Shown here: positions 1 through 44,921 of the stretch, piece by piece
Layout of the letters: every line of letters begins with the position of its first letter
Numbering within the stretch: the first letter of the stretch is position 1
Translations under genes and position numbers: made by a program
Notes under the pieces: model-generated
Database searches by the model: none
What the model was told of the DNA's origin: nothing
What the model saw: only the letters and a program-made list of their open reading frames with translations
Assembly: GCA_029838215.1 (NCBI GenBank)
Contig: JALGVI010000013.1
Coordinates: 1 to 44,921 of the forward strand
Reading direction: 5' to 3'
From: Candidatus Helarchaeota archaeon
Lineage (GTDB): Archaea; Asgardarchaeota; Lokiarchaeia; Helarchaeales; RDOG01
DNA: 44,921 nucleotides

Positions 1-140
1 CGAACTCATGTTGAAAAAGTTCGGCGAAAGTGCTAATTAAAGCGCGTGTCATCACGGGAACACCGCGTGAAAAAATTTAAACGTGCAGGATTGTCCAAGT
101 TTTACGAAGCTGATGATTAACCTGTTTTGAAGTGCCTTTC

Positions 141-1178
141 ATGGGAGTAACCAAACTAAGAAAGATCATTCCTGTTGAGCAAATTGCATTATCGAATTTA
201 CGTAATAAGAGAATCGCAATTGATGCTTATAATCACTTGTATCAATTTCTTTCTATCATAAGACAGCGTGATGGAACGCCCTTAATGGATGCCAAGGGTA
301 ACATAACATCCCATTTATCGGGGCTTTTTTACCGCACCATAAATTTATTGACTTCAGGGATAAGGCCTATTTATGTATTTGATGGAAAACCCTCTAAACT
401 CAAGGCACAAGTAATTAATGAGCGAAAAAAGAAGAGAGAGGAAGCAAAGAGGAAGTGGGATGAAGCAATCGCAGAAGGAGATTATGCAGGAGCACGGAAA
501 TACGCACAGGCAGCGTTATTTTTGTCCAAGGAAATGGTTGATGAGTCTAAAAATCTTTTGACAGCCATGGGAGTTCCTAATGTTCAGGCGGCTTCAGAGG
601 GAGAAGCACAGGCGGCTTTTTTGGTACAACAGGGTGATGCTTGGGCATCAGGATCTCAAGATTGGGATTCCATCCTATTTGGTTCTCCTAGATTCGTCCG
701 AAATCTGAATTTTACTGGAAGGAGAAAGATTCCACGCAAAAATGAATTTGTAGAAATCCAACCAGAATTAATAAGGGCGAAACAAGTTTTTTCAGAATTA
801 AAACTCACGCGAGAAGAACTGGTCGATGTCGGGATCATGCTCGGAACGGATTTTAATGAGGGTTTCCCGAAAGTAGGACCCGTTACAGCCCTGAAATACA
901 TTCGTGAATTCAAGAATTTAGAAACAATTATTAAAGAGAAGGGTTTCAAGATTGATTTTCCCATTGACGAAATCAGAGCCATATTTCTTTCCCCAACAAT
1001 CGAAAGGGATTATATGATCAAATTTAAACGCCCAAATGATGAGAAAATCAAGAAAATCATGTGTGATGCTCACGACTTTAGCTTGGAACGCGTTGAGAAT
1101 GCATTAAAAAAATACTTGCAATACATAAAAGAAAGAAAAGATGCCAAAAAACAGCGATCATTATCTAAATTCATGTGA
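141..1178 (+). CDS. fen: Flap endonuclease 1 (XPG/FEN1 family)
   Basis: MGV start (ATG at 141 preferred over GTG at 132). XPG motifs IAIDAYNHLYQFL, YVFDG, EGEAQAA, SQDWDS and H3TH LGTDFN. C-terminal PIP box QRSLSKFM. Confidence 0.97.
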   Translation: MGVTKLRKIIPVEQIALSNLRNKRIAIDAYNHLYQFLSIIRQRDGTPLMDAKGNITSHLSGLFYRTINLLTSGIRPIYVFDGKPSKLKAQVINERKKKREEAKRKWDEAIAEGDYAGARKYAQAALFLSKEMVDESKNLLTAMGVPNVQAASEGEAQAAFLVQQGDAWASGSQDWDSILFGSPRFVRNLNFTGRRKIPRKNEFVEIQPELIRAKQVFSELKLTREELVDVGIMLGTDFNEGFPKVGPVTALKYIREFKNLETIIKEKGFKIDFPIDEIRAIFLSPTIERDYMIKFKRPNDEKIKKIMCDAHDFSLERVENALKKYLQYIKERKDAKKQRSLSKFM

Positions 1179-1203
1179 GTTAATGGTTAATAACGAAGGA
1201 GAA

Positions 1204-4200
1204 TTATTTTTTCTTCTTCGGTTTTTTCTCATCTTCAATAGAGACCAGTATCGTGCGTTTTCTGATTTTTCTAACTAGAAAATGTAGTCCGATTGCCCCT
1301 CCCAATCCAACCACGATAATCAACAGAACCATTCCCGCCTGCCATATCCCCCAATTGAAAGGATTGGGTGCGACGCTGATAGTCACCGAGCATGTTGTCG
1401 AATAGGAGCCACCTAAGATGAGTTCTTCTGCGCTATCGCAGGTGATGGTGAGAACGATTTGAGCATTTTCCGTGAAAAGAACGTTTTTCGGGAATACAAA
1501 AATCGAGATGGTAATTGATTCTCCAGGAGCAAGTGAATCAATGATGTACTGGTTTGGATTTTGGAAAAGCAAAGTATACCCAGAAGAACCTGAAGGGGTT
1601 ACTCTAATGTTCAGGAGAGTTGTATTTCCAGTATTTGTGACAATGAAACTAAGAACGAATGGTCGGTCACCATAATATAATGACTGAGATGCATCTTGCT
1701 GGACGGATAATTCAGTAACATAATTTGAAATATTAACGAATATTGTTGTTTGATTGGCATTTCCGAGTATATCCATGCTTACAATTGTTAAATTATGCGT
1801 ACTTCCTGTACTCAAACCAGAAATGTTCCAATAAAAGTAAATGTAATCGTTGAAATCTTTTCCCCGCCAAGTTGTTTCATTTTGCACGTAGACAATATCG
1901 CCCGTGGCATTATATTCAATAATCTGCCCTTGTTGACCATCTATCACAGGCCAGAGTGAGTTGTCAATGTATAGTTGGACGGAGTCTATGGTTGATATGG
2001 CATCCTTAACGTAAAATATCAACTTTTCAATGGCATTCCACGTTCCATTTTTATTGATGACAGAATTGTTCAGATGGGAAGAAAAACTCACGTATGGCCC
2101 ATCATTGTCATTTTTTATGATCATCGTGGTGGAATTTGTATTTCCTGCCTTGTCGTAAGCGGTTAATGTAAATGTTAAGGTGCCAGATGGAAGATCAGAA
2201 GAATTCAGATAATAATAAGAAAAAGTTCCATTTGTAGAGTTTGCTTGTGTCCAAGTGAGATTTGCTTCTCCGTTTAAATAAAGTATTAATTTATCGTAAT
2301 AAATGTCGTCATATCCCTTTACGGCAATTGTCATGTTTGAATTAATGATGTTATCACAATATATTTCATGAGTTTGGAAGCGTTCCATTACTACTTGAAT
2401 ATAATAAACGGATACGCCTACATCTACCGTGGAAGTGATATTAATGAAGAGTTCTAGGCGCATGTTGCTCGTACTATTAACAAGATCCCACATTGTTGTC
2501 CTATTGATCTGAAATGTAGCATTGACTTTTGAAGTTGAGTTAAATACCGAGTCATCCACATCCAGTAGAGAATTAGCCGTCCAATTATATATTTGCAGTG
2601 CCGCCCTCGTGATGCTACTGTCGGACACGTTGAGTTTAGCCGTGATGGTTAGATTCAGGTAATTTAAATTTTCTAATTTGGTAATGTTGTAATCTTCCAG
2701 CTCGATAGCATAAGGGAGAAGAATGCCTTGGGATCCATTTGAGCAGCCATGATAAAAATTATCATTGGAGTACGTGGCGGATGTGGTATTTGTAAAACAA
2801 CATCCGTATAAGGGTAAATCTGTTTCAGTTTGATTTGTTAATGTAAATTCTGACAAGTCGTTTAACGTGGTATCGTTCAAATCACTTGTTCGAATATTAA
2901 GATATGGAATGTCGGGACTCGTGTTATCCACGTAAACGGTGATGTTGCCGGTGCAATTAAATGAGTTTTCATATCCATCGCGATCAAAAAATGAGACGTT
3001 TAATACGTGTGTGGCATTTGTTCCGGGAGTTCCATTATAATTAATAAAATTTGAAACATCCCAGTTATAAACAACCGTGATATTTTTATAGGAGGGGTCA
3101 ATTGATTCAAAATCTGCTTTAACCCAGGTTTTGTTTTCTTCGTATTCAGTTCCTTCATCAATAACAAGCGTGATATTCTTAATACCACTGCCCGAATCGA
3201 GTCCGGTTATTTGAATTGGTACTGTTCCCGACACGAAGTCTCCAGTTTCTAAGGAAATCTCATATAGTGGTTCTTCGGTATCTATATTCGTGTAATTATA
3301 ACCCCAACTTTGCGTGCTGTTTATATCACCATCATAATCAAATGCCTCAACCCAGAACGTGATATTCTCACGACCGCCTTTATGATCGCCCACGCGCTCC
3401 CACGGTAATCCAGGGATGATAGCATAGAAGTGGTCTGTCGGATCTTTATGAATCTCAAAATTGACATAATCCAGAAGAACTTGAACGGCAGATGGACCTG
3501 TTACATTGATGAATATTTCAAGACGACCATTATTGGCATTATTGATAAAATTTGTAACGTTATTTCCTGCTATGACTACTTCTGAAGTTGCATCGGAAGT
3601 GACATTAAGTGAGGAGTTTGAAATTTCAACCAGGGAATTGGAAGACCAATTATACAAGTAAATTCCGGCAATGGAAACCCCTTGCGTTGTGTTTACATGT
3701 CCTTCGAGAGTTATTTTAACATAGTCATCAGTTGCATAATCTCCAGGAAGAACATCCTTCAAGTTTACCGAAACAGGAATTAGAATCCCCGTACCATCAT
3801 TCGAACAACCGTAATACACGTCATCACTTGCATTTGCTGAGCTGGCATTGTTGACGTAATCTTGACCGTGAAGTGTCAGGGCCGTGATCGTAGTATTGTC
3901 CGTCATGTTAGCAGAAACCAGCGTGTAATTTATCATCGAAATTCGGTCGGGACCGGCATTTTCAGTAATGCTCGTCCAATAATATAAAGAAGCATTTTGA
4001 ATTCCTTGATTATCTTGAATTGTAACGTTAATTATTACAGGAGTACCAACCGATACATTTAGTCCTTGTGAGACGTTGTTAATATCAAAGGGGTCGTTAT
4101 TGAAATACCAATTTGTAAAGTTCGGAACTGAGGCATCCTTTGACGTTATTGGGGTTGGCTGGAAAATGATAGAATTCAAATTGTTATCTTGATTGGGGAT

Positions 4201-4353
4201 CATGACCAAGGTGAAGCTCATTAAAAGAGAAATGAATAGAATTAGAGTAGAAAATACTAACGTGCTGATGAGGAATAAACATTTAACGTGTTTCACAACT
4301 TTCCACCTAAGATCATCATCAGTGACGTGGAACTTCCATCCTTGACGCGTCAA
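1204..4353 (-). CDS. Large membrane-anchored surface glycoprotein (1049 aa) with a duplicated beta-sandwich domain, Ig-like repeats and a CARDB-like domain
   Basis: N-terminal hydrophobic segment, C-terminal TM helix followed by KKPKKKK, many NxS/T sequons, and Ig-like boundary motifs DTEEP, DNTSP and DNDGP. Two copies of a YxGCSN-GIL.P...YNW..NSL...RLE.FIN.T domain. Confidence 0.75.
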   Translation of the reverse strand: MTRQGWKFHVTDDDLRWKVVKHVKCLFLISTLVFSTLILFISLLMSFTLVMIPNQDNNLNSIIFQPTPITSKDASVPNFTNWYFNNDPFDINNVSQGLNVSVGTPVIINVTIQDNQGIQNASLYYWTSITENAGPDRISMINYTLVSANMTDNTTITALTLHGQDYVNNASSANASDDVYYGCSNDGTGILIPVSVNLKDVLPGDYATDDYVKITLEGHVNTTQGVSIAGIYLYNWSSNSLVEISNSSLNVTSDATSEVVIAGNNVTNFINNANNGRLEIFINVTGPSAVQVLLDYVNFEIHKDPTDHFYAIIPGLPWERVGDHKGGRENITFWVEAFDYDGDINSTQSWGYNYTNIDTEEPLYEISLETGDFVSGTVPIQITGLDSGSGIKNITLVIDEGTEYEENKTWVKADFESIDPSYKNITVVYNWDVSNFINYNGTPGTNATHVLNVSFFDRDGYENSFNCTGNITVYVDNTSPDIPYLNIRTSDLNDTTLNDLSEFTLTNQTETDLPLYGCCFTNTTSATYSNDNFYHGCSNGSQGILLPYAIELEDYNITKLENLNYLNLTITAKLNVSDSSITRAALQIYNWTANSLLDVDDSVFNSTSKVNATFQINRTTMWDLVNSTSNMRLELFINITSTVDVGVSVYYIQVVMERFQTHEIYCDNIINSNMTIAVKGYDDIYYDKLILYLNGEANLTWTQANSTNGTFSYYYLNSSDLPSGTLTFTLTAYDKAGNTNSTTMIIKNDNDGPYVSFSSHLNNSVINKNGTWNAIEKLIFYVKDAISTIDSVQLYIDNSLWPVIDGQQGQIIEYNATGDIVYVQNETTWRGKDFNDYIYFYWNISGLSTGSTHNLTIVSMDILGNANQTTIFVNISNYVTELSVQQDASQSLYYGDRPFVLSFIVTNTGNTTLLNIRVTPSGSSGYTLLFQNPNQYIIDSLAPGESITISIFVFPKNVLFTENAQIVLTITCDSAEELILGGSYSTTCSVTISVAPNPFNWGIWQAGMVLLIIVVGLGGAIGLHFLVRKIRKRTILVSIEDEKKPKKKK

Positions 4354-4476
4354 TATGAATCTTTAAAAGTCTTTTATAAAAATTGCCTTAGTATAGTTTT
4401 TTAAAATGTAAAAGAATTAAAAGACATTTTGGTTCTTTTATTATCTTCGAAGTTCTTGACAATGGGGCTCTGACAG

Positions 4477-4923
4477 GTGAAGATCAAAGGAATTTACTTG
4501 TTGGTAATAAATGTGATAAAAGACGTGAAAATTTCTATTGGAGCATTAGGCACGTTTACTTTTAAAAAAGGAAATCATGTCTATGTTGGATCTGCACAGA
4601 ATGGGATTGAAACTCGCATTAATTATCATTGTAGAGTGAAGGAAAAGCATCATTGGCACGTAGATTATTTGCTTTCAAATAAAAATGTTTTTATCACAGA
4701 GGCATTTTATAAAAAGGCACCAAAACAAGAAGAATGCAACACGGCAAGATGGCTTGCACGAGAAGCAAAAGAAATCCCGAAATTTGGTTGCTCAGATTGC
4801 ACGTGCTCAAGTCATCTATTTTTTGTAGGAGATGAGTTACCGCGTGAAAAGCTCAAGAAAAGCGGTTTCTCTCCATTTAAAGTAAAAATAAGAGAAAATA
4901 ACGATGAAATTCAAAAAATTTAA
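4477..4923 (+). CDS. GIY-YIG (Uri superfamily) nuclease, DUF123-type
   Basis: GIYLL...HVYVGSAQNG..RI..H...HHWHVDYLL and FGCSDCTCSSHLF motifs. GTG start. Confidence 0.85.
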   Translation: MKIKGIYLLVINVIKDVKISIGALGTFTFKKGNHVYVGSAQNGIETRINYHCRVKEKHHWHVDYLLSNKNVFITEAFYKKAPKQEECNTARWLAREAKEIPKFGCSDCTCSSHLFFVGDELPREKLKKSGFSPFKVKIRENNDEIQKI

Positions 4924-4949
4924 GATTCATATTTCTTAGTTGAAGCTAA

Positions 4950-6200
4950 ATGAAAGACAATGGAAAAAAAATTCCTGTTTATGCGCGACCAATATTCACG
5001 AATATAATTCTTCTCGTCCTAAATGTGTTTTTGTTCATTTTCAAAATGATATTTGGTTTCATGACGAGAAGCATTGCCTTGCAAGCAGATGCTTTTGACA
5101 GCATCACCGATGTCGTGATGGTGATTACCGGTCTCGTAGGGATAATTTTTGCCACGAAGAAACCCAACGAGCGGTTTCCTTATGGATATTATAAGACGGA
5201 GAACATCGTTAGCCTGATCATTGCCCTGCTCATTTTTTATACGGCTTATGACATAATCATGAATTCGATCCAGGCAATTCAGGGCTTTTTTCTCGGCATT
5301 CCTCGCGAGATCTTGGTAAGTCCGGAAGTTTTTATTTTCCTATTTATTTCTCTTGGTTTTTCGATTTTTTTGACCATTTTTTTGAAAATTTCGGGCAAGA
5401 AAAGCCAGTCGGTAATAATTCAGTCTGAAGCAAACGAAAAAATCTTTGATAATTTAATTTCTCTTTCGGTTATTGTTAATTTCGTCTGTGCATTTTTTCG
5501 ATTATTCATATTTGATGCCATATTTGGAATCATCATCTCATTTTTCATCATTAAAGGAGGATATGACATATTCAAGATTTCCACGAAAACCTTGCTCGAT
5601 GCTGTCGTCAAGTACGACCGCCGCGTCGAGTTGGAAGATTATTTTCGAAAAGTTCCGTTGATAAAAAGCTTGAAAAGCGTCCAAATTCGCGGTTATGGCA
5701 AGTATGTAGTTATCGAGGCAGAATTCACGCTCCGAAGAGATTTGCCTTTATCTCAAATAGAAAAATTTAAAGCTCAGTTAGAACGTGAAATAAAGAAGGA
5801 GTTTCCGAGCGTTTTTAAAGTTATAATGTTGATTCGGGCCCAATCTAAGAAGCTCGTTCGAATAGCGGTACCTTTAAGGAATAATCAGGGTCGTGAATCA
5901 GATGTTTCAGGGCATTTTGGTGAGAGTTCTCATTTTGCGATCTTTGAGATTCGAGATGGAACCTTGGTGAATCTAACGATTTTTGAAAATCCATACATGA
6001 ATGAAAAACGTCAGAAGGGGATTTTAGTTTCGGAGTGGCTCATTTCTCAAAAAATCGACAAGATTTACGTGAAAGAAAGTTTGAAAAAGGCACCAAATTT
6101 GATTTTTAACTCCAGGTTCACGGAAATCGTTCAATGCGATGTAAAGAAGTTGAAGGACATAATATTAAAAGAAATCGAGCTTTCCATTCAAGACCGATGA
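4950..6200 (+). CDS. Cation diffusion facilitator (FieF-like) fused to a C-terminal NifB/NifX-type FeMo-cofactor-binding domain
   Basis: CDF motifs ALQADAFDSITD and KPNERFPYGYYKTE, about 6 TM helices and a dimerisation domain. The C-terminal RIAVP...VSGHFGESSHFAIF is typical of the NifX family. Confidence 0.85.
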   Translation: MKDNGKKIPVYARPIFTNIILLVLNVFLFIFKMIFGFMTRSIALQADAFDSITDVVMVITGLVGIIFATKKPNERFPYGYYKTENIVSLIIALLIFYTAYDIIMNSIQAIQGFFLGIPREILVSPEVFIFLFISLGFSIFLTIFLKISGKKSQSVIIQSEANEKIFDNLISLSVIVNFVCAFFRLFIFDAIFGIIISFFIIKGGYDIFKISTKTLLDAVVKYDRRVELEDYFRKVPLIKSLKSVQIRGYGKYVVIEAEFTLRRDLPLSQIEKFKAQLEREIKKEFPSVFKVIMLIRAQSKKLVRIAVPLRNNQGRESDVSGHFGESSHFAIFEIRDGTLVNLTIFENPYMNEKRQKGILVSEWLISQKIDKIYVKESLKKAPNLIFNSRFTEIVQCDVKKLKDIILKEIELSIQDR

Positions 6201-6318
6201 TTTTTATGTTTTCTAAGGACGTTGATGAATTCGTGTACAAGTATTTACAAGAAATAAATGGTGAAAAAGAGTGCGATTTTTTCGTTTATTTTAAATTTCT
6301 CATTTAGAAAAGCAATTT

Positions 6319-6326
6319 TTTATAAG
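6319..6326 (+). promoter_or_regulatory. Archaeal TATA box (TTTATAAG) with an upstream purine-rich BRE-like run
   Basis: Lies at -30 to -23 relative to G6349, the first base of the predicted sRNA stem. Confidence 0.55.
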
Positions 6327-6348
6327 AAATATTTTGTAGTTTTTACAC

Positions 6349-6438
6349 GGAGAAGTCCGATGACAACAAAGAGCATGCTGAAGGATTTCGGGCATCAACC
6401 CTGTCCAATGATGAGCTTCATGAGTTCGAGGCTTCTCC
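6349..6438 (+). ncRNA. Putative box C/D guide sRNA
   Basis: 9-bp terminal stem GGAGAAGUC/GGCUUCUCC, box C-like CGAUGA (6358-6363), D' CUGA (6378-6381), C' AUGAUGA (6408-6414) and box D-like UCGA (6426-6429). GC-richer than the flanks and preceded by a TATA box. Confidence 0.6.
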
Positions 6439-6502
6439 ATTAATGAGATATTTTCGTAAATGCTTTTCTAGGCACATTTAAATTTGAATTTAGGTGTAGA
6501 AC

Positions 6503-8323
6503 GTGCGTATTGGAGTCATAGACACGGATCGTTGTAAGCCCAATGATTGTCGGATAGCATCACAAAAACCCCTTTGTATTCGATTCTGTCCCGTGGTAAG
6601 ATCGGGTGGAGAAGCGATAATTTTTGAAGAAGAAGAGATGGACCATCCCAGGATCATCGAAAATGTTTGCACGGGTTGCGGTATTTGCGTGAAGAAGTGT
6701 CCCTATGATGCGATTCACATCTCAAATATTGCAGAGGAACTCAAGACTGATTTCACGCATAGATATGGTGTGGGTGGATTCGTTCTTTTTCGAATGCCCG
6801 TCGTAAAACCGGGAAAAATTATTGGATTAATTGGTCCAAATGGGATCGGTAAATCAACGGTCATCAAAATTCTTGCGGGGGAACTCAAGCCCAATCTAGG
6901 ACGGCCTGGGGATGACCCTGAATGGGATGAAATCATTCGTTATTATCGGGGTTCCGAACTTCAAAATTATTTTACAAGCCTTTCGCAAGGGCAAATTAAG
7001 CTCGCTGCAAAACCACAATACATTACAAAACTTCCAGAAGTAGTAAAGGGTATTGCAAAGAGCCTTTTAGACAAGGTTGATGAACGAGGATGCATGAAGA
7101 ACCTGATTGAAAGCCTTTCGATGGAGAAATTTTTAGATAGAGAATTGACCGTGCTTTCAGGTGGAGAGCTCCAGCGAATAGCCATTGCTGCAGTTGTTGG
7201 GCGGGAAGCCGACATCTATTTCTTTGATGAACCGTCCAGTTTTTTAGATATTCGGGAGAGGCTTGAAGTTGCCAAGGTTCTTCATGAGTTGGCAGATTTG
7301 GGAAAAACTGTTGTAATAGTTGAGCACGATTTGGCAATTTGTGATTATCTAAGTGACTTCGTTCACGTTCTTTATGGAAAACCCGGCGCGTATGGTATAG
7401 TGTCTCACATTCACGGCGTGAGAGAAGGTATTAATCGATATCTCGATGGCTTTTTGCCTGATGAAAATATCAGATTTCGTCCTGAACCCATTGTTTTTCA
7501 TCTCAACCCAATTGCCTCCGATGGATGGGAGAGCATGGAAGTCGTGGCTCAATTTCCAAAGATAGAAAAAACACTGGACAATTTCAAATTGGAATTTGAG
7601 GGTGGAAAAATCTATAAAGGCGAAGTAATTGGCATCGTTGGTGAAAATGGATTGGGAAAGACCACGTTGATAAGAATTTTGGGAGGAGAGTTAGAACCCG
7701 ATCCCGGTATAGAATTACCTGCTTTGGATTTGAAAATCGCAATAAAACCCCAATATTTAAAGCCGAATTATGATGGTACGGTTGAAAATTATTTATCAGA
7801 AGTGGCGGGCAAGTCGTACCACACGAGTCTTTACAAAACAGAGGTCCTAATTCCCTTTAATTTAAAATCAATTGAAGATCGATACATCAAGGAATTATCA
7901 GGAGGAGAACTCCAAAAAGTAGAGATAGCCAGGACTCTTTCAACACCTGCAGAGTTATATTTATTTGATGAACCATCGGCATATATTGATAGTCAATCTC
8001 GTCTGACAATCACGAAGGCAATCAAACGCAACATTCAAAACAAGCACGCAACAGCATTCATCGTTGAACACGACATCCTTTGCGTTGATTTCTTGAGTGA
8101 TCGTCTAATCGTTTTTACCGGCGAAGCAGGGCGAAAAGGTATTGCATATCCACCTATTGGATTAAAAGATGGCATGAACCTGTTTTTGAAAAACGTAGAC
8201 ATTACTTTTCGACGAGATCCTAGAACGGGTAGACCTAGAATAAACAAATATGGTTCTGAATTAGACAGGAAACAAAAAGCTGCCGGAGATTATTATTACA
8301 TTTCAAAAAAAACAGAAAATTAG
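6503..8323 (+). CDS. rli: Ribosome recycling/translation factor ABCE1 (RNase L inhibitor, RLI)
   Basis: N-terminal Fe-S motifs (DRCKPNDC, CIRFCP, CTGCGICVKKCPYDAI), two ABC cassettes (GPNGIGKST and GENGLGKTT, each with LSGGELQ and DEPS), and TFRRD...RPRINK near the C-terminus. Confidence 0.98.
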   Translation: MRIGVIDTDRCKPNDCRIASQKPLCIRFCPVVRSGGEAIIFEEEEMDHPRIIENVCTGCGICVKKCPYDAIHISNIAEELKTDFTHRYGVGGFVLFRMPVVKPGKIIGLIGPNGIGKSTVIKILAGELKPNLGRPGDDPEWDEIIRYYRGSELQNYFTSLSQGQIKLAAKPQYITKLPEVVKGIAKSLLDKVDERGCMKNLIESLSMEKFLDRELTVLSGGELQRIAIAAVVGREADIYFFDEPSSFLDIRERLEVAKVLHELADLGKTVVIVEHDLAICDYLSDFVHVLYGKPGAYGIVSHIHGVREGINRYLDGFLPDENIRFRPEPIVFHLNPIASDGWESMEVVAQFPKIEKTLDNFKLEFEGGKIYKGEVIGIVGENGLGKTTLIRILGGELEPDPGIELPALDLKIAIKPQYLKPNYDGTVENYLSEVAGKSYHTSLYKTEVLIPFNLKSIEDRYIKELSGGELQKVEIARTLSTPAELYLFDEPSAYIDSQSRLTITKAIKRNIQNKHATAFIVEHDILCVDFLSDRLIVFTGEAGRKGIAYPPIGLKDGMNLFLKNVDITFRRDPRTGRPRINKYGSELDRKQKAAGDYYYISKKTEN

Positions 8324-8324
8324 A

Positions 8325-8822
8325 TTAAAAATACTTGAAAGTGAAGAACTTATCGACTGGAAATTTCAAGATCCAAACCAGAATGATCGATAGACCCAAT
8401 GGAATCAATAACCGAGCCAAATGCGTGAGGAAAAGACCCAAAGTACCGAGAAACATTGCTATTATGAGCGGGTCAAGAAGAAAAGTAAGTCCAATCTGAA
8501 TTAATGTATTTAAGAAATAATACACAACGGCGATACCCATGTACACTAAATATTGCACATAAAGCCTGGAGTCTTCTTTCCTTTGCTTTTTAAACGTGAT
8601 GTAACAATCCATGAAGTACTTTACGGTATATCCAATGGCAAGAGCAGACCCAATCACGAGAAATAAATCATAAAACTGTTCACCATCAACAAGAAATATC
8701 ATGCGAAAGAGTATTTGAAAAACAATGTTAACGATCGTTGCAGTTATGGACGAAACGGTATATAGCCCTAGTTGTTCAAACAAATCCTTGGTACTTTCGT
8801 CTTCAGTCATGGAAAACCCCAT
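8325..8822 (-). CDS. GtrA-like small 4-TM membrane protein
   Basis: Four hydrophobic helices with YTVKYFMD and KFPVDKFFTF motifs resembling GtrA. Confidence 0.6.
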   Translation of the reverse strand: MGFSMTEDESTKDLFEQLGLYTVSSITATIVNIVFQILFRMIFLVDGEQFYDLFLVIGSALAIGYTVKYFMDCYITFKKQRKEDSRLYVQYLVYMGIAVVYYFLNTLIQIGLTFLLDPLIIAMFLGTLGLFLTHLARLLIPLGLSIILVWILKFPVDKFFTFKYF

Positions 8823-9382
8823 TCTTATTGCATGAGATTGAACCGCGTTTTTCTTTTATTAAAGCTTCGTTTTCTCGAGAATAAGGAAACACGGAATCAA
8901 GATTTAAAGATCATTTAATTCATCGAATTTGCTTGTTTTTCGTCACTTCATTACGCATTTATGTCGGATTTGTTCCGTAAAATATTTAAGTTTGGCTTTA
9001 TTTATGTACATGTGCATTGGTCTGGCATGAGCAAATGAAGTCGTCATTTCTCACGTTTCTTCACTTCCAAGACATCGATGGAAACCATGATAAGCCCGTT
9101 TCTTTCTTTCCGTTGCCATTCCTTCGATGTAGCAAGATGAAAAATTAGCACGTTTCGTCGAATTAAAAGCAAGAGATCAGTTATTAACGCAAATTTGAAT
9201 CCAATTCGATAATCTCACTTCCCGTTTACTTCAATATTCGAGAATAAAAGTAAGATATTTCAATAAAAGGCTTTAACGCCCAAAGACGGAGATTTACCAC
9301 GTTCAAGAGTCAAAAAATCAAGTTATCTCCAGAATCTTATTTCAATTATTTCCATAAAATGTCCAATGGCACTTTCAGCTCA

Positions 9383-9532
9383 TCATGCAAGATCAATGCA
9401 TTTTTTTTTCTGCTTAAAATCAATGGCGTGTTTTCCTTCAATCAGGTTCTTGACAATTTCCTTTGCTTTAACATTATTTGGAGAATCCTTATTATATGCA
9501 TGAACCAGAATATTAGTATCTATTAGTTTCAT
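9383..9532 (-). pseudogene. vapC: Truncated VapC/PIN toxin (49 aa, not in the ORF track)
   Basis: The minus strand reads MKLIDTNILVHAYNKDSPNNVKAKEIVKNLIEGKHAIDFKQKKKCIDLA*, a classic PIN N-terminus (IDTNILV.A). It overlaps the antitoxin 3' end by 20 nt. The rest of the PIN domain is absent. Confidence 0.8.
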
Positions 9533-9764
9533 ACAATTCGTCCCTCGTTATCTCTATTGGGGTGCCCAATGAAATTCCTTCATTTAGATCCTTTAATGCA
9601 TCCCTATTTAATTCGTCTACAGTATTAAATATGATTTCAATTCTATTTCCGAGTTTATTAAGGAAAATCTCGTCATTATCATGTAAATCCATGTTCTTGT
9701 GAAGTTTGGGTGGTAATTTTACATACCAAGAGTTCCCTATCTTCTTGATCTTTGATTTTTGCAT
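9513..9764 (-). CDS. AbrB/MazE/SpoVT-family antitoxin (VapB-like)
   Basis: KIKKIGNSWYVKLPPKL...DEIFL swapped-hairpin signature, directly upstream of the PIN fragment. Confidence 0.85.
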   Translation of the reverse strand: MQKSKIKKIGNSWYVKLPPKLHKNMDLHDNDEIFLNKLGNRIEIIFNTVDELNRDALKDLNEGISLGTPIEITRDELYETNRY

Positions 9765-9790
9765 GAAATCTCGTAGTTAATTTTTGCATA

Positions 9791-9804
9791 AAAAGTTAAC
9801 TTTT
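9791..9804. promoter_or_regulatory. Perfect 14-bp palindrome AAAAGTTAACTTTT, probable antitoxin operator
   Basis: Lies 27-40 nt upstream of the antitoxin start, where TA autorepression operators normally sit. Confidence 0.5.
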
Positions 9805-9930
9805 CAAATTTTGTACTCGTAGCTTATTGACAGATAATAGCTTCTTTTTATCAAAGCTTTTAACGATAAAATTAAAAGAATCGAAAAATTTTTTATTCTT
9901 GAAAAAAGTTGAAAAATGGAGTCATGAAAA

Positions 9931-10365
9931 ATGCGGTATGAATTGGAAGATTTTGGAGTTTCAATTGATGTGAAGGAGTGGGCTCACAAATATTTCAAGG
10001 AACATAGAAGACACGTGTTTAGAAAGGACCCTGAAGAACCATTTCCTAACTTGCAGGTGCGAGTTGATGATGTTGCAGAAAGTAATCTGCATGAATCCAC
10101 GGATGTTTTAGTAGAGACCATAAAAAAACAATTTCCAGATGAAGTCAGGATTGAAGATGTTCAAAAAAGTAGGATTAAGGATTTTCCGGCGATTTCAATG
10201 CGTGTAAATGGAATTGAAGAGAATGGCTTGGAATTGATGATGTTAAATTATATCATTTCAACGGGTGAAAAACTGATAATGCTTCGTTTCATCTTAAAAA
10301 CGGAGCAGTTTGAAACACATGTAGATGAAATTCAAGAAATAGCTCAAAGCATAGAAATAATTTGA
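9931..10365 (+). CDS. Hypothetical protein, probable PsbP/Mog1/DcrB-like fold
   Basis: Pattern of strand, helix, strand hairpins (KIKDFPA-like SRIKDFPAISM, MMLNYII, LIMLRFI) and a terminal helix ending IAQSIEII. No signal peptide. Confidence 0.5.
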   Translation: MRYELEDFGVSIDVKEWAHKYFKEHRRHVFRKDPEEPFPNLQVRVDDVAESNLHESTDVLVETIKKQFPDEVRIEDVQKSRIKDFPAISMRVNGIEENGLELMMLNYIISTGEKLIMLRFILKTEQFETHVDEIQEIAQSIEII

Positions 10366-10369
10366 AAGG

Positions 10370-10402
10370 AATCGAAGTAAATTCGATTGACTTCTTTTTT
10401 TT
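10370..10402 (+). terminator. Hairpin followed by an oligo-T tract
   Basis: AATCGAA-GTAAA-TTCGATT followed by T8, immediately after the stop codon at 10365. Confidence 0.5.
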
Positions 10403-10496
10403 CTCTATTTTTGTTACGTGTTATTCTCGTGATATTCGGTTTCTAATCTTTTTTTTGTAATAGATCAGGTGGTGACGATTGAGAAGACGTGATTAA

Positions 10497-11780
10497 ATGA
10501 TGCCTAAAAATGATATTTCTGGTCTTGAGGAAGCAACGACAGAGCCAACGGGTTTAGATTGCTTGCAAGGGCTTGATTTTAACGCGACCATGAGCGGAGT
10601 CTCAGGTTTGCGAAGACCTTTAAATCCTTTAGGCGTCGATGAGTTAAATGAAATCAGAGTCATGAATTTTGAGTTTGATATGTATCTCAAGAATCTCTTG
10701 GAATATCGATTGGAAGATGTCATAAAATTCGGACGGCAATTTTCGCTTGACATCCTTGTTAATTATCTAAAAGATGATTTAAATTTTGGCAATCCTCTAT
10801 ATTTTGATTCTTATTTGAGCATAATCCAGCAATATGGACTTGCAGACGTTAAAGTCATTAACGGTCAAGGAAAACAGGCTTTATCAACGGGATTCAATTT
10901 GGCTTTCTTTGGGGATCCCGGCACCGGAAAAACATTTGCCATTGATGATATTATTCGTGGGAATGAGTCAAACGGCATTGAGCCGCATGGATTACCCGGA
11001 AGGAATCGTTTCTGTGGGGGAATGACGGCACCTCGATTTATTCGTATTGGAGAGGCATATCACGATCTAAAATTTAATTTCATAGTGCCCGAATTTAATG
11101 ACTGGTTCAAATATAAGGGAATGATCGAACCATTAAAACTGGCAATGGAGCACAAGCAGCTTCGATATGAGATTAAAGATGAAGCGATCGGTCCTTATGA
11201 ATTCACTTCATTTTTTTCGGTGAATTATAACGTAAAGACAAAGCTTGGTCGAAGCAATACAAGGCGAAATTACAAGGTCACGGTTTCGGATCCGAATTTC
11301 AATGCGATTGAAGATAGAATGCTTTGCCGGCTTCACGTATTAACGAAGAACAGATACAATGCAATAATAGATAGCCAGAGGAGGATGTCATTAGGGCTTG
11401 TTTCGATGCATTTGGCAAAAAAGATCCGGGATCACGTCACGCTACTTCACGCCATACAGACATCCCATCATTTAACAGCGAAAGAGTTTCCATCCAAACC
11501 CGTCTTGCTCACGGACAATGTTTATGAAAAATTGGAGGATGCGAGGCACCACCTGTTCAATGAATTGCCTGAAGATACGATTCAATTTAGTCCGCGATTA
11601 GAATTTCGAGCCATCAAGTTGGCTTGCGCTGCTTCCTTATTGACGCATTTTCAGCAGGATGATTACTTGCTCATAACAAAGCAGGCACTCAAGCTAGCAA
11701 TTCGATTTTTCATTGAAGAAGCATTATTGAGATCAGGAAGCGATGCGGATATCGAGAAAATTCTTTCGAGGATTTTCTAA
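10497..11780 (+). CDS. Divergent MCM-like AAA+ ATPase (motor domain only)
   Basis: Walker A GDPGTGKT (10911-10934), Walker B-like IVPEFND, LKLAME (MCM IHEAME), Arg-finger-like EDRM and sensor-2-like SPRL. Confidence 0.7.
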   Translation: MMPKNDISGLEEATTEPTGLDCLQGLDFNATMSGVSGLRRPLNPLGVDELNEIRVMNFEFDMYLKNLLEYRLEDVIKFGRQFSLDILVNYLKDDLNFGNPLYFDSYLSIIQQYGLADVKVINGQGKQALSTGFNLAFFGDPGTGKTFAIDDIIRGNESNGIEPHGLPGRNRFCGGMTAPRFIRIGEAYHDLKFNFIVPEFNDWFKYKGMIEPLKLAMEHKQLRYEIKDEAIGPYEFTSFFSVNYNVKTKLGRSNTRRNYKVTVSDPNFNAIEDRMLCRLHVLTKNRYNAIIDSQRRMSLGLVSMHLAKKIRDHVTLLHAIQTSHHLTAKEFPSKPVLLTDNVYEKLEDARHHLFNELPEDTIQFSPRLEFRAIKLACAASLLTHFQQDDYLLITKQALKLAIRFFIEEALLRSGSDADIEKILSRIF

Positions 11781-12352
11781 TTGAAAAATGCATCCAGCGT
11801 TTTCGCCTTGCTTTTCTTCTTTTTCTTCTTTCGGGGCTTTGACGCTACAGGTTTTTTCTTTTTAATCTTCTTCGGCTTCTCTTCTTCAACTTGGAGTTTT
11901 TTCTCTTGTTTCTTTGGCTTCTTTGTCTTTGGTACTGTTTTGGTTTTAACTTTAGCGGGTTTTTTCATTACGTCGCGAGAAATCGGTTTTACTTCAAGAG
12001 GTTTTGGTGGCGGTGGTTTCTCAATGATTAGGGGCTCTGTTTTTGGGAGATGTTGCAAGGGTTCTTCTTCGACATCCTGTAATAAATTGAAATCAGGAGA
12101 CCAATCAAGAGGGAATGGAGGACTCCAAATATCTGCATTTTTAAAAATTAGGAATCCGTTTTCACGACTTACGAAACCCTCTTGAAGTGCAAGATGAAGT
12201 ATTTTTTTTGCATCCGTGAAGGAGCACCCTTCGAAATGGTCGTAACACAAACCGAGAATGAATTCATCTTCCGTAATCTTGAATTTGTTTTTAATACGAA
12301 AAGGAATGGATGAGCTCCAAAGCAGGTCTTTTCTGGAAAGAACCATGACCAT
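11777..12352 (-). CDS. DUF2240-family archaeal protein with a Pro/Lys-rich tail
   Basis: ITEDEFILGL...AKKILHLALQEGFV...PLDWSP core and a low-complexity Lys-rich C-terminus ending TLDAFFN. Confidence 0.7.
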   Translation of the reverse strand: MVMVLSRKDLLWSSSIPFRIKNKFKITEDEFILGLCYDHFEGCSFTDAKKILHLALQEGFVSRENGFLIFKNADIWSPPFPLDWSPDFNLLQDVEEEPLQHLPKTEPLIIEKPPPPKPLEVKPISRDVMKKPAKVKTKTVPKTKKPKKQEKKLQVEEEKPKKIKKKKPVASKPRKKKKKKSKAKTLDAFFN

Positions 12353-12494
12353 CTCCGACGAGGTTTGGCATCAAGAATTCTTTTCTTGAGATTTACAAAA
12401 CTTACTTAATAAAAGATTCTCAGATGATTATATAAATAAAAATTCAGTTTCGTTTAAAAGAAAGATAACAATTTGGTCGAACATCTCGGATTGA

Positions 12495-13547
12495 GTGAAA
12501 AAATCGTTCTTGGTGATTTTAATTAAGATATTAATCATGAATGCGCCGATGAAGAAGCTGGGTGGACAATTTGATGCGCCTGCCTATTTGGCATACTACC
12601 TGCATAAAAGTGGTCATCCCACTTGCGTGATTGGTAATGTTAATACGAAATTTTTGAAGATTAATCGCTTAAAAACGATAACGTTTTTAATGGCAAGTTT
12701 TCCAAAATTGATCTTGCACGATTTTGACGTGATTCATGTCCATTTTACTCAATATTTGGTACCGACTCTCGTAAAGAAAAGAGCAAAAAAAATCCTGAGT
12801 ACTCAAGGAAATTTCGTTGAGGGAATGTATCGAGATTATGGAAGACTTCTTGGAAGAGTTGCAGGGAGTTTTGAGAAATTCATTTACAAATTTATTGATG
12901 GGGTCATAATAGAAAGTGATGAGGAGGCAAGAATTTGTCAGAAGTATGGCGTGAAGTACAAGTACATACCTAAACTTTACCCAACCAATCCTTCATTTTA
13001 TCCGAGTGAAGCGGAAGTCCTTCATAAGAATCAAATCATATACGCAGGGCGGCTTTTTAGGATAAAAGGTCCGGATATTCTGATAAATGCAATGCAACAC
13101 GTTAATGCAAATTGCATTATTTGTGGGACAGGACCAGAAGAGATGAATTTAAAACGTTTAACAAAAAAAATAGGCGTGTCAGGTAAAGTACATTTTCTCG
13201 GCTTTCAAAATTGGGACAGGTTAATTAAATTAATACGGGGATCAAAAGCACTCATTATTCCCAGCCGTTCGGAAGGCATTCCTCGAGTTCTCATTGAAGC
13301 CATGTCAGTAGGCACGCCCGTAATTGCATCAAGAGTAGGGGGCATTCCAAGAATCATTAAGGATTCCAAAAACGGCTTTCTCGTGCAGAGCAGTGACGTG
13401 ATGGGATTGGCTAAGGCAATTTCCCGAATTCTGACAGATGATGATTTACGAGCAGGACTTAGTGAACAGGCTTCAAAAAGCATTGCAGAACATTTTGACT
13501 GGGAAAAAGCAATAAAGCAAACAATAGAATTTTATGAATCAGCATGA
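12495..13547 (+). CDS. GT4-family glycosyltransferase
   Basis: FDVIHVH, YAGRL...KGPDILI, IPSRSEGIPRVLIEAMSVGTPVIASRVGGIP. The true start may be slightly downstream. Confidence 0.95.
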   Translation: MKKSFLVILIKILIMNAPMKKLGGQFDAPAYLAYYLHKSGHPTCVIGNVNTKFLKINRLKTITFLMASFPKLILHDFDVIHVHFTQYLVPTLVKKRAKKILSTQGNFVEGMYRDYGRLLGRVAGSFEKFIYKFIDGVIIESDEEARICQKYGVKYKYIPKLYPTNPSFYPSEAEVLHKNQIIYAGRLFRIKGPDILINAMQHVNANCIICGTGPEEMNLKRLTKKIGVSGKVHFLGFQNWDRLIKLIRGSKALIIPSRSEGIPRVLIEAMSVGTPVIASRVGGIPRIIKDSKNGFLVQSSDVMGLAKAISRILTDDDLRAGLSEQASKSIAEHFDWEKAIKQTIEFYESA

Positions 13548-13576
13548 TTTTAAGTGTAATGATAAAAAAAATGCGA

Positions 13577-15487
13577 TTATTTACCCAGATCTCTGAGCTG
13601 TGAAAGTAATTTATCAATGGAATTTTTACTTTTTGTTACTTTCTTCTCGAGGTCGTTTTTCAGCTTGCGATATGCAGCTGGTGTCAGGCGTTTTCGTTGT
13701 CGATATCGAATTTCTAATAGTTTCAGGCTTTCTCTATGCTGATCACGTTCGGCTTCTCGAACTTCGAGCTTGTCAACGATTTCCTTATAGATTCCACCAG
13801 CAGTCCGCATATCACTTTTTAAATCTTTCAATTCAGTTTCAAGATCGAGTATCTTTCGATCTATATTCTTGAATTCCATGCGATATTCACGCTTACGGAT
13901 TTTCCCCTTGCGCAAGTTAGTTTCTAGGCGTTCAAGTTCGTAGTCATGAGCAATTTTCTCTGAATAAAGGTCTACAAATTCTTGAATTACTTTTGGAACC
14001 ACGACTTTTGGTCGGCGAATGAGTAATTTTTCGCTGGGTAATTCCCTGCGCAGGACCACATAGGCGAAAATGACAGCGGAAATTATTGCCATAATGAAAG
14101 CGGGACGCCACCAATTTAGAATGTAGGTTCCTAATGCATTAAACTGGCAAGAAATGTCGATGTCATCCATATCAGATAGATTCTCATAGGAAAACTTGAG
14201 AGAGACACGACCGTTTTGTGTAGTGACTTCAGGAACAGAGGGAGAGACTGTTTGTATCGAGGCACCATAAGGTAACAAGTATTCAATAGTGGCACTATCT
14301 ATTAAAAATGGGTACTGATCGAGTGAAATAATATCTCCTTTGAAAAAGTGTTCATCTCCAATAACTTGCACGTATTGCTCATATGGAAGGCGATATTCGA
14401 TCCAATAAGTAGTTTCCTGATTTTTTGATAATGCACGCCGATTTTCTGACCATAATACCGAGATTTGTTGATAAGTTGGAGTTTCTGCTTGAGTGGAGAA
14501 ATCTTGACTTTTTACAAATAATTTTAGAAAAAGGGAGTTAAGGGGTTGAATAAACGCCGACGATTTTGGCCACCACGGCATGCTGGTTAAAAAATCCTCA
14601 AGAGGATTTATTGTCAAGTCATTGGTTATTAAAAGGCTGGTTGAATCATATACCTTCACGCTATTTGGAACATAATCACCAGGAATGTTAAAACTCCACT
14701 GTGATAGCGCTACATCGCCCAGATTTTTTATCGTGTGTTTTTCTTTTATATAAATAAGTCCCCATTCGTCAAAGCGAACTTCTCTTTCTAAAGAAATGCA
14801 CCTGACAATGCCTCCAGAATCTTGAGTCAAGGAGAAAATATAAGTAAATGATTCGGATGTTAGCGGCGATATATTTGTTCCCGAATACGATGATTCGGAG
14901 GATGATTGAGCATTTAATGACTGGGAAATGGAAGTAGAGTAAGAAGATATGGTATATGGTGAGACGGGATGTTTTCCAAGTGAAAGAACATATTGATTTG
15001 TCAAGCTGAAATCGATGGCATTACCATAAATAATGACAACTTTAAAATCGTATATTTGATCAGGTAGAAGAGGTGAATCTGCATACACGTTCCATTTTAA
15101 GTAACCGTCTCCGGAATATACCTGCTTTTTCATCGTGAGAGGAACATTATTTGAAGATGCTTCAATAAAGAAGATATTCGATTCATCAGAATATGGAACG
15201 GCAATCTGAATGTATTGCTTTGAAATGGGTAAGAGGTTTTTAACTTGATACTGATCGATGACTTCGACAACAGCATGAATCTTTATAGATACGATACGAT
15301 TGACTTGAATGACTTGAATGGCATTTTCATCCTCGATAACAGGTAATGAACAGGATTGAATGTCAAGCGGTTTCGTATTATCGCATGAAACATCGGTTTG
15401 CAGAGGTTGCATTACTAACATAGCCATTAGAGTAATGCTAAACATTATCAGTCCGAAAATCAAAAAGAAACGTACCTGCTTATTCAA
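13577..15487 (-). CDS. Ribophorin I (OST1/RPN1)-like protein
   Basis: N-terminal signal/TM segment, two lumenal beta-sandwich repeats (VNRIVSI...DQYQVKN and LEREVRFDEWGLIYIKEKHTIKN), YLLPYGA, a TM helix after WWRP, and a C-terminal cytosolic coiled-coil. Confidence 0.75.
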   Translation of the reverse strand: MNKQVRFFLIFGLIMFSITLMAMLVMQPLQTDVSCDNTKPLDIQSCSLPVIEDENAIQVIQVNRIVSIKIHAVVEVIDQYQVKNLLPISKQYIQIAVPYSDESNIFFIEASSNNVPLTMKKQVYSGDGYLKWNVYADSPLLPDQIYDFKVVIIYGNAIDFSLTNQYVLSLGKHPVSPYTISSYSTSISQSLNAQSSSESSYSGTNISPLTSESFTYIFSLTQDSGGIVRCISLEREVRFDEWGLIYIKEKHTIKNLGDVALSQWSFNIPGDYVPNSVKVYDSTSLLITNDLTINPLEDFLTSMPWWPKSSAFIQPLNSLFLKLFVKSQDFSTQAETPTYQQISVLWSENRRALSKNQETTYWIEYRLPYEQYVQVIGDEHFFKGDIISLDQYPFLIDSATIEYLLPYGASIQTVSPSVPEVTTQNGRVSLKFSYENLSDMDDIDISCQFNALGTYILNWWRPAFIMAIISAVIFAYVVLRRELPSEKLLIRRPKVVVPKVIQEFVDLYSEKIAHDYELERLETNLRKGKIRKREYRMEFKNIDRKILDLETELKDLKSDMRTAGGIYKEIVDKLEVREAERDQHRESLKLLEIRYRQRKRLTPAAYRKLKNDLEKKVTKSKNSIDKLLSQLRDLGK

Positions 15488-15703
15488 GGATGATTCGACC
15501 TCTAAACCGCTTTGTATCGAATTTCATTCAAACCATTTTTAGACTTTTGGTTCAAACTCTTGAGATAATGATTTCTAGTTCGTTTTTAAAATTTATTCAT
15601 GAACAAGATCAACGTAAGAATCGATGGTTCGAGTTTTTCTAATATAAAATAATGATGAAGTTAGGTAAATAAAGAAGTTTCAGGAATGCAAAAGAAAATA
15701 AAT

Positions 15704-17365
15704 TCACTCAAAAAATTGAATGGGGAGAGTCACGGGTTCTTCTGTCGTGTATTGTAGTTTACTTTCGATCCACTTTATTTTTTGATTAAGAAACTGCAGT
15801 TGATTCTTGCACTCTTGCAATTTCTGACGGTATTGTTGTCTTTTCAAGAAATCAAGGGGGTCTCCAGAGATTTTACGCTCCAAGGTTTTCAAATCTTCTT
15901 CAAGCAAGATTTTTCTTTTTTGGAGATTCAATAGCATCTCTCCGATTTCATCGTGCACGTGATTGTTAAATGTAGACTCTTGAGATCTTATCATTGGAGG
16001 TGGACGGGGCACAGAATTAAATTGCCTTGACACGGGATTATTTGTGAAATAGTGAGCTTTTTGATTTTGATTTGGTTGAAATGAAATCGGATTTTGAATA
16101 TAAGGGGATTGTCTTTGAGTGGCTTGAACAGATGCTTGTGTCATACTCTGATCAAAAATGTTTTGCAGGTGATCAACGGCTTGCTCGATTTTCTCCTTAA
16201 GTTCATTTAAATCACACGCCGTTTCGGAGGCATCCATTAACGTTGCCATTAGTTTGTCAGAAACTTGATGAATGGAAAAATTGGAGGCTATTTCAAAGTA
16301 TTTCAAGATATTATCGTGCATTGTTTTCTTTGCAGCGAATTTTATTAAGCCTCGGTCTGTTTCCAATTGCAATCGCTTAAAAATATGCCCAACCATGCTC
16401 ATTTTCTCAAGACCATCCAGAAACATTTCAAACGTTACTTCAAGGTCAGAAAAAAATATTCCTTTTTTCTGAATGAAAATCAATCGTTGGTCAGTTAACA
16501 CCAAAGAACCTTTTTGACTGTTTAATCTTGCAAGAGTGCATTCTTTTATTTTAACGTTATCAAACATGGCAATTGGGAGTTCTTCAGGTAAGAGCGTCAT
16601 GATTGGAAGAATGGTCGAAAATTTATCCTTGAATGAAATTAACTCATGGATTGCATCAGAAACATAAGTTAACTTTTCTTTGGAATCTCGAAGGAGATCG
16701 TCGACATAGGCACGGAAAGTGGTGATGGTATCCTTGATTTGATTTAGAATCGTATCATAATAAGCAAAGTTTTGAGGTGCCCAACTTTCGGTATAATTGA
16801 GTTTTTGGACTTGTTGTTGAAGCAAAGGCATTTTCTGAGCTAGTTTGACCAAAAGTCTTTCCTTATAAAGAGGTAATGCATTTAAAACTTCCAAAATATA
16901 TGTTTCTAGTTGATAGTCGTGTAAAAATGCTGCAGAGCGGAGCTTGATTAATGTTCTTTTTAAAATCCGCATTTTTTGTTGAACTTCTTGAAGACTATCA
17001 TGAGCATGCATCAAGGTCATGATTTGTGAACGAAATTCTTCTACAAACGAGCGATTCTTGCCTGCTATGGATACTATCTGGACGTGACGACAACTAGGAC
17101 ACATTTTATGGTTGCTGATTCCCTCTTTCAAGGCAGTAGACTTGCAAGTCCTGCATTTTATCTTGCTTGATTTATTTTGCAAGTCGTCTTGCATGATTTT
17201 AGTGCCACATTTCATGCAATAGAGAAATTTTTTCTTCTCTTCTTCAACACATCTTGAGCACAAAATCACGTTGCAATTGTTGCAATAATACGTGGCAACC
17301 CGTTCATTGCATATATTGCATGATGACTCTTTTCCGATTCCTTGCTGGACCCATGAAGAATTCAT
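15704..17365 (-). CDS. Zinc-finger (B-box-like), coiled-coil, PH/GRAM-like and coiled-coil multidomain protein
   Basis: Six CxxC pairs in the first ~95 aa, a long helical region, GSLVLTDQRLIFIQKKG (GRAM/PH start), a Q/N/P-rich linker and a C-terminal heptad region. Confidence 0.6.
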   Translation of the reverse strand: MNSSWVQQGIGKESSCNICNERVATYYCNNCNVILCSRCVEEEKKKFLYCMKCGTKIMQDDLQNKSSKIKCRTCKSTALKEGISNHKMCPSCRHVQIVSIAGKNRSFVEEFRSQIMTLMHAHDSLQEVQQKMRILKRTLIKLRSAAFLHDYQLETYILEVLNALPLYKERLLVKLAQKMPLLQQQVQKLNYTESWAPQNFAYYDTILNQIKDTITTFRAYVDDLLRDSKEKLTYVSDAIHELISFKDKFSTILPIMTLLPEELPIAMFDNVKIKECTLARLNSQKGSLVLTDQRLIFIQKKGIFFSDLEVTFEMFLDGLEKMSMVGHIFKRLQLETDRGLIKFAAKKTMHDNILKYFEIASNFSIHQVSDKLMATLMDASETACDLNELKEKIEQAVDHLQNIFDQSMTQASVQATQRQSPYIQNPISFQPNQNQKAHYFTNNPVSRQFNSVPRPPPMIRSQESTFNNHVHDEIGEMLLNLQKRKILLEEDLKTLERKISGDPLDFLKRQQYRQKLQECKNQLQFLNQKIKWIESKLQYTTEEPVTLPIQFFE

Positions 17366-17500
17366 TCAAAAAACCTCAATCAATAGGATGGCGCCAAATA
17401 AAGTAAGAAGCGTTCTGAATTCATAAAAAACTGAATATCACGCAAATAATACCTGACTCAAATCCGAATCAGAAAAAAAAGCATTCATGAGTGAAAATAT

Positions 17501-18223
17501 CTAAAAAAATGATGTCAAAGAAGATTTTCGGGGAAGTGAGATGAATGTAAATCTTTTTCGAAGAGGTAAGGCAACATTATATATAGGGACGGCACCTTCA
17601 AATGCGAATTTCTTTCCAAGATGAGCATGTCCGTGGACCACGACATCGATTTTCTCCTTGAAGACGGAACGACCCATTTTTTTAGAGCCAATATAAGGAT
17701 AAGTTCCGGGTCTTTCACCAACCACCGTCTTGTATGTTGGTGGATAATGGAGAAGGAGAATTTTAATATCTGCATCCAATTGTTTCAGAAGTTTCTGTAT
17801 CATCTCAATTCGATTTGAATAAGTTTCATGTATTCCAGGAATGTTTTTTTGTTGCCACCAAGTGGGACGATCGAGCACCCCTTTAGAGCCAACGATTCCT
17901 ATCGTCTTGTTTTTTATTTCCAATATGGTTGATTCATCATTTAGAAATGATATTCTTTCTCCTGCAATTGCTTCTATTTCCTCCCAAAGGGGATCGTATT
18001 CTTCATTTCCGAATACGGCGATAATGGGACTTCTTAGTTTTTCAAGAGGCTTCATCACGAGTGGTACTTCGTTTATATCTCCTTTGAGGATCATGTCTCC
18101 TGCTAATAATAAAAGATCGCAATTTTGTAGCTTCGAAGCGGCTCTTTTAATTGCTTGTTGATATAACGGCAAGTATTTGGGAGCATGGACGTCGCTTATG
18201 GCTCCTACTAGAATTTTCTCCAT
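17501..18223 (-). CDS. Calcineurin-like metallophosphoesterase
   Basis: ISDVH, LAGDM, VFGNEE, LLHYPP and HGHAH motifs. ATG at 18223 overlaps the ino1 stop codon (TAATG) and is preferred over 18262. Confidence 0.9.
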   Translation of the reverse strand: MEKILVGAISDVHAPKYLPLYQQAIKRAASKLQNCDLLLLAGDMILKGDINEVPLVMKPLEKLRSPIIAVFGNEEYDPLWEEIEAIAGERISFLNDESTILEIKNKTIGIVGSKGVLDRPTWWQQKNIPGIHETYSNRIEMIQKLLKQLDADIKILLLHYPPTYKTVVGERPGTYPYIGSKKMGRSVFKEKIDVVVHGHAHLGKKFAFEGAVPIYNVALPLRKRFTFISLPRKSSLTSFF

Positions 18224-19305
18224 TATCTCTCGCGATTTCCAATTATGAACTCTTCGACCCAATTTCTTGCAGTGTTGTCTGGAACCTGTATTGGTGGGTG
18301 CTTGAAGAAGAAAGAGGAAATACCTGTAAGCGGTCCGGCAATTTTTCGATCCAAAGCGAGTTTCATACCCCGAATGGCATCGATTACGACTCCTGCAGAA
18401 TTTGGGGAATCTTCAACAGATAATTTAAGGGTAAGGGTTACGGGTTGGTCGCCGAATTTTCGTCCTTTCATGTAAATATAGCATATTTTTTTGTCTTGAA
18501 GAAACTCAACATAATCCGAGGGACCGATCCTGACAGGGACGTCATACGGAACGAGACTGGTCACGGCACTCGTCTTGCTAATACGCTTGGTTTTTAATCG
18601 CCCTTCTTCGAGCATGTTCAAGAAGTCAGTATTTCCTCCGATATTTAATTGATAAGTTTCTTCTATTTTTATGCCTCGCATTACCATGAGGTCGGCAAGG
18701 GTTCGATGAACGATCGTTGCTCCGAATTGTGATTTTATATCATCACCAGCACAGGGCAATCCGGCATCCGTGAATTTTTTTGCCCACGTTTCATCAGAGA
18801 CGATGAATTCAGGGATGCAATTAATGAATCCAATACCCGCATCAAGTGCTGCCTGCGCATAAGCCTGAGTGCCTTCCTTGCTACCAACAGGCAGGTAATT
18901 GACCAACATGTCAGCCTTGGATGAGATCAGTACTTCAACTAAATCAACAGGTTCGGTTTGTTCGGGGTCATAGCAATGAAATGGAGCCTTCATGTGCTTG
19001 GCGACACCATCCTTGATTGGACCAGCGAGAACCGTCACGCCTTGGTGGGGAACCGTACAAAAATTGTGAGCAGAATTTGGGTCAGCATTAATTGCTTCAC
19101 TTATGTCCTTTCCAATCTTGAGCGAATTAACTTCAAAAGCAGCAACAATTTCAATATCACTGGGGCGATATCCTCCAAAATTCACGTGCATTAGCCCAGG
19201 AATCTCGTCTTCATCAGTTGCTTCCTTATAATAATATAGACCCTGAATGAGTGAAGATGCACAATTCCCCATTCCGGCAATGGCTATTCGTATTTTATTG
19301 GTCAT
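18223..19305 (-). CDS. ino1: myo-Inositol-1-phosphate synthase
   Basis: IAGMGNCASSLIQG, NYLPVGS, GDDIKSQFGAT, QLNIGGNTDFLN, VEDSPNSAG and FFKHPP motifs. Confidence 0.97.
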   Translation of the reverse strand: MTNKIRIAIAGMGNCASSLIQGLYYYKEATDEDEIPGLMHVNFGGYRPSDIEIVAAFEVNSLKIGKDISEAINADPNSAHNFCTVPHQGVTVLAGPIKDGVAKHMKAPFHCYDPEQTEPVDLVEVLISSKADMLVNYLPVGSKEGTQAYAQAALDAGIGFINCIPEFIVSDETWAKKFTDAGLPCAGDDIKSQFGATIVHRTLADLMVMRGIKIEETYQLNIGGNTDFLNMLEEGRLKTKRISKTSAVTSLVPYDVPVRIGPSDYVEFLQDKKICYIYMKGRKFGDQPVTLTLKLSVEDSPNSAGVVIDAIRGMKLALDRKIAGPLTGISSFFFKHPPIQVPDNTARNWVEEFIIGNRER

Positions 19306-19453
19306 TATCTCTTGTCCCCTTGCAGTTTAGAACTTGATTTTAGGAAGAAAAAAAGATTATTAAAAATATCGAAATGAGTTTTTTGAATTTTGAAAAATAT
19401 TGAAAAGTAATGACATGATAAACTAATAACATAAAATCCATGAGTTCTTTTTA

Positions 19454-20263
19454 ATGTTAAGACAATGTCCTTATTTTAAAAAATGTTCGACGGTAGATCG
19501 CATTCTCTACGGGAATAAAGAATATCATTGCATGGGGATTACTTCGTATGATAGTTGTCAGAAATTTCAAGAGTTCGAACTCATAAAAACAACGAAAACA
19601 AAGAATCCATATTTAGAATTGAATAGGAAGTTAAGAGATCTTCTAAAAATGCTGCGGTCTTTTTTGACAAAACCCGTTTTCATGCTCGTTTGTGATTCTA
19701 CTGGAAAAGTGTTACATTGCGATAGCGGAATTGGAGAAAATTTGGACTATCTCCTTGAAGTTGTAAAAACTCAGTTTAATAAGAAGGAAGTAAGCGAGCA
19801 CGTCGTGATTTCAGATGGAGCCATGCATTACTATGGTCTTTTCAAGCTTTCAGAAAATGGATTGTTAGTCTTGGTAATGCAGGAAGACCTAAAGGAAGAT
19901 ATACAGGAAATTAAATCGTGTGTTAAGCAGATTTCAGGTGAAATAAATCCCATCATCGAGAAGTTTCTCTTGTGGATGAATTTCTTTGAACCGATAAATG
20001 AATCATCAGATTATTCTTTCAGGGAACGTTTTAGCATTCTTGAATCAATGGTTCAGGGCTTGGTACCGGTAGAGGAAATATTGAAGGAGATTGACTTACT
20101 TCAATCGCTGGTCGCACAGATCTTTGCATGGCATCCATTGATGTATGAATTATCAATTATTCGTCAAAGGCTCTTGGAATATGAGAAAGATGGATATCTC
20201 TCAAAGAAGGATAAACAGAACTTTTTGGATAAAATTACTAAATGGAAAAAATTATTGGTTTGA
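19454..20263 (+). CDS. Hypothetical protein with an N-terminal Cys cluster, a Roadblock/longin-like sensor domain and a C-terminal helical bundle
   Basis: CPYFKKC...HC...SC, a beta-rich FMLVCDSTGKVL...YYGLFKLSENGLLVLVM segment, and a C-terminal FAWHPLMYEL...KITKWKKLL. Confidence 0.5.
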   Translation: MLRQCPYFKKCSTVDRILYGNKEYHCMGITSYDSCQKFQEFELIKTTKTKNPYLELNRKLRDLLKMLRSFLTKPVFMLVCDSTGKVLHCDSGIGENLDYLLEVVKTQFNKKEVSEHVVISDGAMHYYGLFKLSENGLLVLVMQEDLKEDIQEIKSCVKQISGEINPIIEKFLLWMNFFEPINESSDYSFRERFSILESMVQGLVPVEEILKEIDLLQSLVAQIFAWHPLMYELSIIRQRLLEYEKDGYLSKKDKQNFLDKITKWKKLLV

Positions 20264-20309
20264 ATGGAAGAGAGACGTTTAAAGGTAAAATTTTTTTTCT
20301 AACGCGGCA

Positions 20310-20777
20310 TTATCTCGAGGGGATCTTGTATTTTTTATGATTTTTGTAAATGATTACAGCAAATAAGATTCCAACAACAATTACGATAACGGCATGAGTG
20401 ATGGTTGGCAAGAGCAAAGCGAACTGGAGTAATGATATCCCCACTCCCAATAAAATGCCAAGACTAATTCGGATTCTATTAGTACTTTCCCTAAATTCCA
20501 ATTTTTGAGTGATCCAATCGATCATTGTTGGTATTAAAAACGATACTGCAAAAATGAGAGAAATGAAAGGGTCAAAAAACAAACCAATTGAAATTCGAAG
20601 GATTATTATTACAAACATTGATATTAAAAGTGAAACCGTGATTCCGGTACAACGGGCACAAAAATGAATTTCCTTCCCTCGAATTCTTAAAGTCAGGGTC
20701 CGATCATACTTATCTTCAGAATGATGGGATATGAGAAGGTGTAAAAACCGCATGATTTTTTCTTTCGACACGTCCAT
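20310..20777 (-). CDS. DUF2085-family membrane protein
   Basis: HH...RT...FCARCTGI, IDWITQ...RESTNRIR..G motifs and TM helices. Confidence 0.85.
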   Translation of the reverse strand: MDVSKEKIMRFLHLLISHHSEDKYDRTLTLRIRGKEIHFCARCTGITVSLLISMFVIIILRISIGLFFDPFISLIFAVSFLIPTMIDWITQKLEFRESTNRIRISLGILLGVGISLLQFALLLPTITHAVIVIVVGILFAVIIYKNHKKYKIPSR

Positions 20778-20786
20778 GTTGTATCC

Positions 20787-21356
20787 TCAAGTGTTTGATT
20801 CTTCGGTTTGGAGCGGCTGAATTCTCTGACCACATTTATCACAAAATTGATAATTTTCACTCATTAATGCATTACAATGTGGACAGGTGATCATCTTTGG
20901 TTTACCAGTAGGAGCAAAATGCTTTTGTTTTTCTTCTGCATTTTTTTTATTGTTTACCCAATAACTTCGATGCAATGGCACGTCACCCACTAGGATTTCT
21001 CCTGTTCGTTCATTTACTTCTACAGGCAATTTTTTCTTTTTCATTTCTTCGACAAAATACATTACATCTAAGAAAGGTAGGTTCAAGTCTTTCATGACGG
21101 TAACTATCGGAACACGACCGTCCTTATAGCGAAGGATATGATTTCTCACGCGTTGTTTCCAATTGTATCGAGAATAAATGTTGTAACTAACAAGACCCAC
21201 GACCATGATGAGAAGAAACCAAGAGAACATGTCAACTTGTTTATAAACGACAAAATCAAAAATGATAAAACCAATAACAAAAATCAGACAACAAATGTCA
21301 GTAAGCACGGAACCTCTTCTGATGCTTTGACCTTGCATTATAGTTTCGGGATCCAT
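20787..21356 (-). CDS. Membrane protein with 2 TM helices, a winged-helix-like segment and a C-terminal zinc ribbon
   Basis: Two N-terminal hydrophobic helices, GRVPIVTVMKDLNL...V and a C-terminal CPHC...FCDKCG. Confidence 0.6.
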   Translation of the reverse strand: MDPETIMQGQSIRRGSVLTDICCLIFVIGFIIFDFVVYKQVDMFSWFLLIMVVGLVSYNIYSRYNWKQRVRNHILRYKDGRVPIVTVMKDLNLPFLDVMYFVEEMKKKKLPVEVNERTGEILVGDVPLHRSYWVNNKKNAEEKQKHFAPTGKPKMITCPHCNALMSENYQFCDKCGQRIQPLQTEESNT

Positions 21357-21558
21357 TTCTATTTTTTCCTAAATAAAATTACTAATTGAATAATTTTGAA
21401 TTGACCTAATTACTAATTTCATTCCGGCATATATCAATTTTTGGAATTGCAATCGCGTTGATTTCGAGCGTTTTTTTCTGTACTTGCAAATTCCGATAAA
21501 AGTTGAAATAGAATAAATGCAATTCATTAATTAAAAAAATATTTGAAGAGTAATTTCC

Positions 21559-23025
21559 ATGGCAGTATTTGAAAAATATGGGTTTGGAAATAAAATTGCG
21601 TATGGAATGGGCAATGTTGGGGACACGATTGCATACCAGACATTTACTTTTTTTATATTTGTATTCTATTATGCTGTTGTTGGCTTGAATACATGGTGGA
21701 TCATGGTTGCATTTATCATTTGGTCAATTTGGAATGCCGTTAATGATCCTTTATTAGGACTCGTTTCGGATAAGACAAAGGCAAAGATGGGACGACGGAA
21801 ATTTTGGATTCTCATCGCCGTGGTCCCATTGAGCGTGATAATGGTCCTATTGTGGACTCCACCGGCAATTTTTGGTATCCCGACCTTCAATAATCCGTTT
21901 TATATTGGACATCTTCTCAATTGGATCTATTTTCTCGTCATTATCGTCCTCTTTGATTTCTTCTACACGATGTTCAGTCTCAATACAACGGCGGCTTTTC
22001 CAGAAATGTACATGGATCAATTAGATCGAAACCAAGCATCACTGATCCGGCGAGTTTTGACAATCGTTGGTTTAATCATTGCGGTGATTCTTCCAACGTT
22101 GATCATTGGAGATACTAAAAGTCCTACAAGCTTGACGATTTATCCGGTAATGGGAATCGTTGTCGGGATTCTCGTGGCCGTGAATCTTGGAATCTTGCTC
22201 AAATGGGGACTTAAAGAACGGAAGGAATTTCAGCACGATCCTGAAGTAAATCCGGGATTTGTTGAGTCTTTGAAAATAACATTAAAGAACAAGTCATTTC
22301 TAATCTTGGTTCTCGGCAATTTAGGAAATTGGTACGTCTACGGCATAATTCCGACGGTTGTCCTGTTATATGGTCAATGGGTGCTAGGAGTTCCCGCAGG
22401 TCTTGACATCTTGAGCATGGTCCTGTTGCTTGCCACGTTTCTATCAGCCGCAGCATTGATGCCAATATGGAAGAAAATCGGCGATAAAATAGGGAATCGA
22501 AACGCGATGATATGGACTTTTATTGCTTGGGGCGGTGGCTTGATTCCGATAATGTTCGTCACCGGTCCGTTGGTATTCGATTTCACGTTATTTCTGATGG
22601 CATATATTCCCATGTTGATAATCATGATGATTGTCGGTTTCGGGATTTCAGGAAGCATATATTTAATGGACTTAGTCATCTCGGACGTGATTGACGAAGA
22701 CGAAGTCAATACAGGAGTTCGGAGAGAAGGCGCATTCTATGGCGTTAACGCGTTGATCATCCGACTTGCCACGATTCTCGTCATGGTTTCCATTGCATTA
22801 GTGTTTGGTGGTACGGGGTGGGCGGATTACACGCCTTACATTCTAGACCCGACATTTTATATATTAGGTCTAAAAATCTTGATGTCAGTACTTCCAGCCA
22901 TTGCATGTTTCCTCGCGGCAATTTGTTTTTGGATCTTTCCATTACACGGTAAAAAACTGGACGACATTAAGGAAAAATTGGCTGAACTTCACGCGAAAAA
23001 GCAAAAAGACATTAAAAGTGCTTGA
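21559..23025 (+). CDS. MFS glycoside-pentoside-hexuronide (GPH) cation symporter
   Basis: WNAVNDPLLGLVSDKT...GRRKFW, DVIDEDEVNTGVRREGAFYG and about 12 TM helices. Confidence 0.93.
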   Translation: MAVFEKYGFGNKIAYGMGNVGDTIAYQTFTFFIFVFYYAVVGLNTWWIMVAFIIWSIWNAVNDPLLGLVSDKTKAKMGRRKFWILIAVVPLSVIMVLLWTPPAIFGIPTFNNPFYIGHLLNWIYFLVIIVLFDFFYTMFSLNTTAAFPEMYMDQLDRNQASLIRRVLTIVGLIIAVILPTLIIGDTKSPTSLTIYPVMGIVVGILVAVNLGILLKWGLKERKEFQHDPEVNPGFVESLKITLKNKSFLILVLGNLGNWYVYGIIPTVVLLYGQWVLGVPAGLDILSMVLLLATFLSAAALMPIWKKIGDKIGNRNAMIWTFIAWGGGLIPIMFVTGPLVFDFTLFLMAYIPMLIIMMIVGFGISGSIYLMDLVISDVIDEDEVNTGVRREGAFYGVNALIIRLATILVMVSIALVFGGTGWADYTPYILDPTFYILGLKILMSVLPAIACFLAAICFWIFPLHGKKLDDIKEKLAELHAKKQKDIKSA

Positions 23026-23142
23026 ATTTCACCAATTTCTTTTTTTATTTTTAATATCACCCTGAATCTTGAAAAATCCATTATGATAGATAATAATTAT
23101 AATTCATTCACTGATGGTATGAATCAAAAGGAGGATACCAAG

Positions 23143-24399
23143 ATGGCTCAAAGTGGCAATAAAGACATTGAAAAAGTGCGTCAAAAAGCAATGAAACATT
23201 ATGAAAAAGCCATGAAATTTCGGTCGAAGGAGAAGTTTCCGAAGGTCGTAAAAGAGTTAAAACAAACAATGAAACTTTTTAATGAGGCGTCTTCACACAA
23301 GGAAGTGGAGAAAGTTGCTCTTCGGCTTGTTGAGATGGCACTGGTGGAAAGGGAACATAACATTGCAGCAAACGCTTTAATGGAAGCCGCAAATGCGGCA
23401 ATCATTCTCAATGAATGCATTAAGGCTTATGAACATTATAAATCAGCTATAAATTTTTACGTAGATGCCCCTAAAATTAATAAGTCCCGCGAAATAATGC
23501 ACGCGACATGTCTTGCATCATTCATCCGCCTGCTTCAAGGTCGGTTCGATGAAGGAATCTCTTTTTTCAAGACGAATTTGAAAAATAATAGGTTTAAAAA
23601 CATCGAAAAAGAACCCCTGATTCAATTTACGGAAGGAATATTAAACGGAATTATTTCCAAGAAGGATGAATATCTGGATAGAATAGAAGACATCCAAGCA
23701 AAGTTAGGCTTAAAAAAAGGCGAAATGCTTCTTTGTGAGAAAATGGTTTATATTCTTAGGGAATATCTGAAGTTCAAGATAAGAACAGAACTTGAACCTG
23801 CAAAAATTTATGCAGGAGACCAATTCACGTTTAAAATATTAATTGAACACCCAAGAAATATAGTCTTCATTGACTCTTCCCTTGATCATGATACGAATCG
23901 CTTAGAGGCAATCAGTGGACTTAATTCGAAAGAAGACGGCAAGCACTTTTCGATGGATTTCAAGGCAAGAGTTGATGGAGATACTCAAGTTGGACCAATG
24001 ACAATCGTTCTTCAAACAGAAGATGATTTTAAATTTCCTTTAACAATATCCAAGAAATTTAAGATTCTCCCAGGGAAGCCAAAAGTAGATGTAATAATCG
24101 AAGAACAACAATTGCTCAAGGGAGAAAAGAACCAATTTGATATCATACTTTTTAATTCTGGAAAAGGTGAAGCATCAAGAATCACGCTAGAATTAGATTT
24201 TCCCGAAACGCTTCTCTTTGTAGGAGGAGTTAATTCGAAAAAACTTCATTCTCTTAAAGCCAATGCAAGATTTCCGGTATCTTTTTTAGTAACTCCATTA
24301 GTTGGTGCAGAATTAAAAGGAAAATACCGTTTATCTTACTATAATGATTACAATGAAGAATTCTCGAATGAGAATGATATTGAAGTAAAGATTTTTTAA
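23143..24399 (+). CDS. TPR/SNAP-like helical repeat protein with two C-terminal Ig-like domains
   Basis: AGGAGG (23129-23134) precedes ATG 23143. The N-terminal ~210 aa are helical repeats (AANALMEAA...AYEHYKSAINFY). C-terminal beta-sandwiches include FDIILFNSGKGEA. Confidence 0.6.
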   Translation: MAQSGNKDIEKVRQKAMKHYEKAMKFRSKEKFPKVVKELKQTMKLFNEASSHKEVEKVALRLVEMALVEREHNIAANALMEAANAAIILNECIKAYEHYKSAINFYVDAPKINKSREIMHATCLASFIRLLQGRFDEGISFFKTNLKNNRFKNIEKEPLIQFTEGILNGIISKKDEYLDRIEDIQAKLGLKKGEMLLCEKMVYILREYLKFKIRTELEPAKIYAGDQFTFKILIEHPRNIVFIDSSLDHDTNRLEAISGLNSKEDGKHFSMDFKARVDGDTQVGPMTIVLQTEDDFKFPLTISKKFKILPGKPKVDVIIEEQQLLKGEKNQFDIILFNSGKGEASRITLELDFPETLLFVGGVNSKKLHSLKANARFPVSFLVTPLVGAELKGKYRLSYYNDYNEEFSNENDIEVKIF

Positions 24400-24477
24400 G
24401 CATATCAATCCGTACATCAAACGTAAAAAAAATTCAATGATTTATGATTATCAAGTTCCTACTTGAGATGAATAATT

Positions 24478-24855
24478 ATGGACGTATTTGGTGTTAGTAA
24501 ATATGCACGTCTTGGCTCATTTGATTTTGTTGGATTAGCTCTTTATCACATGTTTAACAGCAACATGGAAGTGAGTCAAAAATTTCGAGATCGTGTTAAA
24601 AAAACGAAAGAGAAAATAGTTCTTGATCTCGACATGTATCCCATCATGATTAATCTTACAGAAGTTCCTATCGAAATCACGAGATATTTTACAGAAGAAC
24701 CTACAATAATAGTCAAAATGCCCACACAAGACCTCCTACACATAGTAGAAGGTAAGAGTTCAATGATTCGTTCATTTTTAACGGGAAAAATGAAATTAAA
24801 GAGAGGAATTACTAAACTTATGAAGGTTTATAATCTTTTTTCGAAAGTACTTTAA
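24478..24855 (+). CDS. SCP2 sterol/lipid-binding domain protein
   Basis: PTIIVKM...LLHIVEGK..MIRSFLTGKMKLKRG, the C-terminal SCP2 signature. Confidence 0.8.
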   Translation: MDVFGVSKYARLGSFDFVGLALYHMFNSNMEVSQKFRDRVKKTKEKIVLDLDMYPIMINLTEVPIEITRYFTEEPTIIVKMPTQDLLHIVEGKSSMIRSFLTGKMKLKRGITKLMKVYNLFSKVL

Positions 24856-24881
24856 TTTATTGATTAATAGAGGATGATTTC

Positions 24882-26330
24882 ATGGTGCAACAAACAGAAA
24901 TTCATGATTCAATTACTAAGGAATTGAAAGAAATAGTTGGTGAAGAGTGGGTGTCCGACTTTCCAGAGGAATTACACGCTTATTCTTATGACATGACAGA
25001 ACACCCACCCAGCATGCCAGATTATGTAGTTATGCCACAAACTCCGGAAGAAATTCAAAAAATTATTAAATTGGCAAATGAACACAAGATCCCGGTCGTC
25101 CCATTTGTTACGGGCAATAATGTTGGCGGCCTCACAATTCCCTTAAAGGGTGGAATTGTTGTTGATTTAAAAAGGATGGATAGGATAATTCGGCTCGATG
25201 AAGATGATATGTATCTCATAATAGAGCCGGGTGTCACTTTTGGACACGTAAAAAGGTTTCTTGAGAATACGGGTTTCAGGTATTGTTATCCGAACGCCCC
25301 TCCATTCGCATCAGTCATGGCAAACGCACTATTGGGAGGATTGAATAATCTTTCATTGAAACACGGTAACATGTCTCACGTTATTAATGGTATCGAAGCA
25401 GTTCTCCCTACTGGAGAATTAATAAGAATAGGGAGTTGTGCCCTTTGGGACGAACATTGGTGGTCCCTTGGCTCTCTTCCTGACCTTTTAGGATTATTTA
25501 TCAATTGGCAGGGCATGAGCGGTATAGTTACAAAAATGGCAATCCAAGTCTGGCCAAAAAAACCAATAAACCACATATTGGTCGTGTTATCGTACGATTT
25601 AGCTTCTACTTATGATTTTGTAAGAAAAGTCACTCATTATGAAATTTTAGATGACTTGCTTTTAATGTCAATGGAAACAATCAAGATGGTAAATGGCGTT
25701 CCGTATGGTAAAGCAGTCCATCTTGAGGGTGAACCCCGATGGGCTCTTGTTCTTGACGTTAGTGCTAATATCGAGCTCGAATACAAGGCAAAATATAAAA
25801 TGATCCATGATTCATTTAAAGAGTTGAAAAAAGCCGATCCAAATGCATTATTCACGACTGCCGAAGTCGCAGAAAAATTATACGGAAGAAGGATGGGAGA
25901 TTTCCAGAGATTGCCGTTTGCCATTGGTGGAATGCTTGAATACGGAGGAAATACTTGGGTAGGAACCTACATGACAACAAAGCCAGAAGCGGTCGTCAAA
26001 GGTGTTGAAAAAGCATTTGAAATAATTCGAAAATATGATTTTGAAAGTTGTCTTTACACACGTTCGATGTCAGGTCATCACTACTTTGCCTTCAGATTTC
26101 TTCTTCGATTTTCTAAGGAAAAAGGTGAGTCAGAACGCATGCAAAAATGCAACAAGGAACTATTAGATACGCTATTAGAACAGGGAGCATTTCCGTATAA
26201 GACACCGGCGTGGGCATCTGAAACGATTATCAAACGCGTGAATGAGAATTGGTATGAATTATTCAAGAAAGTAAAAAAGACGATAGATCCAAATGGAATC
26301 ATGAATCCAGGAAGATGGGGACTAAAATGA
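24882..26330 (+). CDS. FAD-binding oxidoreductase (VAO/PCMH/GlcD superfamily)
   Basis: YSYD...PDYVVMP.T.EEI, GGIVVDLKRMDRI, IEPGVT, GIEAVLPTGE, GIVTKM and DPNGIMNPG motifs. Confidence 0.92.
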   Translation: MVQQTEIHDSITKELKEIVGEEWVSDFPEELHAYSYDMTEHPPSMPDYVVMPQTPEEIQKIIKLANEHKIPVVPFVTGNNVGGLTIPLKGGIVVDLKRMDRIIRLDEDDMYLIIEPGVTFGHVKRFLENTGFRYCYPNAPPFASVMANALLGGLNNLSLKHGNMSHVINGIEAVLPTGELIRIGSCALWDEHWWSLGSLPDLLGLFINWQGMSGIVTKMAIQVWPKKPINHILVVLSYDLASTYDFVRKVTHYEILDDLLLMSMETIKMVNGVPYGKAVHLEGEPRWALVLDVSANIELEYKAKYKMIHDSFKELKKADPNALFTTAEVAEKLYGRRMGDFQRLPFAIGGMLEYGGNTWVGTYMTTKPEAVVKGVEKAFEIIRKYDFESCLYTRSMSGHHYFAFRFLLRFSKEKGESERMQKCNKELLDTLLEQGAFPYKTPAWASETIIKRVNENWYELFKKVKKTIDPNGIMNPGRWGLK

Positions 26331-27505
26331 GCAGCAACGATGCTTTGAATAATTTTAAAGAGGAAATATATTGTTGTACCAAGTGCGGGACTTGTAAATA
26401 TATCTACATGGATTACGCGGATTCTTGTCCTTCAGGCAAAAAATTCAGATTCGAGACATTTTATCCGAGTGGGAGAATACATCTCGCAAGGGGACTTTTC
26501 GAAGGCAAGTTAAAATGGAATGATCGGGTTCGGGATATTATTTTTGCGTGCCCGACTTGTGCAAGTTGCACGATACAATGTCAATCGAGGCATCATGATG
26601 CCATCGTTGACATCATTGAGGCATTAAGGGCCGATGCGGTTTCCAAGGGATTTGGTCCTTTGCCCGGTCAAAAGTTGTTTGCTGAATCGATTAAAAAAGA
26701 ACACAATCCGTACAAAGAAAAGCACGTGGAACGACTGAGTTGGAAAGAAGGAATGCAAGACCAAGTTCCAGAAAAAGAGAAAGCAGAGGTACTCTACTTT
26801 GTCGGGTGTACATCATCCTATCGCCAACAAGACCTTGCCCGTAACACGGTCAAGTTGTTAAATAAGTTGGGTGTTGATTTTACGGTTTCTAAGGATGAAT
26901 GGTGTTGCGGCTCACCGTTGATGAGGACAGGGCAATTAGATCAAGTCGTTGAACTGGTAAAAAACAATTTAGAATTAATAAAAAAGACCGGAGCAAAGAC
27001 AGTGATCAGTTCTTGCGCAGGTTGTTATCGAACTTTAAAAGTTGATTATCCAAAATATGCTGAAATGCTGGAAGGCGTCGAAATTCTGCACGTTACCGAG
27101 TTTTTACAAAAGATCATGAAGCAAAAAAAGGTCAAGTTCAAGAAAAAATATAATGGATTGAAAGTCACGTATCACGATCCTTGCCACCTTGGGAGACATT
27201 CTGGAGTGTACGATGCACCTCGGACAATTATAAAAGCCATTCCTGGAATTAAAATGATTGAGATGCCCAGAACACGTGAGAACTCGTGGTGTTGTGGTGC
27301 TGGCGGCGGAGTGAAATCAGCATACAAAAAGTGGGCTGTCGAAATCTCCAAAGAAAGAGTAGAGGAGGCAGAAAAAACAGGCTGTGAAATCTTATTAAGT
27401 GCCTGTCCTTTCTGCATGACGAACTTGCAAGATGCCATCAATGATTCCAATTCAAAAATAAAGTTTATGGATGTTGTTGATTTACTCACCGAGGTACTTC
27501 AGTAG
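26327..27505 (+). CDS. Fe-S oxidoreductase (GlcF/GlpC/HdrD-like; 2x[4Fe-4S] plus two CCG domains)
   Basis: CTKCGTC...CP, CPTCASCTIQC, YFVGC, WCCGSP, SCAGC, YHDPCHLGR, CCGAGGG and ACPFC. ATGA overlap with the upstream gene gives a start at 26327. Confidence 0.92.
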   Translation: MSSNDALNNFKEEIYCCTKCGTCKYIYMDYADSCPSGKKFRFETFYPSGRIHLARGLFEGKLKWNDRVRDIIFACPTCASCTIQCQSRHHDAIVDIIEALRADAVSKGFGPLPGQKLFAESIKKEHNPYKEKHVERLSWKEGMQDQVPEKEKAEVLYFVGCTSSYRQQDLARNTVKLLNKLGVDFTVSKDEWCCGSPLMRTGQLDQVVELVKNNLELIKKTGAKTVISSCAGCYRTLKVDYPKYAEMLEGVEILHVTEFLQKIMKQKKVKFKKKYNGLKVTYHDPCHLGRHSGVYDAPRTIIKAIPGIKMIEMPRTRENSWCCGAGGGVKSAYKKWAVEISKERVEEAEKTGCEILLSACPFCMTNLQDAINDSNSKIKFMDVVDLLTEVLQ

Positions 27506-27540
27506 CACTTTCCTCAAGACAAATTTCACGGGCTAAAAAC

Positions 27541-28020
27541 ATGTTGACCACGAAAAAGAAGTTTGATCATTCCAGAGAAAAAGTTCGGTTGAGAGCAATC
27601 GCCAATCTTCTTTATTTACTCATAAACATATACGGCTTACCGGAAACTAAGAAAAGAATGAAGAAAATCGATGGAAAGGAGTTCATCATTCGATTTCCCG
27701 CGTTAAATGGTGCCATAACTTATAAGATTAGTGGCGATCAGATGGTTCCTTACATTGGTGAATCCAAGGGTGCCATTGGACGATTGACCTTCAAGGTAAA
27801 AGAAGAGAAAATCATGGAGACCATCGAGCAAGTGATAAAAATGCCGGGAAATAACACCGGATTCTTACGGCTCGTATTCAAATATCTCTTGACAGGGAAA
27901 ATTGGTTTTGGTGGAGCCATGATTTCAACGATGAGGTTTGTTAAAAGCATCATGCTGGGAAAGCATGAAATGTACAAGATCGAAAAGACCTTACGCGAGT
28001 CGAAAAACGGTGGAATTTGA
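27541..28020 (+). CDS. SCP2-like domain protein
   Basis: FIIRFPALNGAITYKI...LLTGKIGFGG pattern resembling SCP2, located inside the cluster. Confidence 0.55.
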   Translation: MLTTKKKFDHSREKVRLRAIANLLYLLINIYGLPETKKRMKKIDGKEFIIRFPALNGAITYKISGDQMVPYIGESKGAIGRLTFKVKEEKIMETIEQVIKMPGNNTGFLRLVFKYLLTGKIGFGGAMISTMRFVKSIMLGKHEMYKIEKTLRESKNGGI

Positions 28021-29146
28021 TCAGTTGGAATTCGTGAAGGCTTCACGAACAATAACCAATTCTTTCATGGAAAAATGGAAGAAAAATAAGAACAAGATCA
28101 TTGGATATTATTGCGGCTATGTTCCTGAGGAAATCCTGCATGCAATGGGATTTCTTCCGTATAGGATGAGGGCAACAGGGTGCAAGGATACGGCATTAGC
28201 AGACGCCATTCTTTCCCATTTTAATTGTAGTTTTGTTAGATGCTCTTTAAATCTTGCTTTGGAAGGCAAGTTCGATTTTTTGGATGGATTGACGATCATT
28301 AATTCTTGCGATCACGTGCGCCGGTTATTTGATATTTGGAAGAGAAAAGTCAATACGGACAAGGATTTCCCTTTATTTTTCATTTCGGTTCCTCATTTAG
28401 TCACGGACCATGGTCGTGGATGGTACCATTCCGAGATTGATTGTTTCATTAAGAGTCTGGAAAAAAGATTCAAAATCAAGTTAGAAGAAGAAAAGCTCGT
28501 GAATTCCATCAAGGTTTACAACGAAAACAGGCAGATCTTGAGGAAAATAAATGAGCTGCGTGCCGTAAAAGAGCCAAAAATTACGGGGTCTGATTTCTAT
28601 AAACTCATGGTTTCGAATTCTTCCATTCCCAAGGAAATCTGTAATCAGGAATTAAATCAAATTCACGGTTCATTAAGGGAAAAAAGCAATTTAGCCAGTC
28701 ATAGAGCAAGATTAATGCTCGTTGGAAGTTTCGTGGATAATCCGGATTTTATCAGCATATTTGAAGATGTTGGAGCTCAAATTGTTAGTGATTCGTTGTG
28801 TCTTGGATTGAGAAATATATGGGATGATACGAAAATCACGAAAAAACCACTACAGGGTTTAGTGGATCGGTATTATGAAAAAATTGCCTGTCCGCGAATG
28901 ATGAATCGGCATTCTGAACGATTGGAATTTATCGTTAATCAAGTGAAATCGACTAACGCGGATGGAGTTGTGGTCCAAAGGCTTGAATTCTGTGATCTTC
29001 ATGGTGTCGATAACATGCTCCTTCAACACGATTTGGAAGACTTGGGCATCCCTGTGTTAAATATCGATAGAGAATATTTGATGGGAGATATTGGAAGGTT
29101 CAAGACAAGAGTGGAGGCTTTTATTGAACAACTTTTGGTAGGATGA
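28010..29146 (+). CDS. 2-hydroxyacyl-CoA dehydratase/benzoyl-CoA reductase subunit (HgdB/BcrC/BzdN-like)
   Basis: IIGYYCGYVPEEILHA.G, NSCDHVRR, CPRM, ADGVV...FCDLH and LGIPVL.ID.EY...GRFKTRVEAFIE. GTG at 28010 is the probable start; the ORF track extends to 27938. Confidence 0.9.
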   Translation: MEFDQLEFVKASRTITNSFMEKWKKNKNKIIGYYCGYVPEEILHAMGFLPYRMRATGCKDTALADAILSHFNCSFVRCSLNLALEGKFDFLDGLTIINSCDHVRRLFDIWKRKVNTDKDFPLFFISVPHLVTDHGRGWYHSEIDCFIKSLEKRFKIKLEEEKLVNSIKVYNENRQILRKINELRAVKEPKITGSDFYKLMVSNSSIPKEICNQELNQIHGSLREKSNLASHRARLMLVGSFVDNPDFISIFEDVGAQIVSDSLCLGLRNIWDDTKITKKPLQGLVDRYYEKIACPRMMNRHSERLEFIVNQVKSTNADGVVVQRLEFCDLHGVDNMLLQHDLEDLGIPVLNIDREYLMGDIGRFKTRVEAFIEQLLVG

Positions 29147-30423
29147 GGATGACAAGAACGATAATACCATATGAAATCATTTATGAAGCTGCCGACGTGC
29201 AAGACGATTTAATAGCAAGAGTCTTACCAGAGCATGAGCAGCAAGTCTTGAAATCATTCTTGAAAAATTTAAAATCAGCTCTCTCGGACATCCTTGAAGC
29301 GGCTCGTGAAGGAAAACCCATTCTTGGTTATCATTTTGCATTCCCTGCAGAAATATTCTATTGTTTTGATTTAGCACCAGTTTGTTTCGAGCTCCTTCCC
29401 TACATGTATTCGGCGTTTTTTCGTGATGGAGCAGAATATTTTTATGAACGGATAAATGCATGGGGACATCCGTATCATTCCTGCACGAGTCAAAAAGGTA
29501 TGATGGCCATGATTCAAGAAGGTCTCATTGATTTGGACGTGATTTGCACGCCAACAGGACCGTGTGATAATACCGTAGCAAGTTATCAATTTTTTTCGAA
29601 TTATAAAAAGAAGAAAACTCCTTTGATCGTTGCAGACCTCCCTGTTTATCAAAATGACCGAGCTAAAGAATACTATGCTGAAGAACTCAAGTCCCTTTTG
29701 GAACAAGTTGGAAAAATCATCGGACAAGAACCTGATTATGGACGGCTGAAAACTGCCGTGAAGAATAATAGAGAAGCACATGAATACTTGATTGAAATCA
29801 ACCAACTCAAGCGAACGATTCCGTGTCCTTTAGAAAGTTTATCTAACTCGATCATTACCAGCGCAACGGTATTTCTTCCAGGAAGACCCGAGAAGGTTCA
29901 ATTTCTAAAAGAAGTTTATGAAGTTACAAAAAAACGGGTCCAAAATAATGAATCAAGACCAGGATTTGAAAAGCACAGATCCGTGTGGCCTTATCTTTCT
30001 TTATTTTTTGACTTGAGTTTTTATGAATGGATGGATAGGGAAATTGGCATGACACAGGTAATCGATCCATTCAACATCTATTTTTACGAGCCAATTTATA
30101 GTAATGATGTCGATGAAATTCTTACCCAGATTGCCGTTCAAAGCCAAAATTATCCGATGGTCAGGCAAGGTTCTACTTTTATTGAAACTTTAATTGATGA
30201 TTCGCTTTGGGCTGCACGTGAGTTTAAGGCAGATTGTGCTATCTTCACGGCACATTATGCCTGTAAACAAATCGTATCAGCCATTCAGATCCTAAAAGAA
30301 GCGTTTCGCGATGAGCTAGGAATCCCAATGCTTACTATTGAATTAGATTGTGGAGATAAAAGATTCACGTCAATTCAATCCATAAAAGAACAAGTATCAG
30401 AATTTGCAAGAACTTTACTATAG
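29143..30423 (+). CDS. 2-hydroxyacyl-CoA dehydratase/benzoyl-CoA reductase subunit (HgdA/BcrB/BzdO-like)
   Basis: SCTSQKG, PCDN, ADCAIF..H.ACKQ and LGIPMLTIELDCGDKR. ATGA overlap with the previous gene. Confidence 0.88.
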   Translation: MRMTRTIIPYEIIYEAADVQDDLIARVLPEHEQQVLKSFLKNLKSALSDILEAAREGKPILGYHFAFPAEIFYCFDLAPVCFELLPYMYSAFFRDGAEYFYERINAWGHPYHSCTSQKGMMAMIQEGLIDLDVICTPTGPCDNTVASYQFFSNYKKKKTPLIVADLPVYQNDRAKEYYAEELKSLLEQVGKIIGQEPDYGRLKTAVKNNREAHEYLIEINQLKRTIPCPLESLSNSIITSATVFLPGRPEKVQFLKEVYEVTKKRVQNNESRPGFEKHRSVWPYLSLFFDLSFYEWMDREIGMTQVIDPFNIYFYEPIYSNDVDEILTQIAVQSQNYPMVRQGSTFIETLIDDSLWAAREFKADCAIFTAHYACKQIVSAIQILKEAFRDELGIPMLTIELDCGDKRFTSIQSIKEQVSEFARTLL

Positions 30424-30432
30424 TGAATTCGA

Positions 30433-31206
30433 ATGTTTTTCGCAGGAATCGATGCAGGATCGTCCTATTGCAAATGCATTATTTTAAAAGACGGTCATAT
30501 CAAATCAAAATCCATTACCATTATCGAAGGAAACCCAGCAAGAGCAGCAAAACTTGCCTTGAACCAAGCTCTCTCACCATTAAAATTAAAAAGTAGGAAT
30601 CTTACAGGGGTCGTATCAACGGGCAGAAATCGCAAGAAAATAAAAATCAAAAACGAAGAAATGACAGAGATCATGTGCATTAGTAAAGGAGCTCATCATC
30701 TCGTTCCATCACTGAGAACGATTGTCGACCTTGGAAGTTTCACGAATAAAGCGATTAAAATAAATTCCAAAGGAAAAGTAATGGACTACGTCATTAATGA
30801 CAGGTGTGCGTCAGGATCGGGATATTTCCTTGAGTTGGTTTCTAAAGCGCTAGAGATAGATATCAATGAGTTGGGAGAAAAGGCACTGCTCTCTAAAAAC
30901 CCGTTATCCATAACGAATAATTGTAGTATTTTTGCAGAATCAGAAGTAATATACTTGATTAATGAAGGACATGATGAACTCGATATTGCTGCAGGAGTTT
31001 GTAATTCAATTGCTAGCAGGTTAGTTTCTTTATTGAAGAAAGTAAATTACGAGAATGACATCACGCTAACAGGTGGAGTCGGGAGCAACGAAGGAATTAG
31101 AAAGAATTTAGAGGAGCGGCTTGATATACAACTTAAAGAATTCCCAATCGAACCGATTTTTATTGGCGCATTTGGAGCAGCCCTCTTCTCACAAGAACTA
31201 CAATGA
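30433..31206 (+). CDS. ASKHA ATP-dependent activase, divergent copy (BcrD/BzdP-like)
   Basis: AGIDAGS, STGRNR, VDLGSFTNK, NDRCASGSG, CSIFAESE, LTGGVG and GAFGAA. Confidence 0.9.
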   Translation: MFFAGIDAGSSYCKCIILKDGHIKSKSITIIEGNPARAAKLALNQALSPLKLKSRNLTGVVSTGRNRKKIKIKNEEMTEIMCISKGAHHLVPSLRTIVDLGSFTNKAIKINSKGKVMDYVINDRCASGSGYFLELVSKALEIDINELGEKALLSKNPLSITNNCSIFAESEVIYLINEGHDELDIAAGVCNSIASRLVSLLKKVNYENDITLTGGVGSNEGIRKNLEERLDIQLKEFPIEPIFIGAFGAALFSQELQ

Positions 31207-31227
31207 CGTGAAGGATGTGATTGCTAC

Positions 31228-32007
31228 ATGTATTATTTAGGCATCGATATCGGGTCTCTCACGGGAAAAGCTGTTGTATTGGATGACTCGGAAATTGTTG
31301 GAGAAACCGTCATCCGGGTGAAAAAAAGACCAAAACTGACCGTGGACAAACTAATGGAAAATATCAATTCAATAACGGGATTACAATTCTCAGACATCTC
31401 ATACTGCTTGGGAACGGGATATGGAAGACGGAAGATCCCTCTTGCAAACGAAACCATCAGTGAAATCACCTGTCATGGAACGGGCGCTCACTTTTTATGC
31501 CCTACTCTAAGGACTGTTATTGACATTGGGGGACAAGACTGTAAAGTCATCCGAATTGATGAACACGGACATTTGAAGAATTTCATAATGAATGAAAAAT
31601 GCGCTGCAGGAACGGGTCGTTACTTAGAACTCATGGCAGAAACGTTAAAGCTCAAGCTAGAAGAGTTAGGACCCGTATCATTAAAATCAAAAACACCCGT
31701 ATCGCTTACAAGCCAATGTTCCATCTTTGCACAGGCAGAAGTAATTCAATTCATAAGCGAGGGATTCAAAACGCGTGATATTGCCGCCGGAGTGAATAAA
31801 GCCATGGCAGAAAGAGTTGTCGATTTGGTGGAAAAAGTTGGCGTGGAAGAGGATGTGGCAGTATCAGGCGGCGTGGCGAAAAACGTGGGTGTTGTTAGAA
31901 ATTTAGAAGAAATATTACAAGTAGGGTTCAAAAAAATGCCAAGAGATCCCCAAATAATAGGTGCATTGGGTGCAGCATTGATTGCCAAGAAATCCTTCAA
32001 GAAATAA
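31228..32007 (+). CDS. ASKHA ATP-dependent activase, canonical copy (BcrA/BzdQ/HgdC-like)
   Basis: LGIDIGS, TGYGR, EITCH..GA, IDIGGQDCK, MNEKCAAGTGRYLE, CSIFAQAE, SGGVAKN and GALGAA. Confidence 0.92.
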   Translation: MYYLGIDIGSLTGKAVVLDDSEIVGETVIRVKKRPKLTVDKLMENINSITGLQFSDISYCLGTGYGRRKIPLANETISEITCHGTGAHFLCPTLRTVIDIGGQDCKVIRIDEHGHLKNFIMNEKCAAGTGRYLELMAETLKLKLEELGPVSLKSKTPVSLTSQCSIFAQAEVIQFISEGFKTRDIAAGVNKAMAERVVDLVEKVGVEEDVAVSGGVAKNVGVVRNLEEILQVGFKKMPRDPQIIGALGAALIAKKSFKK

Positions 32008-32013
32008 TGGGGT

Positions 32014-32436
32014 ATGGAGATGATGGAAATCAATCCAAATGAAGAACTACCGATGAATGCTCGGGAACAAGGTCTGGAAATGGAATGTATCTATTGCAAG
32101 CACGTTTATCCAGAATTAAAAAAAGAAGAATGCCCTTTTTGTAAGGGCAAAGGTCTCGTGTTTCAACCAGCTCAAATGATGGAGAAAAGGCTCTCTAATG
32201 TAAAAATTTTTCGAGACTTGAAAGATTGGTTGAATTTTGTCATGGAAGAAAATCTGTTGGCAGAATACCAAGACGAAAATGACATCGTTAAACAAGATCA
32301 AGCAAAGGTGGCGAAGAGAACAGCAATTAATCTCGTGAAAAGGATGATTATTTACAACTTCAACCTAAAAGAAGCAATTATCGAGTTTATTCATGACTTA
32401 GATCGTAATTACAATTTAGAAAAAACAAATTTTTAA
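32014..32436 (+). CDS. Hypothetical zinc-ribbon protein
   Basis: CIYC...CPFC near the N-terminus followed by a helical region. Start position is uncertain. Confidence 0.55.
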   Translation: MEMMEINPNEELPMNAREQGLEMECIYCKHVYPELKKEECPFCKGKGLVFQPAQMMEKRLSNVKIFRDLKDWLNFVMEENLLAEYQDENDIVKQDQAKVAKRTAINLVKRMIIYNFNLKEAIIEFIHDLDRNYNLEKTNF

Positions 32437-32466
32437 GAAGAGAGAAAAAACATCCAATAAAAAAGA

Positions 32467-33333
32467 ATGATTTTATTAATGGAAATGAAAGAAATGGGAA
32501 AATTTGATAAATATGTTGTAAAAGGCATAAAATGGCAGAAATCACTCCCTTATCACGTATCGAAGATTGGTCCACCTTTTAATAAATGGCCGATATTGAT
32601 GGATGGTTCCGAAAAACGAGTTTCTGGAGCAAGGATTTGGGCCTATTACATGTTTTTTAACGATGCAAATCCTGGTCTTGCGAAAATGCAATTAAAATGG
32701 GCAGATAGGCATCGGCATCCAGACATTGATGAGACTTACCTCGTCCTCGGACAAAGAGATTCTTTTAAAGTAGAAATAACATTGGATGAAGAAGTTTTCC
32801 ATTTAACTCCGCCGAGTGCAGCTTTCATTCCTTCAGGTTTTACTCACTCAATAAAACCCATAGAATTCGGGGAAGGTGCCACGGGCGGTCTTGTAGCCAC
32901 CGTTACGAATGGAGAATATCTTTGCATTCCTCCAAATGAGTTTGACATGAAAGAAACACGAGAAAACGAAGCATTTATCGTGCGACACGAAACACCGATA
33001 TTGATGAGCAAGGAGAAAGTAGAGCGGGCAACAATGCATGTATTTTATGATTTTAATGAGACAAATGATCCCGTGATTGACGAACGTCAGAAAGAAATGA
33101 TCACGAATCGTCACGTGCATCCAGAAGGAATGAATGAAGTAATTCTGGTAATTGGGCAGGGAAGCTCGGTTACTTTAGAGCTCACGCTAGAAAACGAACA
33201 ATTTCAATTGACTCCACCGAGTGCAGTTTATATTCCAGGTGGCATTGAGCACGAGCTTCAATATTCTTTTAAAAAAGGAAAAGTTGGGGGAATACTTTCA
33301 ATTTGTGATAAAGGAGATTACTTGAAGATATAA
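32467..33333 (+). CDS. Bicupin protein (two cupin domains)
   Basis: Two copies of RHxHP...E...LTPPSA.FIP.G..H. The start is one of several ATGs between 32467 and 32494. Confidence 0.8.
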   Translation: MILLMEMKEMGKFDKYVVKGIKWQKSLPYHVSKIGPPFNKWPILMDGSEKRVSGARIWAYYMFFNDANPGLAKMQLKWADRHRHPDIDETYLVLGQRDSFKVEITLDEEVFHLTPPSAAFIPSGFTHSIKPIEFGEGATGGLVATVTNGEYLCIPPNEFDMKETRENEAFIVRHETPILMSKEKVERATMHVFYDFNETNDPVIDERQKEMITNRHVHPEGMNEVILVIGQGSSVTLELTLENEQFQLTPPSAVYIPGGIEHELQYSFKKGKVGGILSICDKGDYLKI

Positions 33334-33339
33334 AAAAAA

Positions 33340-36300
33340 TTATTTTTTAGGATTTACTGGCTCCTTTAACGGACTGCCACAATCCTTACAATACTTGCTT
33401 TCAATCGGGTTTTCTGAGAGACAATGCGGGCATTTTGTTGTCTGATCGAAGAAATGTTGTTCTGGAGAGATGTTTGTTCGACAGTTCACGCAATATTGGG
33501 CAGATTGAACGTTCACGTAATTGCAGCTTGGGCATTTTTTTACGGGTTCCAAGATAATCCCCGAAGTGTCCATATCAGATTTTTGGAAGAAACCCACGAT
33601 GAAAAATCCAAGAAACACGAGGAATGCAGGACCGATAAATGCCAGTGCCGTTGGAAGGACCAATAAGAAGCCATCTGCAGAAAGCGGAAGCAGAGAAATA
33701 CCCAATAGAACTAAAAAGAAGATAATCTTCATATTAATGCGCGAATAGGTTCGTCGTAGTAGTTCTTCTTTTGTAAATAGAATGACGGATATGTTTGCGT
33801 TTTGCTTCTTATATACAGATGTATTGTGGATGCTTTTACGTATGTCCCAATAAACAGAAAATGTGAACACTATGAGCGAGGAGAAAACTAATGATATTAT
33901 TTTTATATAGATAGATGGGATAACGGCGATATTTGGAATTACGATTGGGACTGAAGTTCCGCTTTCTTGGACAATATAGTAATATATCCACGATATTTGA
34001 CCACCAATGTATAATGTATAAATCGTGATGGCCAAGAAAATAACGGGATGAATCATGTTAAGTGCCATGCGTAACAAGTTAACATGTTCTCGCCGAATGG
34101 AAAATTTGGAATCACGATATAACCAAGTTACGTGGACGGATAATGCAAGAAACATTGCAATTATCATCACGATTGTTGCGATTTCATATGAGTGGAAAAT
34201 CCATGCCAGAATTGAAGCCGCAACAGTACAGCCGATCATGGAGATGAAACACGTTCCGTACAGAAAATTAAAATGCGAAACATTTGGCGGTAATAGAGAC
34301 TGTGTTGCAAGTTCAAGATTTTTATCCTTTAATGACTTGTTCTTTCCCGATTTCTTTTTAGTTGCTTTCACGAATTTTGATATTTTCTCATGCATTAGAT
34401 TAATCTCTTGTCTTGTTTCATCATTTGCTCGCTTTTTAAAATAAAGATAAACGGAACCAATCACCGCTCCCACGATACAAGATCCCAAGATTATGACAAT
34501 AATTTGTTCCACGGTTAAAGAGATGGTCGGAAACGCGGGATAAATATCATACGGCTGCAAGTCGCCTTCTCCAAGGATGGTATATTGGTTGTCAGCAGTA
34601 TCGAAATATATTATATAAAATTCAAGTTCTTCAGCACCCAAAAGCAGAGATTGATCAATTGTATAAGAAAACATGGAGTTTGTAGAATCAAAACTGAAAT
34701 TTGCCTCAATCCACACGGGATCTTGAATCAATGGTGTCTTAATCTTGTAGAACAGCGTCACATTTTTTACATAATTTTCACTATCAAGGACAAGTAAAGA
34801 GATCGTGAAGTTGTCCAGTTCCAGAAATTTAGGGCCTACGGGTCGATCGACATCAGAGAATTGAATGTTCGGTTTTGAAATTAAGAAGACATCACCGTAA
34901 AATATTCTCGAATCATAATCGTAACTCTCATTTAAACCCTGAAAATCATCGGTCGCATTAATGAATACAAAGAAACGGATTTTATAGCAGTTCGTGGCAT
35001 TTATCGTGTAAGAATATTCAATGTCCTGAATTTCTTCATTTGGAATGATCACGTGATTAAATGTTGAACCATTCAAGAATTCTAACGAATAGTTCAGAAT
35101 GATGGTGTCAATATCCGGCATGTCATCATCATTTATGTCGTTTGAGGTCAGGACAATTCGAATTGGAATATCATCGTATGTTGTTAGGTCCCGATCATAG
35201 ACAACAATTGCGGAGATGTTTTTAAGGCTCTGAAATATCGTGCTTACTAAGGTCGAATTTGCCCGATTGTTTCCTTGATCAGCGATTTCGACTTTGTACC
35301 AAATTTTCTTTTCATTTAATGGTGAGGGAACGAGGGAAAAATCAGGGTCATAGAAAGTTGTATTTGAGTCCAATAGCGGATTTGGAAATTCATAGTAGCC
35401 CACGACTTGAAAACTTGAATCAGTAGGAGATATTTCGGTCTTATTTGTAACGGCCCGATATATCGTGTAATTTGAAATCGAACCCGAAAAATTCAAGCCG
35501 GGATTCACGGTCCAATTTAAAAGAAAATCACTTGGATTTGTTATAAGACTGGGCAAACCTTCCAAGATAGGGGCGGAGTCTAAAATATTGGAGTTTTCAA
35601 TATTCAAATTTGAAGTTGTAAAATCATGACTTTCAACACGGCACCAATTTAGGGTCAAATGAGCAGTATCAGAAGCTTGTAGGGCAGTTAAATTACAAAG
35701 TAAAAAGGATACAGTAGAATTATCGAAGATCGAAGATGCCTTAAAATAAGAATTTTCCGAAGAAACATTTGCTTCGGAGTTCACTCGTAAATCTTCGCAT
35801 GTTGAATCAGTTATTTGAAGATTGACAGTCATGGGAGGTAATGTCAAAAATTCATTATTTGCCCAGATATACCCTCCATTCGCTATTGAACAATTATATA
35901 GACGGACATCTCCCGACAAGATCCAAAGAAATCCTTTAATAATGGTATCTTGAATCTCGTTTGGCACTAAGTAGTTTGCTAAAAACATTTCTTGTCCATA
36001 AAATGTTGAATTAATGGCAGTGAAATTCACGCTTGAGCCGATATTAATCGTGAATCCAGAAGTGATGGTGCTATTTTCGAGAACAAAGATATTATTTCCA
36101 TTACTGAAATCAATTGTGGGAAAGGTACAATTTTGAACTATCACTGTCGTGTCGTCATCTGCAATCCTCAAGGTAATATTATTAGAAAAATAATCATGTA
36201 ACCAAAAAGATGCACCACGTTCAATTTCTAATTCAGACCAAGATAATTCCTGCATTTTGATGGAAGAAAGTCCTAAATTTGTGTCATTAGTATAAAATAG

Positions 36301-38481
36301 TGAATCACTTCCATTCAACCAGACCCAAGATTGTCCCAGTCTCAGGTTACTGATGTTGAGATTTTCAAGATCCAAGTTAGAGAAAGAATATAGATTTAGA
36401 TTTGTAATATTGTATACGTTTTTAACCGAACCTGAAACGTATTCGGTACTGGAACTGGAACCAAAGGTCAGCGAGGTTGAATCGCCAGTACTCGTCATGT
36501 GGACGTTCGTTATGTTAAAATTTGTGTTGTCACGTATGGTCATATACGATATGCCATAGACATCGTGTATTTCCGCCGTAGTGTTCAATCTCAAATATAT
36601 GCTTTCAGTTACATTTGAACGTAAAACTGTGAGGTTAACGTTTCCATAAGAATCAATCATGTCAGTAACAAAAGAATCAGATATAAAAATAGTGACATTT
36701 TGATTGTTAGAATATGTATTGGGTTTGATATTTTTAAATTCAGAATTTTGAATTGTTGCACTTGCATTATGATAAATTCCGATTTCAAGGGACGTGGTGG
36801 AATTATTCATGTTGAATTTAGAGTCGTGATTGCCATACACGTAAATAGAACCTGCTTCGACACCTTCGTCGTTACAGTTTTCAATCGAAAGCCTACTATA
36901 CGAATAGAGAGTTGAACAAATTATTGTAGAATTGACATAAAATAAATTTGCTTCAGTCCCGGTTTCATCATACCAAACACCAGCACAAATATACCCATCT
37001 TTAAGATTAGACAATGTTGAGTTTAGAAAATACAAGGAACTATTTTCCCGAGCATCACAGGTGAAAGATGTTCCATTGAAACCGTCAAAAACCATTTTAC
37101 TATCGCCAAATAGTTCAAGTTGAAAGGAATTGGGCGTGTTTGAATTATTCAAGTATAATGAAGAATTATCATAGAGTCTTAATCTCTTAAAATCTCCGCC
37201 TATTGTGGCGTTGTAAAGAGTGCCTGAACTAAAATTGAATAAATCCATAAAAGAAATTTGACTTTCCTTGATTTCCATGGTCGCATTGTTTTTGGCGCAG
37301 ATGTAATTAATTTTCGAGTTTCTTGAAACGTTAAGAAATGTCATCGGACCATCCAAGTAGATGTTTCCGTCCATTTGAGTGGAATTTGTGATTGTAATCT
37401 TGCGGTTCGCATCAGATAAATAAGATGGTAAATCAAGCCTCGTGAATGTCGTGTTTTCGATTGTAATGGACAAGTTTTTTTCAAGAGCTAGATTCAAGTG
37501 AAGGGTAGAATTTAAAACGGTAATATTTGAATTCATGTCATATATTCCATTCATGTATACATTTACTTGAGAAGCAGTCGAATTTAACTCATCAATGATA
37601 ACTTCGTTGTTTTCGTGAAGATTAATATTTCCTCCATATTTGAAAGTGTCACGTAAAATGGAGAGTGTTGCATTATCATAACTAAATGAACGGAAAGAAA
37701 TGCCAAACGAGTTATTATAGAAAGACATACTTGCATTTCCCCAGTTTTCAAATTTGGAACTTTGAGTTTTCACTTCTCCACACGAATCCAAAACAAAAGA
37801 ACTGTCATTGTAAAAAAAGTTTTCCCATATGTTCACGTTATTTATTTTTGTTTCATATAATGTCACGTTAGCTTCATTGAATGCACAAAATCCAGTCGTA
37901 AATTCATTGAATGTTACATTTTCAAGATACACCACGGCATTATCACGCACAACGGGTTGAGTCATGAAATCATCAAAAGACGTATTAATACAATGAAAGA
38001 ATGCATCACCGGTTATTTCAAAAAGCCCTAAGTGTTCGATGTTGGTACCATTAGTGCAGGTCAGGCTTGAATTATCTGTTACTTGGAGGTAACCTGATGC
38101 ACCACTTGTTTTTATGGTTGAATCGTTAAAAGTACAAACTCCTCCTTGTTGAACCAAAACATTATCTGCAGAGCAATTAATGAGCCAAGCCATTGCCGTA
38201 TTTTCTACAATAATAAAAACATCACTCAAGGAATTTGATACGGTGCAGTTCCTGAAATAATATTTGCCTGAACTACAGGTTATATTAGTTGTCCAAATTT
38301 TGTCAACGTATGTATCCGCGGAAAGGGCTATCTGAACAGCACTATTATTCGGTGCCTCGGGAGACACGTCCTTTGGGATGAAATTAATAAAAATAAATCC
38401 AGAAAATTGAATAAAGATTGGAAATATCATGAAAAACATCAAAAATAAAATTAGAGTATATCGAAGTTTTGCCTTCATCAT
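33340..38481 (-). CDS. Giant surface/membrane protein (1713 aa) with a parallel beta-helix ectodomain, FnIII/Ig domains, ~7 C-terminal TM helices and a double zinc ribbon
   Basis: N-terminal signal segment, ~950 aa of N/S/T/I-rich beta-helix-like repeats, LNWTV...YTIYR (FnIII-like), seven hydrophobic segments, and C-terminal CPSC..YCVNC and CPHC..YCKDCG. Confidence 0.7.
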   Translation of the reverse strand: MMKAKLRYTLILFLMFFMIFPIFIQFSGFIFINFIPKDVSPEAPNNSAVQIALSADTYVDKIWTTNITCSSGKYYFRNCTVSNSLSDVFIIVENTAMAWLINCSADNVLVQQGGVCTFNDSTIKTSGASGYLQVTDNSSLTCTNGTNIEHLGLFEITGDAFFHCINTSFDDFMTQPVVRDNAVVYLENVTFNEFTTGFCAFNEANVTLYETKINNVNIWENFFYNDSSFVLDSCGEVKTQSSKFENWGNASMSFYNNSFGISFRSFSYDNATLSILRDTFKYGGNINLHENNEVIIDELNSTASQVNVYMNGIYDMNSNITVLNSTLHLNLALEKNLSITIENTTFTRLDLPSYLSDANRKITITNSTQMDGNIYLDGPMTFLNVSRNSKINYICAKNNATMEIKESQISFMDLFNFSSGTLYNATIGGDFKRLRLYDNSSLYLNNSNTPNSFQLELFGDSKMVFDGFNGTSFTCDARENSSLYFLNSTLSNLKDGYICAGVWYDETGTEANLFYVNSTIICSTLYSYSRLSIENCNDEGVEAGSIYVYGNHDSKFNMNNSTTSLEIGIYHNASATIQNSEFKNIKPNTYSNNQNVTIFISDSFVTDMIDSYGNVNLTVLRSNVTESIYLRLNTTAEIHDVYGISYMTIRDNTNFNITNVHMTSTGDSTSLTFGSSSSTEYVSGSVKNVYNITNLNLYSFSNLDLENLNISNLRLGQSWVWLNGSDSLFYTNDTNLGLSSIKMQELSWSELEIERGASFWLHDYFSNNITLRIADDDTTVIVQNCTFPTIDFSNGNNIFVLENSTITSGFTINIGSSVNFTAINSTFYGQEMFLANYLVPNEIQDTIIKGFLWILSGDVRLYNCSIANGGYIWANNEFLTLPPMTVNLQITDSTCEDLRVNSEANVSSENSYFKASSIFDNSTVSFLLCNLTALQASDTAHLTLNWCRVESHDFTTSNLNIENSNILDSAPILEGLPSLITNPSDFLLNWTVNPGLNFSGSISNYTIYRAVTNKTEISPTDSSFQVVGYYEFPNPLLDSNTTFYDPDFSLVPSPLNEKKIWYKVEIADQGNNRANSTLVSTIFQSLKNISAIVVYDRDLTTYDDIPIRIVLTSNDINDDDMPDIDTIILNYSLEFLNGSTFNHVIIPNEEIQDIEYSYTINATNCYKIRFFVFINATDDFQGLNESYDYDSRIFYGDVFLISKPNIQFSDVDRPVGPKFLELDNFTISLLVLDSENYVKNVTLFYKIKTPLIQDPVWIEANFSFDSTNSMFSYTIDQSLLLGAEELEFYIIYFDTADNQYTILGEGDLQPYDIYPAFPTISLTVEQIIVIILGSCIVGAVIGSVYLYFKKRANDETRQEINLMHEKISKFVKATKKKSGKNKSLKDKNLELATQSLLPPNVSHFNFLYGTCFISMIGCTVAASILAWIFHSYEIATIVMIIAMFLALSVHVTWLYRDSKFSIRREHVNLLRMALNMIHPVIFLAITIYTLYIGGQISWIYYYIVQESGTSVPIVIPNIAVIPSIYIKIISLVFSSLIVFTFSVYWDIRKSIHNTSVYKKQNANISVILFTKEELLRRTYSRINMKIIFFLVLLGISLLPLSADGFLLVLPTALAFIGPAFLVFLGFFIVGFFQKSDMDTSGIILEPVKKCPSCNYVNVQSAQYCVNCRTNISPEQHFFDQTTKCPHCLSENPIESKYCKDCGSPLKEPVNPKK

Positions 38482-38702
38482 TCATCACTTCATAAAATTG
38501 ATATATCTTTTTCAATCCTTGCAAAATCAGAAGGAAAAATATATTTGTATTTTTTCAAAAAGAAAAATAAGTATTTAAAATTTTGCAGCTGTAGAACTTT
38601 AGATGGAATTGTAATTGCGATTTCTGATAAAAACTGCGCAATAGATCAATTCTTTGGAGCAAATTCTCCATTAATTAGTCATCATGTATTGATATTTGAC
38701 AC

Positions 38703-39272
38703 TCATTCTTGAAAAAAACGGAGCATTTCGATTCGAGACATTATCGTTCCTATTTGAATTAATTTTTTTGAAATGTCATGCAAGGCAGGGAGAATTTCAT
38801 CTGCGGATTTTATCTCTTTAAAGACCAGAATTATTTCGCCATCACTAATATCGATCATTTCCTTGATTTCTCGTTGAACGCTTCTATACTTTTCATTCAT
38901 CAACTCCTGCGTCATTCTTGCGATTCTTTTTATCAGTTCGGAGTTCTTTCTCTTGCATTCAGAAACAAACTTCATGCCTTTGTCTTCACTTAAGTTGGGT
39001 TCATAAAAAATCGCCATGGTTCCCCTCAATGCAAGAGTCAAAGAAATATTGTCTTCAATTTGGTCTTCATTTATGTTCCAGATTGCGATGTTGATTTTTT
39101 TTCCGTCAATAATGCTTTGATAACGCGTGAATTCGACTTTAACTATTTCGATTGAACAAAAATCCAGCATTTTGAAGTATAAATCATCCGAATAAAGCTC
39201 TCGTAATTCATGACAATATTTCTTGGACAAATATAAAATCTTGTAATGAAATTCATCCAATTTTATCACCAA
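38703..39272 (-). CDS. Degenerate small-GTPase-like (Rab-like) protein lacking G1 and G3 motifs
   Basis: FHYKILYL and EFTRYQSIIDGKKINIAIWN...LRGTMAIFY parallel the Rab strand 1-4 pattern, but there is no GxxxxGK and no DxxG. Confidence 0.5.
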   Translation of the reverse strand: MVIKLDEFHYKILYLSKKYCHELRELYSDDLYFKMLDFCSIEIVKVEFTRYQSIIDGKKINIAIWNINEDQIEDNISLTLALRGTMAIFYEPNLSEDKGMKFVSECKRKNSELIKRIARMTQELMNEKYRSVQREIKEMIDISDGEIILVFKEIKSADEILPALHDISKKLIQIGTIMSRIEMLRFFQE

Positions 39273-39347
39273 GACAATTGGATCGTGGATGTATGACTTA
39301 AAGATTTCTAATTCGTCATGAAACAGATTAAAAAAATCGAAGAGAAA

Positions 39348-40940
39348 TCAAATGGCAGCTCTGATTTTCTCTCTAAGAAACTTTAAGGCTTCCACGAATT
39401 CGATTTTACTGAACGATAAGAGCGTTGGAACTTTATCATACATCACGTTTTCCTTGATGACTCGATGGACGCCTTGGAAGTACATTATCAGTATTTGGTT
39501 CATGATCTTGTGAGTTGAATCGTTTCCAAATACGAGTCCGTCAATGTGTTTCACTTGGCGCATCATTTGTTCGAGGCTGATGAGATAAATTTCACGCATT
39601 TTATTTGGCATGACAAACCAATCATTTCGATAGGATTTTTTCTTGCCTTTAAGTTGTCCTAATGACATGAAAAACAGCGGGAAAAACATCCCCCGCATTC
39701 TGGCGACTTTACGCATTAATCGAACCGTTTCTTTGAGATCTTCTTCGGTATCTTCCATGCCTACGATAACGGTGCCAGCAGGATAGATGTAATTATCACA
39801 AAGGAGTTTCCATCCCTCTAAAACGACTTCGTGCCAGTCATCGGGTTCGAACGGAGCGGCTTTTAATGGCATCAGATCAATAATTTTTCGCACGGATCCT
39901 GTTTCGATTCCGACTTGTAATGACGTGAATGTATCCGGTCCGAGTCCTATTTCATCTCGTAGTGCTTCGATTTGTTCGGGATTTGCAAGAGCACTGGCAA
40001 GACACGCGTGGGAAAGTCCGACTCTATCAATTTCCTTGAGTTTTTTGATCTCCTGAATTAATTTAACTAAACCCCCACGAGGAACCCAGTCTCCGATTTT
40101 ATTTCCATATCGCAAGCAATCTTCACTTAAAAGACGAACATAATTCTCATTTGCCCAAGCCACCCGTTTTGCTTCCATTTTGATGCGATCTGGGGAGAAC
40201 CAGTGGAATTTTCGGATTGTTGGGTCGCAGAATTTGCACCGTCGATCGCATCCTCGCGAGATTTCAATGATTCCATAATTAGTCGGTTTTTGGATGGGCG
40301 TGACATCTCTTTCGATGTCTTGCAAGAGTTCAATCTTCATGATTTTCGGAAGTTTTTTGCCTTCAAGGACTTTTTTAAATATGTCCACGGCAACAAGGTC
40401 GGCATCTCCAATCACGACAGTATCGATCCCCAATTCATCTTGTTTTTCGGGACGTAACTCAAATTGGCAGGCTCCAGAACCACCTACAATAATGGGTTTT
40501 TCATACTTCCTTAAAGTTCGAATGACTTGCTCGAATTTCATGTAGGTATACGGTTTATTCTGATCAAATTTGGTCTTGACATTGTTTAAAAGTCCTCGAA
40601 ATGTTGCACTAACGGGGCCGAGACCCAAAGGATCCATTGTTGAAACGCCAAAAACTTCAACTTCCTCAACAAGTTTGTCCAATCTTTGAGGAGAAATAAC
40701 CTTGCAATCGATTCCGCCATTAACCAATGTTGCTTCTAACCGTCTCAAACCAAGTGGAGCTCGAATGACTTCACCATTTCCATTTGAAGTCTCGATATTG
40801 GCGAACAGGAGTTTTTCCATCGGATACCGTAAGAGTGTTGGTATCTGAATTCTTGGAATGGATGGTATAAAACCCGTAATGAAGAAACCGGCTTTCGGAT
40901 TTAAGAAATTCGTTTCATCGGCAGTCAAACATACTTGCAA
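39348..40940 (-). CDS. B12-binding radical SAM enzyme, Grs/Gms-like archaeal lipid-modifying family
   Basis: CDRRCKFC (40227-40250) with family motifs LTAD, APLGLRRLEA, DPLGLGP, IIVGGSGA, GIETGS and KAAPFEPDDW. Confidence 0.85.
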   Translation of the reverse strand: MQVCLTADETNFLNPKAGFFITGFIPSIPRIQIPTLLRYPMEKLLFANIETSNGNGEVIRAPLGLRRLEATLVNGGIDCKVISPQRLDKLVEEVEVFGVSTMDPLGLGPVSATFRGLLNNVKTKFDQNKPYTYMKFEQVIRTLRKYEKPIIVGGSGACQFELRPEKQDELGIDTVVIGDADLVAVDIFKKVLEGKKLPKIMKIELLQDIERDVTPIQKPTNYGIIEISRGCDRRCKFCDPTIRKFHWFSPDRIKMEAKRVAWANENYVRLLSEDCLRYGNKIGDWVPRGGLVKLIQEIKKLKEIDRVGLSHACLASALANPEQIEALRDEIGLGPDTFTSLQVGIETGSVRKIIDLMPLKAAPFEPDDWHEVVLEGWKLLCDNYIYPAGTVIVGMEDTEEDLKETVRLMRKVARMRGMFFPLFFMSLGQLKGKKKSYRNDWFVMPNKMREIYLISLEQMMRQVKHIDGLVFGNDSTHKIMNQILIMYFQGVHRVIKENVMYDKVPTLLSFSKIEFVEALKFLREKIRAAI

Positions 40941-41294
40941 TAACCTTCTCTCCTATTTTCACTCTATTTGTTAAAATGAACAAATTCCTTGATTTAATTC
41001 GTTTCCGTAATTCTTGTTATTTTATAGAAGTGAAATAATTCAAGGCGTACTAAAATTTTTGTCGAAATCATATTAAAATCATTGGATTGTGTAATTTATT
41101 AAAAATACATGAATTTTTTATTAAACGAGGTGAAAAAAGTCTGGACCAACACGATAAAACCAAAAAAAAGAAACGCTAAAGGAACATGAGGGTAAAATTA
41201 ATGAAATCTAGCCATTTTTATTAAATAAATGAAAGTGCACAGGGTTTTTATAGAAAATTAATTAGAAAATTAAAAAAATGGAAAAAAAAGGAAT

Positions 41295-41756
41295 TTATTT
41301 TAACATTAGAATAGTAGCATAGCCGGTCGTGGCGACCTTGCCAGTATTATCGGGGATTCGGACAGCTTTGTCGATGATGACTTCAGTTTTTATCTTGAGA
41401 AATTTCAATTTGCCGTCTTTTTTCGTGAACTTTTCTTCAACGGTTGCCACGGCACTCACGGTATCGCCGATGCATATTGGAGCACGAAATGAGACTTCCT
41501 GTCCTCCATATATACAGCCTGGTCCTGGAAGCTTGGTTCCTAAAACAGCAGATATGAAGGTACAGCTAAGAACACCATGAGCAATGCGCCCTCCAAATTG
41601 CGTTTTTGATGCGTAATCCTCATCTACATGCATCGGGTTGAAATCACCACTGATTCCTGCCATCATCACCAAATCGGTTTCTGTTACGGTTTTAGTGAAA
41701 GAAGCACTTTCACCAACTTCAATAGAATCCCACGTGCGTTCGACATAATTACCCAT
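41295..41756 (-). CDS. MaoC-family (R)-specific enoyl-CoA hydratase (hot-dog fold)
   Basis: SGDFNPMHVD..YA..T.FGGRIAHG, PGPG.IY..Q...F.API.IGD. Confidence 0.93.
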   Translation of the reverse strand: MGNYVERTWDSIEVGESASFTKTVTETDLVMMAGISGDFNPMHVDEDYASKTQFGGRIAHGVLSCTFISAVLGTKLPGPGCIYGGQEVSFRAPICIGDTVSAVATVEEKFTKKDGKLKFLKIKTEVIIDKAVRIPDNTGKVATTGYATILMLK

Positions 41757-41935
41757 AATTCATCACATTCTCTTATTTTAATTAGAACTCTTCCATGAAA
41801 GAAGAGAATGAAGTATTAAACTAATGCATTTTCAGGTTTTTAAAAAATACGGATTGTCTTTGACTAATAAAAGTCCCGAAAGCTAGGTCGTTCGTGTTAT
41901 GTAGAAAAATGATAGTTCACGGGCAACTTCAATTT

Positions 41936-42015
41936 CATGCTTGAACCATTCACTATTAAATCAGGAATTAGATATCATGCTCGAATATACTGCAAGCATC
42001 GTTTGCATGCTCGAA
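41936..42015. repeat. Three direct repeats CATGCTYGAA
   Basis: Copies at 41936-41945, 41976-41985 and 42006-42015 (spacings 40 and 30 bp). Confidence 0.6.
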
Positions 42016-42035
42016 ACGCTTTAGAAACCTCTTTT

Positions 42036-42449
42036 TTATGATGAATTTATCGTTCCGATAAGTCCTTTAAAGTGACTATCAAAAGTTGCTAAAAGCGAAC
42101 ACTTAAGTCGCTCGCACTGAGTCAAAATGCTACAATCGGTGAAAGATAAAAATCGTGGAGAATGTCTTTGGAAGAGTTCCCAAGACCTTTGGAAATCGCT
42201 TTCAGTGATTACAGAAACGTGTATTCTGGGACTTTCTAGTACATATCGACCGATTTTAATAGCTAAATCAGGTCTTCTTAATCGTACAAGTACCAAAGTT
42301 ACGAGCTCATCAAATACAAAATTCGACGTGTGAATAATACCAAATTCATTTTTCAAAAATCGCTTCATCCAATCTAATGAGATCTCGTGATTTTTATCGG
42401 ATCGGTTCTTTAAAGCCAAAATAAATCCAGTATCAAGAAATACTGCCAT
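42036..42449 (-). CDS. vapC: VapC/PIN toxin
   Basis: VFLDTGFILA, TSNFVFDELVT, SFTDCS and LATFDSHF, giving an intact PIN acidic active-site set. Confidence 0.93.
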   Translation of the reverse strand: MAVFLDTGFILALKNRSDKNHEISLDWMKRFLKNEFGIIHTSNFVFDELVTLVLVRLRRPDLAIKIGRYVLESPRIHVSVITESDFQRSWELFQRHSPRFLSFTDCSILTQCERLKCSLLATFDSHFKGLIGTINSS

Positions 42450-42728
42450 TTATGTGGCTCCTTTATCCTCATACAAATATTTATCAACATTTTCAGACAA
42501 GTCAGGGATACCAAAATCAAAACTTTCTTCCAGACATAACCAAGCTATATCTTTTTCCAATGGAACGGTTTCTTCATCCAGGATTATGCCTTCCGATGCG
42601 GCTGCATCTTCAATGATCTTGCCAATCAAGTCTTTTTTTGAAATTTTTTTACCGCGTAATAGAAGGACCGCAATCAATCGATCCAATAATTCAACATGTT
42701 TTTTACTAACTCTAATACTGCTCATCAT
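42450..42728 (-). CDS. Cognate antitoxin (ribbon-helix-helix-like VapB)
   Basis: MMSSIRVSK...LLDRL...ISKKDLIGKII N-terminus and an acidic C-terminus DLSENVDKYLY. Its stop codon directly abuts the vapC ATG. Start 42728 is preferred over 42767. Confidence 0.75.
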   Translation of the reverse strand: MMSSIRVSKKHVELLDRLIAVLLLRGKKISKKDLIGKIIEDAAASEGIILDEETVPLEKDIAWLCLEESFDFGIPDLSENVDKYLYEDKGAT

Positions 42729-42753
42729 CGACACTTCGATTAGATAAAATATT

Positions 42754-42789
42754 TGGCATGCAAGCATTCAATTCAACATTGCATGCAAA
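42754..42789. promoter_or_regulatory. Paired GCATGC-centred palindromes, probable TA operator
   Basis: TGGCATGCAAG (42754-42764) and the perfect palindrome TTGCATGCAA (42779-42788), upstream of the antitoxin start. Confidence 0.45.
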
Positions 42790-42979
42790 GATCCATCATT
42801 AAAGTCCAATGAAATTAAATTCAAAAAAGTCTTTCGGAAATAAACAAGAATGATTTAAAACCGGTAATCATGAATTTGTTTATCAACCGAGAACGACATA
42901 TTTGATCAAAGTAATTAACTATTTGAAGTAGAAAATAATTCATTCCAAGTTAATAAATAGTTCAAGTCAGGGGACAAGG

Positions 42980-44491
42980 ATGCCCGAGTCTAAGGTCGAT
43001 TCCAGAAATAAATTGAATGCGTTATCGGGAAAGGAATGGATTATTAGCACGAGAAGCGTTTGGTTGGCTTCAGATTATGATTTGGACCAGACAATCCCAC
43101 CAATGGAGCGTTTTTTAAAGAAAAGCGTGTTGTTTTTTTCCAAACCGAATCAGAATGTTTATTGTCCCCACGAATGGAAGGATCTCAAAAAGACATGTGA
43201 AGAGCTCAATCGAAATTATTACGAGACAGGGGAATTTGAAGAAATTAACCTGATGATGATGGCGCCCGGCATTTCACGTGAGATGCATCCTAAAAATCTT
43301 GTTTTTTTTAGAAATTTTTCCCATGACTTTGCAAGATATCGAGATATTCTCAAGAATAGAGGGTATTTTTTAATCCACGTGAAGAATTTTCATGATTCCG
43401 AAACAAATTGCTTCTTCCCTCACCATCTTTATATCACGCAACGCGTGATAGAAGGGGGATTCACGTTAAAGGGGCAAATAATTTGGGTTCCCGACAAAGA
43501 CTCATCTCTACAAATCATTAATGAACACGTGTTAGTATTCCGTAAAGAAGAAAAAAAAGAAAGAAATCCGTATTTGCATTTAAATTTAGAACCTGCGATA
43601 AGAAATGCAAGAGAAAAGGCATTTTCAGCCATATCCAGTTATGTGGTGAGTAAGGCTCCACCTCGTGATAGTTATAAAGCACAGCACCCTGCAACGTTCT
43701 CCGAAGATGACGTTCTATATTTGTTAAGAGCGCTTTTAAAAACACCTGAAAAGAGCAATGTCTTGGATCCATTTTGTGGCGTTGGAAGCACGTTATTGGC
43801 TTGTTCCCGTTTCGGCTCGACAGGGTGGGGAATTGAATTAACGCCAAAATGGGTGGATTTGACGCGAAAGCGTCTTGAAAAATTTCAAGTGGCACATGAA
43901 CCGTTCACGGGTTTATCAGAATTGAATCTTGAAGAATTAATGACACGAAAGAAAAAATCAAATACACAGGTTCTCATCCAAGGAGACGCGGGTGACATTC
44001 TTCCCATGCTTTCAAATGATTTTTTTGACTTGCTCGTAACCAGTCCGCCTTATTGGAAGATCTTGAACAAAAAAATAGACCATAAAACGAGAAAAGAACG
44101 AGTCCAGAAGGGTCTAGAAACGAGATACACGCATCAAGATACAGATGAGACATTTGAAAAAGACTTGGCAAACCTACCTCGTTATCTTGATCCCGAAGAT
44201 ATTACGAATCCCGACACGTTCTTAGGAAGAATGCACGGAATTTTTAAGAATTGTCATGCGAAATTGAAGAAGGGAGCACGTGCATGCGTGATAGTGTCGG
44301 ATTTCAGGGATGGCAGCAATTTTTACTTCTACCACGGAGATATAGCCTTGATCTTACAGGATGTCGGGTTCGATTTCCTAGGACTTACGATTTTGCATCA
44401 AAACAATAAAAATTTATATCCTTATGGGTATCCATATGCTTTCGTTTCGAACATCCATCACCAAAACATTTTAATCATGGAAAAATCTTAG
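42980..44491 (+). CDS. Orphan N4-C/N6-A DNA methyltransferase with a degenerate duplicated N-terminal domain
   Basis: The C-terminal half has HPATF, VLDPFCGVGST (motif I) and LVTSPPYW (motif IV, 44042-44053). The N-terminal half repeats the layout without these motifs. Confidence 0.88.
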   Translation: MPESKVDSRNKLNALSGKEWIISTRSVWLASDYDLDQTIPPMERFLKKSVLFFSKPNQNVYCPHEWKDLKKTCEELNRNYYETGEFEEINLMMMAPGISREMHPKNLVFFRNFSHDFARYRDILKNRGYFLIHVKNFHDSETNCFFPHHLYITQRVIEGGFTLKGQIIWVPDKDSSLQIINEHVLVFRKEEKKERNPYLHLNLEPAIRNAREKAFSAISSYVVSKAPPRDSYKAQHPATFSEDDVLYLLRALLKTPEKSNVLDPFCGVGSTLLACSRFGSTGWGIELTPKWVDLTRKRLEKFQVAHEPFTGLSELNLEELMTRKKKSNTQVLIQGDAGDILPMLSNDFFDLLVTSPPYWKILNKKIDHKTRKERVQKGLETRYTHQDTDETFEKDLANLPRYLDPEDITNPDTFLGRMHGIFKNCHAKLKKGARACVIVSDFRDGSNFYFYHGDIALILQDVGFDFLGLTILHQNNKNLYPYGYPYAFVSNIHHQNILIMEKS

Positions 44492-44610
44492 AAAAAGACC
44501 AAGATTCATGTAAGAAATCGAAGCAAAAACATAAGTAACATGCAAAGAAATTAGTCGTGAATTCAATTCTTATAAAAATCCCGTGATTAATTAAATCTCA
44601 AGAGGGGATC

Positions 44611-44921
44611 ATGATTTCGAATAATTCAATTGATTTAGCCTGTATCGGTTCAAATAATTTAGACATCATCATGATGGTAGAAGATGTATTAAGGTTTGAA
44701 CTATTTGACAAGGATAAGATTAAAAAATATACTGCCATCGAATATTCTTCTAAGCTGAACGTTCATGACATGGTATTAGCTCCGGGAGGAAGTGCAGCAA
44801 ACATCGCCGTTGATGTCACGTATTTAGGTATGAAATCCGCTTATATTGGAAAGTTAGGAAATGATTCACCGGGACAATCATGCATTCTTGATTTAAAAGA
44901 ACACGACGTTGACATCAAAGG
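44611..44921 (+). CDS. PfkB/ribokinase-family carbohydrate kinase (partial, runs off the window)
   Basis: Manual translation: MISNNSIDLACIGSNNLDII...APGGSAANIAVDVTYLGMKSAYIGKLGNDSPG. GAGGGG precedes the ATG. Confidence 0.88.
   Translation, partial: MISNNSIDLACIGSNNLDIIMMVEDVLRFELFDKDKIKKYTAIEYSSKLNVHDMVLAPGGSAANIAVDVTYLGMKSAYIGKLGNDSPGQSCILDLKEHDVDIK

Follow-up and report, generated by a model that had tools for sequence, protein, structure and literature searches.

Box C/D guide RNAs directed at C34, the wobble base of elongator tRNA-Met, have been described in both archaea and eukaryotes. In Haloferax, an sR-tMet C/D particle makes Cm34 of elongator tRNA-Met (PMC4033218), acting on the intron-containing elongator pre-tRNA-Met; for this haloarchaeal family (RF02163), PMC4033218 and PMC6601510 cite Joardar et al. 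2011. In Pyrococcus, the wobble position of tRNA-Met likewise has a guide (PMC7994747), and the sR41 RNA of that genus (RF01126) is compact, with 53 nt and a K-loop. In humans, Cm34 is guided by SNORD97/SCARNA97, whose D-box antisense selects C34 of elongator tRNA-Met(CAT) (Vitali and Kiss 2019, PMC6601510). In the haloarchaeal D guide, two bases separate AUGAG from box D (GCCCUAUGAGUG CCGA; supplement 5 of PMC2584109), a layout repeated in the Rfam sR41 consensus (GCCCUAUGAGcg CUGA) and in the human SNORD97/SCARNA97 system, and AUGAG is the complement of C32 to U36 of the CAU anticodon loop. tRNA-directed sRNAs usually carry one orphan guide (PMC7994747). C/D guide RNAs of Asgard-type archaea have barely been described: a 2021 review of archaeal C/D sRNAs (PMC7994747) makes no mention of Asgard or Lokiarchaeota, and a literature search found no catalogue of Asgard C/D guide RNAs.

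Here, we describe an unannotated locus that, judged from its sequence and that of its relatives, is very likely a box C/D guide RNA gene of an Asgard-type archaeon. It lies in a 44,921-nt stretch of DNA (the window), contig C11 of a 3.6-Mb, 170-contig assembly with 38.6% G+C (genome G000), and occupies 90 nt on the + strand (6349-6438) between a cation-efflux gene (4950-6200, PF01545) and the gene for ABCE1 (6503-8323). A second public assembly contains the same 4.8 kb, including the sRNA, with zero differences. The host encodes fibrillarin (PF01269, 301 bits) adjoining Nop5 (PF01798, 227 bits) on contig C122, as well as L7Ae (PF01248, 102 bits). Expansion of Ras GTPases is typical of Asgard archaea, and the 69 Ras-family matches in this 3.6-Mb genome (43 of them above 125 bits) are consistent with such an origin; a search of G000 for the Asgard marker EAP30 in Pfam found none. 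Its 23S gene measures 3467 nt against a model of 2987 positions.

Table 1. Parts of the guide RNA locus in the window (G000) and their counterparts in the sister genus (G001); positions are those of the window.
Feature	Position	Strand	G000	G001	Remarks
TATA box	6319-6325	+	TTTATAA	TTTAATAA	-30 to -24 counted from G6349, the first stem base; read from sequence; at -30 with the same spacing in G001
Terminal (C) stem, 5' strand	6349-6357	+	GGAGAAGUC	GAGAGAAAU	pairs with 6430-6438; 6349-6358 reads GGAGAAGUCC
Linker			CG	GA	
Box C	6360-6366	+	AUGACAA	AUGACGA	reassigned by homologue comparison; degenerate
D' guide	6367-6377	+	CAAAGAGCAUG	CUUGGAGCAAC	11 nt in G000, set by reassigned box C; GAGCA common to both
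Box D'	6378-6381	+	CUGA	CUGA	canonical; kept in all homologues
D'-C' spacer	6382-6407	+	GGAU..GGG CAUCAA CCC..GUCC	UUUG	26-nt hairpin in G000; from fold and comparison with relatives
Box C'	6408-6414	+	AUGAUGA	UGAUGG	canonical; placed here by alignment to Rfam sR41, R1, and R2
D guide	6415-6425	+	GCUUCAUGAGU	UAUCUUUAUGAGUU	11 nt in G000; AUGAG common to relatives, haloarchaeal sR-tMet and Pyrococcus sR41
Box D	6426-6429	+	UCGA	CUGA	degenerate in G000 (canonical in G001); one base nearer AUGAG than in every relative
Terminal stem, 3' strand	6430-6438	+	GGCUUCUCC	CAAUUUCUCUC	read from sequence and fold
Two T4 runs	6451-6454, 6464-6467	+			likely archaeal sRNA termination signals (putative function)
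TATA-like box	6477-6484	+	TTTAAATT		19-26 nt 5' of the ABCE1 GTG start at 6503

A sequence-only reading of this DNA had proposed that an independently transcribed C/D guide RNA precedes ABCE1, and had listed for it a 9-bp terminal stem, a TATA box at -30 and a canonical C'/D' pair. These elements were all found in place; the stem includes one G.U, and the homologues suggest a K-turn register in which U6356 probably bulges out. This proposal gains support from a syntenic homologue with conserved TATA spacing and from the fibrillarin, Nop5, and L7Ae genes of the host. The T4 runs and the second TATA-like box that follow the sRNA make it look like a transcription unit of its own. The fold energy of the locus is unremarkable (z = -1.3). 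A whole-genome scan for the box-and-stem architecture returned 28 matches, against 0 in the reversed genome, and the only gene-like ones were this locus and one on contig C64. Boxes D' and C' are usually separated by 3-9 nt in archaeal box C/D sRNAs, and by 4-8 nt in the compact relatives considered here; the 26-nt spacer of G000 folds into a hairpin that turns the K-loop of the C'/D' motif into a K-turn-like element.

The second gene-like match (G000:C64:17237-17325 +, L216) resembles the window RNA in having a TATA box near -30, a degenerate box D (UUGA), a long D'-C' spacer (21 nt), and a terminal stem of 9 bp, and together the two suggest a lineage-typical architecture with two K-turns. 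The guides of the C64 RNA, in contrast, are GC-rich and mutually pairable, unlike those of the window RNA. Its possible target is the 23S P-loop region: the D' guide CGUCGCCCCAAC pairs with 23S positions 2670-2681 (GCUGGGGCGGCA), a match not above those of shuffled guides, and position 5 then falls on the second of the four G in GGGG, which we take to be the equivalent of P-loop G2251.

The terminal K-turn called for a different register from the one previously proposed. The degenerate C/D pair had been read as CGAUGA (6358-6363) with UCGA; box D stood, and box C proved to be two bases off, in a placement that leaves a bulge of only 1 nt. Comparison with homologues in five genomes (G001, G002, G047, G084, and G057) placed it instead at AUGACAA, with counterparts AUGACGA in G001, AUGAUAU in G002, and AUGAAGA in G047, G084, and G057; the boxes of G001 and G002 were aligned by eye because MAFFT misplaced them. 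The reassignment yields the standard 3-nt bulge (G6359 A6360 U6361) and shortens the D' guide from the 14 nt that followed from the old box C to 11 nt, so that both guide spacers measure 11 nt and fit the archaeal box C/D range of about 10-13 nt. AUGACAA and UCGA, both degenerate, pair through tandem G.A beside the 9-bp stem, the pairs being predicted as G6362.A6429, A6363.G6428, C6364.C6427, and A6365-U6426. Position 6 of box C and position 1 of box D covary, with A-U in G000 and G002 and G-C in G001, G047, G084, and G057.

The closest genome, G001, represents a sister genus of the same family (its ABCE1 is 69% identical to that of G000) and carries a syntenic 72-nt C/D RNA upstream of ABCE1 (Table 1). 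We consider it very likely that 6349-6438 is a genuine box C/D sRNA gene. The expectation that the arrangement would be conserved upstream of ABCE1 held for G001 and failed for G002, G003, G004, G005, and G006, whose ABCE1 upstream regions contain no such RNA. G002, from the same order, has its homologue at a different locus (D guide UCUCUAUGAGUU, box D UUGA), and this RNA, like the C64 RNA, is preceded by a TATA-like box. A pattern scan of 251 genomes, in which TATGAG had to lie 4-8 bases after a C' box and two bases before a D-like box, gave 38 matches versus about 26 in the reversed control, with the excess among 12-nt guides, and yielded four clear sRNA genes, in G047, G084, G057, and G002. 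The RNAs of G057, G084, and G047 score 40-46 bits against Rfam sR41 (E 4e-8 to 2e-6) and 31-34 bits against Rfam sR-tMet, and that of G002 scores 21 bits against sR41.

The Rfam search of the window returned no match at the gathering score, and its weak best match was sR41 at 9.8 bits (E 6). We built two covariance models (R1 and R2) from relatives only, without the G000 sequence; these give 25.4 bits for G002 and 19.5 bits for G001, and their top match in the 45-kb window is this locus (16.7-17.2 bits; E 0.02 and 0.01), though the genome-wide E of the same match is only 0.7. The weak score arises partly because the model aligns the 26-nt insert poorly. G000 is connected to the family through intermediates, from G057/G084/G047 to G002 by Rfam sR41 and on to G001 by the relatives-only model, not by Rfam. 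Three other genome-wide R2 matches (on C18, C62, and C101), considered as paralogues, were rejected because they fall in coding sequence or at gene starts. A BLAST search of 40 relatives with the sRNA gave short guide-region matches that we judged to be chance, and retrieval based on ABCE1 from genome and metagenome collections returned no close relatives. The D guide with box D, GCTTCATGAGTTCGAGG (window 6412-6431), recurs near-identically antisense to an HdrA-like gene with the motif CTPRTHE in many relatives (L037, L040, L041, L046, L049, and L060), though it is absent from G000 in this setting; we judged this recurrence a coincidence.

Complementarity between guide and target is evident in three relatives. 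Searching with the sequence predicted by the guides uncovered multi-intron tRNA(CAU) genes in G047, G084, and G057, and the D guides pair with their own pre-tRNA-Met over 11 Watson-Crick bp in G047 and 10-11 bp in G084 and G057, with C34 at the fifth position and a helix that reaches the intron (shuffled guides, p <= 0.004). The D' guides of G084 and G057 also pair over 9 bp with an intron of the same pre-tRNA-Met (p about 0.004). These matches indicate that a tRNA-Met guide family and its substrate exist in the Asgard-type phylum. The elongator tRNA-Met genes of G084 and G057 (L293 and L290) contain three introns each, and the tRNA(CAU) genes L248 (G001), L293, L290, and L307 (G047), with two or three introns, were all missed by ARAGORN. 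L248 (G001:C5:113780-114060) is an initiator tRNA(CAU) whose D arm, anticodon loop, and T arm are interrupted by inserts.

In the sister genus, UAUGAG-UU-CUGA puts C34 at the methylated position, and the top-ranked sites of the D guide among the tRNAs and rRNAs of G001 are two CAU tRNAs (GGCUCAUAAA), paired through 8 Watson-Crick bp and 2 G.U with C34 fifth, a pairing not above that of shuffled guides; both of these tRNAs have the initiator features A1:U72 and GGG/CCC. Wherever else in G001 a 14-mer exactly complementary to its D guide occurs, it lies in coding or non-tRNA sequence. An elongator tRNA-Met gene was not found in the assemblies of G000, G001, or G002, where only initiator-type CAU tRNAs appeared in searches by ARAGORN with introns allowed, the Rfam tRNA model, a T-arm/acceptor-stem scan, pattern scans, BLAST with the G084 exons, and a paired D and D' target scan. 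G000 yields only 28-33 tRNAs, whereas one G001 locus (L227, G001:C3:622500-632000) packs about 25 tRNA genes, many with introns, into 9 kb of one strand; an equivalent cluster is therefore probably unassembled in G000. With the sole CAU tRNA of G000, an initiator, the D guide forms only 7 contiguous pairs, and neither the G000 nor the G001 guides have complementarity scores above those of shuffled guides. As the sequence-only reading had reported, the D' guide is without a convincing target, with no match above chance in the 16S, 23S, and tRNAs of G000 and G001, including joint searches of homologous 23S positions.

The G000 guide differs from the rest of the family by one base. Three bases separate AUGAG from the GA of box D in G000, and four do so in all other members, so that the family motif UAUGAG at positions 3-8 upstream of box D, present exactly in G001 and G002, becomes CAUGAG at positions 2-7; the guide base opposite A37 is C in G000 and U in all others. 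By descent, the G000 sRNA looks like a member of the family, though not by the position of its guide. It resembles haloarchaeal sR-tMet in its terminal stem, UGACGA-type box C, nonconserved D' guide, D'-C' spacer hairpin (19-21 nt there), AUGAG D guide, and degenerate box D (CCGA there, UCGA here), and departs from it not only in the CAUGAG motif with one base fewer before box D but also in a longer terminal stem (9 bp), in being AU-rich, and in going undetected by the Rfam model. Pyrococcus sR41 shares an identical D guide core (CUAUGAG-2 bases-CUGA) with the same-phylum relatives that match it strongly, whereas the G000 RNA has the 26-nt hairpin insert and degenerate C/D boxes. SNORD97 and SCARNA97 are, unlike the G000 RNA, a eukaryotic intron-encoded snoRNA and scaRNA; common descent with them is possible.

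Taken as a whole, we consider it probable that the sRNA is a local, divergent member of the sR-tMet/sR41 family, with its own promoter, that serves as a guide for elongator pre-tRNA-Met(CAU). Its descent from that family is the firmer part of this proposal and appears highly probable, and that it still guides Cm34 is somewhat doubtful, with the balance tipped slightly against. In the proposed action, L7Ae would bind two K-turns, AUGACAA/UCGA and AUGAUGA/CUGA, the latter closed by the inserted hairpin, and Nop5 and fibrillarin would then complete the particle. The intron-containing elongator pre-tRNA-Met(CAU) would be bound at its anticodon loop by the D guide, and fibrillarin would methylate, on its ribose, whichever nucleotide lies opposite the fifth guide base counted back from box D. 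By this fifth-nucleotide rule, the methylated nucleotide would be the wobble C34 in the sister genus and all other members found and, because the G000 guide is one base shorter, A35 in G000. The pre-tRNA sites expected from the guides read ACUCAU(A/G)AAGC in G000, AACUCAUAAAGAUA in G001, and AACUCAUAGAGA in G002. Transcription, particle assembly, and the target in G000 are all predictions from sequence, and the G000 copy may function poorly, act at a shifted position, or be in decay.

The main competitor to a working guide is a real particle derived from sR-tMet that no longer directs Cm34, whether as an orphan, a decaying gene, or an RNA with another role, such as pre-tRNA chaperone or titration of L7Ae. 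The shortened spacing unique to G000, the degeneracy of both terminal boxes, and the failure of either guide to find a target above chance all speak for such a loss; yet a compensatory A-U preserves the covarying box pair, neither the promoter nor the 9-bp stem is disrupted, and 10 of the 11 guide bases equal the last 11 bases of the G001 guide when the missing base is allowed for, which together suggest continued selection, and we consider the loss unlikely. We would give a similarly modest chance to the idea that sR-tMet-type particles of this phylum also act on pre-tRNA-Met with 2-3 introns as a chaperone or clamp, ensuring that methylation comes ahead of splicing, the shift in G000 then reflecting retargeting to A35 or a noncatalytic role; here the D guide would pair across the anticodon into the intron on both sides, and the D' guide would bind the same intron in some genera.

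Explanations that place the target or function elsewhere fare worse than a tRNA-Met guide. The D guide might be aimed at a variable 23S hairpin (LSU 711-722, AACCCCUGAAGC, in G000 and LSU 707-718, AACUCUUAAAGC, in G001), since this is the best joint match at homologous positions, with 20 of 24 pairs, equaled by only 3% of shuffled guide pairs (p about 0.03), and the single guide difference (C or U) mirrors a G or A difference in the target. The helices are, however, interrupted (3+1+6 and 5+5), the base beside the methylated one is mismatched in G001 and the methylated position itself, counted from UCGA, in G000, and in relatives this guide motif can be shown to match pre-tRNA-Met; we consider a 23S target improbable. 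A cis-acting K-turn in the ABCE1 mRNA leader, for example for translational control by L7Ae binding, would fit the position of the element, which in G000 and G001 alike sits on the ABCE1 strand, 65 nt 5' of that gene. Against this, the sRNA is preceded by a TATA box of its own and separated from the ABCE1 start by two T4 runs and another TATA-like box; in G002 the homologue lies away from ABCE1, and the ABCE1 upstream regions of G002 to G006 lack any such element. We regard a leader as very improbable. Hardest of all to sustain is the original proposal that the D guide methylates 16S near E. coli position 1325. Its best pairing to the host's own 16S (C124:524-2016) is an 8-bp match at 1289-1296 (CUCGUGAA) comprising 7 Watson-Crick pairs and one G.U, the latter at the fifth position upstream of box D and thus at the very nucleotide to be methylated, and the GAAGC of the proposed segment is GAACA in G000, where 16S 1288-1299 reads CCUCGUGAACAU. 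Shuffled guides do as well: when both guides were aligned to the host's own 16S, 23S, and 28 tRNAs, no site beat shuffled guides, which equaled or bettered the real ones in 40% of cases for D and 57% for D'.

A guide for the tRNA-Met wobble position is known from Haloferax, Pyrococcus, and humans, and its occurrence in an Asgard-type phylum supports the idea of a very old guide-target pair, one older than eukaryotes. In practical terms, a search for AUGAG, two bases, and box D finds the guide, and the flanks of the guide in turn find multi-intron pre-tRNA-Met genes that tRNA finders miss. The locus at 6349-6438 itself is ordinary in its gene class and unusual in its off-by-one guide, and represents a useful annotation and no new mechanism.

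The comparison of ABCE1 neighborhoods also revealed that, in three genomes of one family, the match to ABCE1 is split into residues 1-394 and about 409-603, with a gap of 80-175 nt in between (G003:C170:13520-15397, G005:C178:206-2071, and G006:C96:10376-12304), which could be an insert or an intron-like element. In the same three genomes, a conserved GGTTGTGTT motif lies 8-12 nt 5' of the ABCE1 start codon (L255-L257), and it is duplicated in G003.

Follow-up and report, generated by a model that had tools for sequence, protein, structure and literature searches.

The window analysed here is a 44,921-nucleotide stretch of contig JALGVI010000013.1 from a Candidatus Helarchaeota archaeon. Its forward strand carries one open reading frame at 10497..11780 which, according to the ORF listing and its translation, encodes a protein of 427 aa. 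Family matches, an AlphaFold (AF2) model and fold matches together identify the gene as the short Helarchaeales form of a family of MCM-fold AAA+ ATPases. It is preceded by a spacer of 131 bp (10366..10496) with T-runs after the stop of the upstream ORF and an AT-rich stretch about 35-45 nt 5' of the ATG, and this spacer sequence suggests that the gene is probably transcribed alone. As expected from the original prediction, a decayed TA module adjoins the gene: an 83-aa AbrB-like ORF (9513-9764, reverse strand) is followed by a PIN-type N-terminus (MKLIDTNIL...) which stops after about 48 residues. Downstream, the gene converges, again as predicted, on a reverse-strand DUF2240 gene (PF09999, 11777-12352). 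The latter scores 25.2 bits, above the cut-off at 22.3, and the C-terminal end of its product is a PIP-like KTLDAFF that is kept in a relative.

The three Helarchaeales copies of the gene share the same truncation and the same chromosomal synteny, ABCE1-GtrA ... DUF2240. The slot directly upstream is variable, being occupied by the VapB/truncated-VapC remnant here and by a ParA-like gene in a relative. The locus was found to be without a methylase, a nuclease, a coiled-coil partner and a DNA-binding domain, no vWA gene or other partner of the MoxR type and no BREX genes lie nearby, and no PglX-like or c1 homologue was detected in the 94%-complete genome. With no partner at the locus, the Helarchaeales copy would thus work alone or with an unlinked factor. 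The upstream 144-aa ORF (9931-10365) was considered as a partner and rejected: its single homologue is in a Helarchaeales MAG, where an opposite-strand peroxiredoxin gene separates it from the ATPase. The 144-aa ORF also shows no relationship to the coiled-coil partner, the N-domain of the long forms or the 240-aa ORF that occupies its position in another relative. Likewise, the downstream convergent genes of Bathyarchaeia (clusters c3, c9 and c6) were unrelated to the DUF2240 gene of this locus.

Every motif quoted in the original prediction was present in the translated 427-aa ORF, namely LSIIQQYG (residues 107-114), FNLAFFGDPGTGKT (133-146), GGMTA (174-178), IVPEFND (196-202, with Pro198 at the site of the Walker B Asp), LKLAMEHKQLRYEIK (213-227), EDRM (272-275), SPRL (365-368) and ITKQALKLAIRF (393-404). 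Along the forward strand, the protein begins with a weakly conserved, predicted-disordered tail (residues 1-43, 10497..10625; pLDDT 27-38), which is unaligned with the long forms of the family and stands where these have a helical and winged-helix module of ~190 aa. The four-helix N-terminal bundle of the motor follows (residues 44-114, 10626..10838; model helices 44-70, 72-81, 84-94 and 98-114). It ends in IIQQYG and pairs with the MCM pre-P-loop segment (...SIAPSI.G...LFGG), hhalign columns 37-113 corresponding to MCM 240-312. A small beta-hairpin before strand 1 (residues 119-130, 10851..10886; DSSP strands 119-121 and 127-130) might correspond to some MCM element. The Walker A motif GDPGTGKT (139-146, 10911..10934) is paired with MCM GDPGxGKS in hhalign, and its residues G139, P141, G142, T143, G144 and K145 are invariant in alignment A1. 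The family signature loop HGLPGRNRFCGG (164-175, 10986..11021) contains two invariant Arg, lies within the invariant columns H164-G175 of A1 and, in hhalign, replaces the MCM APRG.YTSGKG..AAG segment.

Helix 2 (176-190, 11022..11066) has no beta-hairpin insert; in the model, helix 178-188 is unbroken and strand 192-197 comes directly after. In the Walker B strand FNFIVPEFND (193-202, 11073..11102), Pro198 occupies the Asp site and the catalytic Glu199 is retained. Most members carry P at position 198, those of the AN1 branch T and the distant ones D, E or S; E199 is invariant in A1 and nearly so in the wider alignment A2, being lost only in the degenerate member P0198. Helix 3 (PLKLAMEH, an MCM-like AMEQ motif aligned by hhalign to MCM AIHEAMEEQTV) and the pre-sensor-1 beta-hairpin (221-226/229-235, with an invariant GPY) were assigned from DSSP and the A1 invariants and span 11124..11201; the hairpin lies between helix 3 and strand 4 in the model, at pLDDT 61-70. 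Strand 4 (SFFSVNYN, 11205..11231) carries the sensor-1 asparagines recognised by conservation, N245 being invariant and N243 nearly invariant in 35 diverse members. The block DPNFNAIEDRM (265-275, 11289..11321) is invariant in A1 and holds the presumed arginine finger R274, which is nearly invariant in A2; distant members have LSRL or MSRC, comparable with the LSRF of MCM. Finally, the all-helical lid region seen in the model (284-427, 11346..11777) contains FSPRLEFRA (364-372) with the presumed sensor-2 residue R367, nearly invariant across the family, and structural (VIA) alignments reach residues 411-427. The nucleotide-site residues K145, E199, N243/N245, R274 and R367 are intact.

Searches of the protein with Pfam, NCBIfam, PADLOC and PHROGs profiles and with phmmer against the PDB returned nothing significant, and PF00493 gave no match even at E<=1. 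The family HMM found no AAA+ match among PDB sequences, its sole match being a weak one between the Csa3 winged helix and the long-form N-terminus. When the family was compared with 11 Asgard MCMs by hhalign, a probability of 69.8% and an E of 4e-5 were obtained, with Walker A, GMTA, Walker B and AMEx in register and a 10-residue gap (6 + 4) at the MCM H2I segment. The motif pairings with the MCM consensus that had been proposed from the sequence were thereby reproduced, and an extended alignment of low confidence further placed R274 opposite MCM SRF and R367 opposite the sensor-2 Arg of ITPRQL. Comparison with MoxR gave 57% over 257 columns. PF00493 detects the MoxR-/chelatase-like genes of Asgard genomes at E 1e-4 to 1e-10 but misses the 427-aa gene, which by sequence is therefore further from MCM than those genes are. 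It should be pointed out that the link to MCM consists of the predicted fold together with a weak profile-profile match.

The AF2 model (pLDDT 74.6, pTM 0.78) was built on a 14-sequence alignment, with residues 140-280 at pLDDT 53-79. The top 50 Foldseek matches in the PDB were MCM chains only, with E about 1e-8 and query TM about 0.5. In a wide VIA-align search of 48,161 representatives, eleven MCM/MCM8-9 entries gave Z 17.3-20.4 with 276-329 residues aligned, followed by BchI (14.7), RavA (14.0), BrxL (13.3), ComM (12.8) and MoxR (12.6). These proteins alone filled ranks 1-16 (Z >=12.6), and the remaining AAA+ clades all stayed at Z <=8.8. MCM, MoxR/RavA, BchI, ComM and dynein belong to the pre-sensor-II insert clade of AAA+. 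Judged from the model, the closest structural relatives all come from this one clade, and the other clades follow at a clear distance. In the ESM Atlas, the family's own clusters, which are unnamed, came first; six others followed, and five of these carried PF00493 (TM 0.59-0.65). The predicted ATPase-tier fold is closest to that of MCM, the best structural match being the MCM ATPase tier (PfMCM-AAA 4r7z, Mcm6 in 3ja8, M. kandleri MCM 3f8t, MCM8/9). The MCM-like AAA+ motor of the original prediction therefore stands, as structural searches rank MCM first by a clear margin. In the comparison it had called for, MCM was best and the others, from ComM/Mg-chelatase to BrxL, gave Z 12.8-14.7; no other AAA+ clade claims the protein. 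A two-copy complex prediction (residues 44-427 with ATP) scored 0.00, which gives no verdict and carries no weight either way.

The order of motifs is also that of MCM. In both, a helical lead-in ...QQYG/LFGG is followed by GDPGTGK[TS], G[ML]TA, hhhh-x-EF, AME[QH], the pre-sensor-1 hairpin, the Asn of sensor 1, an xxR[FM] block with its Arg, and the sensor-2 P-R. Unlike MCM, the 427-aa protein has no helix-2 insert hairpin, has Pro at the Walker B Asp, and is devoid of the OB/Zn N-terminal domain and the C-terminal winged helix. These absences had been read from the sequence and were confirmed here. The spacing between GMTA and Walker B, put at ~20 aa, was counted as 19 residues to P198-E199, compared with 28 in Asgard MCM, and the unbroken helix 178-188 and the hhalign gap both agree with deletion of the helix-2 insert (H2I). 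In place of a Zn finger or OB fold, residues 1-43 are disordered in the model, and no OB/Zn N-domain is encoded nearby. As for the winged-helix tail, the protein stops ~14 residues past the last lid helix of the model, and the structural alignment to the WH-less PfMCM-AAA extends to residue 414. Further differences from MCM are the invariant HGLPGRNR loop in place of the MCM GKGSSAAG segment, an ArsR-like winged helix in place of the MCM N-tier in the long forms of the family, and the accessory and rare occurrence of the family, MCM being universal. Because the helix-2 insert, a DNA-contacting MCM element, and the Walker B Asp are both missing, DNA translocation and ATPase activity should not be assumed.

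The family to which the protein belongs comprises 1344 homologues at E<=1e-3, about 50-57% identical across phyla, from Bathyarchaeia, Asgard, DPANN, Thermococci and a few bacteria. With this many homologues, and with Walker A, E199, N243/N245, R274 and R367 invariant or nearly so, the ORF is no chance reading frame. The family's representatives number only 106 among 1.84 billion clusters, and a search pattern for the signature loop matched in 322 genomes. The blocks HGLPGRNR[YF]CGG, FNFI[VI][PT]EFNDWF, DPNFNAIEDRM and FSPRLE are all present and invariant or nearly so in A1, and the family profile matched the 427-aa gene at E 7.6e-213. Literature searches on an MCM-like archaeal family, PglX/BrxL/MCM and NmeDI found no description of it. 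The family is thus conserved, tight, sporadically distributed and undescribed in the literature searched. A typical member has ~570 aa with an N-terminal helical and winged-helix module, in which the winged helix was modelled at pLDDT 89.7 and gave a VIA Z of about 10 to ArsR/SmtB proteins. This module is missing from the 427-aa protein and its two Helarchaeales relatives, and in the profile search of its own genome the gene covers profile positions 152-542 only. No separately encoded winged-helix N-domain was found elsewhere in the genome or beside the gene; a split gene with its N-domain elsewhere was consequently rejected. Since the tree sets the Helarchaeales copies beside a 570-aa long form, the module was probably lost in the Helarchaeales branch. 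One branch of the family has a zf-AN1 finger at the N-terminus, which could mean that the partners are proteins and not DNA. The truncation of the gene, and the large family with its usual winged-helix N-terminus, were absent from the original prediction.

Among 121 Asgard genomes the gene occurs in one, and within the class Bathyarchaeia in 13 of 151 genomes. A six-frame PF00493 search of its own genome found one canonical MCM, a 686-aa ORF on another contig (C57; E 6.5e-96). The gene is hence accessory and additional to the canonical MCM; as had been proposed, it is not the replicative helicase, and neither is it a fragment of a split canonical MCM. When compared with a 73%-identical Helarchaeales relative, the motor core showed a dN of 0.20 with saturated synonymous sites, and the first 45 codons a dN of about 1.0. 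The motor core is under purifying selection. A viral origin was rejected on account of IMG/VR, in which only one relative was present among 2.9 million viral contigs. A search of sequencing runs listed no RNA run, its only match being a small share of one hydrothermal-vent DNA run.

In two sister branches, the motor gene comes directly after a large N6-adenine methylase fusion, with a gap of <=14 nt or an overlap of a few bases. A PglX-like methylase (PADLOC PglXI, E 1.9e-63) is directly upstream in seven loci (gap <=2 nt or 4-nt overlap), and an Eco57I/MmeI-type fusion in two. In most Bathyarchaeia, the motor gene is preceded by a ~550-aa coiled-coil protein, and the nearest long-form branches (Ranarchaeia, Thermococci and Methanofastidiosia) have, like the Helarchaeales, no methylase neighbour. 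Judging by these methylase and coiled-coil neighbours, the family has the look of a portable motor that serves restriction-modification-like systems or others which handle DNA. Support for the suggested defence or mobile-element origin comes from the methylase-coupled sister branches only and does not extend to this locus.

Several known systems invite comparison. BrxL of BREX types 1 and 4 (8emc) has an MCM-family AAA+ core after DNA-binding domains, and its gene lies beside that of a PglX-type methylase (PMC10164562, PMC12839542); type-4 BrxL likewise has no C-terminal extension (PMC12839542). The long PglX-linked branch of the family follows the same overall logic. However, BrxL (Z 13.3) has a sigma-HTH and OB and usually a Lon-like domain, whereas the family has a winged helix or nothing, is without BrxC or PglZ genes and forms methylase-linked modules of two genes; neither the 427-aa protein nor a long form matched the PADLOC BrxL profiles. 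MoxR/RavA, BchI and ComM (YifB) share the AAA+ clade, the pre-sensor-1 hairpin and the MCM-like lid arrangement. Unlike the 427-aa protein, they keep the helix-2 insert; their structural scores are below those of MCM, and the protein has no Pfam AAA_3, AAA_5 or Mg_chelatase match and no vWA/chelatase partners nearby. Mobile-element MCM-like helicases such as Cch of SCCmec (5dgk, Z 10.6) are also stand-alone MCM-fold motors outside the cellular replisome. Nevertheless, proteins of the Cch type can be recognised as helicases and are carried by mobile elements, whereas the family is nearly absent from viral contigs and the 427-aa gene sits in conserved chromosomal synteny.

We consider it fairly probable that the gene belongs, as a partner-less copy truncated at its N-terminus, to an undescribed MCM-fold AAA+ family and encodes a ring-forming, non-replicative nucleic-acid motor. 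Such a motor would assemble into a ring as its structural relatives do and would hydrolyse ATP at sites between subunits, to which R274 would contribute in trans. The pre-sensor-1 hairpins, possibly with the invariant GRNR loop, might grip DNA or other nucleic acid and move along it, and the transaction served would be a non-replicative one. A bolder and doubtful reading would make the family the motor subunit of an unnamed ATP-dependent restriction-modification-like class, in which a PglX-/Eco57I-type methylase fusion is combined with an H2I-less MCM-fold ring. On that reading, the host would have retained the partner-less, domain-stripped Helarchaeales copy for a separate chromosomal DNA transaction. 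The coupling of sister branches to such methylase fusions, the very patchy spread of a family that is about 50% identical even between phyla and domains, and the variable upstream slot with its VapB/truncated-VapC remnant or ParA-like gene would also fit a motor that has outlived its methylase/nuclease partner in a defence module of the restriction-modification-like kind and is either still in defence with unlinked genes or decaying. This is rather improbable, as the three Helarchaeales copies have their truncation and ABCE1-GtrA ... DUF2240 synteny in common, the motor core is under purifying selection, the 94%-complete genome is devoid of a PglX-like or c1 homologue, long forms of Ranarchaeia, Thermococci and Methanofastidiosia also do without a methylase neighbour, and 2.9 million viral contigs gave a single match.

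A protein-remodelling ATPase of the MoxR/RavA type, that is, a chaperone-like ring acting on a protein complex and not on nucleic acid, is unlikely. The missing DNA hairpin of the MCM helix-2 insert, the zf-AN1 finger of one branch and the 427-aa copy without a DNA-binding domain would suit it, as would the shared clade of MoxR, RavA and BchI (Z 12.6-14.7) and the hhalign match to MoxR (57%, 257 columns). However, MCM is ahead by 5-7 Z units and fills the Foldseek top 50, most family members have a winged-helix module, DNA methylase fusions accompany the motor in two branches, and no vWA or other MoxR-type partner lies nearby. The best fold match, to the MCM ATPase tier, could alternatively mean a piece or a paralogue of the replicative MCM, from a split gene or as a back-up helicase subunit. 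This we regard as highly improbable: a full-length canonical MCM (686 aa, PF00493 E 6.5e-96) is on another contig, PF00493 is blind to the 427-aa gene, the family N-terminus is a winged helix rather than OB/Zn, and none of the other 120 Asgard genomes sampled yielded the gene.

MCM-fold motors have so far comprised the replicative helicase, MCM8/9, mobile-element helicases and BrxL, to which the family would add a further lineage. It escapes current sequence profiles and does without the helix-2 insert and the Walker B aspartate, both thought central to MCM action. As a bare motor, the Helarchaeales form might serve as a simple object for learning what an MCM-type ATPase tier does without an N-terminal ring. 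Meanwhile, the PglX-/Eco57I-type methylase link of the sister branches suggests that archaea and candidate-phylum bacteria possess an ATP-driven restriction-like system which is as yet unexplored. Within this genome taken by itself, the find is a modest one, an orphan accessory gene.

Two minor observations concern other members of the family. An apparent commonness of short forms was dismissed: P0112 is a split gene, preceded by a 146-aa ORF, and P0034 is a genuine short form but located behind an Eco57I-type enzyme. In addition, two members carry inteins near the Walker B and Arg-finger regions.

A single long ORF of 427 aa was located at 10497..11780 on the forward strand by ORF listing and translation of the window. 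All motif strings quoted in the original prediction were found in it, namely Walker A GDPGTGKT (residues 139-146), GGMTA (174-178), IVPEFND (196-202) with Pro198 at the usual AAA+ Walker B Asp position, LKLAMEHKQLRYEIK (213-227), EDRM (272-275) and SPRL (365-368). The host is an Asgard archaeon with a 3.6 Mb genome in 170 contigs (94% complete), and probably belongs to Helarchaeales, as the nearest homologue, 78% identical, was found in a MAG carrying this label. The protein gave no significant match in Pfam, NCBIfam, PADLOC or PHROGs, nor did phmmer against all PDB chains.

An AlphaFold2 model (pLDDT 74.6, pTM 0.78) was built on a 14-sequence alignment. A disordered stretch (residues 1-43) and a four-helix bundle (44-114) are followed by a small hairpin and by strand 1 with the P-loop. 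Helix 2 is continuous over residues 178-188, and the Walker B strand covers 192-197. Helix 3, a beta-hairpin (221-226/229-235), strand 4 carrying the sensor-1 Asn, a low-confidence loop (248-264), helix 4 with R274, strand 5 and a helical lid complete the chain. Three independent fold searches were concordant on an MCM-like fold. In Foldseek against the PDB, the comparison proposed earlier, MCM came first and the top 50 were exclusively MCM chains (E about 1e-8). VIA-align, which is independent of Foldseek, placed eleven MCM or MCM8/9 representatives on top (Z 17.3-20.4), followed by BchI (14.7), RavA (14.0), BrxL (13.3), ComM (12.8), MoxR (12.6) and Cch (10.6), with all remaining AAA+ clades at 8.8 or less. 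In the ESM Atlas, the nearest entries were the family's own unnamed clusters and then PF00493 (MCM) clusters, at TM 0.59-0.65.

The family (35 sequences) was also aligned by hhalign with 11 intein-free MCMs, 8 MoxR-like and 6 ChlI/D-like proteins, all from Asgard genomes. The probability was 69.8% for MCM (E 4e-5), 57% for MoxR and 17% for the chelatase set. The MCM alignment reproduced in register the motif pairings that had been proposed: IIQQYG with LFGG, the Walker A motifs, PHGLPGRNRFCGGMTA with APRGLYTSGKGSTAAGLTA, IVPEFND with CIDEFDK, and LKLAMEH with IHEAMEE. Under permissive settings the alignment could be extended, at low confidence, with R274 lying opposite the Arg of SRF and R367 opposite that of sensor 2. 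Two gaps in the MCM alignment, of 6 and 4 residues, fall exactly at the MCM helix-2 insert hairpin; together with the 19-residue spacing from GMTA to P198-E199 and the continuous helix 178-188, they bear out the predicted deletion of this hairpin. Hence, the MCM assignment is consistent at the sequence level, but its main basis is the predicted fold.

When 5.8 billion proteins were searched by word index, 1344 homologues were returned at E<=1e-3, while exhaustive phmmer against 1.84 billion representatives at 50% identity returned only 106. No named ATPase family was found on those of the 106 that were scanned. By these results, the family is compact and isolated. A literature search found no description of it, and it appears to be undescribed in the searchable literature. 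Bathyarchaeia contribute the bulk of the members. The other Asgard members belong to Njordarchaeales and Ranarchaeia; further members occur in Aenigm-, Woese- and Micrarchaeota, in Thermococci, Methanofastidiosia and Methanomicrobia, and in a few bacteria (Stahlbacteria, WOR-3, NPL-UPA2, Planctomycetota). Identity to the window protein is 50-57% across groups. Four blocks of the family alignment are invariant: HGLPGRNR[YF]CGG, FNFIVPEFNDWFKY, DPNFNAIEDRMLC and FSPRLE. Among 35 diverse members, K145, E199, N243/N245, R274 and R367 are invariant or nearly so, and at position 198 most have P, one branch has T and the remotest members have D, E or S. An unusual Walker B that retains the catalytic Glu is thus characteristic of the family. 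Inteins are present in P0130 and P0149 (Intein_splicing; LAGLIDADG in one of the two), with insertion points close to the Arg-finger block and directly behind Walker B.

It should be pointed out that PF00493 detects MoxR- and chelatase-like genes in Asgard genomes at E 1e-4 to 1e-10, yet not this family, which is a genuine caveat on the putative MCM assignment. The main competing reading, a MoxR-like protein remodeller, can draw on the second-highest hhalign probability; MoxR stands well below every MCM representative in the VIA-align ranking, and we regard this reading as rather improbable. A paralogue or fragment of the replicative MCM was weighed as well. The six-frame PF00493 search of the whole genome found one canonical MCM, a separate full-length 686-aa ORF on contig C57 (E 6.5e-96), and did not pick up the gene at 10497..11780. 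The MCM of this genome is uninterrupted. The canonical MCM genes of many other Asgards (L101-L116) are 1000-1785-aa ORFs matched by PF00493 in 2-4 pieces, a broken pattern that would be expected of multiple inteins.

The window protein has neither an MCM N-terminal tier nor a C-terminal winged helix after the lid, as predicted. Long forms of the family, usually 560-605 aa, carry an N-terminus unlike that of MCM. In the model of long-form residues 1-205 (pLDDT 89.7), a helical subdomain and a short hairpin are combined with an ArsR/SmtB-type winged helix (VIA Z about 10 across residues 94-184); the family HMM weakly matches the Csa3 winged helix, and in one branch a zf-AN1 finger replaces the module. 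In the window protein and two Helarchaeales relatives (P0003, P0004), the N-terminus consists of no more than a non-conserved tail. Because a whole-genome profile search matched at the ATPase gene alone, over profile positions 152-542, the module is not encoded separately in this genome. A FastTree phylogeny built on the motor region puts the three short forms beside a 570-aa Ranarchaeia protein, near long forms of Methanofastidiosia and Thermococci. This placement among long forms makes the Helarchaeales short state most simply a loss of the module, and the window copy is the most stripped-down form of the family. Alternatively, the gene might be what is left of a decayed long-form gene. In a comparison with a relative at 73% identity, synonymous positions have reached saturation (pS 0.86), and dN is about 1.0 across the first 45 codons but 0.20 in the motor. 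This purifying selection on the motor core, with all catalytic residues intact, argues against a decaying remnant.

ORFs were called and clustered in 85 loci. In 47 loci, all from Bathyarchaeia, a coiled-coil protein of ~550 aa is encoded on the same strand directly upstream of the ATPase gene, at a distance of -30 to about +100 nt. This partner, whose ends are globular and whose coiled coil spans ~230 residues (example L014:1535-3211; alignment A3), matched no family in Pfam or PADLOC. In one Bathyarchaeia MAG (L150:1741-5143) the ATPase gene seems split, with a 543-aa coiled-coil partner, a 146-aa ORF and a 380-aa motor ORF. In 7 loci, with hosts including Woesearchaeota, Micrarchaeota, Methanosarcinales and Stahlbacteria, the upstream gene encodes a PglX-like N6-adenine methylase fusion of ~900 aa (N6_N4_Mtase + NmeDI_C; PADLOC PglXI E 1.9e-63). 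The two genes overlap by 4 nt in two of these loci and are 1-2 nt apart in the others, and the ATPases behind these fusions form one clade with bacteria among its members. Two loci of the AN1/short branch have an Eco57I/MmeI-type enzyme of ~1130 aa directly upstream, one of them preceding a genuine 395-aa short form. The other surveyed loci have unrelated housekeeping neighbours. BrxL of BREX, whose gene lies near PglX, combines HTH, OB and MCM-family AAA+ domains (PMC12839542). The likeness is in architecture only: BrxL profiles do not match the ATPase family, and BrxL ranks below MCM structurally.

These results support the reading of the gene as an MCM-like, non-replicative motor. An AAA+ ATPase with this fold would assemble into a ring in which the Arg finger acts in trans, probably with DNA as substrate, and such a motor may perform nucleic-acid work outside replication. 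The suggested link to defence of a restriction-like kind is plausible for the methylase-coupled sister branches; it does not extend to the window locus, since homologues of the PglX-like fusion, like those of the coiled-coil partner, were not found in the 94% complete host genome.

Of about 185,600 species genomes scanned by pattern, 322 contain relatives. The motor occurs in 1 of 121 sampled Asgard genomes, that of the window, and two further ones match the N-terminal module only, in other proteins. These motor-less occurrences of the module lie at L148 (G023:C1:119163-119732) and L147 (G090:C67:6622-7119), in a 640-aa and a 226-aa ORF. Of 151 genomes in the class to which a Bathyarchaeia reference belongs, 13 are positive, each with a single copy. 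IMG/VR contains one relative. The gene is accessory, sporadic and not typically viral. At the window locus its surroundings are chromosomal (FEN1, cation-efflux protein, ABCE1, GtrA, GT4 glycosyltransferase and others).

The gene order ABCE1-GtrA ... ATPase-DUF2240 is common to the window and a Helarchaeales relative, with a variable slot between GtrA and the ATPase gene (8823-10496 in the window, L143:2427-4777 in the relative). The relative's slot holds a ParA/MinD-like gene and a 240-aa ORF; that of the window is occupied by an AbrB-like ORF, by what remains of a truncated PIN gene and by an acidic 144-aa ORF of no known family, whose one homologue lies outside any operon with the ATPase. 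Judging from the 131 bp upstream spacer, with T-runs past the stop of the previous ORF and AT-rich sequence ahead of the start codon, the ATPase gene is probably transcribed alone. The decayed toxin-antitoxin module noticed earlier is a VapBC-type pair at 9383-9764 (-). Its 83-aa AbrB/SpoVT-like ORF (9513-9764, -) has a KIGNSWYVKLP motif and no Pfam match; in stop-to-stop frames, a PIN-type N-terminus (MKLIDTNILVHAYN...) overlaps its stop and ends after about 48 residues. On the other side lies the predicted DUF2240 gene (11777-12352, -; PF09999, 25.2 bits), convergent with that of the ATPase and with a 4-nt overlap of the stops. Its product contains a long linker rich in Lys and Pro, and the C-terminus reads KTLDAFFN. 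In a Helarchaeales homologue of 59% identity the linker differs but the terminal residues are KTLKDFFD, which shows conservation of the PIP-like tail.

Follow-up and report, generated by a model that had tools for sequence, protein, structure and literature searches.

The window (the whole stretch of DNA analysed, 44,921 nt, from a Candidatus Helarchaeota archaeon) contains ten open reading frames, g1 to g10, which all lie on the + strand and span positions 24478 to 33333 in its ORF list (Table 1). The intergenic gaps are, in order, 26, 35, 13, 9, 21, 6 and 30 nt, where the 13-nt gap between g4 and g5 becomes 47 nt if g5 starts at ATG 28068, and the g2/g3 and g5/g6 pairs overlap by 16 and 4 nt, respectively. 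The co-oriented run begins two genes before g1, with an MFS_2/GPH transporter followed by a 438-aa protein, and is closed at 33340 by a convergent gene encoding 1713 aa. The 438-aa protein has no family match in a Pfam search and no homologue across the related loci, and it is unlike the TPR protein that occupies the equivalent position in one of them (L001). A preliminary description of this DNA reported ten co-oriented genes with no CoA ligase or ring-hydrolysing enzyme among them, and both statements hold; the ten genes also contain no CoA transferase. Its domain calls agree with Pfam for g1 to g3, g5 to g8 and g10 and with a structure model for the SCP2 fold of g4, while g9 is a zinc ribbon by its CxxC-x12-CxxC motif only, a Pfam search having found no family for it.

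Table 1. Genes of the cluster and the two co-oriented genes that precede it
Feature	Position	Strand	Basis or remark
MFS_2/GPH-family symporter	21559..23025	+	Pfam MFS_2 2.5e-56; first gene of co-oriented run
438-aa protein	23083..24399	+	co-oriented; membership uncertain
g1, SCP2 protein paired with flavoprotein (S1)	24478..24855	+	Pfam SCP2
g2, VAO/PCMH-superfamily flavoprotein	24882..26330	+	Pfam FAD_binding_4 + FAD-oxidase_C
g3, iron-sulfur protein, HdrD/TfrB-like	26315..27505	+	Pfam Fer4_8 + two CCG
g4, SCP2-fold protein dedicated to N/O enzyme (S*)	27541..28020	+	structure model + Foldseek
g5, BzdN-like subunit (N)	28034..29146	+	Pfam HGD-D; start possibly ATG 28068
g6, divergent catalytic subunit (O-like)	29143..30423	+	Pfam HGD-D
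g7, activase subunit, degenerate ATPase motif (P-like)	30433..31206	+	Pfam BcrAD_BadFG
g8, canonical activase subunit (Q-like)	31228..32007	+	Pfam BcrAD_BadFG
g9, 140-aa CxxC-x12-CxxC protein	32014..32436	+	motif only; orphan
g10, bicupin	32467..33333	+	Pfam: two cupin halves

The conserved core of the cluster is a trio comprised of g4, g5 and g6. Of 78 genomes sampled from the host's class (Lokiarchaeia-like, including Helarchaeales), 53 carry this trio, as against none of 223 genomes from 26 other Asgard families. About one-third of those from the class are without it, and the gaps fall within single genera (15 of 22 genomes and 22 of 27 genomes carry it), making the system an accessory one. 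A g4 orthologue is found in all 37 genomes that have a g6 orthologue, and the 17 genomes without g4 have weak paralogue matches to g6 or none; this co-occurrence is unbroken save for two fragmented assemblies. The relative position could be judged at 40 loci. In 36 of them g4 precedes the N gene, both being read from one strand, and in 31 it directly adjoins that gene, with a 4-nt overlap in 12 of the latter. Within the host genome, it joins just the two close N/O paralogues (C11 and C90) and not three other N/O pairs. The activase pair (g7/g8) and the g1-g3 module are often companions of the trio. Across 65 non-redundant loci, over which neighbours were counted, activases adjoin it in just 15 and FAD/CCG genes in 18 to 20. 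In 12 of 12 cases in related loci, an SCP2 gene is immediately 5' of the FAD gene. The preliminary description had made its proposal depend on conservation of the SCP2 genes in the cluster, which is what the positions of both genes display. The ten genes are not, however, the single conserved unit it had envisaged, g9 being an orphan and g10 a local duplication-fusion. Absent from related loci, g9 is matched in two of 20 relatives: in G018, which lacks the trio, at 34% identity (E 2.8e-11), and marginally in G003 (E 4e-4). The g10 protein contains two intact HxH..E..G / PxGxxH metal motifs in halves that are mutually 37% identical, and its relatives, which occur at unrelated loci and solely within the taxonomic order of the host, are ~150-aa single cupins. 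As cluster members, both genes are specific to the host genome.

The N subunit, g5, matches BzdN (8s02_B, E 2.4e-48), and its six invariant cysteines align one-to-one with those of DCCP and with BzdN Cys36/73/100/263/293/327, the reference ligands of the [8Fe-9S] cluster (PMC11971306). This alignment predicts a double-cubane [8Fe-9S] cluster in g5. Its best NCBIfam match is the double_cubane model at 195 bits, which does not reach the cut-off of 350; an assignment of g5/g6 to DCCP was rejected on this score and because the partner of N is a subunit of another type, with three Cys. That subunit, g6, has four invariant residues (C114, C141, C374 and E83, the last aligned with HadB Glu55) and is predicted to be the catalytic subunit with a three-Cys [4Fe-4S] site. 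The g6 model (pLDDT 86) is about equally near HadB, BzdO, MbdO and DCCP (TM 0.71-0.81, 15-17% identity), with HadB at the top, and it fits the catalytic chains HadB, BzdO and MbdO (TM 0.74-0.81) better than the N/beta chains (0.64-0.75). The g6 family profile reaches these four proteins with E values of just 2e-11 to 6e-10.

Pfam has no match for g4. The g4 model (pLDDT 88.5) adopts an SCP2 fold, matching UbiJ-SCP2 and other SCP2 structures in Foldseek (E 6e-7), with UbiJ-SCP2 as the top matches (TM 0.67-0.73). UbiJ and UbiT are SCP2 proteins that serve prenylquinone intermediates, and this fold, together with the gene linkage, suggests that g4 is most likely a carrier that hands over a poorly soluble substrate. 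The activases appear to form an asymmetric heterodimer in which the ATP site of g7 is degenerate and that of g8 canonical, as predicted from their motifs. In g7, DIGGQD is replaced by DLGSFTNK, likewise in 6/6 orthologues, with both cluster cysteines retained, whereas g8 keeps DIGGQDCKV. The two are 39% identical, and their asymmetry is kept in 7 clusters.

In the upstream module, g1 scores 28.3 bits against the Pfam SCP2 cut-off of 21.3. The nearest solved relatives of g2 are 4-phenol oxidoreductases (E 2e-35). Relative to PCMH, g2 has lost Tyr95, has Lys in place of Arg474 and has Gly in place of the covalent-FAD residue Tyr384, while 10 orthologues all have the Tyr439-Lys440 pair. The g3 protein (Pfam CCG 3.3e-41) combines a 2x[4Fe-4S] ferredoxin domain (Fer4_8) with two CCG domains, and its best NCBIfam match, TfrB, is under the cut-off (255 versus 385 bits). 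Such FAD/CCG pairs form a large and generic family, with ~18 pairs in the host genome and others in genomes without the trio. The suggestion that g2 is a p-cresol/4-phenol-type enzyme is not supported, given the missing triad and its place as one of these many pairs.

We give a probability of roughly 55% to the reading that the cluster encodes an undescribed, BzdNOPQ-like member of the benzoyl-CoA reductase / 2-hydroxyacyl-CoA dehydratase / double-cubane superfamily with a dedicated SCP2-fold carrier, probably serving catabolism. By analogy with BzdNOPQ, the g7/g8 heterodimer would spend ATP to reduce the [8Fe-9S] cluster of g5 with a low-potential electron, which would then pass to the three-Cys [4Fe-4S] cluster of g6. 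The open iron site of that cluster would support a reduction or, less probably, a radical dehydration. The g4 protein, which is often translationally coupled to g5, would deliver the poorly soluble substrate in the manner of UbiJ/UbiT. In the host's lineage the second SCP2 protein, g1, may serve the VAO-type flavoprotein g2, whose electrons would go to the HdrD-like g3, and g1 to g3 probably act on the same compound as the g4-g6 enzyme.

Orthologues are publicly annotated as "2-hydroxyacyl-CoA dehydratase", and the cluster could be read as an (R)-2-hydroxyacyl-CoA dehydratase of amino-acid or 2-hydroxy-acid fermentation, with g2/g3 as a D-2-hydroxyacid dehydrogenase in a split YdiJ/Dld-II-like layout. 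The likeness of g6 to HadB, the position of g8 nearest HadI (4eht, E 1.2e-64; MbdQ, E 3.3e-63), the YdiJ-type domain set FAD_binding_4 + Fer4 + CCG (weak NCBIfam match, 3.6e-8) and an acyl-CoA mutase operon just upstream in four loci of one genus are consistent with this, and long-chain substrates would explain the SCP2 proteins. This reading is nonetheless unlikely, as the score is 33 bits for HadB (cut-off 750) and 156 bits for HadC (cut-off 700), the six-Cys site of g5 is of the reductase type (BzdN, DCCP) and includes two Cys that are missing in HadC, the activases are two unlike proteins rather than a homodimer and no locus contains a CoA transferase (the host's family III genes, three in number, lie on other contigs). 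Furthermore, the GlcD cut-off is 568 bits and g2 reaches just 110, and over its C-terminal part g2 is aligned with PCMH-type enzymes and not with lactate dehydrogenases. A genuine ATP-dependent aryl-CoA reductase for anaerobic aromatic degradation, as assumed in metagenomic papers on Asgard archaea, would account for the gene order, the closeness of g5 to BzdN, with identical cluster ligands, the heterodimeric activases and the phenol-oxidising relatives of g2, and Bcr genes have been reported in Lokiarchaeota and Hermodarchaeota (PMC8163825). We consider it quite improbable. Even by family profile g6 reaches BzdO only with E 4.5e-10, the BzdO model gives 26.6 bits where 449 are required, all other NCBIfam Bzd/Bcr equivalog scores are likewise far under their cut-offs and the catalytic His131 of BzdO is Thr in g6 (consensus CDNT). 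The cluster lacks a CoA ligase, ferredoxin and BzdV, g2 lacks the phenolate-binding triad and a profile search of the 94%-complete host genome, a check that had been proposed earlier, found no dch, had or oah reaching its cut-off. These results bear out the earlier separation of the system from classical benzoate degradation. The benzoate-degrading or amino-acid-fermenting label that this conserved relative of benzoyl-CoA reductase, always accompanied by its own SCP2-fold protein, bears in databases and papers is probably not correct.

The two SCP2-fold proteins could instead extract lipid for the making or remodelling of the cell's own membrane, by ester-to-ether reduction as in PlsA/PlsR and Ger, which have the activase and HGD-D superfamilies in common with the cluster, or by modification of isoprenoid chains. 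A DUF7065/DUF7064 protein adjacent in some related loci is placed near tocopherol cyclases by a language-model atlas (score 0.95, a lead only), whereas the Tocopherol_cycl model has no match to the host's DUF7065/64 proteins. The fused BcrAD-BcrAD-DUF2229 hallmark of Ger/PlsA is absent, and a core step of lipid biosynthesis would not be expected to be distributed so patchily, leaving membrane-lipid synthesis a very small likelihood. The neighbours suggest an external substrate. A beta-glucuronidase gene is 3' of the trio in 8 of the 65 loci, and the protein exceeds the NCBIfam equivalog cut-off (592 versus 544 bits). The symporter in the window scores 176 bits against the GPH cut-off of 231, with weaker matches to MelB and the glucuronide transporter; GPH transporters occur here and at three fetched relative loci, with homologues close to the trio in L020 and L022 (42% identity) and L023 (26%), making the symporter a possible substrate importer. 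Each of the two genes is in a minority of loci. Together they hint at the import of a conjugate that has a hydrophobic aglycone and, with the patchiness within genera, favour catabolism of an imported amphipathic compound, probably the role of the system, over membrane-lipid synthesis. The substrate may be a lipid or hydrocarbon, as the preliminary description inferred. An ordinary acyl-CoA may be used instead, since to our knowledge CoA thioesters are the substrates of every characterised heterodimeric member of the superfamily, and acyl-CoAs are also among the ligands of SCP2 proteins.

The cluster fails the membership tests for Bzd/Bcr reductases, 2-hydroxyacyl-CoA dehydratases, DCCP and PlsA/Ger. 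We know of no Bzd/Bcr system that has an SCP2-fold partner, as is present here. With the class I benzoyl-CoA reductases of the Bzd type, BzdNOPQ and MbdONQP (PDB 8S02, 9G87, 9GAI; PMC11971306), it shares the N-O-P-Q order, an N subunit with all six [8Fe-9S] ligands, a three-Cys catalytic subunit and an ATPase module of two unlike subunits; it differs in that g6 is ~16% identical to BzdO/MbdO in structural alignment and the host lacks the downstream benzoyl-CoA pathway. The (R)-2-hydroxyisocaproyl-CoA dehydratase HadBC with its activator HadI (PDB 3O3M, 4EHT) has the fold of g6 (TM 0.81), including the three Cys and the Glu, whereas here the partner subunit carries the double-cubane rather than the HadC ligand set, the activases are non-identical and there is no CoA transferase or NAD-dependent 2-hydroxyacid dehydrogenase. 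DCCP with DCCP-R (PDB 6ENO, 7YYL) has the six-Cys site of g5 in a homodimer of one subunit type, in contrast to N plus an unlike subunit. Plasmalogen synthase PlsA/PlsR and the glycerol ester reductase Ger, which demonstrate that lipids can be substrates in this superfamily and also operate under anoxic conditions (PMC13159169), are fusions of several domains that include DUF2229 and short HGD-D fragments, whereas g5 and g6 are separate and full length; the link to these enzymes drawn earlier fails since both the fused BBD architecture and DUF2229 are missing. In the ubiquinone biosynthesis accessories UbiJ/UbiT (PDB 6H6O), the identity to g4 is just 13-15% and the partner enzymes are unrelated, but there too a small SCP2 protein is encoded with soluble enzymes that work on a lipid-like intermediate. 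The new feature of the present cluster is such a dedicated SCP2-fold protein, g4, beside an enzyme of the benzoyl-CoA reductase superfamily.

The ORF calls return ten co-oriented genes (g1-g10; listed in the table), separated by 6-35 nt or, at two junctions, overlapping, as the preliminary description had reported, and its domain assignments for g1-g3, g5-g8 and g10 agree with Pfam. Its reading of the cluster as free of a CoA ligase also stands after the Pfam search. The name "zinc ribbon" for g9 is accurate as far as a CxxC-x12-CxxC motif goes, and that motif is the sole basis of the name. The co-oriented run starts two genes before g1, with an MFS_2/GPH symporter followed by a 438-aa protein without a family. 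Further along the window, on the opposite strand, lies a MaoC-like dehydratase gene; together with the 12-13 crotonase-type genes of the genome it suggests an extensive acyl-CoA metabolism.

Genes of the cluster and related features (C, contig of the genome of the window unless another genome is named; L, related locus)
Feature	Location (strand)	Content
Ten-gene cluster	window 24478-33333 (+)	g1-g10
g1		SCP2 (Pfam match above cut-off)
g2		FAD_binding_4/FAD-oxidase_C (Pfam)
g3		Dicluster ferredoxin domain and two CCG domains (Pfam)
g5, g6		HGD-D in both proteins (Pfam)
g7, g8		BcrAD_BadFG ATPases, separate proteins of ~258 aa (Pfam)
g10		Two-cupin protein (Pfam)
1713-aa protein	window 33340-38481 (-)	Double zinc ribbon at the C terminus; convergent with the cluster, ends 6 nt after g10
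530-aa protein	window 39348-40940 (-)	Radical_SAM domain confirmed; 6 kb from the cluster
MaoC-like dehydratase	window 41295-41756 (-)
Paralogous N-O-P-Q cluster	C90:567-5189 (L031)	41-55% identical; SCP2-fold gene after the activases, not before N
HGD-D family genes	genome G001, C2:325639-342791	At least six within 17 kb
CdhC-like/CooC-NifH-like pair	L026:14467-16062	Example of the recurrent pair; CdhC-like protein of 260 aa
CdhC-like/CooC-NifH-like pair	C87:50763-53214 (L047)	Directly beside a BcrAD-type activase
DUF7065/DUF7064 pair	C131:21340-25312	With a family-less 400-450-aa protein; then a FAD_binding_3 (geranylgeranyl-reductase/UbiH-like) flavoprotein
DUF7065/DUF7064 pair	C100:1012-3364	With a family-less 400-450-aa protein
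DUF7065/DUF7064 pair	C87:56525-58658	With a family-less 400-450-aa protein
FAD/CCG pair	C1:49550-52177	Example
FAD/CCG pair	C27:38504-41286	Example
FAD/CCG pair	C87:35363-37985	Example
FAD/CCG pair	C108:230-7780	Example

The four enzyme proteins, g5-g8, have a predicted architecture that is that of an ATP-coupled reductase rather than a dehydratase. The N subunit, g5, is closest to BzdN (E 2.4e-48), and its C27, C65, C92, C256, C286 and C320 pair one to one with BzdN Cys36, Cys73, Cys100, Cys263, Cys293 and Cys327, the ligands of the [8Fe-9S] double-cubane cluster (PMC11971306). These six cysteines are invariant in 18 orthologues and also align with those of DCCP, whereas HadC has Pro and Ala where g5 keeps C27 and C256. 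The two activases are 39% identical to one another. In all seven clusters examined the DIGGQD motif is lost in the first (g7) and kept in the second (g8), and two cluster cysteines are kept in both. The O subunit, g6, is highly divergent. Its sequence alone matched only DCCP (E 7e-3), and a profile of 24 sequences matched DCCP, HadB, BzdO and MbdO at 2e-11 to 6e-10. The g6 model (pLDDT 86) resembles HadB, MbdO, BzdO and DCCP about equally (TM 0.71-0.81, 15-17% identity), and the catalytic chains HadB, BzdO and MbdO fit it better than N/beta chains do. Three Cys are invariant and a conserved Glu aligns through HadB Glu55, but the position of the catalytic His131 of BzdO is occupied by Thr144 (consensus CDNT). 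Judged by curated HMM cut-offs, profile-versus-PDB scores and fold comparison, g6 probably represents a new family of catalytic subunits. The wider g6 family is of modest size: a search of 1.8 billion proteins gave 252 representatives at E <= 1e-30, all under generic names, and the best 120 matches of a word-index search with g5 are all Asgard orthologues, likewise generically named. The HGD-D family is expanded in this order, as a 17-kb stretch of a related 5.8-Mb genome illustrates.

The protein encoded just before g5 has no Pfam match. A model of g4 built on 18 orthologues (pLDDT 88.5, pTM 0.80) predicts an alpha/beta SCP2 fold: its best Foldseek match is UbiJ-SCP2 (E 6e-7, TM 0.67-0.73), with sterol carrier proteins and alkylsulfatase SCP2 domains ranking next, and the 20 matches with E <= 0.001 consist entirely of SCP2 proteins and SCP2 domains. 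The earlier label "SCP2-like" was therefore right, and both g1 and g4 can be counted as predicted members of the SCP2 fold. Weak Pfam SCP2 matches are found in 4 of the 18 members of the g4 family. A literature search for SCP2 together with these enzymes returned no paper linking SCP2 to the enzyme family.

The conservation of the cluster was surveyed in 20 loci from Lokiarchaeia-like genomes (Helarchaeales included) and 80 metagenome loci gathered with a g6 alignment, which left 65 loci after removal of near-duplicates. The closest public locus belongs to Helarchaeota Hel_GB_A, and orthologues carry the names Helarchaeota, Promethearchaeota, Sigyn-, Hod- and Hermodarchaeota. The conserved core is a trio, g4-g5-g6, in the order S*-N-O, where S* is the SCP2-fold gene g4. 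Among the 40 N genes preceded by 700 nt or more of sequence, S* lies upstream on the same strand in 36. It directly adjoins N in 31, with a 4-nt overlap in 12 of these, and the 36 include five further loci with the Helarchaeales order S*-SCP2-FAD-CCG-N. The four exceptions are the window itself, where a long g5 ORF call overlaps g4, two loci cut by contig ends and one with S* nearby on the opposite strand. The O gene is duplicated in 13 of the 65 loci. Adjoining the trio are the activase pair (15/65), a flavoprotein (20/65) and CCG proteins (18/65), and in each of the 12 cases counted the gene immediately before that of the flavoprotein encodes an SCP2 protein, so that both SCP2 genes hold their places across relatives. 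The last two genes do not belong to the system. Among 20 relatives the CxxC protein g9 has a single genuine match, 34% identical and from a genome that lacks the trio, and one marginal match; the bicupin g10 is a duplication-fusion (halves 37% identical) of a single cupin that relatives carry at unrelated loci. The ten genes had been taken as one unit; on these grounds the conserved unit has eight genes at most, with a tight core of three. At L028, L030, L032 and L125, four non-redundant loci of which three come from a single genus, an acyl-CoA mutase operon (large subunit, B12-binding subunit and MeaB GTPase) lies just upstream of S*-N-O on the same strand.

Of the 78 genomes of the class that were sampled, 53 carry a gene matched by the g4 profile (52 of 77 without counting the genome of the window), as against none of 223 genomes from 26 other Asgard families. 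Inside genera the gene is patchy (15/22 and 22/27). The two samples share 56 genomes: each of the 37 that have a g6 orthologue (E below 1e-87) also has g4, the 17 without g4 give weak paralogue matches or none, and the two mismatches are both fragmented assemblies; relatives are not independent, and these counts carry no statistical claim. The genome of the window has g4-type genes beside the two close N/O paralogues only (contigs C11 and C90) and none alongside its three other N/O pairs. The joint presence and absence of g4 and the enzyme within genera argues for a shared function and for an accessory system.

The flavoprotein g2 and its partner g3 stand apart from this core. The solved relatives nearest to g2 are 4-phenol oxidoreductases (VAO, PCMH, EUGO), and membership of that group is rejected. 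Aligned with p-cresol methylhydroxylase (PCMH), Tyr95 falls in a gap, Arg474 corresponds to Lys440 and Tyr384 to Gly, so that neither the phenolate-binding Tyr-Tyr-Arg triad nor the flavin-linking Tyr384 is retained; Tyr439-Lys440 of g2 is invariant in ten orthologues. A GlcD/D-lactate dehydrogenase flavoprotein is rejected as well, since g2 scores 110 bits with the GlcD model against a cut-off of 568 and reading its sequence revealed no GEHG-type motif, the metal-binding His/His/Glu feature of those flavoproteins. The g3 protein is HdrD/TfrB-like (255 bits versus 385). About 18 pairs of a FAD_binding_4-type flavoprotein and a CCG gene are scattered through the genome, and such pairs also occur in genomes without the trio. 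This expansion and independent occurrence identify g2/g3 as a generic dehydrogenase module, of which one copy, its own SCP2 included, has been drawn into this cluster. The flavoprotein that adjoins the trio in other lineages is of another FAD subfamily (~35% identical), and in yet others a DUF6125 protein and a 340-aa CCG protein take the flavoprotein's place.

The neighbours of the trio offer leads, though not proof, as to its substrate. In 8 of the 65 non-redundant loci the next feature after the trio, on its own strand, is a GH2 enzyme, which passes the NCBIfam beta-glucuronidase equivalog cut-off (592 versus 544 bits), and a GPH-family symporter is present in the window and at three relative loci. 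A CdhC-like protein with a CooC/NifH-like ATPase recurs near the trio at 11-12 loci and DUF6125 at 11; a DUF7065/DUF7064 protein paired with one of 454 aa occurs less often, as does PPDK_N with a PEP-utilizer swivel domain. A language-model atlas places DUF7065/64 near tocopherol cyclases, a weak lead for which the atlas is the sole basis; the tocopherol-cyclase Pfam model does not match the genome's DUF7065/64 copies. Taken with the two SCP2 carriers, the glucuronidase, symporter and other neighbours point to a conjugate that is imported and has a hydrophobic aglycone; the patchy distribution speaks against a core membrane-lipid step.

The best reading, at a probability of about 0.55, is that the trio enzyme is a BzdNOPQ-like member of the BCR/HAD superfamily with a dedicated SCP2-fold partner. 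The observation in the preliminary description is confirmed and its interpretation is borne out in part. A bolder and rather doubtful proposal is that the trio is the first member of the superfamily to receive its substrate from a carrier protein and not as a soluble CoA ester. Sediment Asgard archaea might then import glucuronides or glycolipids and attack their hydrophobic aglycone by reduction, and the SCP2-served flavoprotein might catalyse a second step on that compound. Such an aglycone could be a phenol with prenyl or alkyl groups, a steroid-like compound, or an isoprenoid or ether-lipid core. A conserved ATP-driven, very low-potential Fe-S enzyme with an SCP2 carrier would widen this chemistry to poorly soluble substrates, and would be a tangible target for expression work on what the abundant Asgard archaea of sediments consume. 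Asgard papers count such genes as benzoyl-CoA reductase (PMC8163825), the literature takes this family ("Bcr") as evidence of aromatic hydrocarbon degradation, and genome pipelines label the genes 2-hydroxyacyl-CoA dehydratases. Should the trio have neither function, metabolic reconstructions built on these names would have to be corrected.

That the enzyme is a 2-hydroxyacyl-CoA dehydratase, as the pipelines have it, is unlikely. The beta subunit of the Had, Hgd, Fld and Lcd enzymes holds a single [4Fe-4S] cluster on three Cys and a sulfido ligand, whereas g5 keeps two Cys absent from HadC. Those enzymes are served by one activator gene (a homodimer) and an adjacent CoA transferase, whereas the two activases here differ from one another. 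A CoA ligase or transferase is absent from the cluster and from the recurring neighbours at related loci, and the genome's three family III CoA transferase genes are on other contigs. Scores are far below the equivalog cut-offs (HadC 156 versus 700; HadB 33 versus 750). DCCP, a homodimer of one six-Cys subunit, differs in that g6 has only three invariant cluster Cys, and with NF040772 (cut-off 350) g5 reaches 195 bits and g6 42 bits. Biosynthesis of the cell's own lipids is very improbable given the patchy distribution; the probability left over by the readings named here is assigned to none in particular. The PlsA/Ger ester reductases, to which a kinship had been suggested, bear as their hallmark a fused BcrAD-BcrAD-DUF2229 (BBD) architecture (PMC13159169); this fusion is absent from the cluster, where the activases are separate and DUF2229 matches none of the ten proteins, and the suggestion is not upheld.

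A true aryl-CoA reductase is distinctly improbable. In its favor, g5 has the six-Cys [8Fe-9S] site of the Bzd N subunit, and g7/g8 supply two different ATPase subunits with a conserved DIGGQD asymmetry. Against it, the Bzd [4Fe-4S]-OH2 site requires three Cys, Glu65 and His131, and g6 carries Thr at the His position. None of the NCBIfam equivalog cut-offs for BzdN, BzdO, BzdQ and BcrA-D is reached (BzdN 179 versus 454; BzdO 27 versus 449; BzdQ 217 and 145 versus 380). Searches of the 94%-complete genome for the downstream genes dch, had and oah gave generic crotonases and dehydrogenases only (best 72, 105 and 108 bits versus 292, 339 and 464). The earlier view that the system is distinct from classical benzoate degradation is supported. 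Compared with these known systems, the enzyme encoded beside g4 combines a BzdNOPQ architecture with a catalytic subunit of a probable new family and with an SCP2 partner that seems to be obligate.
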